The notes: generated from the sequence alone by a model not told the origin. DNA of 63,691 bases, filler included, from Myxococcota bacterium (GCA_023150835.1; 3 parts of 3 records of this genome joined end to end with filler, not necessarily neighbours in it), one strand, 5' to 3'. Positions 1 through 63,691 are shown, numbered from the whole stretch's first letter. Translations and numbers: made by a program.

Positions 1-207
1 CTTGTGCTTCGGCGCTTTGTGTGAACATCTCTATTCCCCTTTCGCGTTTTGAGGTGCGCCATTATGCCACAAGAATCTGCTTTTACTTCTTAACCTGATG
101 CCAATGGGGCGGTTCGCGAACCGCCCGTCTATCGGGATATCGAGGAGCGAACGGGCATGATCACACAATCACAGGATTTTGTATAAGGGGGCGTTTGTGG
201 GGTATTC

Positions 208-236
208 TTGACAGGAGAAGGTGGATTTCGTAGCCT
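208..236 (+). promoter_or_regulatory. putative sigma70 promoter
   Basis: TTGACA(208-213)-17 bp-TAGCCT(231-236) upstream of the first CDS. Confidence 0.45.
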
Positions 237-406
237 ATACCGACCTTTAGGCGCTGGATGCGTTTGCAATCGGAGGAACACAGGATGCGTTCTCGTTGGT
301 TTGTGGGTGGGTGTGGATTTGATTACGAGGATTTTCCTGAATATTGTATCGCACTTTTCGTTTTAACGCCGTCAATGCAAATGGATGGGCTATTTTGGAG
401 AAATCG

Positions 407-2494
407 ATGAAATGTTACCGTACTTTTTCTGGGAGATTATCCGTGTGGATGATCTGGTGTGGCTTGTTGGCTTTGGTGTGCTTCCCTTACTGCGACCCTC
501 AAAAGACCACGACCAAAGAGCCTGAGCCGATCAATCCTGCGGATTATGGTTATTCGGCGCTTTGCCCGGGAGCCAAGGGCTGTATGAAGCCCGAAGGCGA
601 ACTGTTCGCAGGGGCGGCAGCGGTAGCGTTGACACCCGAAGCGTACGAGTTTGCGCGATTTTCGTACATGGTAGAGAAGAGTTTTTGTCCGACACCGACA
701 CCGATGTCTCCATTTGGGTTGTTGCGTTGTGGAGAACTTGAAGGTCGTGCGCAGTACGGACGGCGAGATTGTGGCCGTGATGGTTTGTGTCCACAGGATA
801 ATTTGCCGACGCGCAAGACGTGCGACGAAAACACCCCATGTCCCACGCCTTTGGTGTGCAACGTTGCGGAGAAAAAATGCTATCTCAAGTACACAGGCCC
901 CGATGCGGACGGTTCGGAAGGGGATGGTTTGGATGATTGGTTTGTGGATTGTGGGCGGGATCGGATCTGCCCTTGTTTGGACCCCGAAGAGCAGCCTTCG
1001 TATTATGGGAAAGACAAAAAATGCTTGATCGGGCACAAGCCGAATCCGGCTTACAAAGGCCCCGATGCGGATGGCTCGGAAGGAAATGGGATCTTTGAGG
1101 GCGTGTGGATGGCGGGATTTGGTGGGAATCATCCCGCGCAAGGCAAGTATGACGATATCTGGGCGCGAGCGTTGGTTTTACGGACGGGAGATACGACCGT
1201 TGCGATCGTATCGTTGGATCTGGTTGGCTTTTTCAACAACAAGATCCAAGAGATCCGTAAGCAAGTCGCAGCGCAGCTTCCCGAAGGAGAGATCGATTAT
1301 ATTTTGGTGTCCTCCACCCACGCGCACGAAGGCCCCGACTCTGTTGGGCAATGGGGACGAAGTCAATCCGGAATTCCTCTCGAAACAGGCGCAACACCGG
1401 CCTTCTTGAAGCGAGTTGTCGATGGGGCCACAAGAGCCATCGTGGAGGCCCACAAACAGCTTCAAAAAGCCAAGCTCAAGGTCGGGCATATCAAGACGGG
1501 CCGCCAAGGTTTTCTGCGTGATAGCCGCGATCCGCAGATCTTTGATGACAATCTACATGTCCTCCATCTGACTAGCGCTGAAAAGAACGAGACGATATCT
1601 GTGCTGGTCAATTGGGGAAACCATCCTGAAGTGCTTTCCGATATCAATAACTATATTACATCCGATTTTCCACACTTTTTGCGCGAAGCTTTGGAGAAGG
1701 GCGTACCAAAATCCTCGAAAGGATTCGAGATCCCAGCGTATGGCGGGACAGCGATCTATCTTCAAGCAACTGTCGGAGGATTGATGACGCCTCTTGGGAT
1801 CGGCATCCCTGATCTCGATGGCGTCGAACAAACCAAGAGCGATTGGGAAAAATCCAAGGCACTTGGGCATCAACTCGCTGTAAAAGCTGTGGAGGCGTTG
1901 AAAAACGGCGAAGAGATCAGCAAAGTCGACCTTGCTGTGTGGGCCAAAACCACCAAAGTCAAAGTTGAAAACAAAGCCTTTCAGGCACTCTTTTGGATCG
2001 GGACGATCTTCGATCGTCCGGTGACGGATTACGATCCGAAGTCGCCGATCAACGAAAGCAATATGCCCAAGATCACCACCGAGATCGCGGTCATTCGGCT
2101 AGGAAAAGATATCACCTTTTTCTCAATGCCGGGAGAATTGGACCCCGAGATTACTGTGGGCGGGTACGATGGCTCGTGGACGTATGGAGCCGATCTGATC
2201 GATCCCAAGAACCCGAATCCGCCTGACCTCACCAAAGCCCCGAAAGGACCGTACTTACGAGAACGTATTCCGGGGAAGTACAAATTTTTTGTGGGCCTAG
2301 GCAATGACTTTTTGGGTTATTTGATCGCCAGTTGGAACTATCAGCTTGACAAGACCAGCCCGTTTTTTACGCAAGCTCCGGGCGATCACTACGAAGAAAC
2401 CAACGGCCTTGGCCCGAGCATCGTTCCGACTTTAATGAAGCTTTATGACGAGCTGATCCCTCAACTCGAAAAGCCCGGTCCTCCCGCCAAGTAA
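407..2494 (+). CDS. secreted neutral/alkaline ceramidase-like protein with Cys-rich N-terminal insert
   Basis: GGAG RBS before ATG 407; signal peptide; ceramidase-family motifs MAGFG, ARALVL, STHAHEGPD, WGNHPE, PGE, GLGNDFLGY, HYEET; duplicated DCGRD..CP and YxGPDADGSEG motifs. Confidence 0.7.
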   Translation: MKCYRTFSGRLSVWMIWCGLLALVCFPYCDPQKTTTKEPEPINPADYGYSALCPGAKGCMKPEGELFAGAAAVALTPEAYEFARFSYMVEKSFCPTPTPMSPFGLLRCGELEGRAQYGRRDCGRDGLCPQDNLPTRKTCDENTPCPTPLVCNVAEKKCYLKYTGPDADGSEGDGLDDWFVDCGRDRICPCLDPEEQPSYYGKDKKCLIGHKPNPAYKGPDADGSEGNGIFEGVWMAGFGGNHPAQGKYDDIWARALVLRTGDTTVAIVSLDLVGFFNNKIQEIRKQVAAQLPEGEIDYILVSSTHAHEGPDSVGQWGRSQSGIPLETGATPAFLKRVVDGATRAIVEAHKQLQKAKLKVGHIKTGRQGFLRDSRDPQIFDDNLHVLHLTSAEKNETISVLVNWGNHPEVLSDINNYITSDFPHFLREALEKGVPKSSKGFEIPAYGGTAIYLQATVGGLMTPLGIGIPDLDGVEQTKSDWEKSKALGHQLAVKAVEALKNGEEISKVDLAVWAKTTKVKVENKAFQALFWIGTIFDRPVTDYDPKSPINESNMPKITTEIAVIRLGKDITFFSMPGELDPEITVGGYDGSWTYGADLIDPKNPNPPDLTKAPKGPYLRERIPGKYKFFVGLGNDFLGYLIASWNYQLDKTSPFFTQAPGDHYEETNGLGPSIVPTLMKLYDELIPQLEKPGPPAK

Positions 2495-2575
2495 TACGAA
2501 ATCCGCCCATCGTGTTATCGTCACGGTGTCGGGGCAGCTACAGGGGGTTGCCCAAGAATCGGGCGTCTGGACGCC
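2495..2575. mobile_element. partial REP-carrying MITE (family A) at the ceramidase stop codon
   Basis: TAA stop followed directly by TACGAAATCCG end; internal GGGGCAGC..GTTGCCC palindrome; far end degenerate. Confidence 0.6.
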
Positions 2576-2580
2576 GATGT

Positions 2581-5500
2581 TCAAAGGGACGAATTCTGTG
2601 CGGAAGGGAAAGATTGTACAAGCAAGAAGGGCGCGAGGGCTTCGAGAAAGCGGGAAGCGCGTTGAGGCGGTGGGAAGGGCGCTTGAGGCGTTTGAGGATA
2701 GCGGGCATAAGAGAGGAAGAGAAAGCGCTCCGAGCGGTGGATAGCGGTGTAAAGTAGGCGTAAGGCTTCGTCGATGCGTTCGGGGTAGGGGTGCATCTCT
2801 TCGAGAGGAAGGGAGAGATCGTCACAGCCTGCGAGAAAGACGACGGGAAATTGGAGTCCTTTGAGGGCAGACAGCGGAAGAAGTTTGAGCAGGTGGGGGT
2901 CGGTGGGAAACAGCGGCGCGTGTTGTTCGAGAACAAGGCTGGTCAAAAAGGCGAGGGTATTGCGGGTATGTCTGGCGCGTTCGTAGAGGGCGGCGCGTTG
3001 GGTGGCGCGGCGTTGGGGAGGGTGGGGCCAAGGCGCTTGGTCGATCTCTGAAAACAGCCGATCGAGCAGAGATATCGGTGATTCGGAGGCGGAGAAGTCG
3101 GGCGCTCGTAGGCGAGCGAGCAGGGTGTGACGTTCTTGACGAAGTGCGGGATCTTCGTGGGCATGGAGCCAGTAGGGGAGTCCGGCCTCTTCGAGCGCAT
3201 CGCGCAAGGGAGCGATATGACGGGGGTGATGGTAGCAGATCACGATATCTTTGGGATGGAAAGAGAGCGGAAGCTCTGGGGCTTTGGGATGGGAAGAGAG
3301 CGGAAGCTCTGGATCTTTGGGATGGAAAGAGAGCGGAAGCTCTGGATCTTTGGGATAGAAAGAGGTTGTGGGAGATCGGGATTCGGGGTGAAGCGTGAGA
3401 AGGGATTGAATCTTTTTGACGATGCCACGGGCTTCTTCATCGGGAGATTCAAAGATCTGCAACGGGATCTGCTGTTGAAGGTCCGAGGCAAGGGCTTCTG
3501 TGGGGGTACGGTGCGGATCGGGCTGTGTGGATATCAGAGAATGAGCAGCGTCGACCAAGAGTTTTGGACTACGATAACTTCGCCAAAGAGTATAGCGTTG
3601 GGCAGGGTGATGGAGCGTCGAAAAGTCTGTGGAAAACTGGTAAAAGTGATGAAGCTCGGCCCCTTCGGTCGAAGCGATGGCCTGATCGGGATCTCCTGCG
3701 ACGCAAAGATCGGTGTGTTCGCTGACAAGATGGCGGAGGATCTGGCGTTGGGCGGGGTAGATATCTTGGTAGTCGTCGACGTGAATAGAGCGAAAGCGCA
3801 AGCGAAGTTGCTGTCGAAGAGGCGTATCATGCTGAAGAAGGCGTACGCCTTCAAGCAAAAGATCATCGAGGTCAAGAGAAGATTCGTTTCGCAGATGTTC
3901 TTGATAAAGAGAAAAGATATCTCGAAAGCGCGGATTCATCTCAGGGAGTGTGTCAGCGGCTTCTTCGGGAGAAAGGGCGGCTTGTTTGGCCGTCGATATC
4001 GCCCGCAACAACAGCGGTATCTCGTGATCGTGGAGGGGTGTGTGCTGTTGTGCGGCGATCTTTGTCAGCCGCCCCATGCGTTCAACATCGCTGACCAAAC
4101 GAGGGAGACAGTCTTCTCCTGCGATCAATTCGAGGCAAAAGCGATGAAAGGTGGTGATCGTAAGGTAGTGGCGTGGGCTGATGTGGCGTTGGATCTGTTC
4201 GGAGAAGCTGCGGGCGGCTTGTTCGCTGTGAACGAAGACAAGGATCTGAGAGGAATCGAGTTGGCGAGTGGCGATCAAATACAGAATGCGATGAAGGAGC
4301 GTGTAGGTCTTTCCTGTACCGGGTCCTGCGATCATTTGAAGTGGAGAGCCCCAATGCTTGACGGCGCTACGTTGTTCGGTGTTGAGGCGTGCAAGCAATT
4401 TTTTGGGAAGGGCAGAAAGCGTCGGCCACGCGCCCGATCGGTGGGCGGTGGGGGAAGCAGCGGGTTCGAAAGCAGAGGTTGGTGGAGCAGCAGAGCGGTA
4501 AAGTGCGGAAGCGCGGGGATCTTGGCGAAGAGAGCGGATGCGTTCTTGGATGGTCTGGAGTTTTTGGATCACGGCGTCGGGTGAAAAGGGCGGTGGTGAC
4601 AGCTTTTGCGAAGGAAGGACAGAGAGGGGAGGGGTTGGTTGCCCTTGTGAGAGCGTTTGTTGGATGCGCTGCGCGTAGTGGTTTGGGAAGCTTTGTGGGC
4701 AATGAACAGGCGAAGAAGAGGGCGAAAGGGCTGTTGGGTGAGGGGTTGTGTTGTTTTGGGCCGATGTGTGGCCTGAATGGAGATCGCTTGCGTCCGTAGA
4801 GATGATATATTCCGAATATACGGGAAGATCGTTGCGATGTGTTGCGGATACTTCGGAATATACGAGCGATGCGTGGGGGTTCAGACTATCGGAAAGGGGA
4901 GAAGCCTCGGAGTTGCGTGCGGCGGAAAGGGGAGAAGCCTCGGAGTTGCGTGCGGCGGAAAGGGGAGAAGCCTCGGAGTTGCGTGCAGCGATGGCGATGG
5001 CGATGGCCTCGGTGATATCCATCTGGCGCAATGGCGGTGCGGGGGGGGGCGGGCTTGGGGGAGACCACGAGGTGCGTGTCATGGGTGTGGGCGTTGGGCG
5101 CGATGGATAGGGGGGGGCGGGTTCTGCAAGAGTTGGAGAGAATAAGTCGAATTGCTTGTCGTAGGTTGGAGATTCGACGGAAGTTCCGATGCGTCGTCGC
5201 CAAAAGGTCGGAGAGGCCATGTCGAAGAGCATCAATTGGTTCGAGGGGATCGGGATGACATCTAGATCGGGAAAGAGATCTTGTTGAGGGATGGCTTGTT
5301 CGTTGGGGAGGAAGAGACGGATCTTGCCGGGCTGTCCGTCGAATCCGGGTTCACGCGATATCTCTTCTTGGCGGACACGTCGGACGGCTTCTTCGAGCAA
5401 AGGGATATCCAGATGTCGGAGTTCTTCGAGGGGAACGCTGCGCAAGATATCGATCTCGTGGCCGAGACGGTCGATCATCGCGATGTATCGTTTTTGAAGG

Positions 5501-6558
5501 CGCTTTGCGCGGGGATTGCATTGCAGGAGTTCAGCGAGGATCTGTTCGAGAGAAAGCAGCTTTTGGGAAGGAGGGCAGAAGGCGGGCGAGCGTATCGAAG
5601 AAGGCGGGCGTTGGGCGAGTTGTTCAATGCGGTGCATGATGCCGAGTGTCAGGGGTTTTTTGCATGCAGGGCAGAAGGTATCTCTGGCGCGACTTTCTTG
5701 GGGGGACATACTGACACGGCAGCGTTGGTGTCCGTCGAGATAGTATTTTTCTTCTTCGGGCCATGTTTCGAGGACTCTGAGGTAGTTGTGGGGAGTCGGA
5801 TGACGCAAGACCGAAAAGAGGCCCTCATAGCTGCGTTCGGACTCGATCTCGATGGCTGCGCGCCCGATTTTGCTTGGAGAATAAGCATTGGAACTTGCGA
5901 AAAGCGTGTAGGGATCGAGTGATTTGATGCGTCGTAGCTGGGGGATGTCGATCATCAGGCCCGATTCAAGGGCAAAGATTTGATCGCGATGAGGCCCAAA
6001 ACAAGAGTCCACATCGAAAAAAGCCGAACGATGGCCAAGAAGTGAAAACCAAGAGGCGAGGATATGGGCCGGGATCAGATGCGCTTGTGGGTCGGCGTCG
6101 TGGAGGATCGAAAGCAGCGTCGGGATATCAAGATGGAGCGTTGGACGACCTTCGGCTTGGATGTCGCCAAATCGCGCAAGATCCGCACGAATACGCTTGA
6201 CCGCTTCAAAGTCGGGCGCAAAAAGCAGATGGCGTATGCGTTGGAGATCGCCGTTGTGTACGAAGGTTTGGGTGATCTCGGCACTCAACACAAAACGCAC
6301 TTCGTGGGCGCGTGTAGAGGCCGGGCTTTGGTGGATCAGCGGTGCTTCGAGATCTTCGCGCAAGCAAAACAACCCTGCTTCGGCGGGGCGCAGCTTTTCT
6401 TGGAGTTCTTGAAGCCATGAAGGATGCGTAAAGTCCCCTGTTCCAAGCAGATGAATGCCTTTGTAGCGCGCCCAAAGCGCCATGTTCTCCAGATCCATGT
6501 CGCGACTGGTCGTCTTGGTGTAGCGTGAGTGCAGGTGAAGATCAGCAAGCAGGCGCAA
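2581..6558 (-). CDS. endonuclease Q (PHP-like) domain fused to UvrD/REP-like helicase, with degenerate catalytic motifs
   Basis: N-terminal DLHLHSRY, GTGDFTHP, HQRC..CPAC; low-complexity linker; C-terminal LNTEQ, AGPGTGKT, TFHRFC, DDYQD, GDPDQAI, YRS, KGLQF. Confidence 0.85.
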   Translation of the reverse strand: MRLLADLHLHSRYTKTTSRDMDLENMALWARYKGIHLLGTGDFTHPSWLQELQEKLRPAEAGLFCLREDLEAPLIHQSPASTRAHEVRFVLSAEITQTFVHNGDLQRIRHLLFAPDFEAVKRIRADLARFGDIQAEGRPTLHLDIPTLLSILHDADPQAHLIPAHILASWFSLLGHRSAFFDVDSCFGPHRDQIFALESGLMIDIPQLRRIKSLDPYTLFASSNAYSPSKIGRAAIEIESERSYEGLFSVLRHPTPHNYLRVLETWPEEEKYYLDGHQRCRVSMSPQESRARDTFCPACKKPLTLGIMHRIEQLAQRPPSSIRSPAFCPPSQKLLSLEQILAELLQCNPRAKRLQKRYIAMIDRLGHEIDILRSVPLEELRHLDIPLLEEAVRRVRQEEISREPGFDGQPGKIRLFLPNEQAIPQQDLFPDLDVIPIPSNQLMLFDMASPTFWRRRIGTSVESPTYDKQFDLFSPTLAEPAPPYPSRPTPTPMTRTSWSPPSPPPPAPPLRQMDITEAIAIAIAARNSEASPLSAARNSEASPLSAARNSEASPLSDSLNPHASLVYSEVSATHRNDLPVYSEYIISTDASDLHSGHTSAQNNTTPHPTALSPSSSPVHCPQSFPNHYAQRIQQTLSQGQPTPPLSVLPSQKLSPPPFSPDAVIQKLQTIQERIRSLRQDPRASALYRSAAPPTSAFEPAASPTAHRSGAWPTLSALPKKLLARLNTEQRSAVKHWGSPLQMIAGPGTGKTYTLLHRILYLIATRQLDSSQILVFVHSEQAARSFSEQIQRHISPRHYLTITTFHRFCLELIAGEDCLPRLVSDVERMGRLTKIAAQQHTPLHDHEIPLLLRAISTAKQAALSPEEAADTLPEMNPRFRDIFSLYQEHLRNESSLDLDDLLLEGVRLLQHDTPLRQQLRLRFRSIHVDDYQDIYPAQRQILRHLVSEHTDLCVAGDPDQAIASTEGAELHHFYQFSTDFSTLHHPAQRYTLWRSYRSPKLLVDAAHSLISTQPDPHRTPTEALASDLQQQIPLQIFESPDEEARGIVKKIQSLLTLHPESRSPTTSFYPKDPELPLSFHPKDPELPLSSHPKAPELPLSFHPKDIVICYHHPRHIAPLRDALEEAGLPYWLHAHEDPALRQERHTLLARLRAPDFSASESPISLLDRLFSEIDQAPWPHPPQRRATQRAALYERARHTRNTLAFLTSLVLEQHAPLFPTDPHLLKLLPLSALKGLQFPVVFLAGCDDLSLPLEEMHPYPERIDEALRLLYTAIHRSERFLFLSYARYPQTPQAPFPPPQRASRFLEALAPFLLVQSFPSAQNSSL
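3247..3364. repeat. 33-bp in-frame tandem repeat (~3.5 copies; SFHPKDPELPL)
   Basis: CTTTGGGAT recurs at 3249, 3282, 3315, 3348. Confidence 0.9.
4890..4990. repeat. 33-bp in-frame tandem repeat (3 copies; AARNSEASPLS)
   Basis: CGGAAAGGGGAGAAGCCTCGGAGTTGCGTGC at 4890, 4923, 4956. Confidence 0.95.
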
Positions 6559-6740
6559 GGCTCTCTCTCCTTGTAGCGATCGATCGATCTGTCTGGTGGT
6601 GTTCTATCGCGATCTGGGGCGCGCAGCAAAAAAAGGGGCGTTTCTATAACATGTGCTTTGTCGGGCGTCGAGAGGCTACGAAGCGTATAGAAAAAAGTCC
6701 ACGGAAAACACGGAAGACACGGAAAGGAATACATAGAAAA

Positions 6741-6810
6741 AAGAGGTAGAAGAGGTAGAAGAGGTAGAAGAGGTAGAAGAGGTAGAAGAGGTAGAAGAGG
6801 TAGAAGAGGT
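6741..6810. repeat. 9-bp tandem repeat (AAGAGGTAG) x ~7.7
   Basis: directly visible, intergenic. Confidence 0.95.
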
Positions 6811-6814
6811 CGGA

Positions 6815-7726
6815 CTATACAGGATCTTCTGAAGCATCGAGGAGAGCGCGAAGTGCGGTGATGCGTTGGGTATCGAGGTGGCGTTGTGTCGCTTGCTCGG
6901 TTGCGATGGGCAAGGTGGCTTGTGCGAGGAGAGTGTAGATCTGTCGGAGAGACGGGCTTTTTGGATCGGACTGGGCGGGGAGTGTTTGGAGAGCGCGGAG
7001 GTGGGCTTCGATGGTGGCGTAATCACCGCGTGGATAGGGGCCTGTTAAGGCGAGGGGAAGTCCTTGTGTGTAGAGATTGTGAAGGCTGGCTTGCATCAAA
7101 GGCAACAAAAGAGGCAAGGCGTCAGCGTGGTAGCCTGCGGCCTGTAGAGTTTTTGTGGCTTGCGCTGCAAGCGTCACAAGAAAGTTGGAGGCGATCACGG
7201 CGGCTGCGTGATAAAGCGCACGATCAATGCCATGCAAAGAAAAGGCGGTCCCTCCGAGGGATTGCGTGATCTCTTGGGCGACTTGTACGGCGCTATCTTC
7301 TCCATCCACACCGATGTACGCGCCTGAAAACAATGTTTGCGCAAGATCGGAGGTGTGTGTGTTCGGCGTGATCGGTAAGAGCGGGTGCATCACACCGATC
7401 GAAACGCCGCGCTCTCGCAGCGGAGCAAGATCTTCGACTGCGCATCGTCCCGAACAGTGAAGCGCCACTTTCGGGAGAATCGTGGCTTGTTTTGCGAGTT
7501 GTTCTGCGAAAGATCCGATGGCATCGTCGCTTACGGTGATCAACCAAAGCTCCGAGGGCGTGGGTTGACTCGAAAGAAAGCGCTCAGGAGAGCCATGCGT
7601 GCGTCGTGACCACAACGCGACTTCGTTCGATCGCGCACGTAGAGCTTCGCAAAGCGCACTACCCAAGCGCCCCGCCCCCCAGAGAGTGATCGTGGTAGGA
7701 AAAAATGTAGGTTGAACGGTCTTCAT
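6815..7726 (-). CDS. Rossmann-like + DUF2520 domain oxidoreductase (PanG-like)
   Basis: GAGRLG, TVSDDAI, HCSG, HPL, YHAAAVIASNF, LTGP..RGD; start reset to MKTVQ. Confidence 0.85.
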   Translation of the reverse strand: MKTVQPTFFPTTITLWGAGRLGSALCEALRARSNEVALWSRRTHGSPERFLSSQPTPSELWLITVSDDAIGSFAEQLAKQATILPKVALHCSGRCAVEDLAPLRERGVSIGVMHPLLPITPNTHTSDLAQTLFSGAYIGVDGEDSAVQVAQEITQSLGGTAFSLHGIDRALYHAAAVIASNFLVTLAAQATKTLQAAGYHADALPLLLPLMQASLHNLYTQGLPLALTGPYPRGDYATIEAHLRALQTLPAQSDPKSPSLRQIYTLLAQATLPIATEQATQRHLDTQRITALRALLDASEDPV

Positions 7727-7772
7727 CGGAACCTCTTGAAGTGACGAGAGGAGTGACTTGTGGCCAAAAAAA

Positions 7773-7890
7773 GCCGTGTTCGCGAGCGTCCAAGCGAGAG
7801 CGTCGCTGATTTGAAAAAGCAGTGATCGTCTCGCCAAAAACGGGGCCAAGGGGCCTTTGGTCCCTTGTGGGGCGTGGGGTGACACCCCAC
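7773..7890 (+). repeat. dispersed ~115-bp structured repeat (family B), copy 1
   Basis: CGTGTTCG..CAAGCG..TTGAAAAA..TCGCCAA..CGGGG.CAAGGG..CCCTTG..TGGGG..CCCC shared with 12435, 30415, 40139. Confidence 0.8.
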
Positions 7891-8216
7891 CAAAACCCTC
7901 CAACCGCGTAAGTCCGAATGATGAAAGGATATCGGGCGGGCATATCTCAGTCTTTGACTTGCGGCCTTGCACAAGCTAGATAACAAAGGCAGGTTCGCTG
8001 CGAAAAGGATCGGCGGAGATCGGCGCGTGAAGAGAAAGATCGAAATAGGCCGATACATCCGTTGATTTGGATGGCTTCACAACGGGCCGTTGCAGGGATG
8101 TGGCGATGACTATCCAAAAAGAATCTGTTGGAAAGTGGCGCATTGAGATCGCAAGGTTGTGGACGAGGTGTTTTTGAAATGGGCCGTTGGAACGGTCGGA
8201 TTGTTGGGAGGAATGG

Positions 8217-9449
8217 ATGCAAAGAAGAAGATCGACGGGTTTGGGTTGGTTGATCGGGAATGTGTGTTTGTGCTTGTGGGTCTTGTCGTACGCGGTGGGG
8301 TGTCCAGAAGAAAAAAAGAAAGATGAGTGCCTGATCTCATCGGATTGCAAAGTCGACGATACATTCTGCAAAGCTGGAAAGTGCGTTCCTTTGGGCGATG
8401 TCGGGGCGGCTTGCACAGGCGATACGGATTGCTTGTTGCGCTCCAAACAAAGCAACCGCGCTTTGAATTGCCAAGCAGGCAAATGCACCGAAAAGTGCGA
8501 GACAAACTTCGATTGCAACGCGGCAACGCAGATCTGCGATCGTTCGATAGGCAAGTGTATCGCCAAAGATCCCGATGCTGGGGAGATCAACACCGAGCAA
8601 GCTCCCGGTGTAAAAGAAGGCGAAGATTGTGCCGCACCCACCGCACGTTGCGAACAAGGGCTGTCCTGTATCCAGCAAGCCGAGGGAAAGAATCGCAAGA
8701 AGATCTGTTGGAAGCCTTGCGCGAAAAACTCGGAATGTGCAGCGGGCAAGGTCTGTGCAGCGGGCCATTGTGTTCCTTCGGGCGAGACCTGTTCGTTTAA
8801 TAGCGGCGGAACCTTGGACGATCCCTGTTGGCCCGGTCTCGATTGTCGCCGTGAAGCGGTGGTTGAAGGCACTTGTTATCTGCCTTGCAGTCAAGACACG
8901 GACTGCCCGACAGGTGTTTCTTGCACCGAAGTCGAACCCAACAAAAAATACTGCAAGGCCAAAGGCAAGTTGGCTGGACCTGACGAAGCTTGCGGAAAGA
9001 TCAACAACGAAAACGTCGGTTGTGTCGATGGATACGGATGTATCCCCAAAAGTGCCGGCAGCAGCGACAGCGTCTGCACCAAAAAATGCACGCAAGCCAC
9101 CGATTGCCAAGATCCCCGTTTTTGCAGCGGTGGATTCTGTGTGCTTGGAAACGTCGGGGAGGCCAAAGAAGGGGCCTCGTGCAAAAATGCGGCAGGCGCA
9201 ACAAAACAAGAGATCTGCGCAGCGGGCTTGTACTGCTTGCTCTTTCAAGGAAAAGATCTCGGCTTGTGCTACAAAGAGTGCCGCGCTGATCCTGCCGTCT
9301 GTACGGCCCCCACACAATGCGTCACTCTTGCGAGCGCCAACACCAATGTCTGCCTCAAGACCTGCAAGCAAGCCAGCGATTGCACCGCTCCCACCAGCGC
9401 TTGCGCTTCGGTCGCCCAAGGCGGTCCTACCTACTGCCTCCATCCGTAA
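8217..9449 (+). CDS. Cys-rich repeat lipoprotein (myxobacterial type)
   Basis: signal peptide with lipobox-like VGC; many CxxxxDC/EC repeats. Confidence 0.8.
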   Translation: MQRRRSTGLGWLIGNVCLCLWVLSYAVGCPEEKKKDECLISSDCKVDDTFCKAGKCVPLGDVGAACTGDTDCLLRSKQSNRALNCQAGKCTEKCETNFDCNAATQICDRSIGKCIAKDPDAGEINTEQAPGVKEGEDCAAPTARCEQGLSCIQQAEGKNRKKICWKPCAKNSECAAGKVCAAGHCVPSGETCSFNSGGTLDDPCWPGLDCRREAVVEGTCYLPCSQDTDCPTGVSCTEVEPNKKYCKAKGKLAGPDEACGKINNENVGCVDGYGCIPKSAGSSDSVCTKKCTQATDCQDPRFCSGGFCVLGNVGEAKEGASCKNAAGATKQEICAAGLYCLLFQGKDLGLCYKECRADPAVCTAPTQCVTLASANTNVCLKTCKQASDCTAPTSACASVAQGGPTYCLHP

Positions 9450-9524
9450 TCTTCTCCGCACCTTGACAGCCCACCATAATCCCTCCATGTAGAGTCTCCA
9501 TTTTGCCTGTCGTGGAGAGGATAC

Positions 9525-11936
9525 ATGCCGAAAAGCACACCCGTTGAGGCGCTATCTGCTGCAAAACTACGTCGCCGCGTCGATCCTGCGCGCTTACAAG
9601 AACTTGAACGAACGATGACTGCCCCTGTTGATGCGGATCTTGTTGGCCAAGGCCGCGCCGTCGATGCGTTGTCCTTTGGTTTGGATATCGGTGTAAAGGG
9701 CTACAACGTCTTTGTGGTCGGCCCTCCGGGAACGGGGAAGACCAGTACCGTCCTGCGTTTGGTGCGCGAACGCGCTCGCAAAGAATCGCGCCCCCACGAC
9801 ACATGTTATGCCTACAACTTCGACGATCCGCATCGACCGCAAGTGTTGACCTTGCCTTCGGGGGTGGGGGCCAAGCTCGACAAAGAGCTTCAACAAAGTA
9901 CCTTGGCGCTTTCGCGTTCTATCGGACAGGCGTTGACGGACGAACATCTGATCCATCCAACCACCGCCGCCATCGAACAAGCGCGTGAAAAGCTGCGCGA
10001 GATCATGGTCGAACTACAAAAGATCGCCCACAACTACCAGTTGGAGTTGGAATCTGAAGACGATCAGTTTCTGCTCGTTCCGCTGATCGACGGAAAGCCC
10101 ATCGAACCCGAGGTTTTTGAGGAGCTTTCTCCCGAAGTGCAAGTCTCGCTGCAACACAACATCGCGGAGTTTCAACAAGAAGCTGCTCCGTTGATCCACG
10201 CACAGCGCGAGCAAGAGCGCATTATCCACGATGAGACGGCGATTATCGAGCGCCAAGCCATCCAGATCCTTGTCGAAAAGACCTTTGAGTCCCTACTCAA
10301 GCGCTTTTCTGTACATGGCGAAGCGGTGGCGCATTATCTCGAAGGGATGCAAGAATATGTGCTGGATCATTACCGAGAACTGTTGATCGGTGTGCGCGGC
10401 AGCAGCGACCCGATGATGGAACCCCGTTCCATCCGTGAGGCCGAGATCCCAACGGCTTATCGTCTCAATGTCCTCGTCACACACAAACAGCGCGGTGCGC
10501 CCGTGGAATTCGAGAAAGAGCCGACGCTGCCCCATCTCTTTGGCTATCTCGAATACCAAGACACGCAACAAGGGCTTGCTGCCGATCACATGATGATCCG
10601 CGCTGGATCGTTTCATCGCGCCAACGGGGGCTATCTTGTGGTACAGGCCGATGAATTGCTCCGATCTTCCGATGTTTGGTTTGGTTTCAAACGCGCTTTG
10701 CGCCACCGCGAGATCCGTATGCAAGATCTCTGGGCCGATCCTGACAAACCCCGTATCCAAGGGGTTTTGCGCCCGATGGAAGTTCCCACCCATCTCAAGG
10801 TCTTGTTGATCGGGAGCGTGGAAAGCTATTACGCCCTGATGAGCGAAGACGAAGACTTCCGCCGCATCTTTAAGATCAAGGCGGAGTTTGAGCCTTGGTT
10901 GACATGGGACGATGAACACGAAGTCGCGATGATGCGGATGTTGCAGCGTGTGGCGAAAGAGGAACAACTGCTTCCTGTCGATCCTTCGGGAGCGGCGCTG
11001 ATGATCGAAGAAGCGGCCCGAGAGATCGAGTCCCAAAGCAAGATATCTGCTTCGATCGCCGACGGTATCGACTTGTTGTGCGAGGCGGATCATTGGGCGC
11101 GTCACCGAAAAGCCGACGCCATCGCAGCGGATGATGTGCGTCGCGCTTTGTCTTTTCGCAACTATCGCAACGAGATCCTCGAACGCAATATCCACGAATC
11201 CATCAACAAAGGCGAAACGCTGATCGACACAAACGCCCTTGTGATCGGGCAAGTCAACGGTCTGTTGGTGTACGCTGCCGTCGATCATCGCTTTGGTATC
11301 CCCACCAAGATCACAGCACGCACCTACGCAGGCGAAGACGGCATCCTCAACATCGACCGTGAAGCCAATCTATCGGGCATTATCCACGACAAAGGCGCGA
11401 TGATCCTTGTGGGTTATCTTGGGGGCCTTTTTAGCCAGCATCATCCGTTGTCTTTTAGTGCAAGCGTCACCTTCGAGCAGATCTACGGCGAGATCGAAGG
11501 CGACTCCGCTTCGTGCGCCGAGTTATACGCCTTGCTGTCGAGTCTTGCGCAAGCCCCCATCCAACAAGGTATCGCCATCACCGGCTCGATCAACCAACAA
11601 GGTTATCTCCAACCCATCGGCGAAGTGAACCTCAAAGTCGAAGGGATGTTTAAGATCTGCAAACATCGCGGATTGACGGGCAAACAAGGCGTGATCATCC
11701 CCATCCAAAATGCCGAACATCTCATGCTCTCCGAAGAAGTCATCCAAGCCGTCGAACAAGGTCTCTTTCACCTCTGGCCCCTCCACCACGTCGACCAAGG
11801 CATCCCGATCTTGATGGGCCTCAACGCAGGCACCCAACACGAAGACCTCTCTTGGACGCCCTGCTCTCTCTACCAACGCGTCCAGCAGCGTCTTGACCGC
11901 TTCCACGAGATCACTCGCTCTCAAAAAATCCGCTAA
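9525..11936 (+). CDS. Lon-family S16 protease, LonC/AAA_32 type
   Basis: VGQGRA, GPPGTGKT, YNFDDP, HRANGGYL, GQVNGL, catalytic EGDSAS and VNLKVEG. Confidence 0.9.
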   Translation: MPKSTPVEALSAAKLRRRVDPARLQELERTMTAPVDADLVGQGRAVDALSFGLDIGVKGYNVFVVGPPGTGKTSTVLRLVRERARKESRPHDTCYAYNFDDPHRPQVLTLPSGVGAKLDKELQQSTLALSRSIGQALTDEHLIHPTTAAIEQAREKLREIMVELQKIAHNYQLELESEDDQFLLVPLIDGKPIEPEVFEELSPEVQVSLQHNIAEFQQEAAPLIHAQREQERIIHDETAIIERQAIQILVEKTFESLLKRFSVHGEAVAHYLEGMQEYVLDHYRELLIGVRGSSDPMMEPRSIREAEIPTAYRLNVLVTHKQRGAPVEFEKEPTLPHLFGYLEYQDTQQGLAADHMMIRAGSFHRANGGYLVVQADELLRSSDVWFGFKRALRHREIRMQDLWADPDKPRIQGVLRPMEVPTHLKVLLIGSVESYYALMSEDEDFRRIFKIKAEFEPWLTWDDEHEVAMMRMLQRVAKEEQLLPVDPSGAALMIEEAAREIESQSKISASIADGIDLLCEADHWARHRKADAIAADDVRRALSFRNYRNEILERNIHESINKGETLIDTNALVIGQVNGLLVYAAVDHRFGIPTKITARTYAGEDGILNIDREANLSGIIHDKGAMILVGYLGGLFSQHHPLSFSASVTFEQIYGEIEGDSASCAELYALLSSLAQAPIQQGIAITGSINQQGYLQPIGEVNLKVEGMFKICKHRGLTGKQGVIIPIQNAEHLMLSEEVIQAVEQGLFHLWPLHHVDQGIPILMGLNAGTQHEDLSWTPCSLYQRVQQRLDRFHEITRSQKIR

Positions 11937-12047
11937 TACGATATCCGCGAGATGTGTCATCGAAGATGGGCGCGAAGACACCCTGTGATTGGGCCACAGG
12001 GGGCTGCCCCTACATCTTTAACGATCACGCTACAGGCGGATTTCGTA
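11937..12047. mobile_element. complete MITE (family A), 111 bp, TAA target duplication
   Basis: TAA|TACGATATCCG...CGGATTTCGTA|TAA; internal GGGGCTGCCCCTAC REP motif; left TAA is the lon stop codon. Confidence 0.85.
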
Positions 12048-12218
12048 TAATCTCCCGCACCCAAAGCATCCGCTAACTTCTCGCACTCAAAATGCTTTCT
12101 TCGATGGCTAAAAAAAAATCATCCATCGCACAATTTTCTTCTTGCCAAGTTGGACTCTCTATGCTAGTACATCACCCTGCAAACGCGGCGATGACAAGTC
12201 GCCGCCCTCGCAAACCTC

Positions 12219-12302
12219 GCCGAAGTGGTGGAATTGGTAGACACACTATCTTGAGGGGGTAGCGGGCGTAAGCTCGTGTCGGTTCGAGTCCGACCTTCGG
12301 CA
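12219..12302 (+). tRNA. tRNA-Leu(GAG)
   Basis: GCCGAAG/CTTCGGC acceptor stem, D-arm, CTATC-TTGAGGG-GGTAG anticodon arm, long variable arm, GTTCGAG T-loop; CCA not encoded. Confidence 0.95.
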
Positions 12303-12309
12303 CACTCTG

Positions 12310-12345
12310 AAAGCTCCAAGTGAAAAATCACTTGGGGCTTTTTTT
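12310..12345 (+). terminator. rho-independent terminator after tRNA
   Basis: AAGCTCCAAGTGA-AAAA-TCACTTGGGGCTT hairpin followed by a T run. Confidence 0.85.
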
Positions 12346-12434
12346 GTTTGTTCTTTCACGAAGAGAACTTCTTCGTATATCGGCCAAGCACAACACCATG
12401 CTACGCACCGCCGCTTGACGAGAGAGAAAAAAGG

Positions 12435-12546
12435 CGTGTTCGTGCCGATTCAAGCGACAGAGCTGTTGGTTTGAAAAACAACGATCCCTTCGCCAACACG
12501 GGGTCAAGGGGGCTTTGCTCCCTTGCGGGGTTTGGGGCAGCGCCCT
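12435..12546 (+). repeat. family B repeat, copy 2
   Basis: same conserved blocks as 7773, 30415, 40139. Confidence 0.8.
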
Positions 12547-12578
12547 AAAAAACCGATGGAATCAAACCAAGCGAACTC

Positions 12579-13045
12579 TCACTTGACGATCCAGTTGCCA
12601 CCGCGCCCTTTGGCGGGGATGGTGAGGCGCTGTCGCTGTCGGGTTGCGGAAAATTTTAGCTGAATGCCTGCAAGAGAAAAGCGGATCTCTTCTTCGTTTG
12701 GTGCTTCGGATGTTTGGTTTTTTGGGGCCGCTTCTTCCCAAGGGAAGGCCGCTTCGGAGTCTTCTGGAAGAACACGCACAGCACCCGCGAGATCTTCGCC
12801 AAGATAAGAGAGTAGAAAAAACTCCCTTTCAGTATGGACAGCAGCTTGCTTGGCGATCAGTTCTCGCAGGATTCCTTCGGGTAAAAGGTTGGAAAACCAA
12901 GCGTGTAGGCGTTGGCGTCGGTGGTGGATCGCGTCGAGGTTGTCCAAAAAGATCTGGCCCAAGACGGGTCTTTGCGCCATTTCTTTGTAACTATCGAGAA
13001 AGCGAAAGGATATCCCGGTCTGATCGTTTGCTAGAGTGAGATGGC
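12579..13045 (-). pseudogene. hipA: truncated HipA-family toxin (N-terminal domain plus start of kinase)
   Basis: WFSNLLPEG, LGEDLAGAV, FSLAGIQLKF, WIVK then stop; kinase core and a plausible start are missing. Confidence 0.75.
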
Positions 13046-14111
13046 GGTGGTACGGTGCTTTTTTGAGAGTGCATCGCGCCAAAGCCAACGGACAAGGAGT
13101 TCTTGGCTGCGGGGCAGTGGGGTGGGGTGGTGGTGAAAGAACTTGCCGAGGAGAACAAAGCTTTGTGGGTAAGGCAAAAGCTCGATGTGAGAGAAGGCTG
13201 CCTTTTCTTTTAGAAAGATCACAGCCCGTTTGGCGGCTTCTGTAGTTGAAATAGCGGACTCTTCGAGAACTTGGGCAGTCATGGAAAAGAGGTGCTTGCG
13301 GGAAGGCGTGCGTCCGAGGATAGCGAACAGCAAGCGAAAAAGCAGCGGGTGTGGGACTTTTCCAAAGGACAGGCTTTGAAGGTGTTCTGCGATCTGTGAA
13401 ATGTCGGTGGGAGCGTCTTTTGGGGCGCGTGCGCGGTCGATTGCGTCGAAGACTTCGTCTTGGCGCATTACTTTTGCTGTGGAGTGGGTACGTTCAAAGA
13501 CTTCGCGAGGGATATCTTCGGATGCTGTGCGGAGAATACACGCAGGGATCTCGTATTCACGGAGGCGTTTTGCAACGTGGAAGGCTTGCTGCCGTCGTTC
13601 GAGGCAGGGTTGCTGTTCAAGAAGCCATCGAGAGAGATGTTCTGGATCAAGCAGACGGGTCATCGGAAGCCAACGCGAAGGCTCTGCATCGGTCTGTTTT
13701 TTTATGCGCTTTTTTGAACGGTATGGGATCTTCGTGGTCGAGATCAAAGAAGAAGGCGGAGTCCTCTTCGGAGGGCCAAAACGCATCAAGCAGAGCGAGG
13801 ATGCGCTGTTGCCCATCGACAACCCAAAGAGCATCGTTGCGCTCGGAAGCGTGGATGGAGAAGCGGCCCAAGCGTACAAGGCTCGGAGGAGCGTGTGTTT
13901 CCCAAAACAGCAAGATGCCGATGGGATAACCGCGATAAAGGCTGTCAAGTAGTTTTTGGCGGTCGTGATCTTCCCAACGGAAGGGGTTTTGGAAAGGAGG
14001 GATGCGTACACGCCCGCGCTTCACATCGGCCAAGAGGCTTTCGATCTGAAAGGTTGTTGTTTCGGTGGTGCGGTCGAGATCTTGGGTGGATTTTTTCTTG
14101 TGTTCGTCCAT
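13031..14111 (-). pseudogene. DUF262 (ParB/sulfiredoxin-like) domain protein, frameshifted and probably C-terminally truncated
   Basis: IPPFQ..FRW, LLDSLYRGYPIG, VVDGQQR in 13647-14111; continues in another frame (EVFERTHS) after an A7 run at 13697-13703. Confidence 0.75.
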
Positions 14112-14211
14112 AAAAACAAGCCCTTCGCGGAAAAGGAAAGCAGCGACGCTGCCCTATTCTACACGAGGGATGGCAAAAGGGTTCACAAAAGATTTGCCTT
14201 GATCGGGTTCA

Positions 14212-15894
14212 TCAGCCTTTTGCCCACTCGCGCAGTTTCTCTTGTGCTTGCTTTTGGACGCCTTTGGGATTTTTTTCCCAACTGCCTGCTTTTTGCAACC
14301 CATCGATGATGGCTTTGGCCCATGCTGCGCGGTGCTCTTTGGGTGGAGCGTTTTGATCGATGCGCTGATTTTTCAGATACAAGAAGAACTTGTCGGGGCG
14401 CGCTGCAAACTCCGCAAAGATCTCTGCAACGCTGTCTTCGATGGAGAATTGCGCTGTTTGCTTGACTTCGGGAGGGCGGCCGAGCAGATGTTCTCGATGG
14501 AACTCCAGCCAACCTTTTTCATCGGCCCCGAACATCTGTCGAAAAGCCCACTCCACAAGAACGGCTTGATCGGAACCCTCTGGAAGACTTCGGAAGGTCT
14601 CGATGTCAGACTTCAAACCCGAAAGTAAGTTGGGAGCGTACCTTTGGGCTGCAAGCTTCCGGCAAAGCGGATGGAGCGTCGAAAAAGAATCCCATATCTG
14701 CCCAAGGTTGTTGGTTTTGACCCACGACGGTGTTGTGTCGACTTCTTGTGGGGCGGATTGGGGGGTGATCTCTGGTGGAGCGCTCAAAGGTTTGCAGGAC
14801 TGTTTCTCCGCCCATCCAAGGGCCTCATCTACAGGCCGGAGTGGGACTTGCGAATGGTCTTTGAACCACGCATGACCGGGAAAACCAAAGGAACGGGGGA
14901 GCCTCTCTGTGGCTTCAAAACAAAGCATCTTGCGTAGATCGTCGAGGGCTTGGTTGTCTTCAAAGAGTTGTTTGCGCTTTTCTTGGATATCTCTGGGGAG
15001 TTGCTGGAGGTAGATGGTTTCGGTGTTGTCGCCCATCTCTTCGCCAAGATAGCGCGCCCTTGCATCTTCGATCACCATCCGTTCGATCTCGATCTTGACC
15101 GAACCAAGCCCGAATGATTTGCCTCGTCCCATCTTGTGCAATAGGCCCGACTCAAGGGCAAGCGCGTAATGAAGCAGCGCCACCAAACGCGCATCAAGCC
15201 CCGCAAAGTTCACTTGAAATACGAACATGGAACCCGCCTTGACGGGATGAAGCGTCGAATAGCCCGTTTGTCCTGATTTGTTCGGGTCGCTCTTCGATAT
15301 CTTCGTTTGTGCGCTCTTTTGGTGGTGATAAAACTTCTGGCGTGAGATCCCCTGTTGAGGGCCATAAAAGGCGGTGTGATGGGCACGTGGAGAGCTTTGG
15401 TAGAGGTACAGGGTCTCGCCTCTTGCGACGAAAACTTGGTTGTCTTTTTGGTAGGGCTTGGCATCGCTGATCTGAACGCGCCCACGAAGCAGCTTGGCGT
15501 TTGGCCCGTGCGTCATGTTGCCAAATAGCGCGCAGGTCGGGCAGATATAGTCCCCGTCACACAAAAACTCTGCTTTATTCGATCCACCCGATACGATCGA
15601 AACACAGCCGCGCCCGGCAAACTCCGCTACGGAACGCACCACGCCCTTGATCGAGGCTCCCGGGATCTGCTGCGCTTCGTGGAAAGGTTTTGATTGGGCT
15701 TGTGCGTTGATCTCAAGTGGTGTATAGGCCACAAGCTTACATTCAAACCGTCCACTGTAACTTTTGGTGCTCCTGTGGGTTCTCGGATCCGAAAAGAAGG
15801 TCGAGATATCGCGTGGATAACAACGGTCGACAGGAGCGGGTCGCTGCAATATACGGAAGGGATACGTCACGTTTGATTTTGGATCTTGGGGCAT
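14212..15894 (-). CDS. cas7: type III-D terminal Cas7-group RAMP (Csm5/TIGR03986-like) with C-terminal extension
   Basis: TPL, IPGASIKGVVRS, CPTCALFG, KFYHHQ, HKMGRGKSFGLGSVKI. Confidence 0.85.
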   Translation of the reverse strand: MPQDPKSNVTYPFRILQRPAPVDRCYPRDISTFFSDPRTHRSTKSYSGRFECKLVAYTPLEINAQAQSKPFHEAQQIPGASIKGVVRSVAEFAGRGCVSIVSGGSNKAEFLCDGDYICPTCALFGNMTHGPNAKLLRGRVQISDAKPYQKDNQVFVARGETLYLYQSSPRAHHTAFYGPQQGISRQKFYHHQKSAQTKISKSDPNKSGQTGYSTLHPVKAGSMFVFQVNFAGLDARLVALLHYALALESGLLHKMGRGKSFGLGSVKIEIERMVIEDARARYLGEEMGDNTETIYLQQLPRDIQEKRKQLFEDNQALDDLRKMLCFEATERLPRSFGFPGHAWFKDHSQVPLRPVDEALGWAEKQSCKPLSAPPEITPQSAPQEVDTTPSWVKTNNLGQIWDSFSTLHPLCRKLAAQRYAPNLLSGLKSDIETFRSLPEGSDQAVLVEWAFRQMFGADEKGWLEFHREHLLGRPPEVKQTAQFSIEDSVAEIFAEFAARPDKFFLYLKNQRIDQNAPPKEHRAAWAKAIIDGLQKAGSWEKNPKGVQKQAQEKLREWAKG

Positions 15895-15913
15895 CGGTCA
15901 CTCCGCTGTCTTT

Positions 15914-16600
15914 TTACCGCCATCGCAAGGCGGCGTATCGTTCAAAACACGACTCTCCGCTTGGATTTTTGTACATCCGAACTTCCAGATGAAGGCGCTT
16001 TTTGGAGCCGCCTTGCTCTGCAAGCAGATCTTTGCTGCATAGCGAAAGTTGTTGTAGCTCGACATGGTATGTGTTGGAGGACGCTTCGCCTCTCGCCTTG
16101 GGTGCCTCGTTTGCATCGGAGGCATCGTCCGTATCGTCGGAAACATCGTCTTTATCGTCGAAAGACTCGTTGCTTTCGCCTGTTTCGCCTGTTTCGTCTT
16201 CGTCGAGGACGCTGTCGTTGTTCTCGTCGGATGAATCGGGCAACACGAACGATGGCGAGCGCTCCAATTCGTTGCGCAGTTCCAAAGAAGCGTCATCGAG
16301 TTCTGTTGGGGCATAAGCCGCGTCTTCGCCGAGATACACTACGCGATACACGCCACGATCCAGCCGCTTCCAGCGCAACTCCCCATCCTTCCAAAAGATG
16401 CGTACGTGCAGGCTGTCTTTGAGTGGGTGGTCCGCTTCTTTGAGGCGCTGCACTTCTTCTTTGAGGCGCTGCACTCGTCCCAGCCATGCTCGATCGATCC
16501 ACTCTGCCCAGATATACGCCTCTTTTGGCCAAGGCGCTTGTTCCAAAAGGGCGACCCACCGATCGGGGGCCAGATCCGAAGATCGTAGGATGCTGCTCAT
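15914..16600 (-). CDS. csx19: Csx19-like protein with acidic insertion
   Basis: RIFWKDGELRWKR motif; lies between Cas7 genes as in III-D; ATGA overlap with upstream gene. Confidence 0.7.
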   Translation of the reverse strand: MSSILRSSDLAPDRWVALLEQAPWPKEAYIWAEWIDRAWLGRVQRLKEEVQRLKEADHPLKDSLHVRIFWKDGELRWKRLDRGVYRVVYLGEDAAYAPTELDDASLELRNELERSPSFVLPDSSDENNDSVLDEDETGETGESNESFDDKDDVSDDTDDASDANEAPKARGEASSNTYHVELQQLSLCSKDLLAEQGGSKKRLHLEVRMYKNPSGESCFERYAALRWR

Positions 16601-17565
16601 CGCCCTCCCCCGCTTGATTCGGGCATCCCGTCGCGCCATACACGTGGCTGCAAGCCTTGATTCCACTGATCTTGCGGAAGGTAGGCTTGAAGAGCGCGTC
16701 GACTCCAAGACAACAGTTGCTTGCGTTTTTCTTCTGTATCCAGCGCGTACACGTTCCAGACGCCATCTTCTTGTGCAGGCGGCAAGATATCATCGAGCGC
16801 TTCAGGTGCTTTCCCAAAGCCATACTGCGCTTTTTCTTGTTTGGTTGCGCGAGCCTCGATGCCAAGGATCTTTTGGCCCGTATAATCGAACGGATAACGC
16901 AAGCTGATATGGCGGATGTGGGCCTTGACATGTCCCAAACCACGAGAGGTCCCCAGTCCCAACGGTAGGCGTTCTTCTTCCATGTCCCGCAGACCCAACG
17001 CCAACAGCCCCAACTGCCACGACTCGAAGTTCTCGATCGCAAGGGAGGTTTGGAAGATCCCTTTGATCACCACCATCAGATCGTACTTTGCGCCTGTGGC
17101 TGCGCCGCCTGTTTTTCGATCGATGGCAACCCCATCGCGCACTTCGGTTTTGACTTCACCTTTTGCGTAGCCGTCCGTAAAAAAGGTACGCCCTCGAAAC
17201 GCCAAAGAGCCAAAGATCTTGCAAGCCATACACGAACACCGATACAACTCAGGCGTCGGAAGTTCCGACTTTTCAAGGCGCTTTCCGCAAGAGCGCTCTG
17301 GATGCTCTGCTTCAAACAGATAAGGCAGACAAACGGGTGTTTTTTCTGGCAAAAGCGTACGCACGATGCGTTCGCAATGGCTGCGTAGCACGCCTTTGAG
17401 GCTGGTTCCCGGGATATAGGGTTTGGCCTCTTCGCCGATGGCGTAAGTGACCACAGGCGACATATCGGGACCGTGAATGCTTTCTTGGCCGCTTTTGATC
17501 AACAGCGGGCCTTTGACTTCGATATCAAATGAGATCTGTGCGCTACACAACAAACGCTTACGCAT
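16597..17565 (-). CDS. cas7: Cas7-group RAMP (Csm3/Csx7-like)
   Basis: PYIPGTSLKGVLRS, CMACKIFGS, RDGVAIDR, LGLGTSRGLG; candidate catalytic Asp (GPDM). Confidence 0.9.
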   Translation of the reverse strand: MRKRLLCSAQISFDIEVKGPLLIKSGQESIHGPDMSPVVTYAIGEEAKPYIPGTSLKGVLRSHCERIVRTLLPEKTPVCLPYLFEAEHPERSCGKRLEKSELPTPELYRCSCMACKIFGSLAFRGRTFFTDGYAKGEVKTEVRDGVAIDRKTGGAATGAKYDLMVVIKGIFQTSLAIENFESWQLGLLALGLRDMEEERLPLGLGTSRGLGHVKAHIRHISLRYPFDYTGQKILGIEARATKQEKAQYGFGKAPEALDDILPPAQEDGVWNVYALDTEEKRKQLLSWSRRALQAYLPQDQWNQGLQPRVWRDGMPESSGGGR

Positions 17566-18355
17566 GGGTGGCCTCCTGTTCCAAACCTTTGCGGAGATCG
17601 GCTTTAATCTCTTCCAATGTAAGGTTTTGCATGGTGCGATCGAGCAGATAAGGCAGCCGATCTTTGGGGCGGCGCAGATCGACGCGCTGGTAGGTGGCGT
17701 CTTTCAGTTCGGCTGCACCGAAGCCTCGCGTCGTCATCCCGCCCAAGTGGACTTCTCGCGTCCATTCGAGGAAGGTCATCTGTAGCAGCCGCTCTTCTTT
17801 CTCGGTGATATTTTCGGCTTGCAGCAAAAAGTCGAATTGTGCGCCCGCAGGCACCACATCGTAATCGTACTTGACGTTCGGAACCGCTGTTCCTGCGTCT
17901 CGATCGATCCCGACACCATCGCGACGTTCGAGGGCACCTGCCCACGAAGAACAAGGCCCATCTTGAAAATACACTTTTCCTTTGGCGAGGCTCGAACCAA
18001 ATAGCTTGCAGATATCACACAGATGCTTGTCGAGGATCGATTCGATCTCGTGTTCGCTTTTGGCGCGGTGTAGGGCCTCTAGGTATCTTTTGGAGAGCTC
18101 TTGGTTTCCGCCCGCGCAGACGCCTTGATGTTTATCCAAAAAGCAGGTCGAGGCTCCCAAAAAATGACACAGACGCTCTGTGGTCGAACGGAAGACGCCT
18201 TTGAGCGAAGAACCCGGCAACAGCGGCTTGCCTGCATAATCCAGCAATACGGACATATCCGTCCCTGACTCGCTTTCGTTGCCTGTTCCAAGATGAAACG
18301 CCGCCCGAAATACCAATTTCCCCGAAAGGCGGACGCGATTTTGTAAGTGCAGCAT
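17558..18355 (-). CDS. cas7: Cas7-group RAMP (Csx7-like)
   Basis: HLGTG..TD, LPGSSLKGVFRS, CDICKLFGS, RDGVGIDR, LGGMTTRGFG; start reset to MLHLQ after GAGGAG. Confidence 0.9.
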   Translation of the reverse strand: MLHLQNRVRLSGKLVFRAAFHLGTGNESESGTDMSVLLDYAGKPLLPGSSLKGVFRSTTERLCHFLGASTCFLDKHQGVCAGGNQELSKRYLEALHRAKSEHEIESILDKHLCDICKLFGSSLAKGKVYFQDGPCSSWAGALERRDGVGIDRDAGTAVPNVKYDYDVVPAGAQFDFLLQAENITEKEERLLQMTFLEWTREVHLGGMTTRGFGAAELKDATYQRVDLRRPKDRLPYLLDRTMQNLTLEEIKADLRKGLEQEATHA

Positions 18356-18425
18356 ATCGTCTCCTCGATGTCTGGTGCAGATCAAAGCACGCATCTGCGT
18401 TTGCCTTTGTGCGTGCCGTCTCGTT

Positions 18426-19022
18426 CTATCTCTTTGATGGCGGCTTGCCTTTCGACGCCTCTTGTTTTTTGGGCTCGTCTTTTCGTTGTTCGCCTTTTCC
18501 CTTGGGTTGGGCATTTGGGGTGTTGGCGCCTTGGTTGCCCTTGGGTTGGGCATTTGGGGCGCTGGTGGCTTGGTGGTTTTTGGAAGGATTGTCTTGGCTG
18601 ACGAATTGGGCTGCGAAGGTCAGTTTGGCTGCGACTCGTCCAACGAACAACAAACACAGCGCATCTTGAAGGGGCGGAGCGACTTGTTCGCACAAACCTT
18701 TGAGCGTGATCTGCCCGTTGTCTTGGGGCTGTTCGAGATATCGGCCCCACAACAGCCAAAAGGATTCGTAATTGCCTTCTTTGGTCTTGCCCGGATGCTG
18801 TTTTTCGTAGGCTTCTTTGTTTTTGCGATCGCGTTGTTTTTGATGGTTGACCAGCTCTCGCAAGCCTTTTTGCCCTGCGCCTGTGGTATGCGATACCAAC
18901 GCATGCAGTTGTGAACGCGAGATCGCTTTGTTTGGCGGGTTGGCTTGATAAGACTGATAAAACGCCTCGATAGAGGCTTCCAAAAGATCGTCGAAGGCTG
19001 CGGAACGAAGAGACTGCGCCAT
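18426..19022 (-). CDS. second small-subunit (Cas11/Csm2-like) helical protein
   Basis: ISRSQLHAL..LVNHQKQR..FW pattern; position within the cas operon. Confidence 0.55.
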   Translation of the reverse strand: MAQSLRSAAFDDLLEASIEAFYQSYQANPPNKAISRSQLHALVSHTTGAGQKGLRELVNHQKQRDRKNKEAYEKQHPGKTKEGNYESFWLLWGRYLEQPQDNGQITLKGLCEQVAPPLQDALCLLFVGRVAAKLTFAAQFVSQDNPSKNHQATSAPNAQPKGNQGANTPNAQPKGKGEQRKDEPKKQEASKGKPPSKR

Positions 19023-19026
19023 GACG

Positions 19027-19512
19027 TTATCTTCCCTTTTTGTCGATGGTTTCGTAAAGATAGGCGCTGTGAAGGTGACGTAAAGCAACCGAAGCGATCT
19101 TGAGACGCAAGGTGTTTTTCTGCTCGCCTTCTGCTTCGCCGATCTCTTGGCTGAACTGTTTTTGGTGCTCGCCCCATGCTTTGTCAGCTTTTTGACGGAG
19201 GCTCTCTAAAAAGCCGAGAGTGGCCTCACCCAGCGTCTGCTTCTTTCCGTCGTCCAAAGTCAGCCAGCCTTCTTGCTTTGACTTTTCTTTCCCTGTTTGG
19301 CGTTGGATGTAGGCCGTGATGTCGTGGAATCGTCGTGTCGAAAAGCCAAGAACTTCGAGGTGAGAGACTTGTGTCTTGCTTTTGCCGCTGCCGAAAGCTT
19401 TGGCCATGTGGCGCGCAAGTCTTCGGAGTTCCTTGAGCAGATCTTCGGACTCAAGCACTCCGTTGGCGGTTTTTTCAAAGGCAAGGGTGTATTCGCTGCT
19501 AAAGTTAGGCAC
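19027..19512 (-). CDS. cas11: small subunit Cas11 (Csm2-like)
   Basis: SKTQVSHL..ITAYIQRQTGK..GW; GTG start after AAGGAG; follows csx10. Confidence 0.65.
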   Translation of the reverse strand: MPNFSSEYTLAFEKTANGVLESEDLLKELRRLARHMAKAFGSGKSKTQVSHLEVLGFSTRRFHDITAYIQRQTGKEKSKQEGWLTLDDGKKQTLGEATLGFLESLRQKADKAWGEHQKQFSQEIGEAEGEQKNTLRLKIASVALRHLHSAYLYETIDKKGR

Positions 19513-19528
19513 GGGCGTTCTCCTTTTT

Positions 19529-20734
19529 TCAAACAACCAAAGGCAGATGGATCGGGGCGCAGACGATGATCTGCCCAAAGCCTTCTTCGCGTCTTTCGCC
19601 GATCCCCTGTGCTTCAAGTTCTTGTAGCTTCGACAACAGATCTTTTCGTGGCAGCGGGCTTTTGGCGTACAGAACAGAGCCTGCCGAAAGCCCCCATTCA
19701 TCGTCCTTGTGGATACGGTGGACCACGTTCCACGTCGCGAGGTGAACCGATTTGACGTGCTGATAGGGATCGTTTAGCTCGACGATCTCGCCGACCGCTA
19801 CTTGTAGATCCAGATGATTCCGTAAGTAGCGATCCAAGAGGATGGTTGGCGTTCGCAACAGGATCGCAAAAGCCCCGTCTCCTTGGCTTTTTTGAAACTG
19901 TGCAAGTCGCGCCTCCAACGCAGGGCGCTGTTGTTTTTGCAGCGTCATACGAACCTGCCCAAACCCCCGTGATCGCTCGCTCCCAAGGAACATCGGCGTT
20001 TTACAAAGCTCTTGGAGCTTTTCGAGATAGCGCTCTTCCACCCGACCCACCCCCGCAAAAACAGCAGGCTGCTTTTTGAGAAGGCTTGTCTCGTTTGCCC
20101 CCGCTGCTTCGTTCCGCCACACATCATCCACCGCAGAACGGCCATACAAGATCCCACCCGCTGTACTGCCCGTTGTGGCGTCCAGCCCTACACCCATGCG
20201 GCTTCGATAACTCACGCGGGGCGGCATCTCTTGGCTCTTTTGGTAGGCGTACACATAACCCGCAAAAGGCTTGCGATCTTCCCCACAGCCCGCAGGCTTC
20301 GCATTGGACCCTGTTTTGGCGGAAAGAGTGTGGTTGCATTGAAAGCGTTTGCCGAGTTCTTCTTCTTTTCCTGCGGCGTAGTAGCACAACAAGTCTTCGA
20401 CGCCGTGTTTGTTCGGACCGCCGTGGCGTTTGCATGAAACTGTTGTCAGCGGATAGGGGCTGCTTTGCCAAGAACCCGGATACAAGAAGGGATAGCGTTG
20501 TTGGCCTTGTGTGAACAGTCGATAAAAATCGTCCCCAAGCCCATAACGCCGAATCCATGCGCTTGCAAACATTCCGCGCAAGGTACTGCCCGGGATATAA
20601 CCAAGGGTCTCGGGAAATTGTTCGTTGCGCTTCTTTTTGATCGTAAAGGGCGATTGCAAGGTCGCTTCAAAGGCTACATCGATCCACATGATGCGCGTCC
20701 TCTCTCTTGTTTTCGGTCTCTCTTTGATCGACAA
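19529..20734 (-). CDS. csx10: Cas5-group RAMP Csx10
   Basis: YIPGSTLRG, LGSERSRGFG, GIGERREEGFG double Gly-rich loops. Confidence 0.85.
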   Translation of the reverse strand: MSIKERPKTRERTRIMWIDVAFEATLQSPFTIKKKRNEQFPETLGYIPGSTLRGMFASAWIRRYGLGDDFYRLFTQGQQRYPFLYPGSWQSSPYPLTTVSCKRHGGPNKHGVEDLLCYYAAGKEEELGKRFQCNHTLSAKTGSNAKPAGCGEDRKPFAGYVYAYQKSQEMPPRVSYRSRMGVGLDATTGSTAGGILYGRSAVDDVWRNEAAGANETSLLKKQPAVFAGVGRVEERYLEKLQELCKTPMFLGSERSRGFGQVRMTLQKQQRPALEARLAQFQKSQGDGAFAILLRTPTILLDRYLRNHLDLQVAVGEIVELNDPYQHVKSVHLATWNVVHRIHKDDEWGLSAGSVLYAKSPLPRKDLLSKLQELEAQGIGERREEGFGQIIVCAPIHLPLVV

Positions 20735-20749
20735 ACACGGCTGCTTTTT

Positions 20750-21526
20750 TTAGGATTTCTGCCGCTGTGCTTCCCAGATATCTGTTGTTTCGGAGGCCAG
20801 CGGAGCCATCAAAAAAGCCATCTGCTCGCGCAACGAGCCTTTGTTGTTTAACTCGTAAGGATCTGGATCAAGGCCGATGGTTTGGACTTGCGCGACGATG
20901 CTGCCTGCGCCTGTCGACCGATGCCCGCCGATGTACGAAAGCATACACAGCCCGCCCAACAACAGCGCTAGTGCTGGATCTTGGCTGTCTTTGTTCAATG
21001 TCCGCCAGCACCAGATCTCGCCTTCCATCGTTTCACGCAGCGCGTACACGGTGTCGAAGAGGCTTTGATGGCGGGGCCTGCCCAACCGACGGTCGATCTG
21101 GATGCGTTTGCGCACCGACTCTGCATGGTTAGAAGATGTCAGCTTCACATCCGAAAAGACCGCATGGATCTCTTCTTGTGCAGGGACGCCAAAGATCGCA
21201 TTCAGCCATGTTTGGTAATACAAGTGCGTGAATTTGCCTTCGTGGTGTCGGGTGAGTGAAAGCCCCATCGCTCGGCAGAGATCCGTACACTTGTCTCGAA
21301 GATTTCCCTTGAGTGTCGACCCCGGGATATAAGGTCGACCATGCCCGTCCTTGACAAAGGTGAGATCCACGCCCCTGCGCCCTACGCCTGAACCACAAAA
21401 TAGCCGATCCATCGACATATTTTCAGGTTCTTCTGAGAGCGGTGTACGCTCTTTTTGCGGAGATTGCGGAACCAAACGATAGCGTAGATGGATCTGAGTC
21501 AAGCCTGTCGTCTGCTCGGTACGCAT
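20750..21526 (-). CDS. cas7: Cas7-group RAMP (Csm3-like)
   Basis: GSG..VD, PYIPGSTLKGNLR, IFG, IQIDR, IGGHRSTGAG. Confidence 0.85.
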   Translation of the reverse strand: MRTEQTTGLTQIHLRYRLVPQSPQKERTPLSEEPENMSMDRLFCGSGVGRRGVDLTFVKDGHGRPYIPGSTLKGNLRDKCTDLCRAMGLSLTRHHEGKFTHLYYQTWLNAIFGVPAQEEIHAVFSDVKLTSSNHAESVRKRIQIDRRLGRPRHQSLFDTVYALRETMEGEIWCWRTLNKDSQDPALALLLGGLCMLSYIGGHRSTGAGSIVAQVQTIGLDPDPYELNNKGSLREQMAFLMAPLASETTDIWEAQRQKS

Positions 21527-21529
21527 GGC

Positions 21530-23203
21530 CTACTCCTTTTCAACGGGTTGGGGGCGACTGGCGGGCTCGCCTGCTTTGAGCCGATTTGCGGACTCGTTGG
21601 CTTCCAGATGAGCCGAAGGTTCGGCGATGTACGGATAAAGCGTCGCAAAATCCAACGCCGAGGTACTTCGACGAGCCTTTGCTTTGGTGCTGCGCCAAGG
21701 TGGGGCATCCATGCCGAGTTGCTCGAAGAATTCCAGCAATGCGTTGCGTTGATCTGCATGAAGCCGTGTCAACAAGCGATAGGTCTCAAATTCTGTGCGG
21801 CTGCCTTCTTGAAAGAGCAGATCAGCCAGTTGATTGACGCGCCCTTTGCGTAAACCTGCCTCAATTAAGCGGTCGCATTGCTTTTGAAATCGTGCTGCTT
21901 CCGAGCAAGAGCGCGGCCATTCGGTCAAAGAGGTGCCATCTTTCAACCGCAGATCTTCTTCTCGGATATCCGCGAGATCGACGTAGTGTGTTTGGGACAC
22001 ATCCGCGAGATCGAGAAAGGGTTCATTTTTTGGGGAGGCTTCCTTTGTGGCCAGTTTTTCCGAAGATGACCCTTTTGAGGCCAAACCCAAAGACGTGTTT
22101 CTGTGCTCGGCTTCGACCTCGGACTTGCGCCGTTTGGCGCTCTTGAGGAGCTCTTCGGCTTGCTCCAAGACGACGCGAAAGGGCTGGGTGGAACGTGCGA
22201 TCGCGATACCAAAAGAGATCGTTAATCCGTTCCCGCAGTGCGTTTTGAAAAAGTCTTTGTCTTTGAACTCTTTTTGGGTGAGTTCTTGGAAGCGTTGAGC
22301 GGCTTGGATCGCAAAGCGCAGCGCAAGATCCACCCGCAGCACCATCACAAGGTCATCCCCCCCAAGCAACAAGATATCCGCAGGCAGGATCAGCCTTTTT
22401 TTTCGCAAATAGGGGGCCGGCAACAGCTTCTTCAACGTCTCATAGGTCGCTTGACGCAAGGCTCCATCCACCGTCTTTGAAAAGATGCGATAGGTTTCTT
22501 CGTTTGGGATATCTTTGACGATACGGCCCATCGCATCCCCGTCTGCGTACAGCAGCGCGATGTAATCTTTTCTCGTGATCGAGGCTGCGCCGATATCATT
22601 GAAGCTCTCAGGACGCCACAGATTCTTCTTTGCGTCTTGTTGGCCGTAGTATTCCAGCAATTCTTTCCATGCTGGCCCGTTTCCACGATTCAACCGCTTT
22701 TCGTTGCATACGCGGCAGATCTTTTTGTCTTTGTCTTTGGTGCTGTACTCGGCTGGGTTCTGGGCGCAACTGGCGCAAGCACGCCACATCCCGAAGTGAC
22801 TTCGTGGGTAGGCTTGGGCTTTTTGGCTATAACGTCGCTTCGCAAGGCGACTGTGTAGGCTGCTCACCTCTTTTTTGAAGTCGCCCCGTTGCTCGCAAAT
22901 CGCGTATTCGATAGACAATCCGCCGCCGCTCTTTGATGAAACCCGACGTTGGTAACTCTCCAAAAAATCCAAGATCTCTCTTTCGTTCGGGCAGTCCTTG
23001 ACACAAAACAGCGCACTGCCGCCTCCCGCGTAAATCAACCGATGACGCGGTTCGGGAAAGGCTTGTTTGAGCGAGCGTTCAAGGGTGTCACGGTTGAGTT
23101 GATCGAGGATCGCCGAGCCACCCCGAATCTCGCCCGCGGGGCTTGTTCCAAAGACAAAGGACTTGATGGAAGGAAAGTCTATCAATACCAAGCGATCTGT
23201 CAC
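21530..23203 (-). CDS. cas10: Cas10 (type III-D), no HD domain, intact palm GGDD
   Basis: IKSFVF..EIRGGSAILD, YAGGG, CxxC..CxxC, YADGDAMG, LGGDDL, AEELLKSAK. Confidence 0.9.
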   Translation of the reverse strand: MTDRLVLIDFPSIKSFVFGTSPAGEIRGGSAILDQLNRDTLERSLKQAFPEPRHRLIYAGGGSALFCVKDCPNEREILDFLESYQRRVSSKSGGGLSIEYAICEQRGDFKKEVSSLHSRLAKRRYSQKAQAYPRSHFGMWRACASCAQNPAEYSTKDKDKKICRVCNEKRLNRGNGPAWKELLEYYGQQDAKKNLWRPESFNDIGAASITRKDYIALLYADGDAMGRIVKDIPNEETYRIFSKTVDGALRQATYETLKKLLPAPYLRKKRLILPADILLLGGDDLVMVLRVDLALRFAIQAAQRFQELTQKEFKDKDFFKTHCGNGLTISFGIAIARSTQPFRVVLEQAEELLKSAKRRKSEVEAEHRNTSLGLASKGSSSEKLATKEASPKNEPFLDLADVSQTHYVDLADIREEDLRLKDGTSLTEWPRSCSEAARFQKQCDRLIEAGLRKGRVNQLADLLFQEGSRTEFETYRLLTRLHADQRNALLEFFEQLGMDAPPWRSTKAKARRSTSALDFATLYPYIAEPSAHLEANESANRLKAGEPASRPQPVEKE

Positions 23204-23331
23204 GGATCTTCTCCTTCGTTAAAGGCTACGCATCAACGCCCTTGTCGCGGCGTGGGCGACTCGGCGTCTATCCTCTCCAAAAAGCAAAACGTCGTGTCGG
23301 TTTGCTTTCTGACTTGTTTTCGTCTCGCTTT

Positions 23332-24114
23332 TCAGTTGGGGACTGGGGGGGCTGGATCGGTGGTGGGTTGGGGGCGTTTTTGCTTTGCGGCCTTGACCGC
23401 TTCTTCGAGACCTGCACGAAGCTTGCGTGCATTTTCGGCAAACGAAGGCTCATCTTTGGTGTAATCGTCGATCGCACGAAGAAAGGAGTGCGTGGCGTTG
23501 ATCCATTCTCGGCGGGCGGTATGTTCGCGGGTCGATGGATCACTTTTCCAATCGAGGTCTTTGCGGGTTTGAACTTGGGCATCGAGCTGTTTGCCTGCTT
23601 CGATGATCTGGTCAAGTACCCAAGCGAGGCTGTGCGTCCCCAGTTTGCACTGCTCCAACACCGCTAGTTTGTCGGGGTATTGTTGCGAACGCTCTGCAAG
23701 TCGAAGCGCGATGCCAGCTTCTTCGTCGAAGGAGCGTTGGGTCACTTGGAGTCCATCGGGCAAGAAAAAATCCAGCGCGTCTTGAAGTGTACGTTGTTGC
23801 TCGGTGCGCTCTTGCGTGTTGGGTGATCGCAGGGAGGCGAGGTGGGTGAACGCTTGCAACGCCGTCGACAAGCAGCGGTGTCCTTCGTCAAATAGCTGAT
23901 CAAAGGTTTGTAGAGCATCGCGCACTTTTTGTTTTTCGAGGCTGTAGGGATCGATATCTTTTTGCGTGCTTTGTCGCAACGCTTCGCAGCGTTGTTCCAG
24001 CCGAGGCAAGTGAACCGCCAAATAAGCATGCGGCTCGATCAGGCTTCTTTGTGGTCCTGTCCATGTTTGACTTTGTACCAACATCTTTTCCGTACTCAGC
24101 GCCTTTAGATCCAT
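23332..24114 (-). CDS. hypothetical all-helical protein with Pro-rich tail
   Basis: 260-aa ORF, GGAG RBS before MDLKAL; no recognised motif. Confidence 0.7.
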   Translation of the reverse strand: MDLKALSTEKMLVQSQTWTGPQRSLIEPHAYLAVHLPRLEQRCEALRQSTQKDIDPYSLEKQKVRDALQTFDQLFDEGHRCLSTALQAFTHLASLRSPNTQERTEQQRTLQDALDFFLPDGLQVTQRSFDEEAGIALRLAERSQQYPDKLAVLEQCKLGTHSLAWVLDQIIEAGKQLDAQVQTRKDLDWKSDPSTREHTARREWINATHSFLRAIDDYTKDEPSFAENARKLRAGLEEAVKAAKQKRPQPTTDPAPPVPN

Positions 24115-24316
24115 CGGATATCTCCGCCGTGTTGAGGGGAACGGGTCGAGAGGTTGCTTTTTTTCGGCCCGTTTTCGTTGTCTGGTTTCTTCGGGGGATT
24201 GTCGTGCTTTCTTCTCTTCTTTGTTATCTGATCTGGCTTCTTGAGCGCAAGACATTTCTTTTTGTTTTGCTGTGGCGGTCTTGTTCTTCGGCATCTTCTT
24301 GATCATCCACAGGGAA

Positions 24317-24523
24317 AGGGGGTTCGCGACCGACTTTTTTGTTGAGCGTCAACAGAGAGGGGGGTTCGTGACCGACTTTTTTGTTGAGCGTCAACAGAGA
24401 GGGGGGTTCGTGACCGGCTTTTTTGTTGAGCGTCAACAGAGAGGGGGGGGCGTGACCGACTTTTTTGTTGAGCGTCAACAGAGAGGGGGGTTCGTGACCG
24501 ACTTTTTTGTTGAGCGTCAACAG
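24317..24523. repeat. 42-bp tandem repeat, at least 5 copies, running into the gap
   Basis: GTTGAGCGTCAAC at 24341, 24383, 24425, 24467, 24509; no unique spacers. Confidence 0.95.
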
Positions 24524-24623
24524 NNNNNNNNNNNNNNNNNNNNNNNNNNNNNNNNNNNNNNNNNNNNTTAATTAATTAANNNNNNNNNNNNNNNNNNNNN
24601 NNNNNNNNNNNNNNNNNNNNNNN
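24524..24623. other. assembly gap / artificial linker
   Basis: N run containing TTAATTAATTAA (stops in six frames). Confidence 0.98.
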
Positions 24624-25083
24624 TCTTTCGCAACAAAGCCATCGATGCCTTGTTTCGCCCCACTCTACAAGCCGAAGACTTCAATGACGACACTCTCGGT
24701 CGCGCACTCGACGCTCTATTCGAGGAAAATCCCACGACTATCTTTGCTCAAGTTGCGTCTCACGCCCTTCGTACCGCAGGAATCGATGGTGTATTCGTTG
24801 GCAGAAAGAGAAGTGCGAAAAAAGCTGAAAGAGAGTGGAGAAAGCCTGCCAGACCAAAAAGGAAAACCAACGCAAAACATCACGATGAGGCGGATATTTC
24901 AAATGTTTGAGGGGATTCATGTTCTGTGGTATCGGGAAGAGGGCGTGCTGAAACGTATGATACTCAGCCTCACAGATCTCCATCATCGGATACTTCGCTG
25001 TTTTGGAGAGGAGGTGCTGCGGTGTTATGCCCTTTGAGCCCGTGTTATTTCTTTGGATTCAAACGTTCAGTGTGGAAGGTGGG
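24624..25083 (+). mobile_element. IS1634-family transposase remnant (internally deleted) with right end
   Basis: N-terminal FNDDTLGRALDALF joined out of frame to C-terminal VYSLAERE..PDQKGKPTQ..IFQMFEGIH; terminus GTGTGGAAGGTGGG. Confidence 0.8.
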
Positions 25084-25173
25084 ATAGAAAGATCTCTTTA
25101 GTCCTTCCCATACTTTTTCTTCTCCAAAAGCTCCATCCCCGCTCATAGGTTCAGTTGGAATAAATTTACCCAT
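25084..25173 (-). pseudogene. 5' fragment of a second cassette gene (NERD-domain-like), truncated by the IS
   Basis: GGAGG RBS; MGKFIPTEPMSGDGAFGEEKVWEGLKRSFY abuts the IS end. Confidence 0.55.
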
Positions 25174-25380
25174 AGCCGACCTCCATCTTCGCAACGTAAG
25201 AGAAAAAATTCTACGAACATTCCGTAAGCAGTAAGCTTAGTATTGAGAGACAAAGACAAAGTGTATATAACTGGTAGAAATATTCAAGCGATTTTTTCGC
25301 GAAAGCAGTTCCTATACACAGGAAAAATTTTAAATATAGAACATTTGGCTAGTATAAGAAGAGACAAAAAGAGAACTCGG

Positions 25381-25458
25381 CTCCAACGCCTAAGCTCACC
25401 CGAAAAACTGCCGTAGCGAAGCGAAGGCAGGTTTTTCGGGTGCAGCGCCTTGTTAGGC
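25381..25458 (-). mobile_element. integron attC recombination site
   Basis: minus strand GCCTAAC (R'')-GCTGCACC (L'')-palindrome-GGTGAGC (L')-GTTGGAG (R'); gene stop TAA lies inside R''. Confidence 0.9.
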
Positions 25459-26049
25459 ACAACAGCCCGCCTGGGTTTGAATGGATGGACACGGCACAGA
25501 GCCATAAGAGCAATAAACGCAGCAATGTCCTTGCTTTGGCCGTAACACTGTTTTGCAACCTGAACACTCGTAGAAAAACTGGCAACTGTCTGTGGGCATT
25601 GTTTCTAGTTGGGATTTGCCGCAACTTGGACAAGTAATAACCGACTGAAGCACAACCGGCTTGGCAGATGGCACGGGATTGCAGGTATTGCACTGCTTTG
25701 CAGCACGATGATTGAGAATGGCGGCAATAACCATGCCGACTAAACCGCCGTAAAGCCACGCGGCCTGATGAAGTAGATGGTAATAAGCAAGGATTGCTGC
25801 AAATGCTGCCGCCATGACCAGCAGGGGTAAAAGCTGCTTGTGACGGCGAAATGCAACCCCTACACCCAGCAATGCCAGCAGCGCGAAGCCCTGAAACACC
25901 CAACTTAAAACGGACTGATAAGGCGCAAGAAAACCAAGACCAAGAGATGCACCTACCGAGGCCAGCAAAGGAAGACAGCAGGGAGTAGCGGCTGCCAGCG
26001 CAGCAAAAACGCCGCCGATGGTGCCTGCTTTATCAAGGTAACTACGCAT
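25453..26049 (-). CDS. merC: MerC-type mercury transporter fused to a GDCCVxC Cys-rich domain (gene cassette)
   Basis: LDKAG..PCCLP..GASLGLGFL, FRRH, four TM segments; C-terminal ITCPSCG..MPTDSCQFFYEC..GHCCVYCSYGSVPCP. Confidence 0.8.
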   Translation of the reverse strand: MRSYLDKAGTIGGVFAALAAATPCCLPLLASVGASLGLGFLAPYQSVLSWVFQGFALLALLGVGVAFRRHKQLLPLLVMAAAFAAILAYYHLLHQAAWLYGGLVGMVIAAILNHRAAKQCNTCNPVPSAKPVVLQSVITCPSCGKSQLETMPTDSCQFFYECSGCKTVLRPKQGHCCVYCSYGSVPCPSIQTQAGCCA

Positions 26050-26102
26050 AAAAAGCCTGAATGTGAGACGTGTTACGACCTACGAGCCGCGATGAAGTTT
26101 CT

Positions 26103-26257
26103 TTGTGCCTAACGATATCATTATCCAGCAGATTTGCGTGATAATACAGGATTTCGCCAGTTATCACCGCATAGGTGTCAGGTATAACTGACGAAATCGA
26201 CAAAGTCAAGCACATCCTGCCTCGATATCTGCCCAATATAAAGATTATCACGCAGAC
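26103..26257 (-). mobile_element. attI-like region with cassette core site
   Basis: minus strand GTTAGGCACAA (26113-26103) is complementary to the attC R'' end; no attC hairpin upstream; 11-bp inverted repeat TGCGTGATAAT / ATTATCACGCA. Confidence 0.6.
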
Positions 26258-26435
26258 TTAGCTGTCCTTTCGTCGTTCCGTGCGGGATAATGCTTACATG
26301 GCATGGATATCCTTCACAACACGCGAATGTCTCACTTATCCGACAGCTTAGAACTCGAATGCAACGCAAATGAGCGAAGTGAAAGCATCCGCATGATTTT
26401 TGACAAAACTGACAAACCATTCAAAGACAAGCGGG

Positions 26436-28631
26436 TCAGCCGACGTTGAGAACGCCGACACCTGCTTGCCCGAGTTGAGCGACGACAGAAGCGTCTAGAT
26501 CTCCGCGCAGTGCTTCGACCGAAGCGCGGGAACCCGAATAATAGTGGCTATCGGCCTCGATCGCGGAGTTGACCGTAGACAAGGGGATGTTGGGCAGATT
26601 GTAGGCTTTCAGAAAAGCATCCCACACGGCGCTGTCACGGTAGCCGCTGTCTGTTTTCAGGGACTGCGCCGCAAACACCAAGGCGTGCATCTTGTCATCC
26701 GCCCCTTTGAACGGCCACGTCGGATCGGTCGCGCCTTTGTGCAACGCATACTCATAAGCCGAGGCCATCCGCAAGGCTTCTTCGGACATATGCGCAAAAC
26801 GTGCATCCATCGTCATCTCGACGGTGCCTTCGGGGGTTTTGTTAAAGTGGAACAAGCCCGTCTCACCGGGCTTTGCATCATGGTATCCGCCCGGAACCAC
26901 TTCGGCAGTTCCGTTGCGTTGGCTCGTTCCCAAGGTCTCGTTGTAGACGCTGATGCGGTTGGTACTCATGGCCGCAAAGTGGATGTTGGTTCCGATCAAG
27001 TCTTCGGTGGATCGGGGCTGTTGGATGGGTTGGAATTCGCGTGCTGTATCCGCCTTCACAGCAAAGGTGTTGAAGTTGACCATCCGATCGAAGATATCGG
27101 CTTGTCCGTCGTGATCGGTATCAAGGTGTTGGCGGCGGATCTTGAGGTCGGTGGGGAAGATAAAGTTGTTGTCGATGCCGCTTTCGCTTTTGTGTTCGCG
27201 AGTCCACGGGTTTGCGACACGGACATCTTCGGCGATCGACTCGTAACCACGGCGTTCTGCGATCCCTTCAAACAGTTCTTTCATGGCATAATGGGACTCA
27301 GCAGTTCCTCCTTGGCGGAAGTACTCGGAGTTGTAAGTCGTGATCACTTGCGCGTCGGGGAATTTGTCTTTGATTTGTTGGAGTTCGCCTTTTCCGACGC
27401 AGAGATTGGTCATGATCAGCTTGCCGTCGCCCGAAGCTGTGGGGGTGCCTTCGAGAGAGCCGCGCACATTTTTCCCCCAGCCCGAATGACCCGAATAGAT
27501 CGCGATGTGTGTGTCGGGGTTGTTCATCTCTTTGAACATATTGTTTTGGCTGGTGCGGAAGTTCAGACGGAAGGTGGTTTCCACACCGTTCTTTTCGTAA
27601 GTCTTTTCCAAGATCGGGTTGGCGTCGGTTCCACCAGCGCGCTTAAAGCCGATCCCTTCGAAGTATTTGACGTTGTCTTCGATAAAGCCTTCGCCTGCGC
27701 CGTTGGAAAAGTCCACGTTGACGGTGTTGTTGCCGTTGGCGAACCATTTTTCGTAGGGGGGTTGGGTGGCGTTGGCGGAAGAGACCAAGGCATCGGCACG
27801 ATCGCGCAGGGCCGAAGGAAGGCTGCTTTTGAGGCGATCAAGGTTCATCGCCATCGAGTCTTTGAGCAGGGGATGGGTTTCGCGTTGGAAGGCTTTTTCG
27901 TAAGCATCGAAGGCGCGTGTTTTGAGATCGTTGGAGATGTTGTGTTTGCTGGTCATCAGTTCGAGCAAGGTGGTTGCCGAAGAAGACCGAAGTTGCAGGG
28001 TTTGTGTTTGGTCGAGACCTTGGGCAGATTGACCGGGGGCGGTTTGTTGCAAGGTTTCGGTGAGATGGCCTAGCATCTTTTCTTTGAGGGCGGCGGGAGC
28101 TTGGATATCATCGAACAGATTGCCTTTGACGTCATCGATCAAACTGGCCATCCGAAACAGGCCATCGCCCACTTCTTTGAGGCCCTGCGGCTCGCGACCA
28201 TCGGGCATGGCGACTTGTCCGCTTGGGGTCAACTGCACAGGTCGACGTGCGCCCGTGGGATCGAGATTTGGGGTTGTTGCGCTCAATTCACCCGATGCAT
28301 CGGTCTTGATCACACGAAGGCGAGACATCTCAAGCCCCGATTGTGCATCAAAGACGCTCAACTTGGCGGCGCGGGGATCTTCGAGGGCGCGTTTGAGGGC
28401 GGCAGCGTCTTCGGTCGAAAGGCCGTCCGTTTTCACTCCGATGTGGCTGTGGCGATCCCACGACCACTTGTTTTCAGAGACCATCACATCGACGACTCCG
28501 TCACCTGCTTTGGATTTGTCAAAGCTCTGTTCCACGCCACCTTTGGACCAGCTTTGTTTCATGCGTTGGGCGTCGACTTCGACTTGGCGTCCTGTTTGTT
28601 GGTCACGAAAGCGGATCTTGTAATCAGACAT
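26436..28631 (-). CDS. hypothetical 731-aa protein with candidate caspase/CHAT-fold His-Cys dyad
   Basis: start MSDYK after AAGGAG; IAIYSGHSG and IMTNLC motifs; DTDHDGQAD Ca-binding-like motif. Confidence 0.7.
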   Translation of the reverse strand: MSDYKIRFRDQQTGRQVEVDAQRMKQSWSKGGVEQSFDKSKAGDGVVDVMVSENKWSWDRHSHIGVKTDGLSTEDAAALKRALEDPRAAKLSVFDAQSGLEMSRLRVIKTDASGELSATTPNLDPTGARRPVQLTPSGQVAMPDGREPQGLKEVGDGLFRMASLIDDVKGNLFDDIQAPAALKEKMLGHLTETLQQTAPGQSAQGLDQTQTLQLRSSSATTLLELMTSKHNISNDLKTRAFDAYEKAFQRETHPLLKDSMAMNLDRLKSSLPSALRDRADALVSSANATQPPYEKWFANGNNTVNVDFSNGAGEGFIEDNVKYFEGIGFKRAGGTDANPILEKTYEKNGVETTFRLNFRTSQNNMFKEMNNPDTHIAIYSGHSGWGKNVRGSLEGTPTASGDGKLIMTNLCVGKGELQQIKDKFPDAQVITTYNSEYFRQGGTAESHYAMKELFEGIAERRGYESIAEDVRVANPWTREHKSESGIDNNFIFPTDLKIRRQHLDTDHDGQADIFDRMVNFNTFAVKADTAREFQPIQQPRSTEDLIGTNIHFAAMSTNRISVYNETLGTSQRNGTAEVVPGGYHDAKPGETGLFHFNKTPEGTVEMTMDARFAHMSEEALRMASAYEYALHKGATDPTWPFKGADDKMHALVFAAQSLKTDSGYRDSAVWDAFLKAYNLPNIPLSTVNSAIEADSHYYSGSRASVEALRGDLDASVVAQLGQAGVGVLNVG

Positions 28632-28811
28632 CGGCTTGCTCCTTTTTGTAGCTCCCCTCCATTCAAGGAAAGGATGAAAAACGTTTGTTCGTATCGAGAG
28701 ATCACAGCGATAGGTACAGACCGCCATTATCGTATGGTTTCCTCGAAAAGGTGCGTCTGTCGATGCGGGCAGAGGGAGGGCGGCGAAGGAACGTTGTGGG
28801 GTGTGGTGCAA

Positions 28812-28927
28812 CATCCATAAGAAGCGCACACAAAGAGTCAATGCGATGCGTTGTGAACGCCCTGTGGTTGGGCAGCCACAGGGGGCTGCCCCTACGTCAT
28901 TCGCTCGGACCATAGGCGGATTTCGTA
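28812..28927. mobile_element. family A MITE/REP copy at the pilin stop codon
   Basis: GGGCAGCCACAGGGGGCTGCCCCTAC and CGGATTTCGTA|TCA; the TCA is the pilin TGA; left end degenerate. Confidence 0.7.
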
Positions 28928-29518
28928 TCATTCCAGTTCGCGGTAGAGGATCATCCCTTGGGTTTGGATGGTTTGTGTTTTGGGAGAGACCACCCCGCGC
29001 AGCTTATAGCGGCTATAGATGCGGTTGCAGTTGAGATCCCCTTCGGCTTCGACAAAAAAGGCGGATACAGCGGCCTCATTGGAATTTCGGACGCTGTAGC
29101 GATAGTAGTGTTCGTCGGGGATGGAAAAGCCGATCTTGCTCCAGTCATGGCGCTTCCAGCGCTTGGGATCGGCTTTGTATTTGGGCGATCCTCCGAAGCA
29201 GGGCTTTTGTCGCGGAGTAAAGGGGATGTAGGGATAAGGAGTAAACGATTGCCCAAGCTTTTTTTTGGCGACTTGTTCTTCGTTATAGAACTTCACGCCT
29301 AGCATGATCCGCTTGATGTTGAGGGTGGCTTCGTTGCTGAGGGTGGTGAGGCGTTGCCGACGGAAAGCTTCGATGCCCGTGGCTCCAAGAACACTCAAGA
29401 CCACCAAGAGCAACGCCACATCCGCCCACATCATCCCTGCTTGCGAACACAGCACAGGGCCTTTGGTGTGCAAAAAGCAAAGCGGAGAAGATATCGGAGC
29501 GTTCAACCTGCGCCGCAC
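28928..29518 (-). CDS. type IV pilin-like protein
   Basis: G|MMWAD then hydrophobic helix, EATLNIKRI, W..IGF..YYRY, AEGDLNC. Confidence 0.7.
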   Translation of the reverse strand: MRRRLNAPISSPLCFLHTKGPVLCSQAGMMWADVALLLVVLSVLGATGIEAFRRQRLTTLSNEATLNIKRIMLGVKFYNEEQVAKKKLGQSFTPYPYIPFTPRQKPCFGGSPKYKADPKRWKRHDWSKIGFSIPDEHYYRYSVRNSNEAAVSAFFVEAEGDLNCNRIYSRYKLRGVVSPKTQTIQTQGMILYRELE

Positions 29519-30198
29519 GTTGTATCACCATAGCATCGCCCGCAAAATGCGCTGTCTTCGGCATTCTTTGCATCAGGCTTTTCAAACTTCCCAGAGAGGT
29601 TAACGGTGGCGGTCCCTTTAATGGTGGGTGTGGTATCGGTGACGGTCATCGTTGCGGTGACGGTGTTTTCCGAAGTGAACTGCGCTTGGAGTGTAAACGA
29701 TTCTTCTTTTCCAGTCGGCTTGTATTCCCAGATCACGCGGTTGTTTTCGATCTTGGCTTCGTTGGCTCCAAGGCCGCTCAACCAAAAAGACAGATCGGTG
29801 TCTTTGTTAAGTTCTTTGCTGGTCAGACGAACGCGAAATTGGATGCAACGAACATATTGAACGCCCGTTTCCGAGTTGGTTCGGATCTCAAAATGCCAGT
29901 CGCTTTTGTCTTGTTTGGCATCTTGGGTGGTGAGTCGCCAATGCCCCGTAGTGAGGGTGAATTCATCGATTTGCCCGTTGCAATTGTCGTCGCGTTTGTT
30001 GGTGGTGTCTTCTTTGGCGAGTGGATTGATGCCGACATCTTCGTCGTTGCAGTCGCGTCCGCCAAAATCCGTGGAGGGATAGCCGTCCCCATCGGCATCG
30101 ACGAGAGGGCGGCGCTTTTCTGGAGGGGGTGCCTGATCACAACCACCGATCATCGGCACAGTCAAACAACACAAGAGAAGAATCCAACGCCACGACAT
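29503..30198 (-). CDS. lipoprotein with putative metal-binding (MopE-like) motif
   Basis: GGC lipobox; DADGDGY..DCND..INP..E..DDNCNGQIDE. Confidence 0.75.
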   Translation of the reverse strand: MSWRWILLLCCLTVPMIGGCDQAPPPEKRRPLVDADGDGYPSTDFGGRDCNDEDVGINPLAKEDTTNKRDDNCNGQIDEFTLTTGHWRLTTQDAKQDKSDWHFEIRTNSETGVQYVRCIQFRVRLTSKELNKDTDLSFWLSGLGANEAKIENNRVIWEYKPTGKEESFTLQAQFTSENTVTATMTVTDTTPTIKGTATVNLSGKFEKPDAKNAEDSAFCGRCYGDTTCGAG

Positions 30199-30414
30199 GC
30201 TACACATCCTTTTTGCTTGGGGTTCTTGCTTGCAAAGAGGCACCGAAAACATCTCTAACGGCGCGTCACCACACAACACTCAACAGTCGCCGCAGTGCAA
30301 GCCGTTGTAGCGCACAGACAGAAGAAACGCAAGATCCTACGCCGCCCCCGCAAGGAACAACGCACTTCGGAGTGACGGGGTTGACACATCGGAGTGCGCG
30401 GTTGGACAAAAACC

Positions 30415-30532
30415 CCCGTGTTCGCGCCACTTCAAGCGGCAGAGTCGTTGGGTTGAAAAACGCCTATTCGCTCCGCCAATACGGGGTCAAGGGAGCGTGG
30501 CTCCCTTGTGGGTCGTGGGGCAAAGCCCCGCA
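30415..30532 (+). repeat. family B repeat, copy 3
   Basis: conserved blocks; CCCCGTGTT pairs with AATACGGGG. Confidence 0.8.
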
Positions 30533-30561
30533 CATCTATCCAACGTCGTGAACCCTACACA

Positions 30562-33060
30562 CTAGGCTTTTTTGCGCACTCGCAAGAAAAACAACAGCCC
30601 AAACCACACCATCCAAGCGACGGGGGAGACGGGCGTGGTTTGGCATCCGCACGCAGGCGGGGGCGAATGGGGCGAGGCTTTGTCGGACAAAAAGGGCGAA
30701 GGGAAACCAAGGCGAGGCAAGGCCACGACGTGCTGTTCGGCTTGGTGCAGCGTGGGTTTCCAGTCGATGGGGGGAAGCGTAGTGACGTTTCCTGCGGCAT
30801 CTTGGGCGCGTAGAGAAACGGTGGTGTTTGGAGTGAGCCGCGCAGCCGGCAAAAACGCCTCGGTGGGAGACCATAGCGTTTGACCATCGAGGCGATAAGA
30901 GAAGCGAACAGGTGCGTGCGGATCGCCGTGATCGACGGCTTCAAGAAAGATCCCTTGGGGCTGGATGCGTGCTTGGATCGCAGGCGGCGTATAATCCACC
31001 CTGATCGGGACAGAGCCGATCGCCACTTCGGTCCCTTGGGGCTGATCGACGCGCCGCGCACGAACCATCACGGTATGCTCACCTTGCATCAAAAATTGCG
31101 GACTTTCTACGCGCAAGCGTTGACTTGCCACAAAAGCCTGCCACGGACCTTGGTTGACGCGCACAGCATAAGCCCACGCAGGATCTCCGTCCAAGATGTC
31201 GATCGATACGGAGGGATAAGCGCGGATCGGTCGTGCCGACTGGAGATCAGACCACAGCGACGGAGGGATCAGCGGCATCGCAGGGCGCAAGGCCAAGCCC
31301 CGTACTGCGGGCATCTGCGGGATCGCTGGAGGCGCAAGTGCCAGATCGGCGAACAATCCGAGGAATTGGAAGCGATCAGGGCGATCCGTTCGTGGGACGA
31401 TCCCCGTCATCCCACGGATCGACAGCTTGAAACCTTGAAGCTCAGGGATATCAAACTCTGTCGAGCCGATTTGACCGATCAACACGGGGATCAGCGCTTG
31501 GAGTGTTGAGGCAAAGTTGGTGGCGACGTCTTCATTTTTTTCTTTGATCAAGTTGGAGTTGAGGACTTGGGGGTTCTGAAATGCCTGTTTGAGATCGCCA
31601 AGCAACAGCCCGATCTTGTTGTTCGGTCGCGTTTCGAGCGCCATCGGCAAAACGATATCTGTGCGAAACGTCAACAGCCGAACCCATCGGTCGTAAAGCA
31701 CCATGTAAAACGTAAAGTCGATCTTCGGGATGCGCATCTCCAACAGCGGCTCTTTGACGACTGCGTTTCCATCTTTGTCTTTGGTGATCTCGCCCTTGCC
31801 AATGGACAGATCGATCGGCTCGTTGGGTTGTAAGACGATATACAATGGGGGGTTGTCTTTGCCCACAAGTTGAAGCAACGAAGGGCTTACCGCTGCCCCG
31901 ATGCCTTGAGCGCGAAAGAACGTCCCCAACTGGTCGCTGATGCCGCTGTCTAGGCGCAAACACAACGCGCCACTTTGATACAGATCCCGCATAAACTGCG
32001 TCAGCATCGTTTGAGAGATGCCCACGCCCACCATATACGGGCTTCCGTCGGGCGAAGCTGTGGGAAAAGTCAGCGCCGCAGGAGACGGTAGCTTCGGAAA
32101 GTTCGGCGCTTTGATACAAGCGTGCGGGGTGCTTTGGCTCCCTCCAAGACTGCCAAGGCGCATCCCCGAAGTCTGCACTTCCACGCTTCCGCCCATCTGC
32201 ATCGCCATGTCCACAGGCTGCGCGGTCGGATTCCCAAACTCCCCAAGCAGCGTGCTTGTCGCGATACGGCCTTCAAACCCCATCACCATCGGCAAACACG
32301 CTTTGCCATCGGTGCAGATCTCGTCTTTGCAAGTCGTCCCAAAACCGCACTCACTGTCTTGTTTGCAAGACATACAAGTCGCCCCATCGATCGCATCTTT
32401 GAGTGCTTTTTTCACTTCTTTTTCGATCAAACCTGTAAACAACCCTTTGAGCGCGTTAATCAACGAACAACCGACGTTTCCACTCAGCTTAAAATCTTTG
32501 TTTTCCAACGAAAACGACGGCGTACCGAGATCGATCCGCAGACCTTTGTTGCGCGAGTCGATGCTGAGGTTGAGATCGATGCTGATATCTTTTTTTGAGA
32601 TCGTGACTTCGAGATCGCAATTAATCGTGACCAGCAGCTTGTAGCTGATCGGGATCTTGTTGGAAGACATATCGAGGTTGATCTTGGCTTTCAACGTCTT
32701 GGGGGGCGTGGGTGTAATGGACGCGCTGTTGATCTTGCCGTTGACCGTGCAGGTTCCGCCTTTGTGGCAGATCTTTGGATCGCCGCTTGTATCGGGCGGG
32801 ACATCAAAACTCAAACCGTTGGGCAAAAACTGTTTCACCAGCGCGTTGGTATTTTGCCCAATAAACTGGAACCCGCGATCCGTCACTTTCAACTGGACGA
32901 TGTTGTCGAGCTTTGCGGCCTCTGGAAAGCCCCCCGGGATCTCGGACATACAGCTACATCCGCTGTTTCCCGAAGAAGAACACGCCGAAAACACAAACAA
33001 CCACCCCAAAAGCAAGGCGCTTCGGCCCCACAAACCACGCCCAAACCAACACGCTCGCAT
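30562..33060 (-). CDS. surface lipoprotein, possibly LBP/BPI-like fold, with MYXO-CTERM-like tail
   Basis: FSAC lipobox; C-terminal CGC-linker-TM-RVRKK. Confidence 0.75.
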   Translation of the reverse strand: MRACWFGRGLWGRSALLLGWLFVFSACSSSGNSGCSCMSEIPGGFPEAAKLDNIVQLKVTDRGFQFIGQNTNALVKQFLPNGLSFDVPPDTSGDPKICHKGGTCTVNGKINSASITPTPPKTLKAKINLDMSSNKIPISYKLLVTINCDLEVTISKKDISIDLNLSIDSRNKGLRIDLGTPSFSLENKDFKLSGNVGCSLINALKGLFTGLIEKEVKKALKDAIDGATCMSCKQDSECGFGTTCKDEICTDGKACLPMVMGFEGRIATSTLLGEFGNPTAQPVDMAMQMGGSVEVQTSGMRLGSLGGSQSTPHACIKAPNFPKLPSPAALTFPTASPDGSPYMVGVGISQTMLTQFMRDLYQSGALCLRLDSGISDQLGTFFRAQGIGAAVSPSLLQLVGKDNPPLYIVLQPNEPIDLSIGKGEITKDKDGNAVVKEPLLEMRIPKIDFTFYMVLYDRWVRLLTFRTDIVLPMALETRPNNKIGLLLGDLKQAFQNPQVLNSNLIKEKNEDVATNFASTLQALIPVLIGQIGSTEFDIPELQGFKLSIRGMTGIVPRTDRPDRFQFLGLFADLALAPPAIPQMPAVRGLALRPAMPLIPPSLWSDLQSARPIRAYPSVSIDILDGDPAWAYAVRVNQGPWQAFVASQRLRVESPQFLMQGEHTVMVRARRVDQPQGTEVAIGSVPIRVDYTPPAIQARIQPQGIFLEAVDHGDPHAPVRFSYRLDGQTLWSPTEAFLPAARLTPNTTVSLRAQDAAGNVTTLPPIDWKPTLHQAEQHVVALPRLGFPSPFLSDKASPHSPPPACGCQTTPVSPVAWMVWFGLLFFLRVRKKA

Positions 33061-33125
33061 CTTCGACCTCCAAACGCACCCACAAAACCTCGATCAAACC
33101 AAACGATACCCCAACACAAACGCTG

Positions 33126-33194
33126 AGTATGCACGAGAGAGACCTCTCAGTATGCACGAGAGAGACCTCCCAGTATGCACGAGAGAGACCTCTC
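33126..33194. repeat. 23-bp direct repeat x3 in a divergent intergenic region
   Basis: AGTATGCACGAGAGAGACCTC at 33126, 33149, 33172. Confidence 0.95.
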
Positions 33195-33366
33195 AAATCA
33201 ACAACGGTCTCTGCTATGGCCTCCCAAGAGTACGGACGAGGCACAAAACAAAGGCTTGGCAAGGCGCGTCAAACAGGTTAAGAGCAAAGAGCGCAGGAAC
33301 ATCTCGGAAGGCTGGGAAGTGTCTTGCTTTGTCGTGTGTGCTGTGTTTTTTGTGGCGGAGTCTTCG

Positions 33367-34275
33367 ATGCTTGTAGCTGTCTTGCGAGCCATGCGACCCC
33401 ATCAATGGGTCAAAAATTTCTTCTTGTATGCGCCGTTGCTTTTTTCGCTGCGCTTGTTTGACCTCGAATCTTTGTGGCGAGCGACTTTTGGGGTGGGATT
33501 GTTTTGCGTATTATCGGGCGCGATCTACATCCTCAACGATCTGATGGATGTGGAAAAAGATCGGCTCCATCCGCACAAAAAACACCGGCCCATCGCAAGC
33601 GGTGCATTACCAGAGGCATCGGCTCGCCGTTTATGGCCGATATTGGCGGTCTTGTCTTTGGGACTTGGCTGGATCGTGTTGGGCTTTTGGTTTTTTGTTG
33701 TGGCCCTTTTGTACGGGATCTTGAACATCGCCTATTCGCTGCGCTTGAAGCATGTCGCTTATCTGGATGTTTTGTTGATCGCCAACGGCTTTTTGTTGCG
33801 CTTGTTGGCAGGCGCAAGCGCGATCAATGTCGTTGTTTCCGCATGGTTGGTGGGCTGTGGCTTTTTGTTGGCGCTGTACCTTGCGCTTGGAAAACGCCGC
33901 CACGAACTGTCGACTTACGGCGAAAGTGCAACCCAACAACGCGCTGTCTTAGAGCGTTATGACGTCGCACAACTGGATCTTTTGCTTGGGTTGGTGGCCT
34001 CGCTCACCGTTCTGGCTTACTGCGGTTATACGCTCGATCCCACCACCTTGAAACGCTTTCAAACACCCTATCTGATCTACGCCATCCCCTTCGTGGTCTT
34101 TGGGATCGTGCGTTTTTTACAACTGATCGAGCGCGGAGCCAAAACCGAAAGCCCCACCCAAGAACTTCTTCGCGATATCCCTTTCCTGCTCAATCTCTTC
34201 CTCTGGGTGGCTGTCGTGATCTATATCCTTTACACACAACCGGGCCGAGATAGCCTGCTCTTGCGGGGTATCTAA
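33367..34275 (+). CDS. UbiA-family decaprenyl-phosphate phosphoribosyltransferase-like protein
   Basis: RPHQWVKN, YILNDLMDVEKDRLHP.K..RPIASG, YSLRLKH, KRRHEL. Confidence 0.9.
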   Translation: MLVAVLRAMRPHQWVKNFFLYAPLLFSLRLFDLESLWRATFGVGLFCVLSGAIYILNDLMDVEKDRLHPHKKHRPIASGALPEASARRLWPILAVLSLGLGWIVLGFWFFVVALLYGILNIAYSLRLKHVAYLDVLLIANGFLLRLLAGASAINVVVSAWLVGCGFLLALYLALGKRRHELSTYGESATQQRAVLERYDVAQLDLLLGLVASLTVLAYCGYTLDPTTLKRFQTPYLIYAIPFVVFGIVRFLQLIERGAKTESPTQELLRDIPFLLNLFLWVAVVIYILYTQPGRDSLLLRGI

Positions 34276-34288
34276 TCGCCCGTCCCCC

Positions 34289-36895
34289 TTGGATAGCAAC
34301 GTGGACCCACTGATCAACCGACAACTCGGCAACTATTGTCTCCAACAAAAGCTCGGCGCTGGCGCTTGTGGTGTCGTCTACAAAGCCGAACACCGCAAGC
34401 TCGGAACCCCCTTTGCTGTCAAGATCTTGCACCCTGTCCTTGGCTCAAGCAAAGAATCCTCCGAGCGGTTCTTGCGAGAAGCCCGCACCGCTGCACGTAT
34501 CGCTCACGAAAACGTCGTCTTTATCGCCGACTTTGACGTCGAACCCGGCATCGGCCCTTACTTTGTCATGGAATACCTCGACGGCGAAAGCCTCCGACAG
34601 GGCCTTGATCGAGAGGCCCCTTTTCACGCTGAAAAGGTCGCCGTCTTGTCCGAACAGATCTGCCACGCACTCGCTGCCGCCCATCGCCTCGGCGTCGTTC
34701 ACCGCGACCTCAAGCCCGACAACATCATGATCGTTCCTCGACCCGGTCGCCAACTGGTCAAGATCCTCGACTTCGGCATCGCCAAGATCACCCTCCCCGA
34801 AGAAACCGAACGCATCAACCTCACCCAAAGCGGCCACATCCTCGGCACTCCCCGCTACTTCTCCCCCGAACAAGCCCAAGGCCAACACATCGATCACCGC
34901 TCCGATATCTACTCCTTTGGCATCATCTTGTACGAGATGTTGACCGGCCAAACCCCCTTCCAAGGCCGCAATCCCGAAGAGATGCGACACCACCACATCT
35001 ACACCCCACCCCCACCCCTTGGGCCTGCCTTCCCCAACGAACTCCAAGACCTCCTCGACTGGCTGCTCTCCAAGCACGTCGACGAACGCCCCGATGACAT
35101 GGAGGAAGTCTGGTCTCTCCTCAAAGAAGCCCTTCCTTTGATCAAACGAGCCTCGATCCCTCGCGAAGAGACCCGCGAAACCCAACGACTCCCCGGCCTT
35201 CAAGCGGTCTTGGACACCAAACCTGCCCCCACGATCTCCAGAACTTCCGGCTACCAAGAAGACTCCGCAATGGCCGCTGTTCGCAACCTCGAACCCCGCA
35301 ACAACCGCACCATCTCCCTCGGCGTCCCCGAACACGCTCTGCCCGATGCCAACCTCTTTCCACCCGAACCCACCGCACCACAGATCCGCCTCCAAGAACA
35401 AAACGCCCTCGACGACGAACACACCCTCCACGAAAGTATGCTCCCTCAAAACTCCCGCAACGCTCAAGACGATGAACACGAAGGCCCCACCCTCTTCGAT
35501 CCTGCCGCCCGCTTGCGCAAGCTACTCCTCGCCTCCACTCAAACCTCTGATTCAAACCAAAACACCGATGGCACCGACGAGATCTCCCTACCCAATGCCG
35601 GCGATGACGACGAAGAAGGTGCCACCATGATCTCCCCCTTGCACAACCAAAACGACGCAAACTCCCCCCCCTCCGCGCCTCGCAAAAAAACCACCACTCC
35701 CCTTTCTTCTCAACGCCTCTCCGAAGATATCGGCGTCGAAGTCCACACCAGCGCCCTCGATGCCGAAGATACCGCCATGCACCCCACCGCCTCACAACGC
35801 TTCTCCGACTTTTCTAACGCTGCACCATCACGCTCCACCGACCTTTCTAACGCTGCACCACCACGCTCCACCGACCTTTCTAACGCTGCACCACCACGCT
35901 CCACCGACCTCTCTAACGCTGCACCACCACACTCCACCGACCTTTCCAACGCTTCATCCCCTCGATTCTCCGAACTCCCCACCGCCAACGACGACGACCT
36001 CCCCACCACCATCGCCCGTCCCACCAGCCTCGAAGAACACACTCTCCATCCCTACAAAACTCCCGCGTACTCCGACACCGAACCCGTCCGCACACACAAT
36101 CCCCCTCCTGCCCGTTCGCACACACTCGAACGACGCTCCCCCAAACCCCCTCCTCCCGCCTCTTTTGCCGAAGACGCCCGCCCCACCCAAGACACGCTCG
36201 AAGCCGTCACCTCCGCCTCACCCTCCATCCAAACCGCCACCTCCTCCTCTGCCCCACCCGCCGCCCACGTCGACGCCCTGCTCGGCGCGGATGCCCTGCT
36301 CCTCAACGACACCCTCTGGAAAGGCGGCTGGTTTCAACGATGGCAAGCCCTCGATCCGCTCCCTCGCTTCTCATCCCTCGCAGGCATCATCCTCTTTGTT
36401 GCGCTGTTTGGATGGTTTTTGCTCGGACTCCTCTCCCCCACGCCCACCCGAATGTGCGAGATCTTGCTCAAAACCTCCCCTCAAAACGCAGAGATCTGGC
36501 TCGGAGATACCTTGATCGGACGTACTCCCTACACCCTGCGCCGCCCATGCCTCGCCCAACTCTCTCTCTCCTTCCGTAAACCAAACTACGCCCCACACAA
36601 ACAAGACTTGCTCCTGCGCGAAGACAGCAGCGAGATCGATCTCCCCCTCCGCCCACAACCCAACCACGAATACACTCTCACCCTCTCTACCATACCCTCC
36701 GAAGCTGCCGTCTACACCGAAGAGGGCACCCTTGTTTGCCACACTCCTTGCTCTCTCAAAGCACCCCTCGGCAGCACTCGATCCTACGAAGTCAAAAAAC
36801 ATCTCCGACGACGTCGCAACCAACGATGGTCCTCTCAGCGCGTCACCCTACAGTTCGCTCCACCCCACAAAACCCACACCTTGCGCCTACGCTGA
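34289..36895 (+). CDS. membrane Ser/Thr kinase with PEGA domains
   Basis: LGAGACG, AVK, HRDLKPDN, DFG, SPEQ; TM; PEGA-like C-terminus; internal 33-bp repeats (STDLSNAAPPR). Confidence 0.9.
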   Translation: MDSNVDPLINRQLGNYCLQQKLGAGACGVVYKAEHRKLGTPFAVKILHPVLGSSKESSERFLREARTAARIAHENVVFIADFDVEPGIGPYFVMEYLDGESLRQGLDREAPFHAEKVAVLSEQICHALAAAHRLGVVHRDLKPDNIMIVPRPGRQLVKILDFGIAKITLPEETERINLTQSGHILGTPRYFSPEQAQGQHIDHRSDIYSFGIILYEMLTGQTPFQGRNPEEMRHHHIYTPPPPLGPAFPNELQDLLDWLLSKHVDERPDDMEEVWSLLKEALPLIKRASIPREETRETQRLPGLQAVLDTKPAPTISRTSGYQEDSAMAAVRNLEPRNNRTISLGVPEHALPDANLFPPEPTAPQIRLQEQNALDDEHTLHESMLPQNSRNAQDDEHEGPTLFDPAARLRKLLLASTQTSDSNQNTDGTDEISLPNAGDDDEEGATMISPLHNQNDANSPPSAPRKKTTTPLSSQRLSEDIGVEVHTSALDAEDTAMHPTASQRFSDFSNAAPSRSTDLSNAAPPRSTDLSNAAPPRSTDLSNAAPPHSTDLSNASSPRFSELPTANDDDLPTTIARPTSLEEHTLHPYKTPAYSDTEPVRTHNPPPARSHTLERRSPKPPPPASFAEDARPTQDTLEAVTSASPSIQTATSSSAPPAAHVDALLGADALLLNDTLWKGGWFQRWQALDPLPRFSSLAGIILFVALFGWFLLGLLSPTPTRMCEILLKTSPQNAEIWLGDTLIGRTPYTLRRPCLAQLSLSFRKPNYAPHKQDLLLREDSSEIDLPLRPQPNHEYTLTLSTIPSEAAVYTEEGTLVCHTPCSLKAPLGSTRSYEVKKHLRRRRNQRWSSQRVTLQFAPPHKTHTLRLR

Positions 36896-37039
36896 CGCAC
36901 CCCGCACCAACCCACAACACCCACCCATTGTATTCTCCTTGAGACAATCCCGCGAAGAAGAAGACTTGGGTTTATCTTGCGGTTGTGTTAGATTTGTCAC
37001 TCCTCTGGATCGCAAGAGCGCAAACGCTTCTTCAACCTT

Positions 37040-39145
37040 GTGGAGACTCGGTCTGTGATCGTCTTTCAACCCGGCACCGTCATCGCAGATGGCTTGTACA
37101 CGCTCCGAAACCAACTCGGCTCAGGAGCCACCGCACACGTTTGGTCCGCCACACAACAACTCCCCGACGGACAACAGCGCGATATCGTCCTCAAGATCCT
37201 CCTGCCCGAGATCCGCGTCGATGCCCAAAAACGCGAGATGTTTCTCGAAGAAGCCCGCCTCGCCGCCTCCCTCCATCACCCCGCCATCGTCGAAGTCTAC
37301 TCCATCGATCAAACCCAAGAATTCGACTTCTTGGTCATGGAACGCATCTGGGGATCCGAACTCGACGATCTGATCACCCTCGCAAAAAAACAAAAATCCG
37401 TCATACCTTGGCCTCTCGCTGTCGCCATGATCCGCGACGCCGCTTGGGGCATCCACTACGCCAACACCCTACGCGATCGCAACGGAACCCCCCTCAACCT
37501 CGTCCACCGCGATATCAAACCCGGAAACCTTCTCCTCGATATCTTCGGACAACTCAAGATCATCGACTTTGGTATCGCCAAAACCGCCACCAGTCACCTC
37601 AAAACCCAAACGGGCATCATCAAAGGCACCATCGCCTACATGTCCCCAGAACACCTCCGTTCCGAAAAGCTCGACGTCCGCTCCGATATCTACGCCCTCT
37701 CCGTCGTCCTCTACGAACTCTGCACCGGATACCGACCCTTTGCCGGCGAAAATATGACCTCCGTCATGTTCTCCATCCTCACCCAAGAACCCTACAACCC
37801 CCAAACCATGCGCTCCGATCTCCCCTCCGATCTCTGCATGCTTCTCCTGCGCAACCTCCACAAAAACAAAGAAGAACGCTCCACCAACGCCGCACTCTTT
37901 GTCCAAGAACTTAGCTCCCTCCTCCTCCAACACAACCAACAACCCACCCCCCACGATCTGCGCGATTATCTCAAACAACACAAACCCGAACTCTTCGACG
38001 AATACCGACTCGTCCACGGCCAAGATCCCCCCGAACCCTCTGACGAAAACCTCTCCACTCAAGCCATCTTCGCCACCCCCACCAACGCCGACACCGAAGC
38101 TTTTTCTGTCGCCTCCTCCGACCCCACCGCTCGCTTGCCCGGAGCCCCTCTCTCCGCCCCCACCATCGCCTCCATGCCCGGTGTCCTCCTCCAAAACTTT
38201 GATATCAACACCCTCAGCGACGATGTCCGCGATACCATCGCCCAAGGCGAAGGCGCACAACTCCCCGATTATGTCCGCCAACTCGCCGCACAAATCCTCT
38301 CCGGACAATCTCCCTCCCATCCCCAAGAACTCGACACCACCAAGCCCATCCCCCACCACACCCTCAACACACCTCACCCCTCAAACGACCGCAACGCCCC
38401 CACCTCCATCCTACACAAACACACCCTCGCTCCCTCCCCCCAAACCACCCCACCCTCCGCTACTTCCAAAAGCTCTCCAACCGCCCATCCCGCAAAGTCC
38501 GCCCCTCTTCCCACCGCCGAACATACCGAACACAACCCCCAACGCAACGAGTTATTCGCTCGCACCGTTTCAGACAACGATATCCCCCTCTCTTTCCGCC
38601 TCCCTGCTCAACAGGACTTCGGCGCAACCCACCCCACCTCCGCTCGCACAACACCCGCCATCCCCGCCACTCCATCCAAACGCCCCAAAACCTTGGAGAT
38701 CGACGGACGCAAGGCGCAACCCAAAAAACGCTCCTCTATCTGGACGTGGGTTCTGTTGATCTTTTTGAGCTTTGGCCTCGGTGTTGGCGGATTCCTCGCC
38801 CTCTACACCTCGCCCAACCCCAACCCCGAAGACGAACCCTGTCACCCCAACAAACGCACCACCATCGAACTCGTCTCCACCAGCCCCCACTGCAAGATCA
38901 TCCCTGATACCTTAAACCCCACCCGCACTTTCCCCGTCTACAAACAAACTTTCCCTTGTGGCCGCCACCACGTCACCTACCAATGCACTCAGCCCGGTAA
39001 AAAACCCATCAACCACGTCGGCACTTACCTCATCTCCAAACAAAGTCCCAACGTCGAAACCTGCCATATCAAGTACCTCGATGGCCAATGGAAGATCGTC
39101 TGCCCTTTTTCCAAAGCCCGCGAAGAACGCACCCATCCCAAATAA
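37040..39145 (+). CDS. membrane Ser/Thr kinase
   Basis: LGSGATA, HRDIKPGN, DFG, YMSPE; C-terminal TM. Confidence 0.9.
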   Translation: METRSVIVFQPGTVIADGLYTLRNQLGSGATAHVWSATQQLPDGQQRDIVLKILLPEIRVDAQKREMFLEEARLAASLHHPAIVEVYSIDQTQEFDFLVMERIWGSELDDLITLAKKQKSVIPWPLAVAMIRDAAWGIHYANTLRDRNGTPLNLVHRDIKPGNLLLDIFGQLKIIDFGIAKTATSHLKTQTGIIKGTIAYMSPEHLRSEKLDVRSDIYALSVVLYELCTGYRPFAGENMTSVMFSILTQEPYNPQTMRSDLPSDLCMLLLRNLHKNKEERSTNAALFVQELSSLLLQHNQQPTPHDLRDYLKQHKPELFDEYRLVHGQDPPEPSDENLSTQAIFATPTNADTEAFSVASSDPTARLPGAPLSAPTIASMPGVLLQNFDINTLSDDVRDTIAQGEGAQLPDYVRQLAAQILSGQSPSHPQELDTTKPIPHHTLNTPHPSNDRNAPTSILHKHTLAPSPQTTPPSATSKSSPTAHPAKSAPLPTAEHTEHNPQRNELFARTVSDNDIPLSFRLPAQQDFGATHPTSARTTPAIPATPSKRPKTLEIDGRKAQPKKRSSIWTWVLLIFLSFGLGVGGFLALYTSPNPNPEDEPCHPNKRTTIELVSTSPHCKIIPDTLNPTRTFPVYKQTFPCGRHHVTYQCTQPGKKPINHVGTYLISKQSPNVETCHIKYLDGQWKIVCPFSKAREERTHPK

Positions 39146-39217
39146 AAACCCCTCTGCCCAAACCCAAACCTTCAACCCAACTCGAAACCTTCAACCCAAC
39201 CCGAAAGAACTCCCCCC

Positions 39218-40111
39218 ATGCAAGCCTTTCTTGAAAGCCTCGTACCTTGGGGATATCAAGTCCTCCACAGCATCCAATCTTGGGCCCACCCTTGGCTTGA
39301 CGCCTTCTTTCTCGTCCTCACTCGGCTTGGCGATGCCGAAGGCTACCTCTTGCTCCTTCCCGTCATGTATTGGTGCGTCGATGCGCACGCTGGACGCCGC
39401 ATCAGCCTCGGCGTCTTGCACGTTCTGCTGCTCAACACAGTCATCAAGCTCTACGTCGCGATCCCCCGACCCGATCCCGCCAACATCCGTGTCATCGGAT
39501 ACGCCAAAGGCTTTTCTTTCCCCAGCGGCCACGCCCAAGGCGTCATGACCTTGGCCGCCTATCTTGGCCGTCACATCCGAAAACCTTGGTTCTGGTTCAC
39601 CCTCGCCGTCTTGACCCTCTCCATCGGCTTTTCTCGCCTGTACCTCGCCGTCCACTTCCCCCAAGATATCCTCGGCGGCTGGCTGCTCGCCCTCCTTGGA
39701 CTCGCCCTGCTGTGGACCCTCGAAGCCCCCCTCTCTTCGTGGCTTTCCCGCCAACCCCTCCTCCTCCAACTCGCTCTCTGCTTTCCTCTCCCCCTCTTCG
39801 TCTACTTCGCTTTCCATCACCCCTCCCGTGTCCCCGCCGCCGCCGCCGTCCTCGGCTTTGGCCTCGGCATCGCCCTCGAACGCCGCTTTGTTCGCTTTTC
39901 CTCCGACGGCCCCCTTCACCATCGCGCCTTGCGCTATCTCGCCGTCCTCCCCCTCGGTCTGATCGTCTTCGGACTCAAGCTCCTTTTGCCCGACTCCGAT
40001 CTCTCCCGCCTCTTCCGATACACCCTCGCCGCCACCTTCGGCACCTTCCTCGCCCCTTGGTTCTTCCTCCGCCTCGGCATCGCCTCCAAAGAATCTCCCC
40101 CTGCCCATTAG
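39218..40111 (+). CDS. PAP2-family phosphatase
   Basis: K..RP, SFPSGH, SRLYLAVHFPQD. Confidence 0.9.
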   Translation: MQAFLESLVPWGYQVLHSIQSWAHPWLDAFFLVLTRLGDAEGYLLLLPVMYWCVDAHAGRRISLGVLHVLLLNTVIKLYVAIPRPDPANIRVIGYAKGFSFPSGHAQGVMTLAAYLGRHIRKPWFWFTLAVLTLSIGFSRLYLAVHFPQDILGGWLLALLGLALLWTLEAPLSSWLSRQPLLLQLALCFPLPLFVYFAFHHPSRVPAAAAVLGFGLGIALERRFVRFSSDGPLHHRALRYLAVLPLGLIVFGLKLLLPDSDLSRLFRYTLAATFGTFLAPWFFLRLGIASKESPPAH

Positions 40112-40138
40112 CTTGGATTCGATTTTTGTTTTTGTTTT

Positions 40139-40256
40139 TGTGGGGTTTCACCCCACACCCCACAAGGGAGCTTTGCCCCCTTGACCCCCGTGTTGGCGAA
40201 ATGATCGTCGGTTTTTCAAACCAACCGCTGTGTCGCTTGAAATGCCGCGAACACGG
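40139..40256 (-). repeat. family B repeat, copy 4 (inverted)
   Basis: reverse complement matches the 12435-12546 blocks. Confidence 0.8.
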
Positions 40257-40263
40257 CGCATTG

Positions 40264-40458
40264 GAAAATTGCACTTTTCTCGAACCCACCCTCGCTAAAG
40301 TCCAGAAAACTGCACTTTCCCCGAACCCACCCTCGCTAAAGTCCAGAAAACTGCACTTTCCTCGAACCCACCCTCGCTAAAGTCCAGAAAACTGCACTTT
40401 CCTCGAACCCACCCTCGCTAAAGTCCAGAAAACTGCACTTTCCCCGAACCCACCCTCG
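40264..40458. repeat. 41-bp tandem repeat, ~4.7 copies
   Basis: CGAACCCACCCTCG at 40281, 40322, 40363, 40404, 40445; a further copy is split by the MITE at 40846. Confidence 0.95.
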
Positions 40459-40519
40459 GGGTCCGTTCAAACCAACGCCATGAGAGAGGTATCAAGATGC
40501 AACACATTTCAGCGAGGTC

Positions 40520-40790
40520 AACCACACATGGTTGCCCCTACGTGTTGGAAATCACACGGTGTTTTGTAGGGGCAGGCCCCCGTGCCTGCCCTCGCTCTGT
40601 TGCGTCGGTGACCTCGAGTGGGTCCGTTCAAACCAACCTCAGCTAGGGCAACCACACCTAGTTGCCCCTACGTGTTGGAAATCACACGGTGTTTACCACA
40701 CATGGTTGCCCCGACGTGTTGGAATCACACGGTGTTTCGTAGGGGCAGACAGGTGTGCCTGCCCTCGATCTATTGCGTCGGTGACCTCTT
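40520..40790. repeat. GTAG-type REP doublets (BIME-like), duplicated
   Basis: GTTGCCCCTAC..AATCACACGGTG..GTAGGGGCAG..CTGCCC units. Confidence 0.75.
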
Positions 40791-40845
40791 CATCGCCATC
40801 TGTTTTGAACGAACCCTCCAGAAAACTGCACTTTCCTCGAACTCA

Positions 40846-40959
40846 TACGGTGTCCGAGTGATCTGTGATCGAAGGAGAGTGCGTAGATGCCCGATTATTG
40901 GGCAGCCCCCTGTGGCTGCCCCTAACTTCTTTACGATCATACAACGGGCGGATCTCGTA
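40846..40959. mobile_element. complete MITE (family A), 114 bp, TCA target duplication
   Basis: TCA|TACGGTGTCCG...CGGATCTCGTA|TCA interrupting a copy of the 41-bp repeat. Confidence 0.85.
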
Positions 40960-41022
40960 TCACCCTCGCAAAAGTCCAAAAAAGTTCAGAGAACACGGGC
41001 AGAAAAAATGGGGGGGGGATTT

Positions 41023-41820
41023 TTAGGGGGTAGGTGGATTCGGAGAGACAGGAGAAGGCGCGGGAGTGGGTTCGGAGGCAGGTTTGGGGGAGGCAGAAGG
41101 CTCGTTGTGGATACCGGGGAAAAGCTCAGCCTGATCGTCAGGCACGAGACAGAGAGCGAACTTGCGGAGCATCCGATAGCTTTCAGCCCAAAGGGTATAA
41201 GCGCGACGCCAAAGGTCGGCGCTCTCTGCAACGGAAGATATTTGAAGGCTCTGCAACAGATCGGAGGCGGCGATCTTGGCTTCGGTGAGGTAGGAGTCGG
41301 TTAAGAGGGCATAGGCGGCTCGTTGTTGGGGATAGCGGCCCAAGAGTTCGAGCCAAGCCAAGACATCTTCAGCATCGTCTCGACGCCCTCGTCCTTGTTG
41401 GATCTTTTTGATGCGTTCTTGTTCTTGGGCGACGCCTCGAAACAGCAACAAGCAGATCTGTTCAAGTTCGACATCGTAGCCACGCACGCGCTCTACCAAC
41501 AAACGAAACGTCTCGGAACGTTCGCCCGCCGAAAGATCGTATTGATGGTCGGCTTGGTAGAACAACCAAAAGAGTTCAGGCAAGGCGCGGTAAGCTTGTT
41601 CGAGAGCGGCGATGCGTTCGGAGCTGAATTCTTTGGGGAGCTTGGGCAACAACACTTCGAATTGGGTACGCATGGTTTCGGTGAGCGTTTGTGCGCGCAC
41701 ACGACGAACACGCGGTCGCTGTACCGCCTCCAGCGAGACGGCAAGAAGGCTGGGTTTCTTTTGCTGGAGGATCGTTGTGAGATCGGGTTGGGGCAAGACC
41801 TTGTTTTTTGTCGCGGTCAT
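41023..41820 (-). CDS. hypothetical helical protein with Pro-rich tail
   Basis: GAGGAG RBS; 265 aa; no recognised motif. Confidence 0.7.
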   Translation of the reverse strand: MTATKNKVLPQPDLTTILQQKKPSLLAVSLEAVQRPRVRRVRAQTLTETMRTQFEVLLPKLPKEFSSERIAALEQAYRALPELFWLFYQADHQYDLSAGERSETFRLLVERVRGYDVELEQICLLLFRGVAQEQERIKKIQQGRGRRDDAEDVLAWLELLGRYPQQRAAYALLTDSYLTEAKIAASDLLQSLQISSVAESADLWRRAYTLWAESYRMLRKFALCLVPDDQAELFPGIHNEPSASPKPASEPTPAPSPVSPNPPTP

Positions 41821-42144
41821 GTGGACTCCTCAGTACATCAAAAAGGACAGAAGACGCTTCTCGCAGAAAACAATCGTTGATTCGCTAGGTGTTTGCGGCA
41901 GGTCTCCGCATCTCTCTGTTTTACAGCGTGGTTGTTATCCTACAGATCTCCATCGCCCACGCAAGCCTTTTTTCTTCACCGCAAACCACCGCCCCACACT
42001 TCCTCTTCCTCTGCCTTGCGTTCTATCGCCCCCCCACGCTTCCTCTGCCTCTGCCTTGCGTTCTATCGCCTCCCTTCTCCTTCCTTCCCCTTCTCCTTTC
42101 TGCCTTCTTTCCGTGTCGTCCGTGGACTCTTCCTCTGCCGTATC

Positions 42145-42807
42145 TTAGCGTTTGCGCACCAAGGTCAGTCCGTCAGCGATGGGGAGCAGACTCATCGACA
42201 CGCGGTCGTCGTCGTGGATCTTGGCGTTGAGGGCGCGGATGGCGAGGGTATCGACTTCTTGGTCGTTGGGGTCGGCCACCGAACCGCCCCACAAGACGTT
42301 ATCGACAAGCAGCAAACCGCCGCGCCGCAACAAGCGCAAGCAAAGTTCGTAATAAGCGTCATAGTTGCTTTTATCGGCATCGATGAACGCCATATCGAAG
42401 GTGCCAGCTTGTCCCGCATCCAACAAGCCTTGCAACGTCTCCACCGCAGGAGCCAAACGCAACGTCATCTTGTGCGCGACTCCCGCATCCGCCCAATAAC
42501 GCCGAGCGATATCCGTCCATTCTTCGCTGACATCACAGGCCCAAAGCTGCCCATCTTCGGGCAAAGCCAATGCCATCGACAGCGCACTATAACCCGTGAA
42601 GGTCCCCACTTCCACGATCTTCCTTGCCCCTGTCAGCTCGACCAAAAAGCCCATCAATTGGCCTTGTTCAGGCGCGATCTGCATCCGAGCCATCGGCAAC
42701 AACGCTGTCTCTTCACGCAAAGACCGCTGCAACGCCGTCTCTCGCAAAGAATGCTGTAAAAAATACGAAAATAGCCGATCATCCAACGCCAACGTCCGAT
42801 TTGACAT
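42145..42807 (-). CDS. SAM-dependent O-methyltransferase (caffeoyl-CoA OMT type)
   Basis: MQIAPEQGQ, EVGTFTGYS, FIDADK, DNVLWGG. Confidence 0.92.
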   Translation of the reverse strand: MSNRTLALDDRLFSYFLQHSLRETALQRSLREETALLPMARMQIAPEQGQLMGFLVELTGARKIVEVGTFTGYSALSMALALPEDGQLWACDVSEEWTDIARRYWADAGVAHKMTLRLAPAVETLQGLLDAGQAGTFDMAFIDADKSNYDAYYELCLRLLRRGGLLLVDNVLWGGSVADPNDQEVDTLAIRALNAKIHDDDRVSMSLLPIADGLTLVRKR

Positions 42808-42937
42808 CAGTTCTACTCCTTTTGGTTCTCGACACACCAACGAAAAACCCGCGACTGCGCCCTTGCTGATAGCATAGGAGCGGCGCGGTTGGATAGATTT
42901 GTGGGAAGATCGTGCGATGTCAAACCAAGTGGTGCGG

Positions 42938-43002
42938 TGTCGAACTTTGAGGGCGGGCGTCGCGTCTGCGCGGATACGCTTGACCGCACAAGCCAGATCA
43001 GC
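42938..43002 (+). repeat. 65-bp direct repeat, left of the TA pair
   Basis: 59/65 identical to 44236-44300 by manual alignment. Confidence 0.9.
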
Positions 43003-43130
43003 CTCAAGATATTCGAGTCCTCATGCCTTCGGGCGTTGCGCCATCATCGCTCCTCTTCTTGGCTTGATTCTTTTGTTTCACTTGCTACACTTGCTTCGTT
43101 TGTATCCAAACGAAGGAACAGGACAAAACA

Positions 43131-43586
43131 ATGGCTCTTCAAAACCCACCGTTGACCCCAACAGCCCAAGAAACATCGCTCGCCAAAAGGTCAAGCCAAA
43201 TTCTCGCAAAGCACCTAAAGAGCGGAGGGAGCGTCAAGCTGAAACTCGATCAAGCGGGTCAGCCCGAAGAAGTACTTGAAATCCCTTCTTCTCTGTTGCA
43301 CTTGCTTCACCGCGTGTTGGAAGAGATGGCGAAAGGAAACACGCTCGCCATCTTCCCACAAGAAGAAGAACTGACGACAAGTCAAGCCGCTGAGGTGTTG
43401 GGGGTTTCGAGGCCCTTCCTCCTGAAGCTGCTGGAAGACGGTGAAATAGCCTACCGACAAGTCGGCTCTCATCGGCGAATCACCTCCAAAGAACTGGTGG
43501 AATACAAAGAGCGAACAAAAAAGCAACGAAAAGAAGTGCTTGATCAACTCGCAGCAGAAGCACAAGAACTCGATATGGGTTATTAG
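43131..43586 (+). CDS. excisionase-family HTH protein (putative antitoxin)
   Basis: ELTTSQAAEVLGVSRPFLLKLLE.GEI..VGSHRRI. Confidence 0.88.
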   Translation: MALQNPPLTPTAQETSLAKRSSQILAKHLKSGGSVKLKLDQAGQPEEVLEIPSSLLHLLHRVLEEMAKGNTLAIFPQEEELTTSQAAEVLGVSRPFLLKLLEDGEIAYRQVGSHRRITSKELVEYKERTKKQRKEVLDQLAAEAQELDMGY

Positions 43587-43589
43587 GCG

Positions 43590-44159
43590 ATGCCTCATTT
43601 TTCCGCGCTGTTCGATGCTTGCGTTCTTTATCCAGCTCCTCTCCGAGATCTTTTGATGCGCCTTGCTTTGATCGGCTTGTTTCAAGCGAAATGGAGTGCG
43701 CAAATCCACGAGGAATGGATGCGAAATGTGTTGCAAAGTCGGCCTGACCTCAGCAGAGAAAGGCTTGAAAAAACGAGGGAGTTGATGGATCGGCACGCCA
43801 CTGACGCGCTTGTTGAAGGATACGAACATCTTATTCACCAACTCGAGCTTCCCGACGAAGGAGATCGACACGTTCTCGCTGCCGCGATACACGCCAAAGT
43901 CGACGTGATCGTGACATTTAACCTCAAGGATTTCCCTCGCTCTGTGTTGCGACCGTACGGAATCCTCCCTCTACACCCTGACGTCTTTCTTTGCGAATTG
44001 CTCGATATCGACCAAGACTCGGTCTGTCAAGCTGTGCGCGAGCAGCGTTTGTCTCTCAAAAATCCTCCCAAAACGGCACGCGATCTACTCGAAACCCTCG
44101 AACAGCAAGGCTTGAAAAAAAGCGTCGAGCGATTGAACGAGAAACTTGCTCTTCTCTGA
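43590..44159 (+). CDS. PIN-domain protein (VapC-like toxin)
   Basis: DACVLYP..LRD, EEW, DRHVLAAA, IVTFNLKDFP. Confidence 0.9.
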   Translation: MPHFSALFDACVLYPAPLRDLLMRLALIGLFQAKWSAQIHEEWMRNVLQSRPDLSRERLEKTRELMDRHATDALVEGYEHLIHQLELPDEGDRHVLAAAIHAKVDVIVTFNLKDFPRSVLRPYGILPLHPDVFLCELLDIDQDSVCQAVREQRLSLKNPPKTARDLLETLEQQGLKKSVERLNEKLALL

Positions 44160-44235
44160 CCTTTTTTGAAACCCGACACCTCAACAAACCCATCCAACCA
44201 GCGAACCCATCCAACAGCGGGCGAACACAAACCGA

Positions 44236-44300
44236 TGTCGAACTTTGGGGGAGGGCATCGCGTCTGCGCGGATACGCTTGACCACACACGCTAGATCAGC
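44236..44300 (+). repeat. 65-bp direct repeat, right of the TA pair
   Basis: matches 42938-43002. Confidence 0.9.
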
Positions 44301-44373
44301 TAAAGAAGCCGTCTCTTTTTCTTTGGATGCTTCGCCCAACACGATCTAGGCTGTGAGATCCGCAGGAGGCCGC

Positions 44374-46341
44374 GTGAACACATTTTATATCTCGACGCCC
44401 ATCTACTACGTTAACGGCGCACCGCACATCGGGCATGCGTACACAACGATCGTGGCCGATGCTTTTGCTCGCTACTATCGACAAGCCGGATACGACGTGT
44501 TTTTTCAAACAGGAACGGACGAACACGGGCTCAAGATCCAACGGGCCGCCGAAAGCCTTGGCATCTCCCCCCGTGAATTGGCCGATATCAACTCCGCCAA
44601 GTTTCTCGAACTCTTCAAAAAACTCGATATCCGATACGACCGATTCATCCGCACCACCGAAGAGGCCCACAAAGCCGTCGTCACCGAAGTGGTCCGACGC
44701 ATGATCGAACATGGCGACGTCTATCTCGCCAAGTACGCAGGCTGGTACTCCGCAAGCGATGAAGCCTATTACGATGAGCTAGAAGTCGAAAACGGTCGTG
44801 CCAAAGCCAGCGGTTCGGTGGTCGAATGGGTCGAAGAAGAAAGCTATTTCTTCCGATTGAGCCGATACGCCGAGCCTTTGCTGCGTTGGTACAAAGAGGA
44901 TCCCCAAAGCGTTCAACCCGATGCGCGGCGCAATGAAGTGATCGCGTTCGTCGAAGGCGGCCTCAAAGACCTTTCGATCAGCCGCACGACTTTTTCTTGG
45001 GGAATCCCCATGCCCCAAGATCCCAAACACGTCCTCTACGTCTGGGTGGACGCCCTCACCAACTACATCACAGGCGCAGGTGCCTTCCAAGACGAAGAAC
45101 GCTATGCGCGATATTGGCCTTGCGATATCCACCTGATCGGCAAAGATATCTTGCGCTTTCATGCGGTGTATTGGCCCGCTTTCTTGTTGAGCGCAGGACT
45201 GACCGTCCCCAAACAAGTCTTTGCACATGGCTGGTGGATGAACGAAGGCTACAAGATGAGCAAGTCGCTCAACAACTTTATTGATGCCTTCGCTCTGGCC
45301 GAAGAATACGAACTGGATGTCTTGCGCTACTATCTCTTGCGTGAAGTCCCCCTCGGAAACGACGGCAACTTTGCACGCGAACGGTTGATCGAACGCAACA
45401 ACGGCGAACTGGCCGACAACATCGGCAACTTGGTGAATCGCACCTTGCGGATGGCCCAAGGCTACATCCAAAACCAAGCCCCCGCACCCGCCGAAACCAA
45501 CGAAGAGATCGATCGCAACTTGCGCAATGCAGCCGCCGAAGCAGTCCAAAAGATCGATGAATTCGTCAGCAAGCGGCAGCTTCATTTTGCGCTTGAACAA
45601 CTGCTATCGTGGAGCAGCGCGCTCAACCTGTATGTCCATACCACCGAGCCTTGGAAACTTCAAAAAGCCGAAGATCCCACGCGCTTGCACCAAGTCCTCT
45701 ACCACGCCCTCGAAGGCATCCGTATCTTGGGCATCCTCGCGGCTGCGTTTTTGCCCAACACCTCGGACAAGATCCTCGATGCGTTGAGCCAAACCGCCCC
45801 CGAACAACGGCTATTTTCTGCGCTTGCTTGGGGTGGACTCCAAGAAGGAACCCCCCTGAACAAACCCGAGATCCTCTTTACCAAGTTCGAGACCAAGATG
45901 ACACAAGACAACACAAACCAAGCAACCACCGAACCCAAAGCCGCTGAAGCCAAACCCGCTGAAGCCAAAAAAGAAAAGAAAGACAAAAAAGAAAAAGTCG
46001 AAGAACCCACAGGCCCGATCGACTTCAGCGACTTTACGAAGGTGGAACTGCGCGTCGCCAAGATCCTCTCCGCAGAACGCGTCGAAGGTGCAGAAAAGCT
46101 ACTCAAGCTCTCCGTCGACCTCGGCGAAGAACTGCCCCGCACCGTCGTCGCAGGCATCGCCAAAAGCTTCGCCCCCGAAGAACTGGTCGGACTCCACGTC
46201 GCCACCGTCGCCAACCTCAAACCCGCCAAGCTCTTTGGCATCCCCAGTCAAGCCATGCTACTCGCTGCCGACCGCCCCGACGGAAAAGTCGAACTCACCC
46301 GCTACAGCACCGATATCACTCCCGGAACACGCATCCGCTAA
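44374..46341 (+). CDS. metG: methionine--tRNA ligase with C-terminal tRNA-binding domain
   Basis: STPIYYVN, HIGH, GTDEHG, KMSKS; AGGAGG RBS before GTG. Confidence 0.97.
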   Translation: MNTFYISTPIYYVNGAPHIGHAYTTIVADAFARYYRQAGYDVFFQTGTDEHGLKIQRAAESLGISPRELADINSAKFLELFKKLDIRYDRFIRTTEEAHKAVVTEVVRRMIEHGDVYLAKYAGWYSASDEAYYDELEVENGRAKASGSVVEWVEEESYFFRLSRYAEPLLRWYKEDPQSVQPDARRNEVIAFVEGGLKDLSISRTTFSWGIPMPQDPKHVLYVWVDALTNYITGAGAFQDEERYARYWPCDIHLIGKDILRFHAVYWPAFLLSAGLTVPKQVFAHGWWMNEGYKMSKSLNNFIDAFALAEEYELDVLRYYLLREVPLGNDGNFARERLIERNNGELADNIGNLVNRTLRMAQGYIQNQAPAPAETNEEIDRNLRNAAAEAVQKIDEFVSKRQLHFALEQLLSWSSALNLYVHTTEPWKLQKAEDPTRLHQVLYHALEGIRILGILAAAFLPNTSDKILDALSQTAPEQRLFSALAWGGLQEGTPLNKPEILFTKFETKMTQDNTNQATTEPKAAEAKPAEAKKEKKDKKEKVEEPTGPIDFSDFTKVELRVAKILSAERVEGAEKLLKLSVDLGEELPRTVVAGIAKSFAPEELVGLHVATVANLKPAKLFGIPSQAMLLAADRPDGKVELTRYSTDITPGTRIR

Positions 46342-48045
46342 TCAAAGCGTAGGTTCGGGTTCTTCCTTCTCTCCCCATCTCAGATTTCGCGCATAGCGCG
46401 GAAGCTCCCATGTTTTCGTGCTTTCGCTCCAAAAATAACGCGGCGGAAAATGCCCGTGCGAGAGGATTTTTTGTAAGTGCCGTCGCTGGTAAGGCGTGAG
46501 CTTTTGCCAACGCATCGGCGTATCCACAAGGATCTTTTGCGTTTGTAAGGCAAGCAAATGTTGACGAAATATCTCAGAAAGCTGAGCGATGGCTTCTTCG
46601 TGTGGAGGCGGAGCTTTCGCAAGCACTGCCCGATTGGATTGCGAAAGCAAGAGCGCCGCCCCTGTCTGCTCGGGATCAGAAACCACCCAAAAGATCTCTC
46701 GCACACGCTCACCACCAAAAAAATACAAGTCCACCACCCGAAACGCATGCAGATCCATCGGCCAACCATCCACATCCAACGCGATCTGCGTAGCACGATG
46801 ATTCGATGACGGATCGCCTCCATCATCCGTCGATTCGATAGGGATCGATCGTTGGAAAGCTCCATCGGCTTGCGATGAGTCAGAGGATACGGGTGGCTCC
46901 GAGGATGCGGATGATTCCACAGATTCGGCAGGTTCGGAGGATTCGGGTTCGGCAGACTCGGAGGATGCGGGTGGTTTCGACGGCGTGGAAAGTTCGGAGG
47001 ATGTGGAAGACTCGGCAGGTTCGGAGGATGTGGAAGATTCAGCAGGCTCGGACGATGTGAAAAGTTCGGAGGATGGAGAGAGTTCGGAGATATCGAGGAT
47101 TTGGAAGGGATGAGGTTGAGGGGAAGAAGGGGGAGGCTTGGGAGAGGGAGTGGTGTAAGGAGCGTAAGGGTTGGCGGGTTTACAAAGGCGTTTTTGTGGA
47201 TCGGTGAGGGTGCCGAGGACGGTACGAAGGACAGGAAGAGGGTTGCCGTAATGCCAAGGGCGCTCGGAGCGGTACAGGTGTTCGTTAACGGGGGCGATCA
47301 GGCAGGGATAAGGATAATCGGCCCACGCGGAGCATTGTTCTTCGAGAAAGCGCTTGAGTTCTTGTACAGGGAGGAGGAGCAAACCAGCGATGACTTCGCC
47401 TTTGTAGAAAAACAGCAAGTCGGGGGAGTCGTTGCGTAGTTCGTGAGAGAGGCGAATAAAGTCCCATCCAGTCAGCCAAAGCTCGCTGTGTTCGGGCAAA
47501 GTGAACTCCAATTCGGCGCAAGTGCGAAATCCAGCCTCGGAGAGCCATTGGAGATGGAGGGCGGGGCCATGCCAGAGATGACGGGCGATATACATACGCT
47601 GATTGAGGCGGTGGATCGAGGTCAGATCGCGGCGAGCGCGATCGCGGAAGTGTTGCCAAAGCTTCGCACCAAGGGGCAGTTCGGGCATCGTTTCGAGCGC
47701 GAGGGCGAGATGGATCTGGGCCAAGATATCAGGCTCGTTGTGTGCAACCATCTCGGAAGGGATACGCAAAACACGCAGGCCTCGGCTTTCCATGATCTGA
47801 TCGCGGTGAAGATCCGTCAGTAGGCGGGTTTCGTGATAAGGACCGTCGATCTCGACCACCAGTCCTTGTCGAGCAAAGTGCAGATCCGCGATCCATCCGA
47901 GGATGCGCTGTTGTCGCAGAACTTCGTTGCCCCACTCTGTTGCACGCAAAGACTCCCACAAGCGGCGTTCCGCATGGGTCGGATACTCGCGCATGATGCG
48001 AGCAAACTTTTGTTTGTGTTGAGTCGTGCGTCGAAAGCGAGCCAT
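46342..48045 (-). CDS. DUF559 (Vsr-like) endonuclease domain protein with long C-terminal region
   Basis: AR.MR..PT.AE..LW, RQ, IAD, VVEIDG..H, RD, GLRVLR; Ser/Glu/Pro repeats. Confidence 0.75.
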   Translation of the reverse strand: MARFRRTTQHKQKFARIMREYPTHAERRLWESLRATEWGNEVLRQQRILGWIADLHFARQGLVVEIDGPYHETRLLTDLHRDQIMESRGLRVLRIPSEMVAHNEPDILAQIHLALALETMPELPLGAKLWQHFRDRARRDLTSIHRLNQRMYIARHLWHGPALHLQWLSEAGFRTCAELEFTLPEHSELWLTGWDFIRLSHELRNDSPDLLFFYKGEVIAGLLLLPVQELKRFLEEQCSAWADYPYPCLIAPVNEHLYRSERPWHYGNPLPVLRTVLGTLTDPQKRLCKPANPYAPYTTPSPKPPPSSPQPHPFQILDISELSPSSELFTSSEPAESSTSSEPAESSTSSELSTPSKPPASSESAEPESSEPAESVESSASSEPPVSSDSSQADGAFQRSIPIESTDDGGDPSSNHRATQIALDVDGWPMDLHAFRVVDLYFFGGERVREIFWVVSDPEQTGAALLLSQSNRAVLAKAPPPHEEAIAQLSEIFRQHLLALQTQKILVDTPMRWQKLTPYQRRHLQKILSHGHFPPRYFWSESTKTWELPRYARNLRWGEKEEPEPTL

Positions 48046-48061
48046 CCACGAGCCTTTCGGC

Positions 48062-48114
48062 GACTCTCCCCCTCGCCTCTACGAAGTAGGGAGAGGCGGT
48101 CGGGGGGTGAGGGT
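48062..48114. repeat. palindromic REP-like element upstream of the DUF559 gene
   Basis: CTCTCCCCCTCGCC..GGGAGAGG..GGGGGGTGAGGG. Confidence 0.55.
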
Positions 48115-48220
48115 TGAGCGAGATCGCGCCTGTAGATCAGACCATCATCACAAAGCGGGTTCTCCGTCAAGCCAATACCGCAAAACGTCGGGGGAGAGAA
48201 CGCTTTGATGTGGTGTATTA

Positions 48221-48447
48221 TACGATATCCGAGTGATATGTGATCGTAGGAGAGTGCGTAGAGTCCCGATTATCGGGCAGCCACAGGGGGCTGCCCCTAC
48301 AGTATCCGTAAAAAGCGTACACAAAGCGTCATTCGGAGACGCCCGATTCTTGGGCAGCCACAGGGGTCTGCCCCTACAGTATCCGTAAGAAGCGCACACA
48401 AAGCGTCATTCGGAGACGCCCGATTCTTGGGCAGCCACAGGGGGCTG
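48221..48447. repeat. family A MITE end followed by 77-bp tandem REP units
   Basis: TTA|TACGATATCCG; GGGCAGCCACAGGGG at 48275, 48352, 48429. Confidence 0.85.
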
Positions 48448-48547
48448 NNNNNNNNNNNNNNNNNNNNNNNNNNNNNNNNNNNNNNNNNNNNTTAATTAAT
48501 TAANNNNNNNNNNNNNNNNNNNNNNNNNNNNNNNNNNNNNNNNNNNN
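48448..48547. other. assembly gap / artificial linker
   Basis: N run containing TTAATTAATTAA. Confidence 0.98.
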
Positions 48548-48755
48548 GAAAAAGTAGGGGCAGACAGGTGTGGCTGCCCAATCACAGGGCGTTTACAACA
48601 AACCGCATCGACGCTTATGGATACGCTTTTGACGGATATTGTAGGAAGGATGATCGCAAACGAATGGCATGAGTTGGTCCAAGTGCAACAGGGGGCTGCC
48701 CTATAACAAGGCGTCTACGCACGGCCCTTCAATCACATATCACTCGGATATCGTG
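48548..48755. repeat. REP units and inverted family A end
   Basis: GTAGGGGCAG..CTGCCC; ATCACATATCACTCGGATATCGT is the reverse complement of the 48221 end. Confidence 0.7.
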
Positions 48756-48823
48756 TGGTAGGATTGGTGCAGTTTGGTGGGGCAGGGTATCCCCCACACC
48801 AGCGAGCCGATGGCACTGGCCGA

Positions 48824-49606
48824 TTACGAATCGGAGCGGATCGCGTGTACGAATGCCCGAACATCGGATGCGATATCGTTGCTTTTCTCCAAGACTTGAA
48901 GTAGCGCGCTTCCGAGGATACCTCCGCGCAAAAGAGCGGTGCTATCCTCGAAGGATCGGCGATCATGGATTCCAAAACCCACCATCGTTGGAGAAGACAG
49001 CTTCATCTCGTGGATGCGTTGAAAGTACTGTTTGCGCGAATCATCGACCGCGAGTTTGTTTCCCGTCACGGAAGCGACAGACACCACATACAAAAAGCCC
49101 GTCGCAAGGCCATCAAGCAGACGGATCCGCTCAGGAGGCGTCTGGGGCGTGATCAAGAAAACGCTGCGTAGCCCGTAGTCTGCAAACATCGACTGATATC
49201 GCTCGCGGTATTCATCGATCGGCAGATCGGGCAAGATCAATCCATCGATCCCGACTTCTGCGCACGAAGCACAGAAACGCTCTGGGCCGTATTGCAGCAC
49301 AGGGTTCAAGTAGCCCATCAACAGCACAGGGACACGGATCGCAGGGCGAAGTCCTTGGAGCTGCTCGAAAAGCACAGACAAAGACATCCCATTTTGGAGG
49401 GCGCGTTCGTTGCTGCGCTGGATGATCGGGCCGTCTGCAAGCGGATCAGAAAAAGGAAAACCGAGTTCGATCATCTCGACGCCTGCGTCTTGGAGGGCTT
49501 TACAGACGCGCAAGGTATCGTCAAACTGCGGATAGCCCGCCGTTGTAAACATTGACAAGACTTTTCCTTCGGCCTTCTCGAAAAGATCGCCGATGCGGTT
49601 ACACAA
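48824..49606 (-). CDS. trpA: tryptophan synthase alpha chain
   Basis: TAGYP, ELGFPFSDPLADGPIIQ, MGYLNP, VGFGI; start uncertain (TTG). Confidence 0.93.
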   Translation of the reverse strand: MCNRIGDLFEKAEGKVLSMFTTAGYPQFDDTLRVCKALQDAGVEMIELGFPFSDPLADGPIIQRSNERALQNGMSLSVLFEQLQGLRPAIRVPVLLMGYLNPVLQYGPERFCASCAEVGIDGLILPDLPIDEYRERYQSMFADYGLRSVFLITPQTPPERIRLLDGLATGFLYVVSVASVTGNKLAVDDSRKQYFQRIHEMKLSSPTMVGFGIHDRRSFEDSTALLRGGILGSALLQVLEKSNDIASDVRAFVHAIRSDS

Positions 49607-49617
49607 AGCGTTGGATC

Positions 49618-50811
49618 TCAAAAGCTCATCTCCTTGCGGTGATGCTCGCTGTAAGCGGCCATATCTTTGTCGCCCCGCCCCGAAAGGCACAAGACGACGG
49701 GATCGTCGGGCCCAGCATCGTGTTCGGCCAAATAAGCCAACGCATGGGCGGTTTCGAGGGCAGGGATGATCCCTTCGAGCCGAGCGAGTTCGTGGGCGGC
49801 AGCAAGGGCTTGTTCGTCGGTGACGCTGACATAACGAGCGCGGCCTGTGCGCGCAAGATGTGCGTGTTGTGGCCCCACTCCGGGATAATCGAGACCTGCC
49901 GAGATCGAATGAGCCTCGGTGATCTGACCGTCAGCGGTTTGCATGACGAGCGTACGACTTCCATGTAAGACGCCTTCTCGACCGCGTGCGATCGTGGCGG
50001 CAGTTTCGCCGCTATCGAGTCCTTTTCCTGCCGCTTCAACACCGATCAGCGCAACTTCGGGAGTATCGAGAAATCGTGCAAATGCGCCGATGGCGTTGCT
50101 TCCGCCTCCCACGCAAGCGATGATGCTGTGCGGCAGCGTGTAGGGCGTTTGTGCGGGGAGTTGCCAACGGATCTCTTCGCTGATCACAGATTGAAAGCGC
50201 ATCACCATATCGGGATAAGGATGCGGGCCGACCGCCGAGCCGATGATGTAGTGCGTATCTTCGGGGTTTGCGATCCAATCGCGCATCGCTTCGTTGGCAG
50301 CGTCTTTAAGCACGCGACTTCCCGAATTCACCGCACGAACCGTAGCACCAAGCATCTGCATCCGCTGCACATTCGGGGCTTGGCGGTGCATATCGATCTC
50401 GCCCATATACACGACACATTCGATGCCCATCAAAGCGCAAACTGTGGCGGTCGCCACGCCATGCTGACCTGCACCTGTCTCTGCGATGATACGGCGTTTT
50501 CCGAGACGTTGCGCCAAAAGGATCTGACCAACAGCGTTATTGATCTTGTGTGCGCCTGTGTGGTTGAGATCTTCTCGCTTCAAAAACAGCGGATAGCCGA
50601 GCTTTTTTGACAGGCGACGCGCTGGATAAAGCGGTGTAGGTCGCCCAACATAATCACGTAAAAGCTGATGAAACTCCGCTTGGAACGCAGGTTCCTCGAT
50701 CACCTCACGATAACAGGCTTGCAACGCTGTGATATTGGGCACCAACATCTCAGGGATATATGCGCCGCCAAACGAACCAAAAAATCCCCGTGTATCGACG
50801 TTATAGTTCAC
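49618..50811 (-). CDS. trpB: tryptophan synthase beta chain
   Basis: [37 protein letters not shown]. Confidence 0.97.
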
Positions 50812-51457
50812 CACGCACCTCACTGATCACTTCCGCGACCCACGCAACCGATTTCTGCGCGACCGCTGTTTCCAAGCGACTATTGAAATCGACCCCCACC
50901 AGACGCGGATCTCGCGCACGCAACGCAAACACCTCGGATAATGCTTGACGATCCAGTCCTCCCGCCAACAGATACGGCACTTCCAACCGATACTCCGTCA
51001 ACAACGACCAATCAAACCGCCTCCCTGCGCCTCCCAAACCCTGCGTTTGCGTATCAAACAAAAACCGCTCGATCCGACCAACATACGCAGACAATGCCTG
51101 CCACTGCGTATGCTCCGAACTCCCCACCGCTTTCCAGATCCTTGCAGCCTCTCCCCACAGATCTCTCAATCGGCCACAAAATGCCGCATCTTCCACACCG
51201 TGCAACTGCACAACATCCAATCTGTATCGCCTGACTTGTTCCACGATCCAACTCGCTTCTGCATCGACAAAAACCCCGACTCTTCGGGTCTTTTCACCAA
51301 GGCTCTCCAAGCACCGCGGATCAAAGGATGTCCCCACAAAACGCTTGGAGCCTGCATAAAACAAAAAGCCCAAATAATCAGGCCCACACGCCGCAACCTC
51401 CGCGATATTTCGCGGATCACGCATACCACAGATCTTCACTTCCAAGGGGCGCTGCAT
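50801..51457 (-). CDS. trpF: phosphoribosylanthranilate isomerase
   Basis: VKICG, VGVF, QLHG.E, LFD, LAGGL. Confidence 0.93.
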
Positions 51458-51492
51458 ACCTTCTCCCGACTATCCGCTTTTTAGAGGACCGA

Positions 51493-51576
51493 TACGAAAT
51501 CCGCAGGGGGGTGATCGAACGGTGTAGGGGCAGCCCCCCCTGCCCAACTATAGGGCGTCTACAGCGGGATTTCGTA
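51493..51576. mobile_element. shortened family A MITE at the trpC stop codon
   Basis: TACGAAATCC...GGATTTCGTA|TTA with internal GTAGGGGCAGCCCC. Confidence 0.75.
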
Positions 51577-52398
51577 TTACGCAGGCACAGCCGAGGCGTG
51601 TTGTTTGGCGATCGCTTGGTATTCTCGGATCAATTGAGCGCAACCTTCTTCGGGTTGGCTGCGCTTCATAAACATCTCGCCGATCAAAAAGCCGTCAAAT
51701 CCGGCCTGTTTGAGTTGCCAAAGATCCTCAGCGCGATGCAGTCCGCTTTCTGAGATCTTGACGCTTTCCGAAGGGATCCGCTCCACCAACGACAGAGAAC
51801 GTTCCAAAGAGACCGAAAAGTCCCGAAGATCGCGGTTATTCACACCGATCACATCGATCGAGGGACTCCAGCAAGCGTCAAGTTCTTCCGCGCTATGGAT
51901 CTCCAACGCCACCTCAAGACCAAGGCGATGTGCAAAGGCCGCAAGCTCCCGCAACACCGAGGGTTCCAACGCCGCAGCGATCAACAAGATCGCATCTGCC
52001 CCCAAGGACCGCGATTCAACGATCTGATAGGGGTCCACGATAAAGTCTTTGCGTAAGATCGGACAAAAGTTGAATCGCCTTGCGACTTGGAGATCTTCGT
52101 TGCTTCCACCGAAGAATTTTTGATCCGTCAGCACCGAAAGCGCCGAAGCGCCCGCTTGCATATAACCGATCGACAACCGCTCCACCGAGATATGCGGATT
52201 GAGCTCGCCTTTAGAAGGAGAACGCCGTTTGATCTCTGCGATCACACCGACCTTATCGGTGCGGCGGAGATAGCGTTTGAGCGAGACGACAGTCGTTGTC
52301 ATGTAGATGCTTTTTTCCAACAAAGGCTGCGGATACAAGGCTTTGCGCTCCGCGACTTCGTGTTTTTTGTGGGCAAGAATGGTCTCCAAGATCGTCAT
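51577..52398 (-). CDS. trpC: indole-3-glycerol phosphate synthase
   Basis: IAEIKRRSPSKG, LSVLTD, LRKDF, GVNNRDL, SESG. Confidence 0.96.
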   Translation of the reverse strand: MTILETILAHKKHEVAERKALYPQPLLEKSIYMTTTVVSLKRYLRRTDKVGVIAEIKRRSPSKGELNPHISVERLSIGYMQAGASALSVLTDQKFFGGSNEDLQVARRFNFCPILRKDFIVDPYQIVESRSLGADAILLIAAALEPSVLRELAAFAHRLGLEVALEIHSAEELDACWSPSIDVIGVNNRDLRDFSVSLERSLSLVERIPSESVKISESGLHRAEDLWQLKQAGFDGFLIGEMFMKRSQPEEGCAQLIREYQAIAKQHASAVPA

Positions 52399-53423
52399 CA
52401 GCCGACGGCCTCCTGTGGGTGGGGAGCTTGCTGTGTGAGATGCAAAAATCGCTCAAAAGTCTGATATGCCTTGCCCGAACGCAAGGCTTCTTGTGCGTGG
52501 GCGATGCCTTCTTGTAGAGAAGCAACGGCTCCAGCGCAATGTAGCGCAAGAGCGGCATTTGCGGCCACCACATCTTCTTGGGCGGGCGTGCCTTCTGCGC
52601 GCAAGATCGCCAAAAACAGCCGCGCAGAAGACGCGATATCCTTTCCACCCCACAGCGCAGCGGCGGGATATCGAGGCAGTCCGATATCTTCGGGTTCAAG
52701 GAATTGTTCGCGTCGGGATCCGTACACCTGAAACGCGCCTGTCAAAGAGATCTCATCGTATCCATCGAGTGAATGAACGACACGATAAGCGATGCCTTCT
52801 TGTTCAAGCAGAGAATGAACGAGCCGAGCGATCTCCAGATCGTACACGCCCATGACTTGGCATCGAGGGCGCGCTGGATTGACCAACGGACCCAACATAT
52901 TGAAAAAGGTTCGAACGCCAAACTCTCGACGTATCGGGGCCATCGCTTTCATCGCAGGGTGAAACAACGGCGCGTGGAGATAACAGATCCCCGCTTCTTC
53001 TACACAACGCCGCAAGACCGACTCTTGCGAGTGAAACACGACGCCCAACGCTTCCAACACATTCGACGAACCGCACACCGAAGAAACACCGACGTTTCCG
53101 TGTTTTGCAACGCGCACCCCACAAGCCGCGACCACAAAGGCCGAGAGCGTCGAGATATTAAACGTCTCTTTGCCATCGCCACCTGTTCCGCACACGTCGA
53201 TCAGATCGAATCCTTCGAGTGAAACGGCTTGACTTAACGAGAGCATGGTGTCTCGAAAGCCTGCCAACTCCGCCAAGGTCATCTGACGCATACAAAAAAC
53301 GGTCAAAAAGCCAGCGACTTGGCTAGACGGATATCGCTGCTGCACGATGGCAAGCAACAGCGCCGCCGCTTCTTCTCGTGACAGCGGATGCCCCGCAAAC
53401 AGTCGTGTCAGGGTGGCTTTCAT
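52398..53423 (-). CDS. trpD: anthranilate phosphoribosyltransferase
   Basis: DVCGTGGDG, FNIST, KHGN, NMLGPL. Confidence 0.96.
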   Translation of the reverse strand: MKATLTRLFAGHPLSREEAAALLLAIVQQRYPSSQVAGFLTVFCMRQMTLAELAGFRDTMLSLSQAVSLEGFDLIDVCGTGGDGKETFNISTLSAFVVAACGVRVAKHGNVGVSSVCGSSNVLEALGVVFHSQESVLRRCVEEAGICYLHAPLFHPAMKAMAPIRREFGVRTFFNMLGPLVNPARPRCQVMGVYDLEIARLVHSLLEQEGIAYRVVHSLDGYDEISLTGAFQVYGSRREQFLEPEDIGLPRYPAAALWGGKDIASSARLFLAILRAEGTPAQEDVVAANAALALHCAGAVASLQEGIAHAQEALRSGKAYQTFERFLHLTQQAPHPQEAVG

Positions 53424-53494
53424 CGCTTCCCGCTCCCTGTGGCTCGCAAGAAAAGTTCGTACAACCAAAACAGCCGTGTGGCGGTGGCTTTCAT
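53420..53494 (-). CDS. 24-aa mini-ORF (duplicated trpD 5' end) coupled to trpG and trpD
   Basis: MKATATRLFWLYELFLRATGSGKR; ATGA overlaps at both ends. Confidence 0.45.
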   Translation of the reverse strand: MKATATRLFWLYELFLRATGSGKR

Positions 53495-54066
53495 TGCGCT
53501 CCCCCCAACCAGTTGGCCAAGATCTTTGTTCCGCAGGGGGTCATCATGGATTCGGGATGAAACTGGATGCCTTTGATATCGAGCTGTCGGTGCGCGATGC
53601 CCATCACGCATCCTTCGGCATCTTCCGCGATCACCTCAAAGCAGTCAGGCAGGGTCGCTCGACGAACGGCCCACGAATGATAGCGCCCTGCTTGAAAAGG
53701 CGATGGGATCCCCGCAAACAACGGCTCCTCCGAGCGCAAGATATGCACAGGCGTTTCGCGGCCATGATACATCTGCCGCATATTGTAGATCTCGCCCCCA
53801 AACACTTCTGCGATCCCTTGGTGGCCAAGACAAACTCCCAAGAGGCTGTGCTGCACACCACAAGCTGCGATCAGCGCAGGCATGATCCCCGCTTCGGAAG
53901 GGATCCCGGGTCCGGGAGAGAGCAAGATCTTCTCGTAAGCAAGGGCTTCTTCGAGACGGATCTTGTCGTTGCGGATCACATCAAGCTCGCGAACACCGAG
54001 TTCTTCAAGAACATGAACAAGGTTGTAGGTGAAAGAGTCGTAGTTATCGAGAACAAGCAACCGCAT
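53491..54066 (-). CDS. trpG: anthranilate synthase component II
   Basis: DNYDSFT, SPGPG, GVCLGHQ, RYHS, QFHPES. Confidence 0.96.
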   Translation of the reverse strand: MRLLVLDNYDSFTYNLVHVLEELGVRELDVIRNDKIRLEEALAYEKILLSPGPGIPSEAGIMPALIAACGVQHSLLGVCLGHQGIAEVFGGEIYNMRQMYHGRETPVHILRSEEPLFAGIPSPFQAGRYHSWAVRRATLPDCFEVIAEDAEGCVMGIAHRQLDIKGIQFHPESMMTPCGTKILANWLGGAQ

Positions 54067-54069
54067 CGC

Positions 54070-55524
54070 TCACCTCTGCGCCCCTTGACGCTCGGCCATC
54101 TGCAATGCAGCGCGCAAAGCACCGAGCTTGTTGTTGACTTCTTGCATCTCTTCGGCGGGCCGAGAGTCTGCGACGACGCCCCCTCCTGCTTGGCAATGCA
54201 ACACCCCGTCCTTGCTCAAAAAAGAGCGGATCACGATCGCGTGATTGCAACTGCCATCAAAGCCCAAGCAGCCGATCGCTCCACCGTACGCCCGCCGTCG
54301 TCCGCGCTCGTACTGATCCAACAACTCCAACGCCCGATACTTAGGCGCTCCGCTCAGCGTTCCCATCGGAAAGGTATCTGCCAACAAACCGATCGCTTCG
54401 GCTCCTTGCTTGAGCGTTCCAGTCACCTTGGAGGTCAGGTGGATCACATGCGAATACCATTGGACCTGCTTGTACACTTCGACATGAACTTGGCGGCAAT
54501 GCTTGCTTAGATCGTTGCGTGCGAGATCGACCAACATCACATGCTCGGCATTTTCTTTGGGGTCTTCGCGCAGACGTGCAACGGCTGCTTGATCGGCCTC
54601 GATATCTCCCGTCCGACGGTACGTTCCAGCGATCGGAAACAGAGACGCTTTTCCATCGCGCACCACAAGCTGCGCTTCGGGAGACGAACCGAGCAACCGA
54701 AATCCACCCAGATCGAAGTAAAACAAATAAGGCGAGGGATTGATCGAGCGCAGCGCTCGATACACATGAAAGTCATCCCCCTGATAAGACCGAGAGAACC
54801 GACGAGAGGGCACGATCTGGAACACATCGCCCCGTTGGATGTGCGTCTGACAACGCTCGACGAGCGCCATGTATTCGGCTTCTGTAAAGTTCGATGATTC
54901 GTCCCCCACCAACGCAAACGGATACATGGGGAAATCTTTGTGTGCCACAAGGTACAACAGCCGCTCTAGTTCGCCTTCTTCGATCGGTGCTTCGGACCAG
55001 CCGTTTCCTTGGATGTACATCACATCGCGATAATGATCGATGGCGATGACGTACCGAAACAAGCGGTACACCAGATCAGGGATCGCTCGGCTTTCGTCTG
55101 TATCGGCTTGTACGCAAAGATCGTCGAAATAGCGCACGCAATCAAAACCAACATAACCGAAGATCCCGTTATTGAGCGGCGGCATCTGCGCTCGATGTGC
55201 AACACCGCTCAGATCGCGCTCCCACGAAAACTGCCCCAAAAAAGCGCGTAAGCCTTCGACCACATCGCTGCGTTGGGTGATGGCTCGCGTCTCCCGCGTC
55301 CCGTCGAGATCGTGGGTGGTAATCGTCTCGTCTTGCACACGAAAGCCCGCAACAGGCGCACAACACAAGTACGTCATGCTCTTTCCATGCGGGCCATCTT
55401 CGGTGCTTTCAAGCAAAAAGGTTCGGGGATACACATCACGCAGCCGTAGATACGCGCTCACAGGCGTTATCGTATCTGCAAGCGCCGACAAGACGCAGGT
55501 TTGAATGACAAAAGCTTTCGTCAC
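54070..55524 (-). CDS. trpE: anthranilate synthase component I
   Basis: FLLES, GDVFQ, NPSPY, GSSPE, EHVMLVDLARND, SGAPK. Confidence 0.96.
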   Translation of the reverse strand: MTKAFVIQTCVLSALADTITPVSAYLRLRDVYPRTFLLESTEDGPHGKSMTYLCCAPVAGFRVQDETITTHDLDGTRETRAITQRSDVVEGLRAFLGQFSWERDLSGVAHRAQMPPLNNGIFGYVGFDCVRYFDDLCVQADTDESRAIPDLVYRLFRYVIAIDHYRDVMYIQGNGWSEAPIEEGELERLLYLVAHKDFPMYPFALVGDESSNFTEAEYMALVERCQTHIQRGDVFQIVPSRRFSRSYQGDDFHVYRALRSINPSPYLFYFDLGGFRLLGSSPEAQLVVRDGKASLFPIAGTYRRTGDIEADQAAVARLREDPKENAEHVMLVDLARNDLSKHCRQVHVEVYKQVQWYSHVIHLTSKVTGTLKQGAEAIGLLADTFPMGTLSGAPKYRALELLDQYERGRRRAYGGAIGCLGFDGSCNHAIVIRSFLSKDGVLHCQAGGGVVADSRPAEEMQEVNNKLGALRAALQMAERQGAQR

Positions 55525-55554
55525 GCTTGGGCCACCTTTCGCGTTGGGGCATCG

Positions 55555-55667
55555 TACGATATCCGAGTCATGTGTGATCGAAGAAGAGTGCGTAGACGCC
55601 CTATTTTTGGGCAGCTCACTGTGGCTGCCCCTGCATTTTTACGATCACACTCTGGGCGAATTTCGTA
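55555..55667. mobile_element. complete family A MITE, 113 bp, upstream of trpE
   Basis: TCG|TACGATATCCG...CGAATTTCGTA|TCA. Confidence 0.8.
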
Positions 55668-55769
55668 TCATCAGCGATCCACACCCACCAAAAAACGGCC
55701 CTTATGGATCATCGTGATCCGTTTGACAAGCCCCCCTCGATTGGCTTCCACCGCTCCTGTGTGGTCTCC

Positions 55770-57281
55770 CTATTTTAGATAACAGACCAAAGCGTGCTCG
55801 ACGACGAGGGCGAGGTGACCGTGTGTTTCGGGGTTGGTGAGGACTTTTTCTTCTGCACGGTGGGTGGGGTAGCCCACGACGAGGCGCACAGCAGGGATCG
55901 GCGAGGCATCCAGCAACGGCACAGACGCTTTGCGTACACCGACGGTCGAACCTGCGAGGGTTTCTTTGGCCGAAGCGTTGGGCAAAAACCCTGCATTTTT
56001 CATAGCCGTTCCAAGGCAGGTCGCGAACTTCTCGGAGGCTTCGGCTTGTTTGTTTTGTTCGGAATAGATCACTTTGTAGCCCGCGATCGAATCGTTGTAA
56101 GTGATCTCTTTGTCGGCGACTTTTTCTTTGACGACACCTGCGGGGAATTCTTTGATGCCATCGGCAAGATCGATCTGCAAGAGCAGCTTCGAGCGTTTTT
56201 TGGCCCGATCGACACGATCCTCGACAGAAGCCGCATCGTCCTTGCTTCGGGTCATGCCCACACGTTTTTTGAAGGCGAGGGTCTTCTCAAGAGCCTCTTT
56301 GATCGCTTGGGCGATCGTCAAGTTGAGTTGGCTTGCGGGGGTTTGTGTGGTGACTCCGAGGACACCTTTGGCTTCGCCGCCGTGATCGGGATCAAGAGCG
56401 ATGCGAAAGCGCTTGTCTTTTGGTTTCCATTTGCGTTTGGGGTAAAGGATGTTGAGGGCTTGGGGGCGCGAAACCGCGACAGCACGGGGCTTGGGAGGCT
56501 CTTTGGGTTTGATGTCGAGTTTTTTGGGAAACCAGCCCGGGATGGTGAGTTCTTTGGGCTCGATCGCCGCTTCTTTTTGCTTGTCGGGCGTGAGCTTTCC
56601 CCATTCTTCTTGGGACTTCAAGCCTTTGGACCACGTTTGGTAGCCATTCATCGAGATCGAGATGCGGATGATCTTGGCGGCGCGGCGCAAAGAAAAGCGG
56701 CGCGGAGTTTTGCCTGAGAGACGATTGATCTTGTTTTCACCGATACCGGGAAGCCCTGTCATATCCGCGATGATCTCAAACTCTGCGCCGTTGGGTTCGG
56801 TTTTGATCTCGACAGAAACCGTGTCGTCAGCGGGTCCACCTGAAAAAAGGTAGTACCCCGCCGCCCCAAGCAACAACACCGCAGCGATCGCGATCCAGAG
56901 ATTGGAACGCTTGGACGCCGAGGCCACGGCGATCTCTTCTTGTCCCAACCCCTCGAATCCATCGATATAAAGGGTGTTTGCGCGTAGCTCGATCGGGCGC
57001 ACCACGATCAATGCGCCTTCTTGGACCTTTTGTGCAGAAAAGGCTTGTTGGCCCATGATCGGCGCTTCTTCGCCCTTGTTTCGGCAAGAATAGCGCCACT
57101 TGAGATCCACTTCTTTTCCTGTATTCGGATCGACGGCGCGAGTCGCGATCTCTTTTTCTGTTCCTTGGAGTTGCTGGACCAGCCGACGAAAGACAGCCTC
57201 GGGTGTTTCATTCATTCCCATCTGGATGCGGTGGTGCATATTGCGCTTTCCCGTCCAGATCTCCCACAAGAATTCTTGCAT
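55770..57281 (-). CDS. membrane protein: N-terminal domain, TM, PEGA-like domain and degenerate Amidase_3 domain
   Basis: IKTEPNGAE..GKTP; IALDPDHGG, MTRSKD, PAVRLVVGY; start uncertain. Confidence 0.75.
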   Translation of the reverse strand: MQEFLWEIWTGKRNMHHRIQMGMNETPEAVFRRLVQQLQGTEKEIATRAVDPNTGKEVDLKWRYSCRNKGEEAPIMGQQAFSAQKVQEGALIVVRPIELRANTLYIDGFEGLGQEEIAVASASKRSNLWIAIAAVLLLGAAGYYLFSGGPADDTVSVEIKTEPNGAEFEIIADMTGLPGIGENKINRLSGKTPRRFSLRRAAKIIRISISMNGYQTWSKGLKSQEEWGKLTPDKQKEAAIEPKELTIPGWFPKKLDIKPKEPPKPRAVAVSRPQALNILYPKRKWKPKDKRFRIALDPDHGGEAKGVLGVTTQTPASQLNLTIAQAIKEALEKTLAFKKRVGMTRSKDDAASVEDRVDRAKKRSKLLLQIDLADGIKEFPAGVVKEKVADKEITYNDSIAGYKVIYSEQNKQAEASEKFATCLGTAMKNAGFLPNASAKETLAGSTVGVRKASVPLLDASPIPAVRLVVGYPTHRAEEKVLTNPETHGHLALVVEHALVCYLK

Positions 57282-57394
57282 GTTTACCTCCATGCGCGAA
57301 AAAACATCAACGTTCGACATCGTTATCGGGCGTTTGTTCTGTATCACAGCCCTCGATCAAGCGCAAAGTCTCGCCTTGGTTTGCGTCGATTGCC

Positions 57395-58789
57395 TCATGG
57401 ATGTTCAAAGCACGACAAGCGCAACTCTGCTTGCCCCAAGGTGATCCAGTCCCCGTCTTGGAGCAGACTGCTGGTGGTCACAGAGCCGTTGACGCGAACA
57501 ACCGCTCCTTCGATGCCTGTGATCGTGATCCATCCGTCTGGGGCGCAATACACTTCGGCATGCAAAGGCAGCACACCCGAGAGATGCAGCGCCAACGAGG
57601 CTTCTTTTTGCGATCCGATCCGCAAGCGTTCTCCGCGCAACAGCCACGCGACTTCGCGTGATTGTTCGCCTTCTTGCAGCAACAAAACCCCCAACGGCTG
57701 CTCTTGAGCCGCGATGACTTCGGCATCTGTCGCCACTTGGCTTTCGGGTGCGTAGGGGCTGGCAACAGAGCTTGCAGCCAGCGCCAACCACTTCGATATA
57801 TCGGGCAATTCGGTCATGGTGGCATTAAAATCATCGGGGGTTAAGATCTGCCTGCTTTCCCACAGACGCTCGCGCACATCCCCCAACGAAGCGGGCCGAT
57901 CGAAGGTATCTTTGGCCATCATCTGCTGCAACAAGTCTTCGAGGGTCGTTCCGCTGAGTTCTCGGCGGAACTTGCGCAACAACGGGGGAGCGGCTGTCAG
58001 GTGCGCTCCCATGATCATGTAAGGGTTATCGCCTGCAAAGGGCAACGTCCCCGTGACCAACTGAAAGATAATGATCCCCAAAGCGTAGATATCGGTCGCT
58101 GGCCCCACCGAAGAAGCAGGGCCACGTATCTGCTCAGGGGCCATATACAACGGCGTCCCCACCGAGATGCCGTGCAGCGTCAGCTTTCCCCCGACTTCTT
58201 CTTCCAAGAGCTTTCCGATGCCAAAGTCAAAGACTTTGATCACTTCCTTGCCATCGGCTTGTTGCTCCAAAAAGATATTTGCGGGTTTGAGATCGCGGTG
58301 GACGATCCCGCACAAGTGCGCGGATTCAAGGCCCGCACAAACTTGTAAGGCGATATCCAGCGATTGCTTGAGCGGTAGCCTTCCGCCGCGATCACGCATA
58401 TACGATTCCAGTTCTTCGCCTTGCAAAAGCTCCGTCGCAAGGTAAAAATGCACACGAGGATCAAAACCAAAATCAAAAAACTCGACGAGATTGGGATGAT
58501 GCAAGCGGTTGGAGATCACGGCTTCACGGATGAAACGCCCCACATCTTGTCGTCGTCCACGCAGCTCGTGGCGCATGACCTTAAACGCCGCAGAACGGCC
58601 ATCGTGGAGCCTTTCGGCACGATAGATCAGCCCCATTCCTCCTTCGGCCAGCAAAGACAGCACCCGAAAGCCCGCGATCTCCTCTCCCTCTAGGAGCCGT
58701 GTGCTTTCTTCGCTGTCGATGTTCCCCGTCTTCGCCTCGTCGTTCACGATCATCGAACTCCCCTCACCGTCGGTGAACTCTTGGATCAA
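57395..58789 (-). CDS. Ser/Thr kinase with C-terminal FHA-like domain
   Basis: HRDLKPAN, DFG, YMAPEQ; RIGS..HA..VRVNG..LQDGDWITLG. Confidence 0.9.
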   Translation of the reverse strand: MIQEFTDGEGSSMIVNDEAKTGNIDSEESTRLLEGEEIAGFRVLSLLAEGGMGLIYRAERLHDGRSAAFKVMRHELRGRRQDVGRFIREAVISNRLHHPNLVEFFDFGFDPRVHFYLATELLQGEELESYMRDRGGRLPLKQSLDIALQVCAGLESAHLCGIVHRDLKPANIFLEQQADGKEVIKVFDFGIGKLLEEEVGGKLTLHGISVGTPLYMAPEQIRGPASSVGPATDIYALGIIIFQLVTGTLPFAGDNPYMIMGAHLTAAPPLLRKFRRELSGTTLEDLLQQMMAKDTFDRPASLGDVRERLWESRQILTPDDFNATMTELPDISKWLALAASSVASPYAPESQVATDAEVIAAQEQPLGVLLLQEGEQSREVAWLLRGERLRIGSQKEASLALHLSGVLPLHAEVYCAPDGWITITGIEGAVVRVNGSVTTSSLLQDGDWITLGQAELRLSCFEHP

Positions 58790-60444
58790 GCCGGTCTGAT
58801 GGGCTTTTTAATTGACGGCGCACCTTGCTCTTGAACGGGCTGTGTCGGCAACATCCCCGATCCCTTTTGTTGCGTGCGTTGGTACCATTGCCACCCCAAC
58901 AACCCCATCCCCCCCAACAAGATCCCGAGCAACAAAGCCCACACCAAGGTCTTCCAAGAAGACGCGACGGTCGGAGCGGTGGGATGGCCTTGGGCGGTGG
59001 GATGGCCTTGGGCGGTGGGATGGCCTTGGGTGGTGGGAGACGGGCTGCGCGCAGGCAAAGGCGGTAGGGGCGTGATCTTTGACTGCGCGAGCAAACTCAC
59101 ATGGCCACCCGAGCCTTTTTGCGACCATGCAGCGCGGACTTGCTCGGATTCATTGCGACCGATCAGCATGGTATCGAGGTTGGGATCACCGCCTGCGGCT
59201 TCTTGTGGGATATCGGCTGTTTCAACCACAGTATGCGAGACTTCGTCGTCTGCGTCGTCTGCGTGGGCGACAGAAAAAGACGGAGCGGGAGCCTTGGCGC
59301 GGGACTGGAAACTGTGGCTCTGTTCGACGGGTGGGGAGGTGGGCGGGTAAGACATACTGCTCGGAGTATCGACCGCTTCCGCCCCCGCCCCCGCAAAATA
59401 GCCGTAAGACGCACTTGCGGCACCGTACATCGGCGCAGGCGTCGACTGGGACGCATAGCCCGGCCCCACAGCGTCCCATGCTCCCGAAGGCATTTTTTCG
59501 TACTGGGCTGCTGTCTCAAACAAACGATAAAAGTCGGCAGCATGGGCTGGACGGCCTTCTTTTTCTTTCGCAAGCGAACTGAGGATCAACGCTTCCATCT
59601 GCGCCGAAAAAGGGCGACCCATGCTCGAAAGCGTGGGGGGTTCTTTTTTGACGTGCATATACAACAAGCGCGCCAACTGTTTGGACTCAAAAGGCAACCG
59701 ACCCGTCAACAGCCAAAACACCATCACACCGAGCGAATACAGATCAGAGCGCGCATCGACTTCGCTATGACGGCCTCGCGCTTGTTCGGGACTCATAAAG
59801 CGAGGCGATCCGACGATCTGCCCTGTCACGGTCATCTGCTCGCCGCCTTCGGCTTGCAGGACTTTGGCGATCCCAAAATCAAGGATCTTGACGATATCAT
59901 CTTGCTCGAAACGCTTGATCAGCAGGATATTCGAGGGTTTGAGATCGCGGTGAACGATCATCAACGAATGGGCGCGCTGCAAGGCAGAACAGATCTGGCG
60001 GAGTATCGGCAACAAGCGAGATATCGGCATCCCGTTGGGATAGGCGCGCATCGCATCGGAAAGCGATTCTCCATCAAGGAATTCCATGATGTAAAAAAAG
60101 CCGAGGGCGTCATCGTAGCCAAAGTCGTAGATCTGAACGACATTCTCATGATTGATCTGACTACAGACTTGGGCTTCTCGGCGAAATCGCCCCACCAACT
60201 GCTCGTCTGTAATAAACTTTTTGCGCAGGATCTTGACCGCTGCAAAGTTGCCTTCGAGTTCTGTGTGGCTGGCGAGATAAACAACTCCAAACCCCCCCTT
60301 ACCGATGGGCTTGATCAGACGATAGCGCCCCACTTGGTGGCCCAAATAAGCGTCGTCAGAGGTCGTAAGTTGCGCGTGATCCACCGAACAATAGTATGTT
60401 TCTTCGGGATAACGGCGACCGCAAGTAGGACAGATCATGGCCAT
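58786..60444 (-). CDS. membrane Ser/Thr kinase with N-terminal Zn ribbon
   Basis: CPTC..CSVD, IGKGGFG, HRDLKPSN, DFG; (QGHPTA)x3; TM. Confidence 0.92.
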   Translation of the reverse strand: MAMICPTCGRRYPEETYYCSVDHAQLTTSDDAYLGHQVGRYRLIKPIGKGGFGVVYLASHTELEGNFAAVKILRKKFITDEQLVGRFRREAQVCSQINHENVVQIYDFGYDDALGFFYIMEFLDGESLSDAMRAYPNGMPISRLLPILRQICSALQRAHSLMIVHRDLKPSNILLIKRFEQDDIVKILDFGIAKVLQAEGGEQMTVTGQIVGSPRFMSPEQARGRHSEVDARSDLYSLGVMVFWLLTGRLPFESKQLARLLYMHVKKEPPTLSSMGRPFSAQMEALILSSLAKEKEGRPAHAADFYRLFETAAQYEKMPSGAWDAVGPGYASQSTPAPMYGAASASYGYFAGAGAEAVDTPSSMSYPPTSPPVEQSHSFQSRAKAPAPSFSVAHADDADDEVSHTVVETADIPQEAAGGDPNLDTMLIGRNESEQVRAAWSQKGSGGHVSLLAQSKITPLPPLPARSPSPTTQGHPTAQGHPTAQGHPTAPTVASSWKTLVWALLLGILLGGMGLLGWQWYQRTQQKGSGMLPTQPVQEQGAPSIKKPIRPA

Positions 60445-60708
60445 AATGAATGCTCGCGATCACGCAGTCCGACGCGATCGCATTCCTCCTTCCTTAACCA
60501 AGGCGCTCCCTCAAAACAAAGGCATCCAAAACAGGCGTCCCACCTTGACGCTCCAAGCCCATAAACCAACCAGCGTTGGGCTTGGAGATCTGTCGATCTT
60601 GCGGAAGCAAGGACCTTTTCTGGCCCACAAACCAAAAACGGCTCGATTCGTCCACAAGCCAAAAACGGCTCGATAGTATCACCTTTCCACTCCAAGGCAA
60701 AGATTTTC

Positions 60709-61464
60709 TCAACGACAACACCCCGCAACACAGCTTGTGTAGCCTCGATTTTGGCAATCACTTTCAAGCACACACGCCAACGTCTGACAGGTGGGGCCTT
60801 GGCTTTGGACGCGGCACACGCCCGAAGTGCAGGCCCCGTTGCAAGAAAGACAATCCGCATTGGACTGACAGACTTTGCTTTGACAAGCATCTCCTGCGAT
60901 CTTCTGACAGCGGCCCATCTCGCAAAGCAAGCTACATGCGCTGCAATCACTCGCTTTTGTACACGGCATCCCGATCTGGCAAGAGCTTGTTGCAGAACAA
61001 TTGCCTGCATTGGGGTTGCAACAGGCTTGTTCGCGGCAGAGATACCCCGCCAAACAATCGTTGTCTTGCGTGCATACCTTGCGCAGCTCACACACGCGCA
61101 CACTCCCGCTACCCGTGCAGATCCAGCCTCGGCCACAGTCGCTATCGCTTTGACAGGTCCGGATATCTCGTTTGTAGCAGACGCAATTCCCGCAGCCTTC
61201 GTAAGGGTAGTTGCAATCTGCGTCGTCTTTGCAGGCGCAGGTTTTTTCTGGGAGAGCTTCTTGGGTCGCCTTGCATCGACCTTCACAGGTCCCCAGATTG
61301 GCGTAGCATTCGGGCTTGTCGAATACACAACTCATCCCCGCACCACACTCATAACCATGCGAGCAAACACCGGGTTCTTGGGAAGGCAACACACAATGCA
61401 CCACACTCCACCACACCAACACCAAACCGCCCCACACGCCCATCATCCGCAACATACTTGTCAT
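60709..61464 (-). CDS. Cys-rich secreted protein or lipoprotein
   Basis: signal peptide; repeated CxxDxDC units; start approximate. Confidence 0.7.
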   Translation of the reverse strand: MTSMLRMMGVWGGLVLVWWSVVHCVLPSQEPGVCSHGYECGAGMSCVFDKPECYANLGTCEGRCKATQEALPEKTCACKDDADCNYPYEGCGNCVCYKRDIRTCQSDSDCGRGWICTGSGSVRVCELRKVCTQDNDCLAGYLCREQACCNPNAGNCSATSSCQIGMPCTKASDCSACSLLCEMGRCQKIAGDACQSKVCQSNADCLSCNGACTSGVCRVQSQGPTCQTLACVLESDCQNRGYTSCVAGCCR

Positions 61465-61708
61465 CACCCTATCCTTTTCTCTTCCCAAAGCACCCTATGC
61501 TCGGCTATTTGCACTCTGTTCTCGGAGAAAAACTAGCCCGTCACGTCCAGCAAAGCTATGCTTCTCCTGTGCAAAGCACAAGGAACCCACAAAAAACAAG
61601 CGTTGTCTCGCTTTTTGTGCGCTGTCTTTCACAGGCCCAAACGAACGGCCAAACAGCCAAAGCCCAAACGACCTGCGCTGTTGATCACCCATCCCAAAGG
61701 AGCTTCCC

Positions 61709-62875
61709 TTGTCAGCATCGACCCTTGCCCCTGCGTGCCGCGCAGGGGATCGCGTAGCCATCGTCGCCCCAGCGGGGCCCTTTTCGCACGAACACCTGTT
61801 GCGCGGCTGTGCTTTGTTGCGTGCGTGGTCGCTTGAGCCTGTGTTTGATCCTGCGATCCTCGCACGATGGGGCTACCTTGCGGGACAAGACGATCTGCGT
61901 GCGCGTCTATTGACCGAAGCATGGGAAGATCCTTCGGTGCGTGCCATCCTCTGTGCGCGAGGTGGCTACGGCTCAATGCGTCTGCTCGATCGCCTTCCGA
62001 CGCAGAGATTTGCCCAGCACCCCAAGCGCTTCTTTGGTTTTAGCGACATCACGTTGCTGTTAAACGCGCTGGTTCGGGACGCGGGGCTGATCAGCTTTCA
62101 CAGCCCGATGATCGCAAGTCCCTTGTTTTTTGAGGGTTCGCCTGCAAGCCAAGACGCGCTCAAACAGGCCCTTTTTGGCGAGACCCTTTCGGATATCTAT
62201 GCGCCGCTTTTGGGAACGTGGGTACAAGGAAGCCGTCAGACGGGGCGTTTGTTGGGAGGCAATCTTTCCTTGATCGCTTCAGCCATCGGCACACCTTGGG
62301 AGATCACCGATCAGCCGATCATCTTGTTGCTTGAAGAAGTTAGCGAACCACCCTACCGCATCGATCGGATGCTCCAACAGCTCCGATACAGCGGCTTTTT
62401 GGAGCGTGTCGTCGGGATCGCCCTCGGTGATATGGGCGCTTATCAAGACCAGTACCAACGCTACACCACCCAAGAGATGTGGCTCGAACGCTTGGCGTTG
62501 CCCCCAACATGCGCGTTGCTTTGTGACCTTCCGATCGGCCATATCGACGATCACCGCAGCGTTCCCTTGGGAGCGTGGATGACCCTTGACCCACAAGAGG
62601 CCAGTCTTCGCATCGCAAACGCCCAAGAGATCGCAAACGCCCAAGAGATCGCGAACGCCCAAGAGATCGCGAACGCCCAAGAGATCGCGAACGCCCAAGA
62701 GATCGCGAACGCCCAAGAGATCGCGAACGCCCGAGACAGCAACAACACCCGAGACAGCAACGACATCCGCAAGGGCCAAGCCGCTCACTTTTCGGATCCC
62801 AGCGAAGCGAGCCACGCGAGTCCATCGGATCCTTCGGAACCATCGCCCCATTCAACACAAAGGAGGCGCAGATGA
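61709..62875 (+). CDS. ldcA: LD-carboxypeptidase (peptidase S66)
   Basis: RGGYG, GFSDIT, GGNL, LEEV.E, PIGH; C-terminal repeat extension. Confidence 0.9.
   Translation: MSASTLAPACRAGDRVAIVAPAGPFSHEHLLRGCALLRAWSLEPVFDPAILARWGYLAGQDDLRARLLTEAWEDPSVRAILCARGGYGSMRLLDRLPTQRFAQHPKRFFGFSDITLLLNALVRDAGLISFHSPMIASPLFFEGSPASQDALKQALFGETLSDIYAPLLGTWVQGSRQTGRLLGGNLSLIASAIGTPWEITDQPIILLLEEVSEPPYRIDRMLQQLRYSGFLERVVGIALGDMGAYQDQYQRYTTQEMWLERLALPPTCALLCDLPIGHIDDHRSVPLGAWMTLDPQEASLRIANAQEIANAQEIANAQEIANAQEIANAQEIANAQEIANARDSNNTRDSNDIRKGQAAHFSDPSEASHASPSDPSEPSPHSTQRRRR
62612..62733. repeat. 18-bp in-frame tandem repeat (IANAQE) x ~7
   Basis: ATCGC(A/G)AACGCCCAAGAG units. Confidence 0.95.
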
Positions 62876-63468
62876 TCGCCGAGCGCTTTTATGCGATGCG
62901 CCACGGCGCAAGCGAAGCCAACCTTGCAGGGAAAGTGCAAGGCATCGAAGATATCCCGCTGGCGGTACGCGGAGAGCGCGAAGCGTTGGCCTCTGCCAAA
63001 GCCCTCGAAGCAGCGGGGATTACACACATCTACGCATCCCCGCTTCAGCGGGCCTTTCGGACTGCCGAGATCGTCGCGCAGCATCTGGGCCTTTCGGTCC
63101 GCTCGCTCGACGGATTGCGCGCTCGAAACCTCGGGACATGGGCCTTGAAACCCAGCAGCGAGATCAAAGCCGCGTGGGCGGATCACCAACATCCTTTTCG
63201 CAGCGATCCGCACTTTGCTCCGCCGGGCGGCGAGAGCCTTTACGACAGCGAGCAACGGCTTTGGCAAGCCGTCGATCCGATCCTTGCTGAACCTGCGAGA
63301 ATCCCGCTGTTTGTGACACATCTCGTCGCCACAGGCGCGCTTGTCCAACGCTTCTTTGGGCAACGTCCCGCTTTTCATAACGCCGAGGTCTGGGTGCTCT
63401 TTCCTCAACAACGTTCTGCGCGCTTGTTCTTCCGCCCCGAGGGAGATCTGCTCATGGGCAACGAATAA
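62872..63468 (+). CDS. histidine phosphatase (phosphoglycerate mutase family)
   Basis: RHG, SPLQRA..TA, PGGES, VTH. Confidence 0.88.
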   Translation: MIAERFYAMRHGASEANLAGKVQGIEDIPLAVRGEREALASAKALEAAGITHIYASPLQRAFRTAEIVAQHLGLSVRSLDGLRARNLGTWALKPSSEIKAAWADHQHPFRSDPHFAPPGGESLYDSEQRLWQAVDPILAEPARIPLFVTHLVATGALVQRFFGQRPAFHNAEVWVLFPQQRSARLFFRPEGDLLMGNE

Positions 63469-63540
63469 GAGGGGGTTTTGTATGCCGCCCCCCATCGAAA
63501 AACGATCGACGAGATCCGCCCGTTGAGTTATCGTAAAGAG

Positions 63541-63650
63541 GTAGGGGCAGCCCCCATAGGCGTTAGGTTAAGGTGAAAACCTCGTAGAGTCGGTCTTGAT
63601 CGCCTTTTCTTTTGTTCTCCCCCCCTCAATCCCCCCGTGAACGGGGGGAA
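63541..63650. repeat. REP-like motif and GC hairpin
   Basis: GTAGGGGCAGCCCCC; TCCCCCCGTGAACGGGGGGA. Confidence 0.55.
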
Positions 63651-63691
63651 GTTGGAACGGGCAGCGTCTGCATTTCGTGCATACAGCGTGC

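Follow-up and report, generated by a model that had tools for sequence, protein, structure and literature searches.

The nine-gene operon at 14212..23203, on the minus strand of a 63.7-kb window (the whole stretch of DNA analysed here), is an ordinary, intact type III-D1 effector module, a known kind of system and not a new one. It is unusual only in the clade-specific C-terminal extension that its last Cas7 carries. ORF calling gave the order cas10-cas7-csx10-cas11a-cas11b-csx7-csx7-csx19-cas7, with all genes on the minus strand; together with NCBIfam, PADLOC and Pfam matches, this agreed with the gene order and coordinates that a preliminary description of the DNA had given, and the profile matches of the signature genes upheld its assignment to type III-D. 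A Cas10 with two palm domains, Csx10, Csx19, Cas11 and four separate RAMP (Cas7) genes place the locus in III-D1. The nine cas genes are all intact, with zero frame shifts, and in comparison with the metagenome relative L065, dN/dS was 0.04-0.29 for all eleven segments examined, the nine cas genes included. All genes evolve under purifying selection.

Composition of the effector module

Three of the Cas7 proteins keep a candidate catalytic Asp, as had been proposed, and each of these residues aligns with one of the three named catalytic Asps of the solved III-Dv complex (D26 of chain 8s9t_A, D33 and D246 of 8s9t_D; PMC11026444). D54 of the Csm3-like Cas7-1 (20750..21526; RAMPs 7.2e-13; PADLOC Csm3 / Cas7_IIId) pairs with D26, D33 of Csx7-1 (17558..18355, 265 aa; TIGR02581 3.7e-37, above cut-off) with D33, and D34 of Csx7-2 (16597..17565, 322 aa; TIGR02581 5.1e-37, above cut-off) with D246. 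The csx7-1 start, from which its Asp is numbered, was refined to the ATG at 18355, after GAGGAG (ORF as called, 17558-18553). No catalytic Asp was seen in the terminal Cas7, which with its extension occupies 14212..15894 and matches TIGR03986 over residues 113-324 (2e-37, 130 bits against a curated cut-off of 161). Only the last part of that model is matched (positions 335-566 of 568) and, because the match is confined to this part, the protein appears to lack a large insertion.

The type III-D Cas5 gene csx10 (19529..20734) was recognised by TIGR02674 (4.7e-31, 108 bits against a curated cut-off of 177) and PADLOC Cas5_IIId (2e-32). Csx19 (15914..16600, 228 aa from Met37 of an ORF called as 15914-16708; the proteins of its relatives begin to align at ORF residue 37) contains an acidic low-complexity insertion and reached 8.7e-8 with TIGR03984, 32 bits against a cut-off of 35. 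Profiles built from relatives confirmed Csx19 (31 relatives, E 2.3e-23) as well as both small ORFs. Csx19 has been described as unique to III-D1 and III-Dv (PMC11026444).

The cas11a gene (19027..19512, 161 aa) starts at a GTG at 19512, refined from the ORF as called (19027-19701) and preceded by AAGGAG. It was identified by profile (E 2e-22), its cluster being found in 42 related loci in addition to the window, and by structure. With an AF2 model of pLDDT 92.3, the top seven VIA-align rows were all Cas11-type chains or domains (7/7, Z 9.1-7.3), values that for a helical bundle count as moderate; Foldseek gave an E-value of only about 0.4. The best match was 8bmw_A (Z 9.1, rmsd 2.1 over 92 residues, 26% identity), and the model also superposed on residues 625-780 of 8s9t_A, deposited as Cas7-Cas5-Cas11 (Z 8.2, 143 residues). 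The following gene, cas11b (18426..19022, 198 aa; ORF as called, 18426-19088), matched the profiles of clusters c17 (3.4e-14), c4 (1.9e-8) and c6 (8.6e-5) and is a cas11a paralogue (hhalign against the cas11a family, probability 96.8%, E 2.7e-10). The tail of its product is basic and repetitive, with a 39-nt duplication at 18499-18574. Two distinct cas11 paralogues are also present in about half of the related loci.

Cas10 and its probable messenger

Cas10 (21530..23203, 557 aa; PADLOC Cas10 8.3e-69, Pfam Cas10-Cmr2_palm2 1.3e-19, PDB 8s9t_C and 8bmw_K) consists of palm1, a zinc finger, palm2 with GGDD at residues 281-284 and a C-terminal helical domain. It has 209 homologs at E<=1e-5, and the closest relative in the genome collection shows only 39% Cas10 identity. 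Residue 5 pairs with residue 315 of 8bmw_K, an 829-aa chain whose deposit names it a type III-D Cas10, and the HD region is thus lacking. GGDD is invariant in 33/33 members of the Cas10 family. The HD-less Cas10 with GGDD reported earlier is thus confirmed.

The preliminary description had left the messenger as cyclic oligoadenylate (cOA) or SAM-AMP, and profile alignments of the acceptor site favour the former over the latter. In L. lactis Csm1, D253 and K379 hold the triphosphate of the acceptor ATP; a SAM-using III-D2 Cas10 has E8 and Q186 at these positions, and SAM-AMP users are reported to carry a neutral or acidic residue (Q186 or E151) instead of the triphosphate-binding Lys (PMC13294483). 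Here, D9 pairs with D253 and R124 falls in the K379 column, which is Lys or Arg in 32/33 members; the Gln or Glu of SAM users was not found in our Cas10. To judge from these residues, the acceptor site most likely fits ATP, and hence cOA, not SAM. The best solved homolog is the III-Dv Cas10, 8s9t_C (profile E 4.9e-35), and III-Dv Cas10 is reported to produce cOA that activates Csx1 (PMC11026444). Conservation of GGDD and of the ATP site, together with purifying selection on Cas10 (dN/dS 0.14 against L065), argues that the cyclase is used.

Comparison with known type III-D systems

With III-D1 as it is described (PMC13294483, PMC11026444), the locus shares fully separate signature genes in the usual order, an intact Cas10 cyclase motif, three Asp-bearing Cas7s and Csx19, and its relatives carry Cas6, arrays and CARF effectors. 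It differs in that the operon contig contains no cas6, array or effector, in its two cas11 paralogues and in the extension on the last Cas7. A resemblance to an unfused version of the Synechocystis III-Dv layout had also been suggested, and the two gene orders are indeed colinear: that locus is given as cas10, cas7-cas5-cas11, cas7-2x, csx19 and cas7-insertion, flanked by cas6-2a, adaptation genes, an array and Csm6/Csx1 (PMC11026444). III-Dv further provides the best PDB match of Cas10, its three catalytic Asps align with those found here, and Csx19 is common to both. Unlike III-Dv, the window has individual cas7, cas5 and cas11 genes and a pair of unfused csx7 genes, all with their own starts and ribosome-binding sites; it has an extra cas11b, and its terminal Cas7 seems to be without the large insertion. 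As the fused cas7-cas5-cas11 and cas7-2x are absent and all are separate ORFs, we rejected membership in III-Dv.

III-D2 is described as Cas7x3, Cas7-5, Cas10, CorA and a toxin-antitoxin, with SAM-AMP and SAM-AMP2 (PMC13294483). The window resembles it in an HD-less Cas10 starting at palm1, in the TIGR03986-type Cas7 lineage and in a nearby toxin-antitoxin-type gene, here only a HipA fragment. It departs from III-D2 in having GGDD and not GGDE, Arg and not Gln at the acceptor-site column, Csx19 and Cas11 genes, and no CorA. III-D2 membership was rejected because the Cas7 genes are separate, with no Cas7x3 or Cas7-5 fusion. The Sulfolobus type III-D Csm complex (PDB 8BMW) is related through the structural match of Cas11a and, by sequence, through Cas10 and the Cas7 paralogues; it is archaeal, and its 829-aa Cas10 has about 310 residues ahead of palm1.

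The array and the related loci

As had been claimed, no effector, array or cas6 is visible: the 63.7-kb window contained no CRISPR array, no cas6, CARF, Csm6-HEPN, Csx3, cas1 or cas2, and no SAVED-like, HEPN or CorA-like gene. The missing array did not hold up as a feature of the locus itself. Spacers of the form N44-TTAATTAATTAA-N44 at 24524-24623 and 48448-48547, read directly from the sequence, show that the window consists of three joined contigs; since they mark artificial junctions, the DNA past 24523 is not the operon's real neighbour. A 42-nt tandem repeat (24318..24523, 4.9 copies, no strand assigned), each unit of which contains a small palindrome, reaches the end of the operon contig at 24523, which lies 1.3 kb upstream of cas10. 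For the window's own Cas10, the record likewise lists a longest contig of 24523.

L065 aligns to window positions 24263-14211 at about 90.5%, and its 41-nt repeats at 531-861 are about 80% similar to the window's tandem repeats (24296-24521), so that the upstream architecture is shared right up to the contig end. Past these repeats, L065 continues into an AT-rich, leader-like stretch and then, at its own contig end, the edge of a CRISPR array, two exact 37-nt repeats flanking a 38-nt spacer. In reverse complement the repeat ends in GGATTGAAAC, as do 7/13 arrays beside related operons. Samples with the window's DNA also contain a copy, about 90% identical, of the L065 leader joined to the repeat. 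One such copy, in run X1, is a 387-nt contig that has no physical link to the operon contig and spans L065 105-493 with 39 differences, zero of them within the repeat part. Repeat-only unitigs in this run reach depths of 151 and 19, compared with 10.8 in the flank; the window itself may derive from X1, and a second strain could be present there. Runs X20 and X5, from other studies, show the same variant letters as the X1 contig, and run X6 gave no leader-plus-repeat piece, although it contains the window's DNA. The array was most likely lost at the assembly break; we propose that both the tandem repeat and the CRISPR repeats interrupt the graphs built from short reads, which would explain why the assembly lacks it.

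Among 64 more distant related loci, 27 have CARF-type flank genes, 13 Cas6 and 13 arrays. Neighbours were annotated if their cluster recurred in two or more loci, as were a few singletons, so that the effector numbers are minimum values and a rare CorA may have escaped notice. In L001, the closest named relative, a CRISPR-associated-type TPR protein is encoded two genes past its cas6.

Neighbouring genes and the terminal extension

The neighbouring genes had been suspected of being hidden effectors, a view that their distribution and condition do not support. The upstream orphan gene (23332..24114, minus strand, 260 aa from Met65 of the ORF) encodes an all-helical protein with 93 relatives at E<=1e-3, most of which align from query residue 65, and its family is distantly related to DUF6261 (2/42 members match). 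No member occurs in any of the 64 related III-D loci; the family is scattered in many copies over two Myxococcota genomes, and eight dispersed copies were counted in G004. The gene belongs to a dispersed multi-copy family untied to CRISPR and is probably not a cas gene. Downstream, the DUF262/GmrSD-like gene (13031..14111, minus strand; GmrSD_N 3.8e-19 in ORF 13647-14111, PADLOC PDC-M55C 4.3e-26 in 13031-14011) is broken, with its coding sequence divided between two frames close to an A-rich run (about 13700-13720). The adjacent HipA gene (12579..13088, minus strand, 169 aa; Couple_hipA 3.6e-15) encodes the N-terminal domain only: its ORF stops at 12579 with no kinase domain after it, adjoining a dispersed repeat element and a tRNA-Leu (GAG) on the plus strand (12219..12303), itself followed by a terminator-like hairpin. 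These unrelated, broken genes replace the flank that in L065 bears cas6, about 2 kb downstream of the operon.

In the terminal Cas7, a Cas7 part of about 334 aa is followed by a C-terminal extension of about 226 aa. The extension gave no Pfam match at E<=10, no atlas match and no homolog of 124-396 aa. It occurs, in diverged form, only in the window, L065, L001 and L013 (hhalign probability 86.6% against the L001 and L013 extensions), and its dN/dS against L065 is 0.21. The single-protein III-E effector recruits the TPR-CHAT protease. By analogy, the extension might act as a docking or effector domain of a new type, linking the III-D1 complex directly to a protein partner and partly replacing diffusible-messenger effectors in this Myxococcota-like clade, a proposal that we regard as a long shot.

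Proposed working of the module

A module that works alone is an unlikely reading. The genome would then encode no effector that a messenger activates, perhaps not even a dedicated cas6, and immunity would consist of three-site RNA cleavage alone; any cOA would be without a receiver or act on an unrecognised host protein. Stand-alone modules do exist, since Cas6, arrays and CARF genes are all lacking within 10 kb at 6 of the 29 long loci among the relatives; the 63.7 kb here holds neither effector nor cas6, and RNA cleavage and signalling are reported to be separable in III-D2 (PMC13294483). However, III-D2 defence needed the messenger and not RNA cleavage, according to the same source, CARF genes are carried by 18 of those 29 loci (at least 18 kb long), the roughly 90% relative L065 has cas6, and strict conservation of GGDD and the ATP-site residues, with the low dN/dS of Cas10, speaks for a cyclase in use.

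It is very improbable that the messenger is not cOA but SAM-AMP or some other conjugate, with an unrecognised partner as its sensor, for example the DUF6261-like orphan or the last-Cas7 extension. HD-less III-D2 Cas10 enzymes do produce SAM-AMP (PMC13294483), the orphan accompanies the operon in both close lineages with a dN/dS of 0.08 against L065, and the extension is constrained and belongs to no known family. Against this stand the Lys/Arg of the K379 column and the absence of the orphan family from the III-D loci; moreover, the operon contig gave no Pfam or PADLOC match to a CorA-like membrane protein and no multi-pass hydrophobic ORF, nor was CorA seen among the relatives' recurrent neighbours (singletons were partly scanned). 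We consider it less probable still that the operon is a decaying remnant, severed by rearrangement from array, cas6 and effector and on its way to loss. The downstream flank is unlike that of L065, with its frame-shifted DUF262 gene and a truncated HipA gene beside the tRNA and a dispersed repeat element, yet the cas genes are intact and under constraint, the upstream architecture is kept, and the same samples contain the leader-plus-repeat piece.

From the gene identities, motifs, selective constraint and architecture of the relatives, we infer that all nine proteins would come together around one crRNA, giving a complex in which most subunits are unique. Its base would consist of Cas10, Csx10 (Cas5) and Csx19, its backbone of Cas7-1, Csx7-1, Csx7-2 and the terminal Cas7, and its minor filament of Cas11a, Cas11b and the C-terminal domain of Cas10. 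The crRNAs would most likely come from an array a few hundred bases past 24523, on the opposite strand, while Cas6 and a CARF-type effector, neither of which lies in the 63.7 kb, are assumed to be provided in trans from other parts of the genome. A bound complementary transcript would be cut at three sites, one per Asp-bearing Cas7, and its binding would also activate the Cas10 palm domains, most likely to make cOA from ATP. The locus is thus probably a functional III-D1 module that would join RNA cleavage to probable cOA signalling, its array most likely just past the contig end and its cas6 and effector presumably supplied in trans.

An unfused type III-D1 operon with an HD-less Cas10

Positions 14212-23203 are occupied by nine ORFs, all on the minus strand, as read from the window. 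The first encodes Cas10 (PADLOC, 8.3e-69; second palm domain in Pfam, 1.3e-19) and is followed by a Csm3-like Cas7 identified by family scans (Cas7-1), Csx10, which is the Cas5 of III-D (TIGR02674, 4.7e-31; PADLOC, 2e-32), two small ORFs without a family-scan match (cas11a and cas11b), two Csx7 (TIGR02581, ~4e-37, above the curated cut-off), Csx19 (TIGR03984, 8.7e-8, slightly below the cut-off) and, as the ninth gene, a TIGR03986-type Cas7 (2e-37). Four starts were refined from the DNA: cas11a to a GTG at 19512 after AAGGAG, cas11b to an ATG at 19022, csx7-1 to an ATG at 18355 after GAGGAG and csx19 to an ATG at 16600. Csx19 (15914-16600) carries a long acidic low-complexity insertion. A promoter and terminator scan returned sites no more numerous than in shuffled sequence.

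The preliminary description had proposed a Cas10 that begins directly at the palm region and keeps GGDD, three Cas7 proteins with a candidate catalytic Asp, and a gene order resembling an unfused III-Dv layout; each of these readings was borne out. Residue 5 of the window Cas10 is matched to residue 315 in an 829-aa chain, 8bmw_K, whose deposition names it a type III-D Cas10, and the window protein therefore starts at palm1, without the HD region. The GGDD motif (residues 281-284) shows no variation among the 33 family members aligned. Lacking HD is normal for the Cas10 family of the window, for which 209 matches were obtained at E<=1e-5, with sizes of 362-569 aa among the 120 matches listed. 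At the positions of the candidate Asp residues of Cas7-1, Csx7-1 and Csx7-2, the solved III-Dv complex has, respectively, D26 of Cas7-Cas5-Cas11, D33 of Cas7-2x and D246 of Cas7-2x, its three catalytic residues according to the excerpted text of PMC11026444. The same excerpt gives the III-Dv order as cas10, cas7-cas5-cas11, cas7-2x, csx19, cas7-insertion. The window operon is colinear with it, except that each fused gene is here split into separate ones and that one small gene is additional.

PMC13294483 recognises three groups of type III-D: III-D1, in which the Cas7 genes are separate, III-Dv and III-D2. We conclude that the locus is an unbroken type III-D1 effector module of conventional kind, from an activated-sludge bacterium that probably belongs to Myxococcota, a placement suggested by its closest Cas10 relatives, by the family to which the upstream gene belongs and by its numerous Ser/Thr kinases. 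Codon comparison with L065, a metagenome contig from a close relative, gave dN/dS values of 0.04-0.29 across all nine cas genes and no frame shifts, which indicates a living system with every cas gene constrained and unbroken. A profile scan that covered a single genome for each species yielded 64 related III-D loci, with flanks of at most 10 kb per side, often shorter; the nearest relative in this genome collection has a Cas10 identity of 39%.

Two Cas11 paralogues and an extended last Cas7

The two small ORFs are both Cas11 paralogues. The cas11a cluster has members in 42 related loci, cas11b matches the profiles of three clusters jointly covering 31, and hhalign shows homology between the two families (probability 96.8%, E 2.7e-10). 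By sequence, both families gave chance-level matches only against the PDB, and the Foldseek E-values of Cas11a were weak. The predicted Cas11a model is confident (pLDDT 92.3), and its best superpositions are with small chains from type III complexes, namely 8bmw_A (Z 9.1, rmsd 2.1, 92 residues), 9arw_F (Z 8.4), residues 625-780 of the III-Dv fusion protein (Z 8.2) and Cmr5 (Z 7.3); these Z-scores are moderate for a helical bundle, and their weight comes from seven of the seven top rows being of Cas11 type. Within Cas11b, a 39-nt duplication (18499-18574) gives the basic tail a repeated PNAQPKG-type motif; this region differs by indels (13 gaps) in L065.

The only unusual feature of the locus is the extension on the last Cas7, a protein of 560 aa compared with 340-390 aa in most relatives. 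The extension, its C-terminal 226 residues, is constrained (dN/dS 0.21); it had no match in Pfam or the atlas and no homolog among proteins of 124-396 aa. Extensions of similar size are present on the last Cas7 of two related loci, L001 and L013, and these two share homology (33% over 218 aa, E 5e-35). Judged by profile comparison (probability 86.6%, E 4.5e-6, 131 columns), the window extension is probably homologous to them.

The missing array and the assembly break

Spacers of the form N44-TTAATTAATTAA-N44 at 24524-24623 and 48448-48547 split the window into 1-24523, 24624-48447 and 48548-63691. The three contigs were joined artificially, apparently in order of decreasing size, and the database entry for the window Cas10 lists 24523 as the longest contig. 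Judged from its form, the TTAATTAATTAA linker is probably an artificial six-frame stop spacer. The operon contig terminates 1.3 kb upstream of cas10, within a 42-nt tandem repeat. Since it ends there, the sequence past 24523 is an arbitrary neighbour; readings spanning 24524-24623 or 48448-48547 are invalid.

A search of the window for CRISPR-like repeats returned tandem repeats only, with units near-identical throughout and no spacers. Four are intergenic, at 24318-24523 (42-nt unit, ~5 copies), 33126-33195 (23-nt unit, ~3 copies), 40264-40458 (41-nt unit, ~5 copies) and 48265-48447 (77-nt unit, ~2.4 copies), and two of the four extend into contig ends. The 77-nt and 41-42-nt repeats were considered as CRISPR arrays and rejected for want of spacers. 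The 42-nt unit contains a small palindrome of the TTGA-N3-TCAA type and, in altered form, is conserved in L065; the 42-nt repeats may form a series of sites for protein binding that separates the array leader from the upstream gene.

That no array is visible, as first described, holds for the window but is not supported as a trait of the locus, given this contig break and an array edge found past the repeats in L065. The L065 Cas10 is 90% identical to that of the window, and the contig matches window 24263-14211 at ~90.5%, through the upstream gene and the entire operon, stopping exactly after the last stop codon of the operon. On the upstream side, L065 carries tandem repeats of 41 nt with ~80% similarity to window 24296-24521, then ~400 nt of AT-rich DNA and, at the contig end, two exact 37-nt repeats flanking a 38-nt spacer, with a partial spacer before them. 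The reverse complement of the 37-nt repeat ends in GGATTGAAAC; repeats ending in ATTG(A/C)(A/G)AC occur in 7 of the 13 arrays beside related operons, and the L065 repeat is therefore of the same class, read away from the operon. Downstream, a Cas6 gene lies ~2 kb past the last cas7 (Pfam, 4.9e-13; PADLOC, 1e-42). The window had no match to the 37-nt repeat with up to 3 mismatches, to the L065 downstream flank or to the L065 Cas6.

DNA of window 22800-24300 is present in 20 of the 24 public sequencing runs listed, from activated sludge and wastewater in 10 studies. Four runs (X1, X5, X6 and X20) were aligned to L065 1-530 at 80% likeness. X1, possibly the source of the window itself, gave a 387-nt contig over L065 105-493 with 39 differences (~90% identity, as divergent as the operon itself), none of them within the repeat part, in which the contig ends. 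Repeat-only unitigs of X1 had depths of 151 and 19 versus 10.8 for the flank, suggesting many repeat copies. The variant letters of X1 recur in X20 and X5, which come from other studies; X6 gave no contig on L065 1-530, which is no proof of absence. We infer the link between the X1 piece and the operon contig, as the tandem repeat lies between them and the two are not physically joined. The assembly break accounts best for the array being missing.

Cas6, ancillary genes and the second messenger

In the flanks of the 64 related loci, arrays were found in 13, Cas6 in 13 and CARF-type genes in 27, counts that are lower bounds because only clusters in at least two loci and a few singletons were annotated. 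The CARF kinds were CARF-HEPN, CARF-HEPN-CARF, NE0113-type CARF, CARF-Lon, CARF-LuxR and TM-CARF, and Csx3, Csx15, Csx21, Cas1 and Cas2 were likewise recurrent. Of the 29 loci that reach 18 kb or more, 18 carry CARF genes and 6 lack Cas6, arrays and CARF genes alike. Cas6 adjoins the operon in L001, L013 and L025, the three closest of the 64. Profiles of Cas6, CARF and the other recurrent neighbour families had no match in any frame of the window, and PADLOC found nothing cas-related on its other two contigs. Most type III systems appear to rely on Cas6 supplied in trans, as stated in an excerpt of PMC12669027.

In L001 (17846-21005), the closest genome-collection relative, cas6 directly follows the operon and is succeeded by a 265-aa gene without assignment and a gene for a 430-aa TPR protein (PADLOC CRISPR-associated TPR model, 2.8e-44). 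CARF-Lon protease genes (PADLOC CARF_LON, 1.5e-58 to 1.5e-113) adjoin three related III-D1 operons, in L013 (3277-4533, minus strand), L028 (8187-9512) and L045, which suggests protease-based signalling in part of the III-D1 family.

Two messengers were weighed for the window Cas10. The HD-less III-D2 Cas10 makes SAM-AMP for a CorA effector, and the passages of PMC13294483 that describe it also give the positions that discriminate: D253 and K379 of L. lactis Csm1 bind the triphosphate of the acceptor ATP, and their places are taken by E8 and Q186 in the SAM-using III-D2 enzyme and by D70 and E151 in that of B. fragilis. In the window Cas10, profile alignment puts D9 opposite D253 and the R124 column, where 32 of 33 members have Lys or Arg, opposite K379; no CorA-like protein was seen in family scans, among the hydrophobic ORFs of the operon contig or among the recurrent neighbours of relatives. 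The best-matching solved homolog is the III-Dv Cas10 (profile E 4.9e-35), which, in the excerpt of PMC11026444, makes cyclic oligoadenylate (cOA) that activates Csx1. The acceptor-site residues, the lack of a CorA and the cOA-making homolog together argue for cOA, which is quite likely to be the messenger as judged from sequence comparison.

Genes beside the operon

It had been suggested that unrecognised neighbours, an orphan gene upstream or a DUF262-HipA pair downstream, might supply the effector; neither candidate withstood analysis. A word-indexed search with the upstream ORF gave a single 97% homolog, whereas exhaustive HMMER gave 93 relatives at E<=1e-3, mostly of 230-330 aa. Most of them align from query residue 65, and the real gene is therefore 23332-24114, encoding 260 aa, as it likewise does in L065. 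The gene is constrained (dN/dS 0.08), its linkage to the operon being seen in two close lineages only, and the family is a dispersed one: by its profile, none of the 64 related III-D loci has a member, eight dispersed copies occur in a Sorangium genome, the nearest ~0.5 Mb from its III-D locus, and six weak copies lie on six contigs of the L001 genome. The atlas suggested DUF6261; Pfam, however, returned no match to that family at E<=10, and it is reached by only 2 of 42 members. Matches of the family profile to Cas11a of L027 and L011 (3.5e-4 and 1.5e-3) were weak and treated as helical-protein noise. The single-sequence AF2 model was unusable (pLDDT 43.8).

Downstream, the DUF262/GmrSD-like gene (13031-14111) is divided over two frames close to an A-rich run at ~13700-13720, whether by a genuine frame shift or through an error of sequencing, and the HipA-like ORF (12579-13088) is cut after its N-terminal domain and adjoins a dispersed repeat element and a tRNA-Leu. 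Both lie between the operon and this tRNA-Leu(GAG). A Lon-like AAA+ protease past the tRNA (9525-11936, plus strand; 803 aa, with AAA_32, LonB lid, LonC helical and Lon_C domains and weak BrxL-like matches) was rejected as a CalpL-type effector: it has no CARF or SAVED domain and lies on the opposite strand.

Other features of the window were recorded. Copies of a dispersed intergenic element of ~85-100 nt, REP- or MITE-like and 75-87% similar, lie on two window contigs (7774-7818, 12435-12511, 30409-30493 and 40155-40256) and in L065 (877-961). A 1325-aa UvrD-type helicase (2581-6558, minus strand) has no family match in its first ~720 residues, which contain 33-nt coding tandem repeats (3247-3364 and 4890-4990); its helicase part matches PADLOC GajB models (8.4e-50), which may be generic. 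On the second contig, the product of 25453-26049 (minus strand) joins a MerC-like membrane protein to a GDCCVxC domain, a (seleno)protein domain by the description of NCBIfam NF041374 (2.6e-27). Four genes code for Ser/Thr protein kinases (34289-36895, 37040-39145, 57395-58789 and 58786-60444), which fits a Myxococcota-like genome; one of the four has a PEGA domain as well as a coding tandem repeat of 33 nt (35793-35953).

Significance

The main value of the locus is one of caution: a seemingly orphan type III operon in a draft genome had a hidden contig junction 1.3 kb away, and what is probably its array could be traced in a close relative and in raw assemblies. The clade-specific extension of the last Cas7 is the sole feature that might repay experiments. 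The locus adds to III-D1 a divergent member with all subunits unfused and two Cas11 paralogues, useful for reconstructing the origin of the III-D1, III-Dv, III-D2 and III-E fusions.
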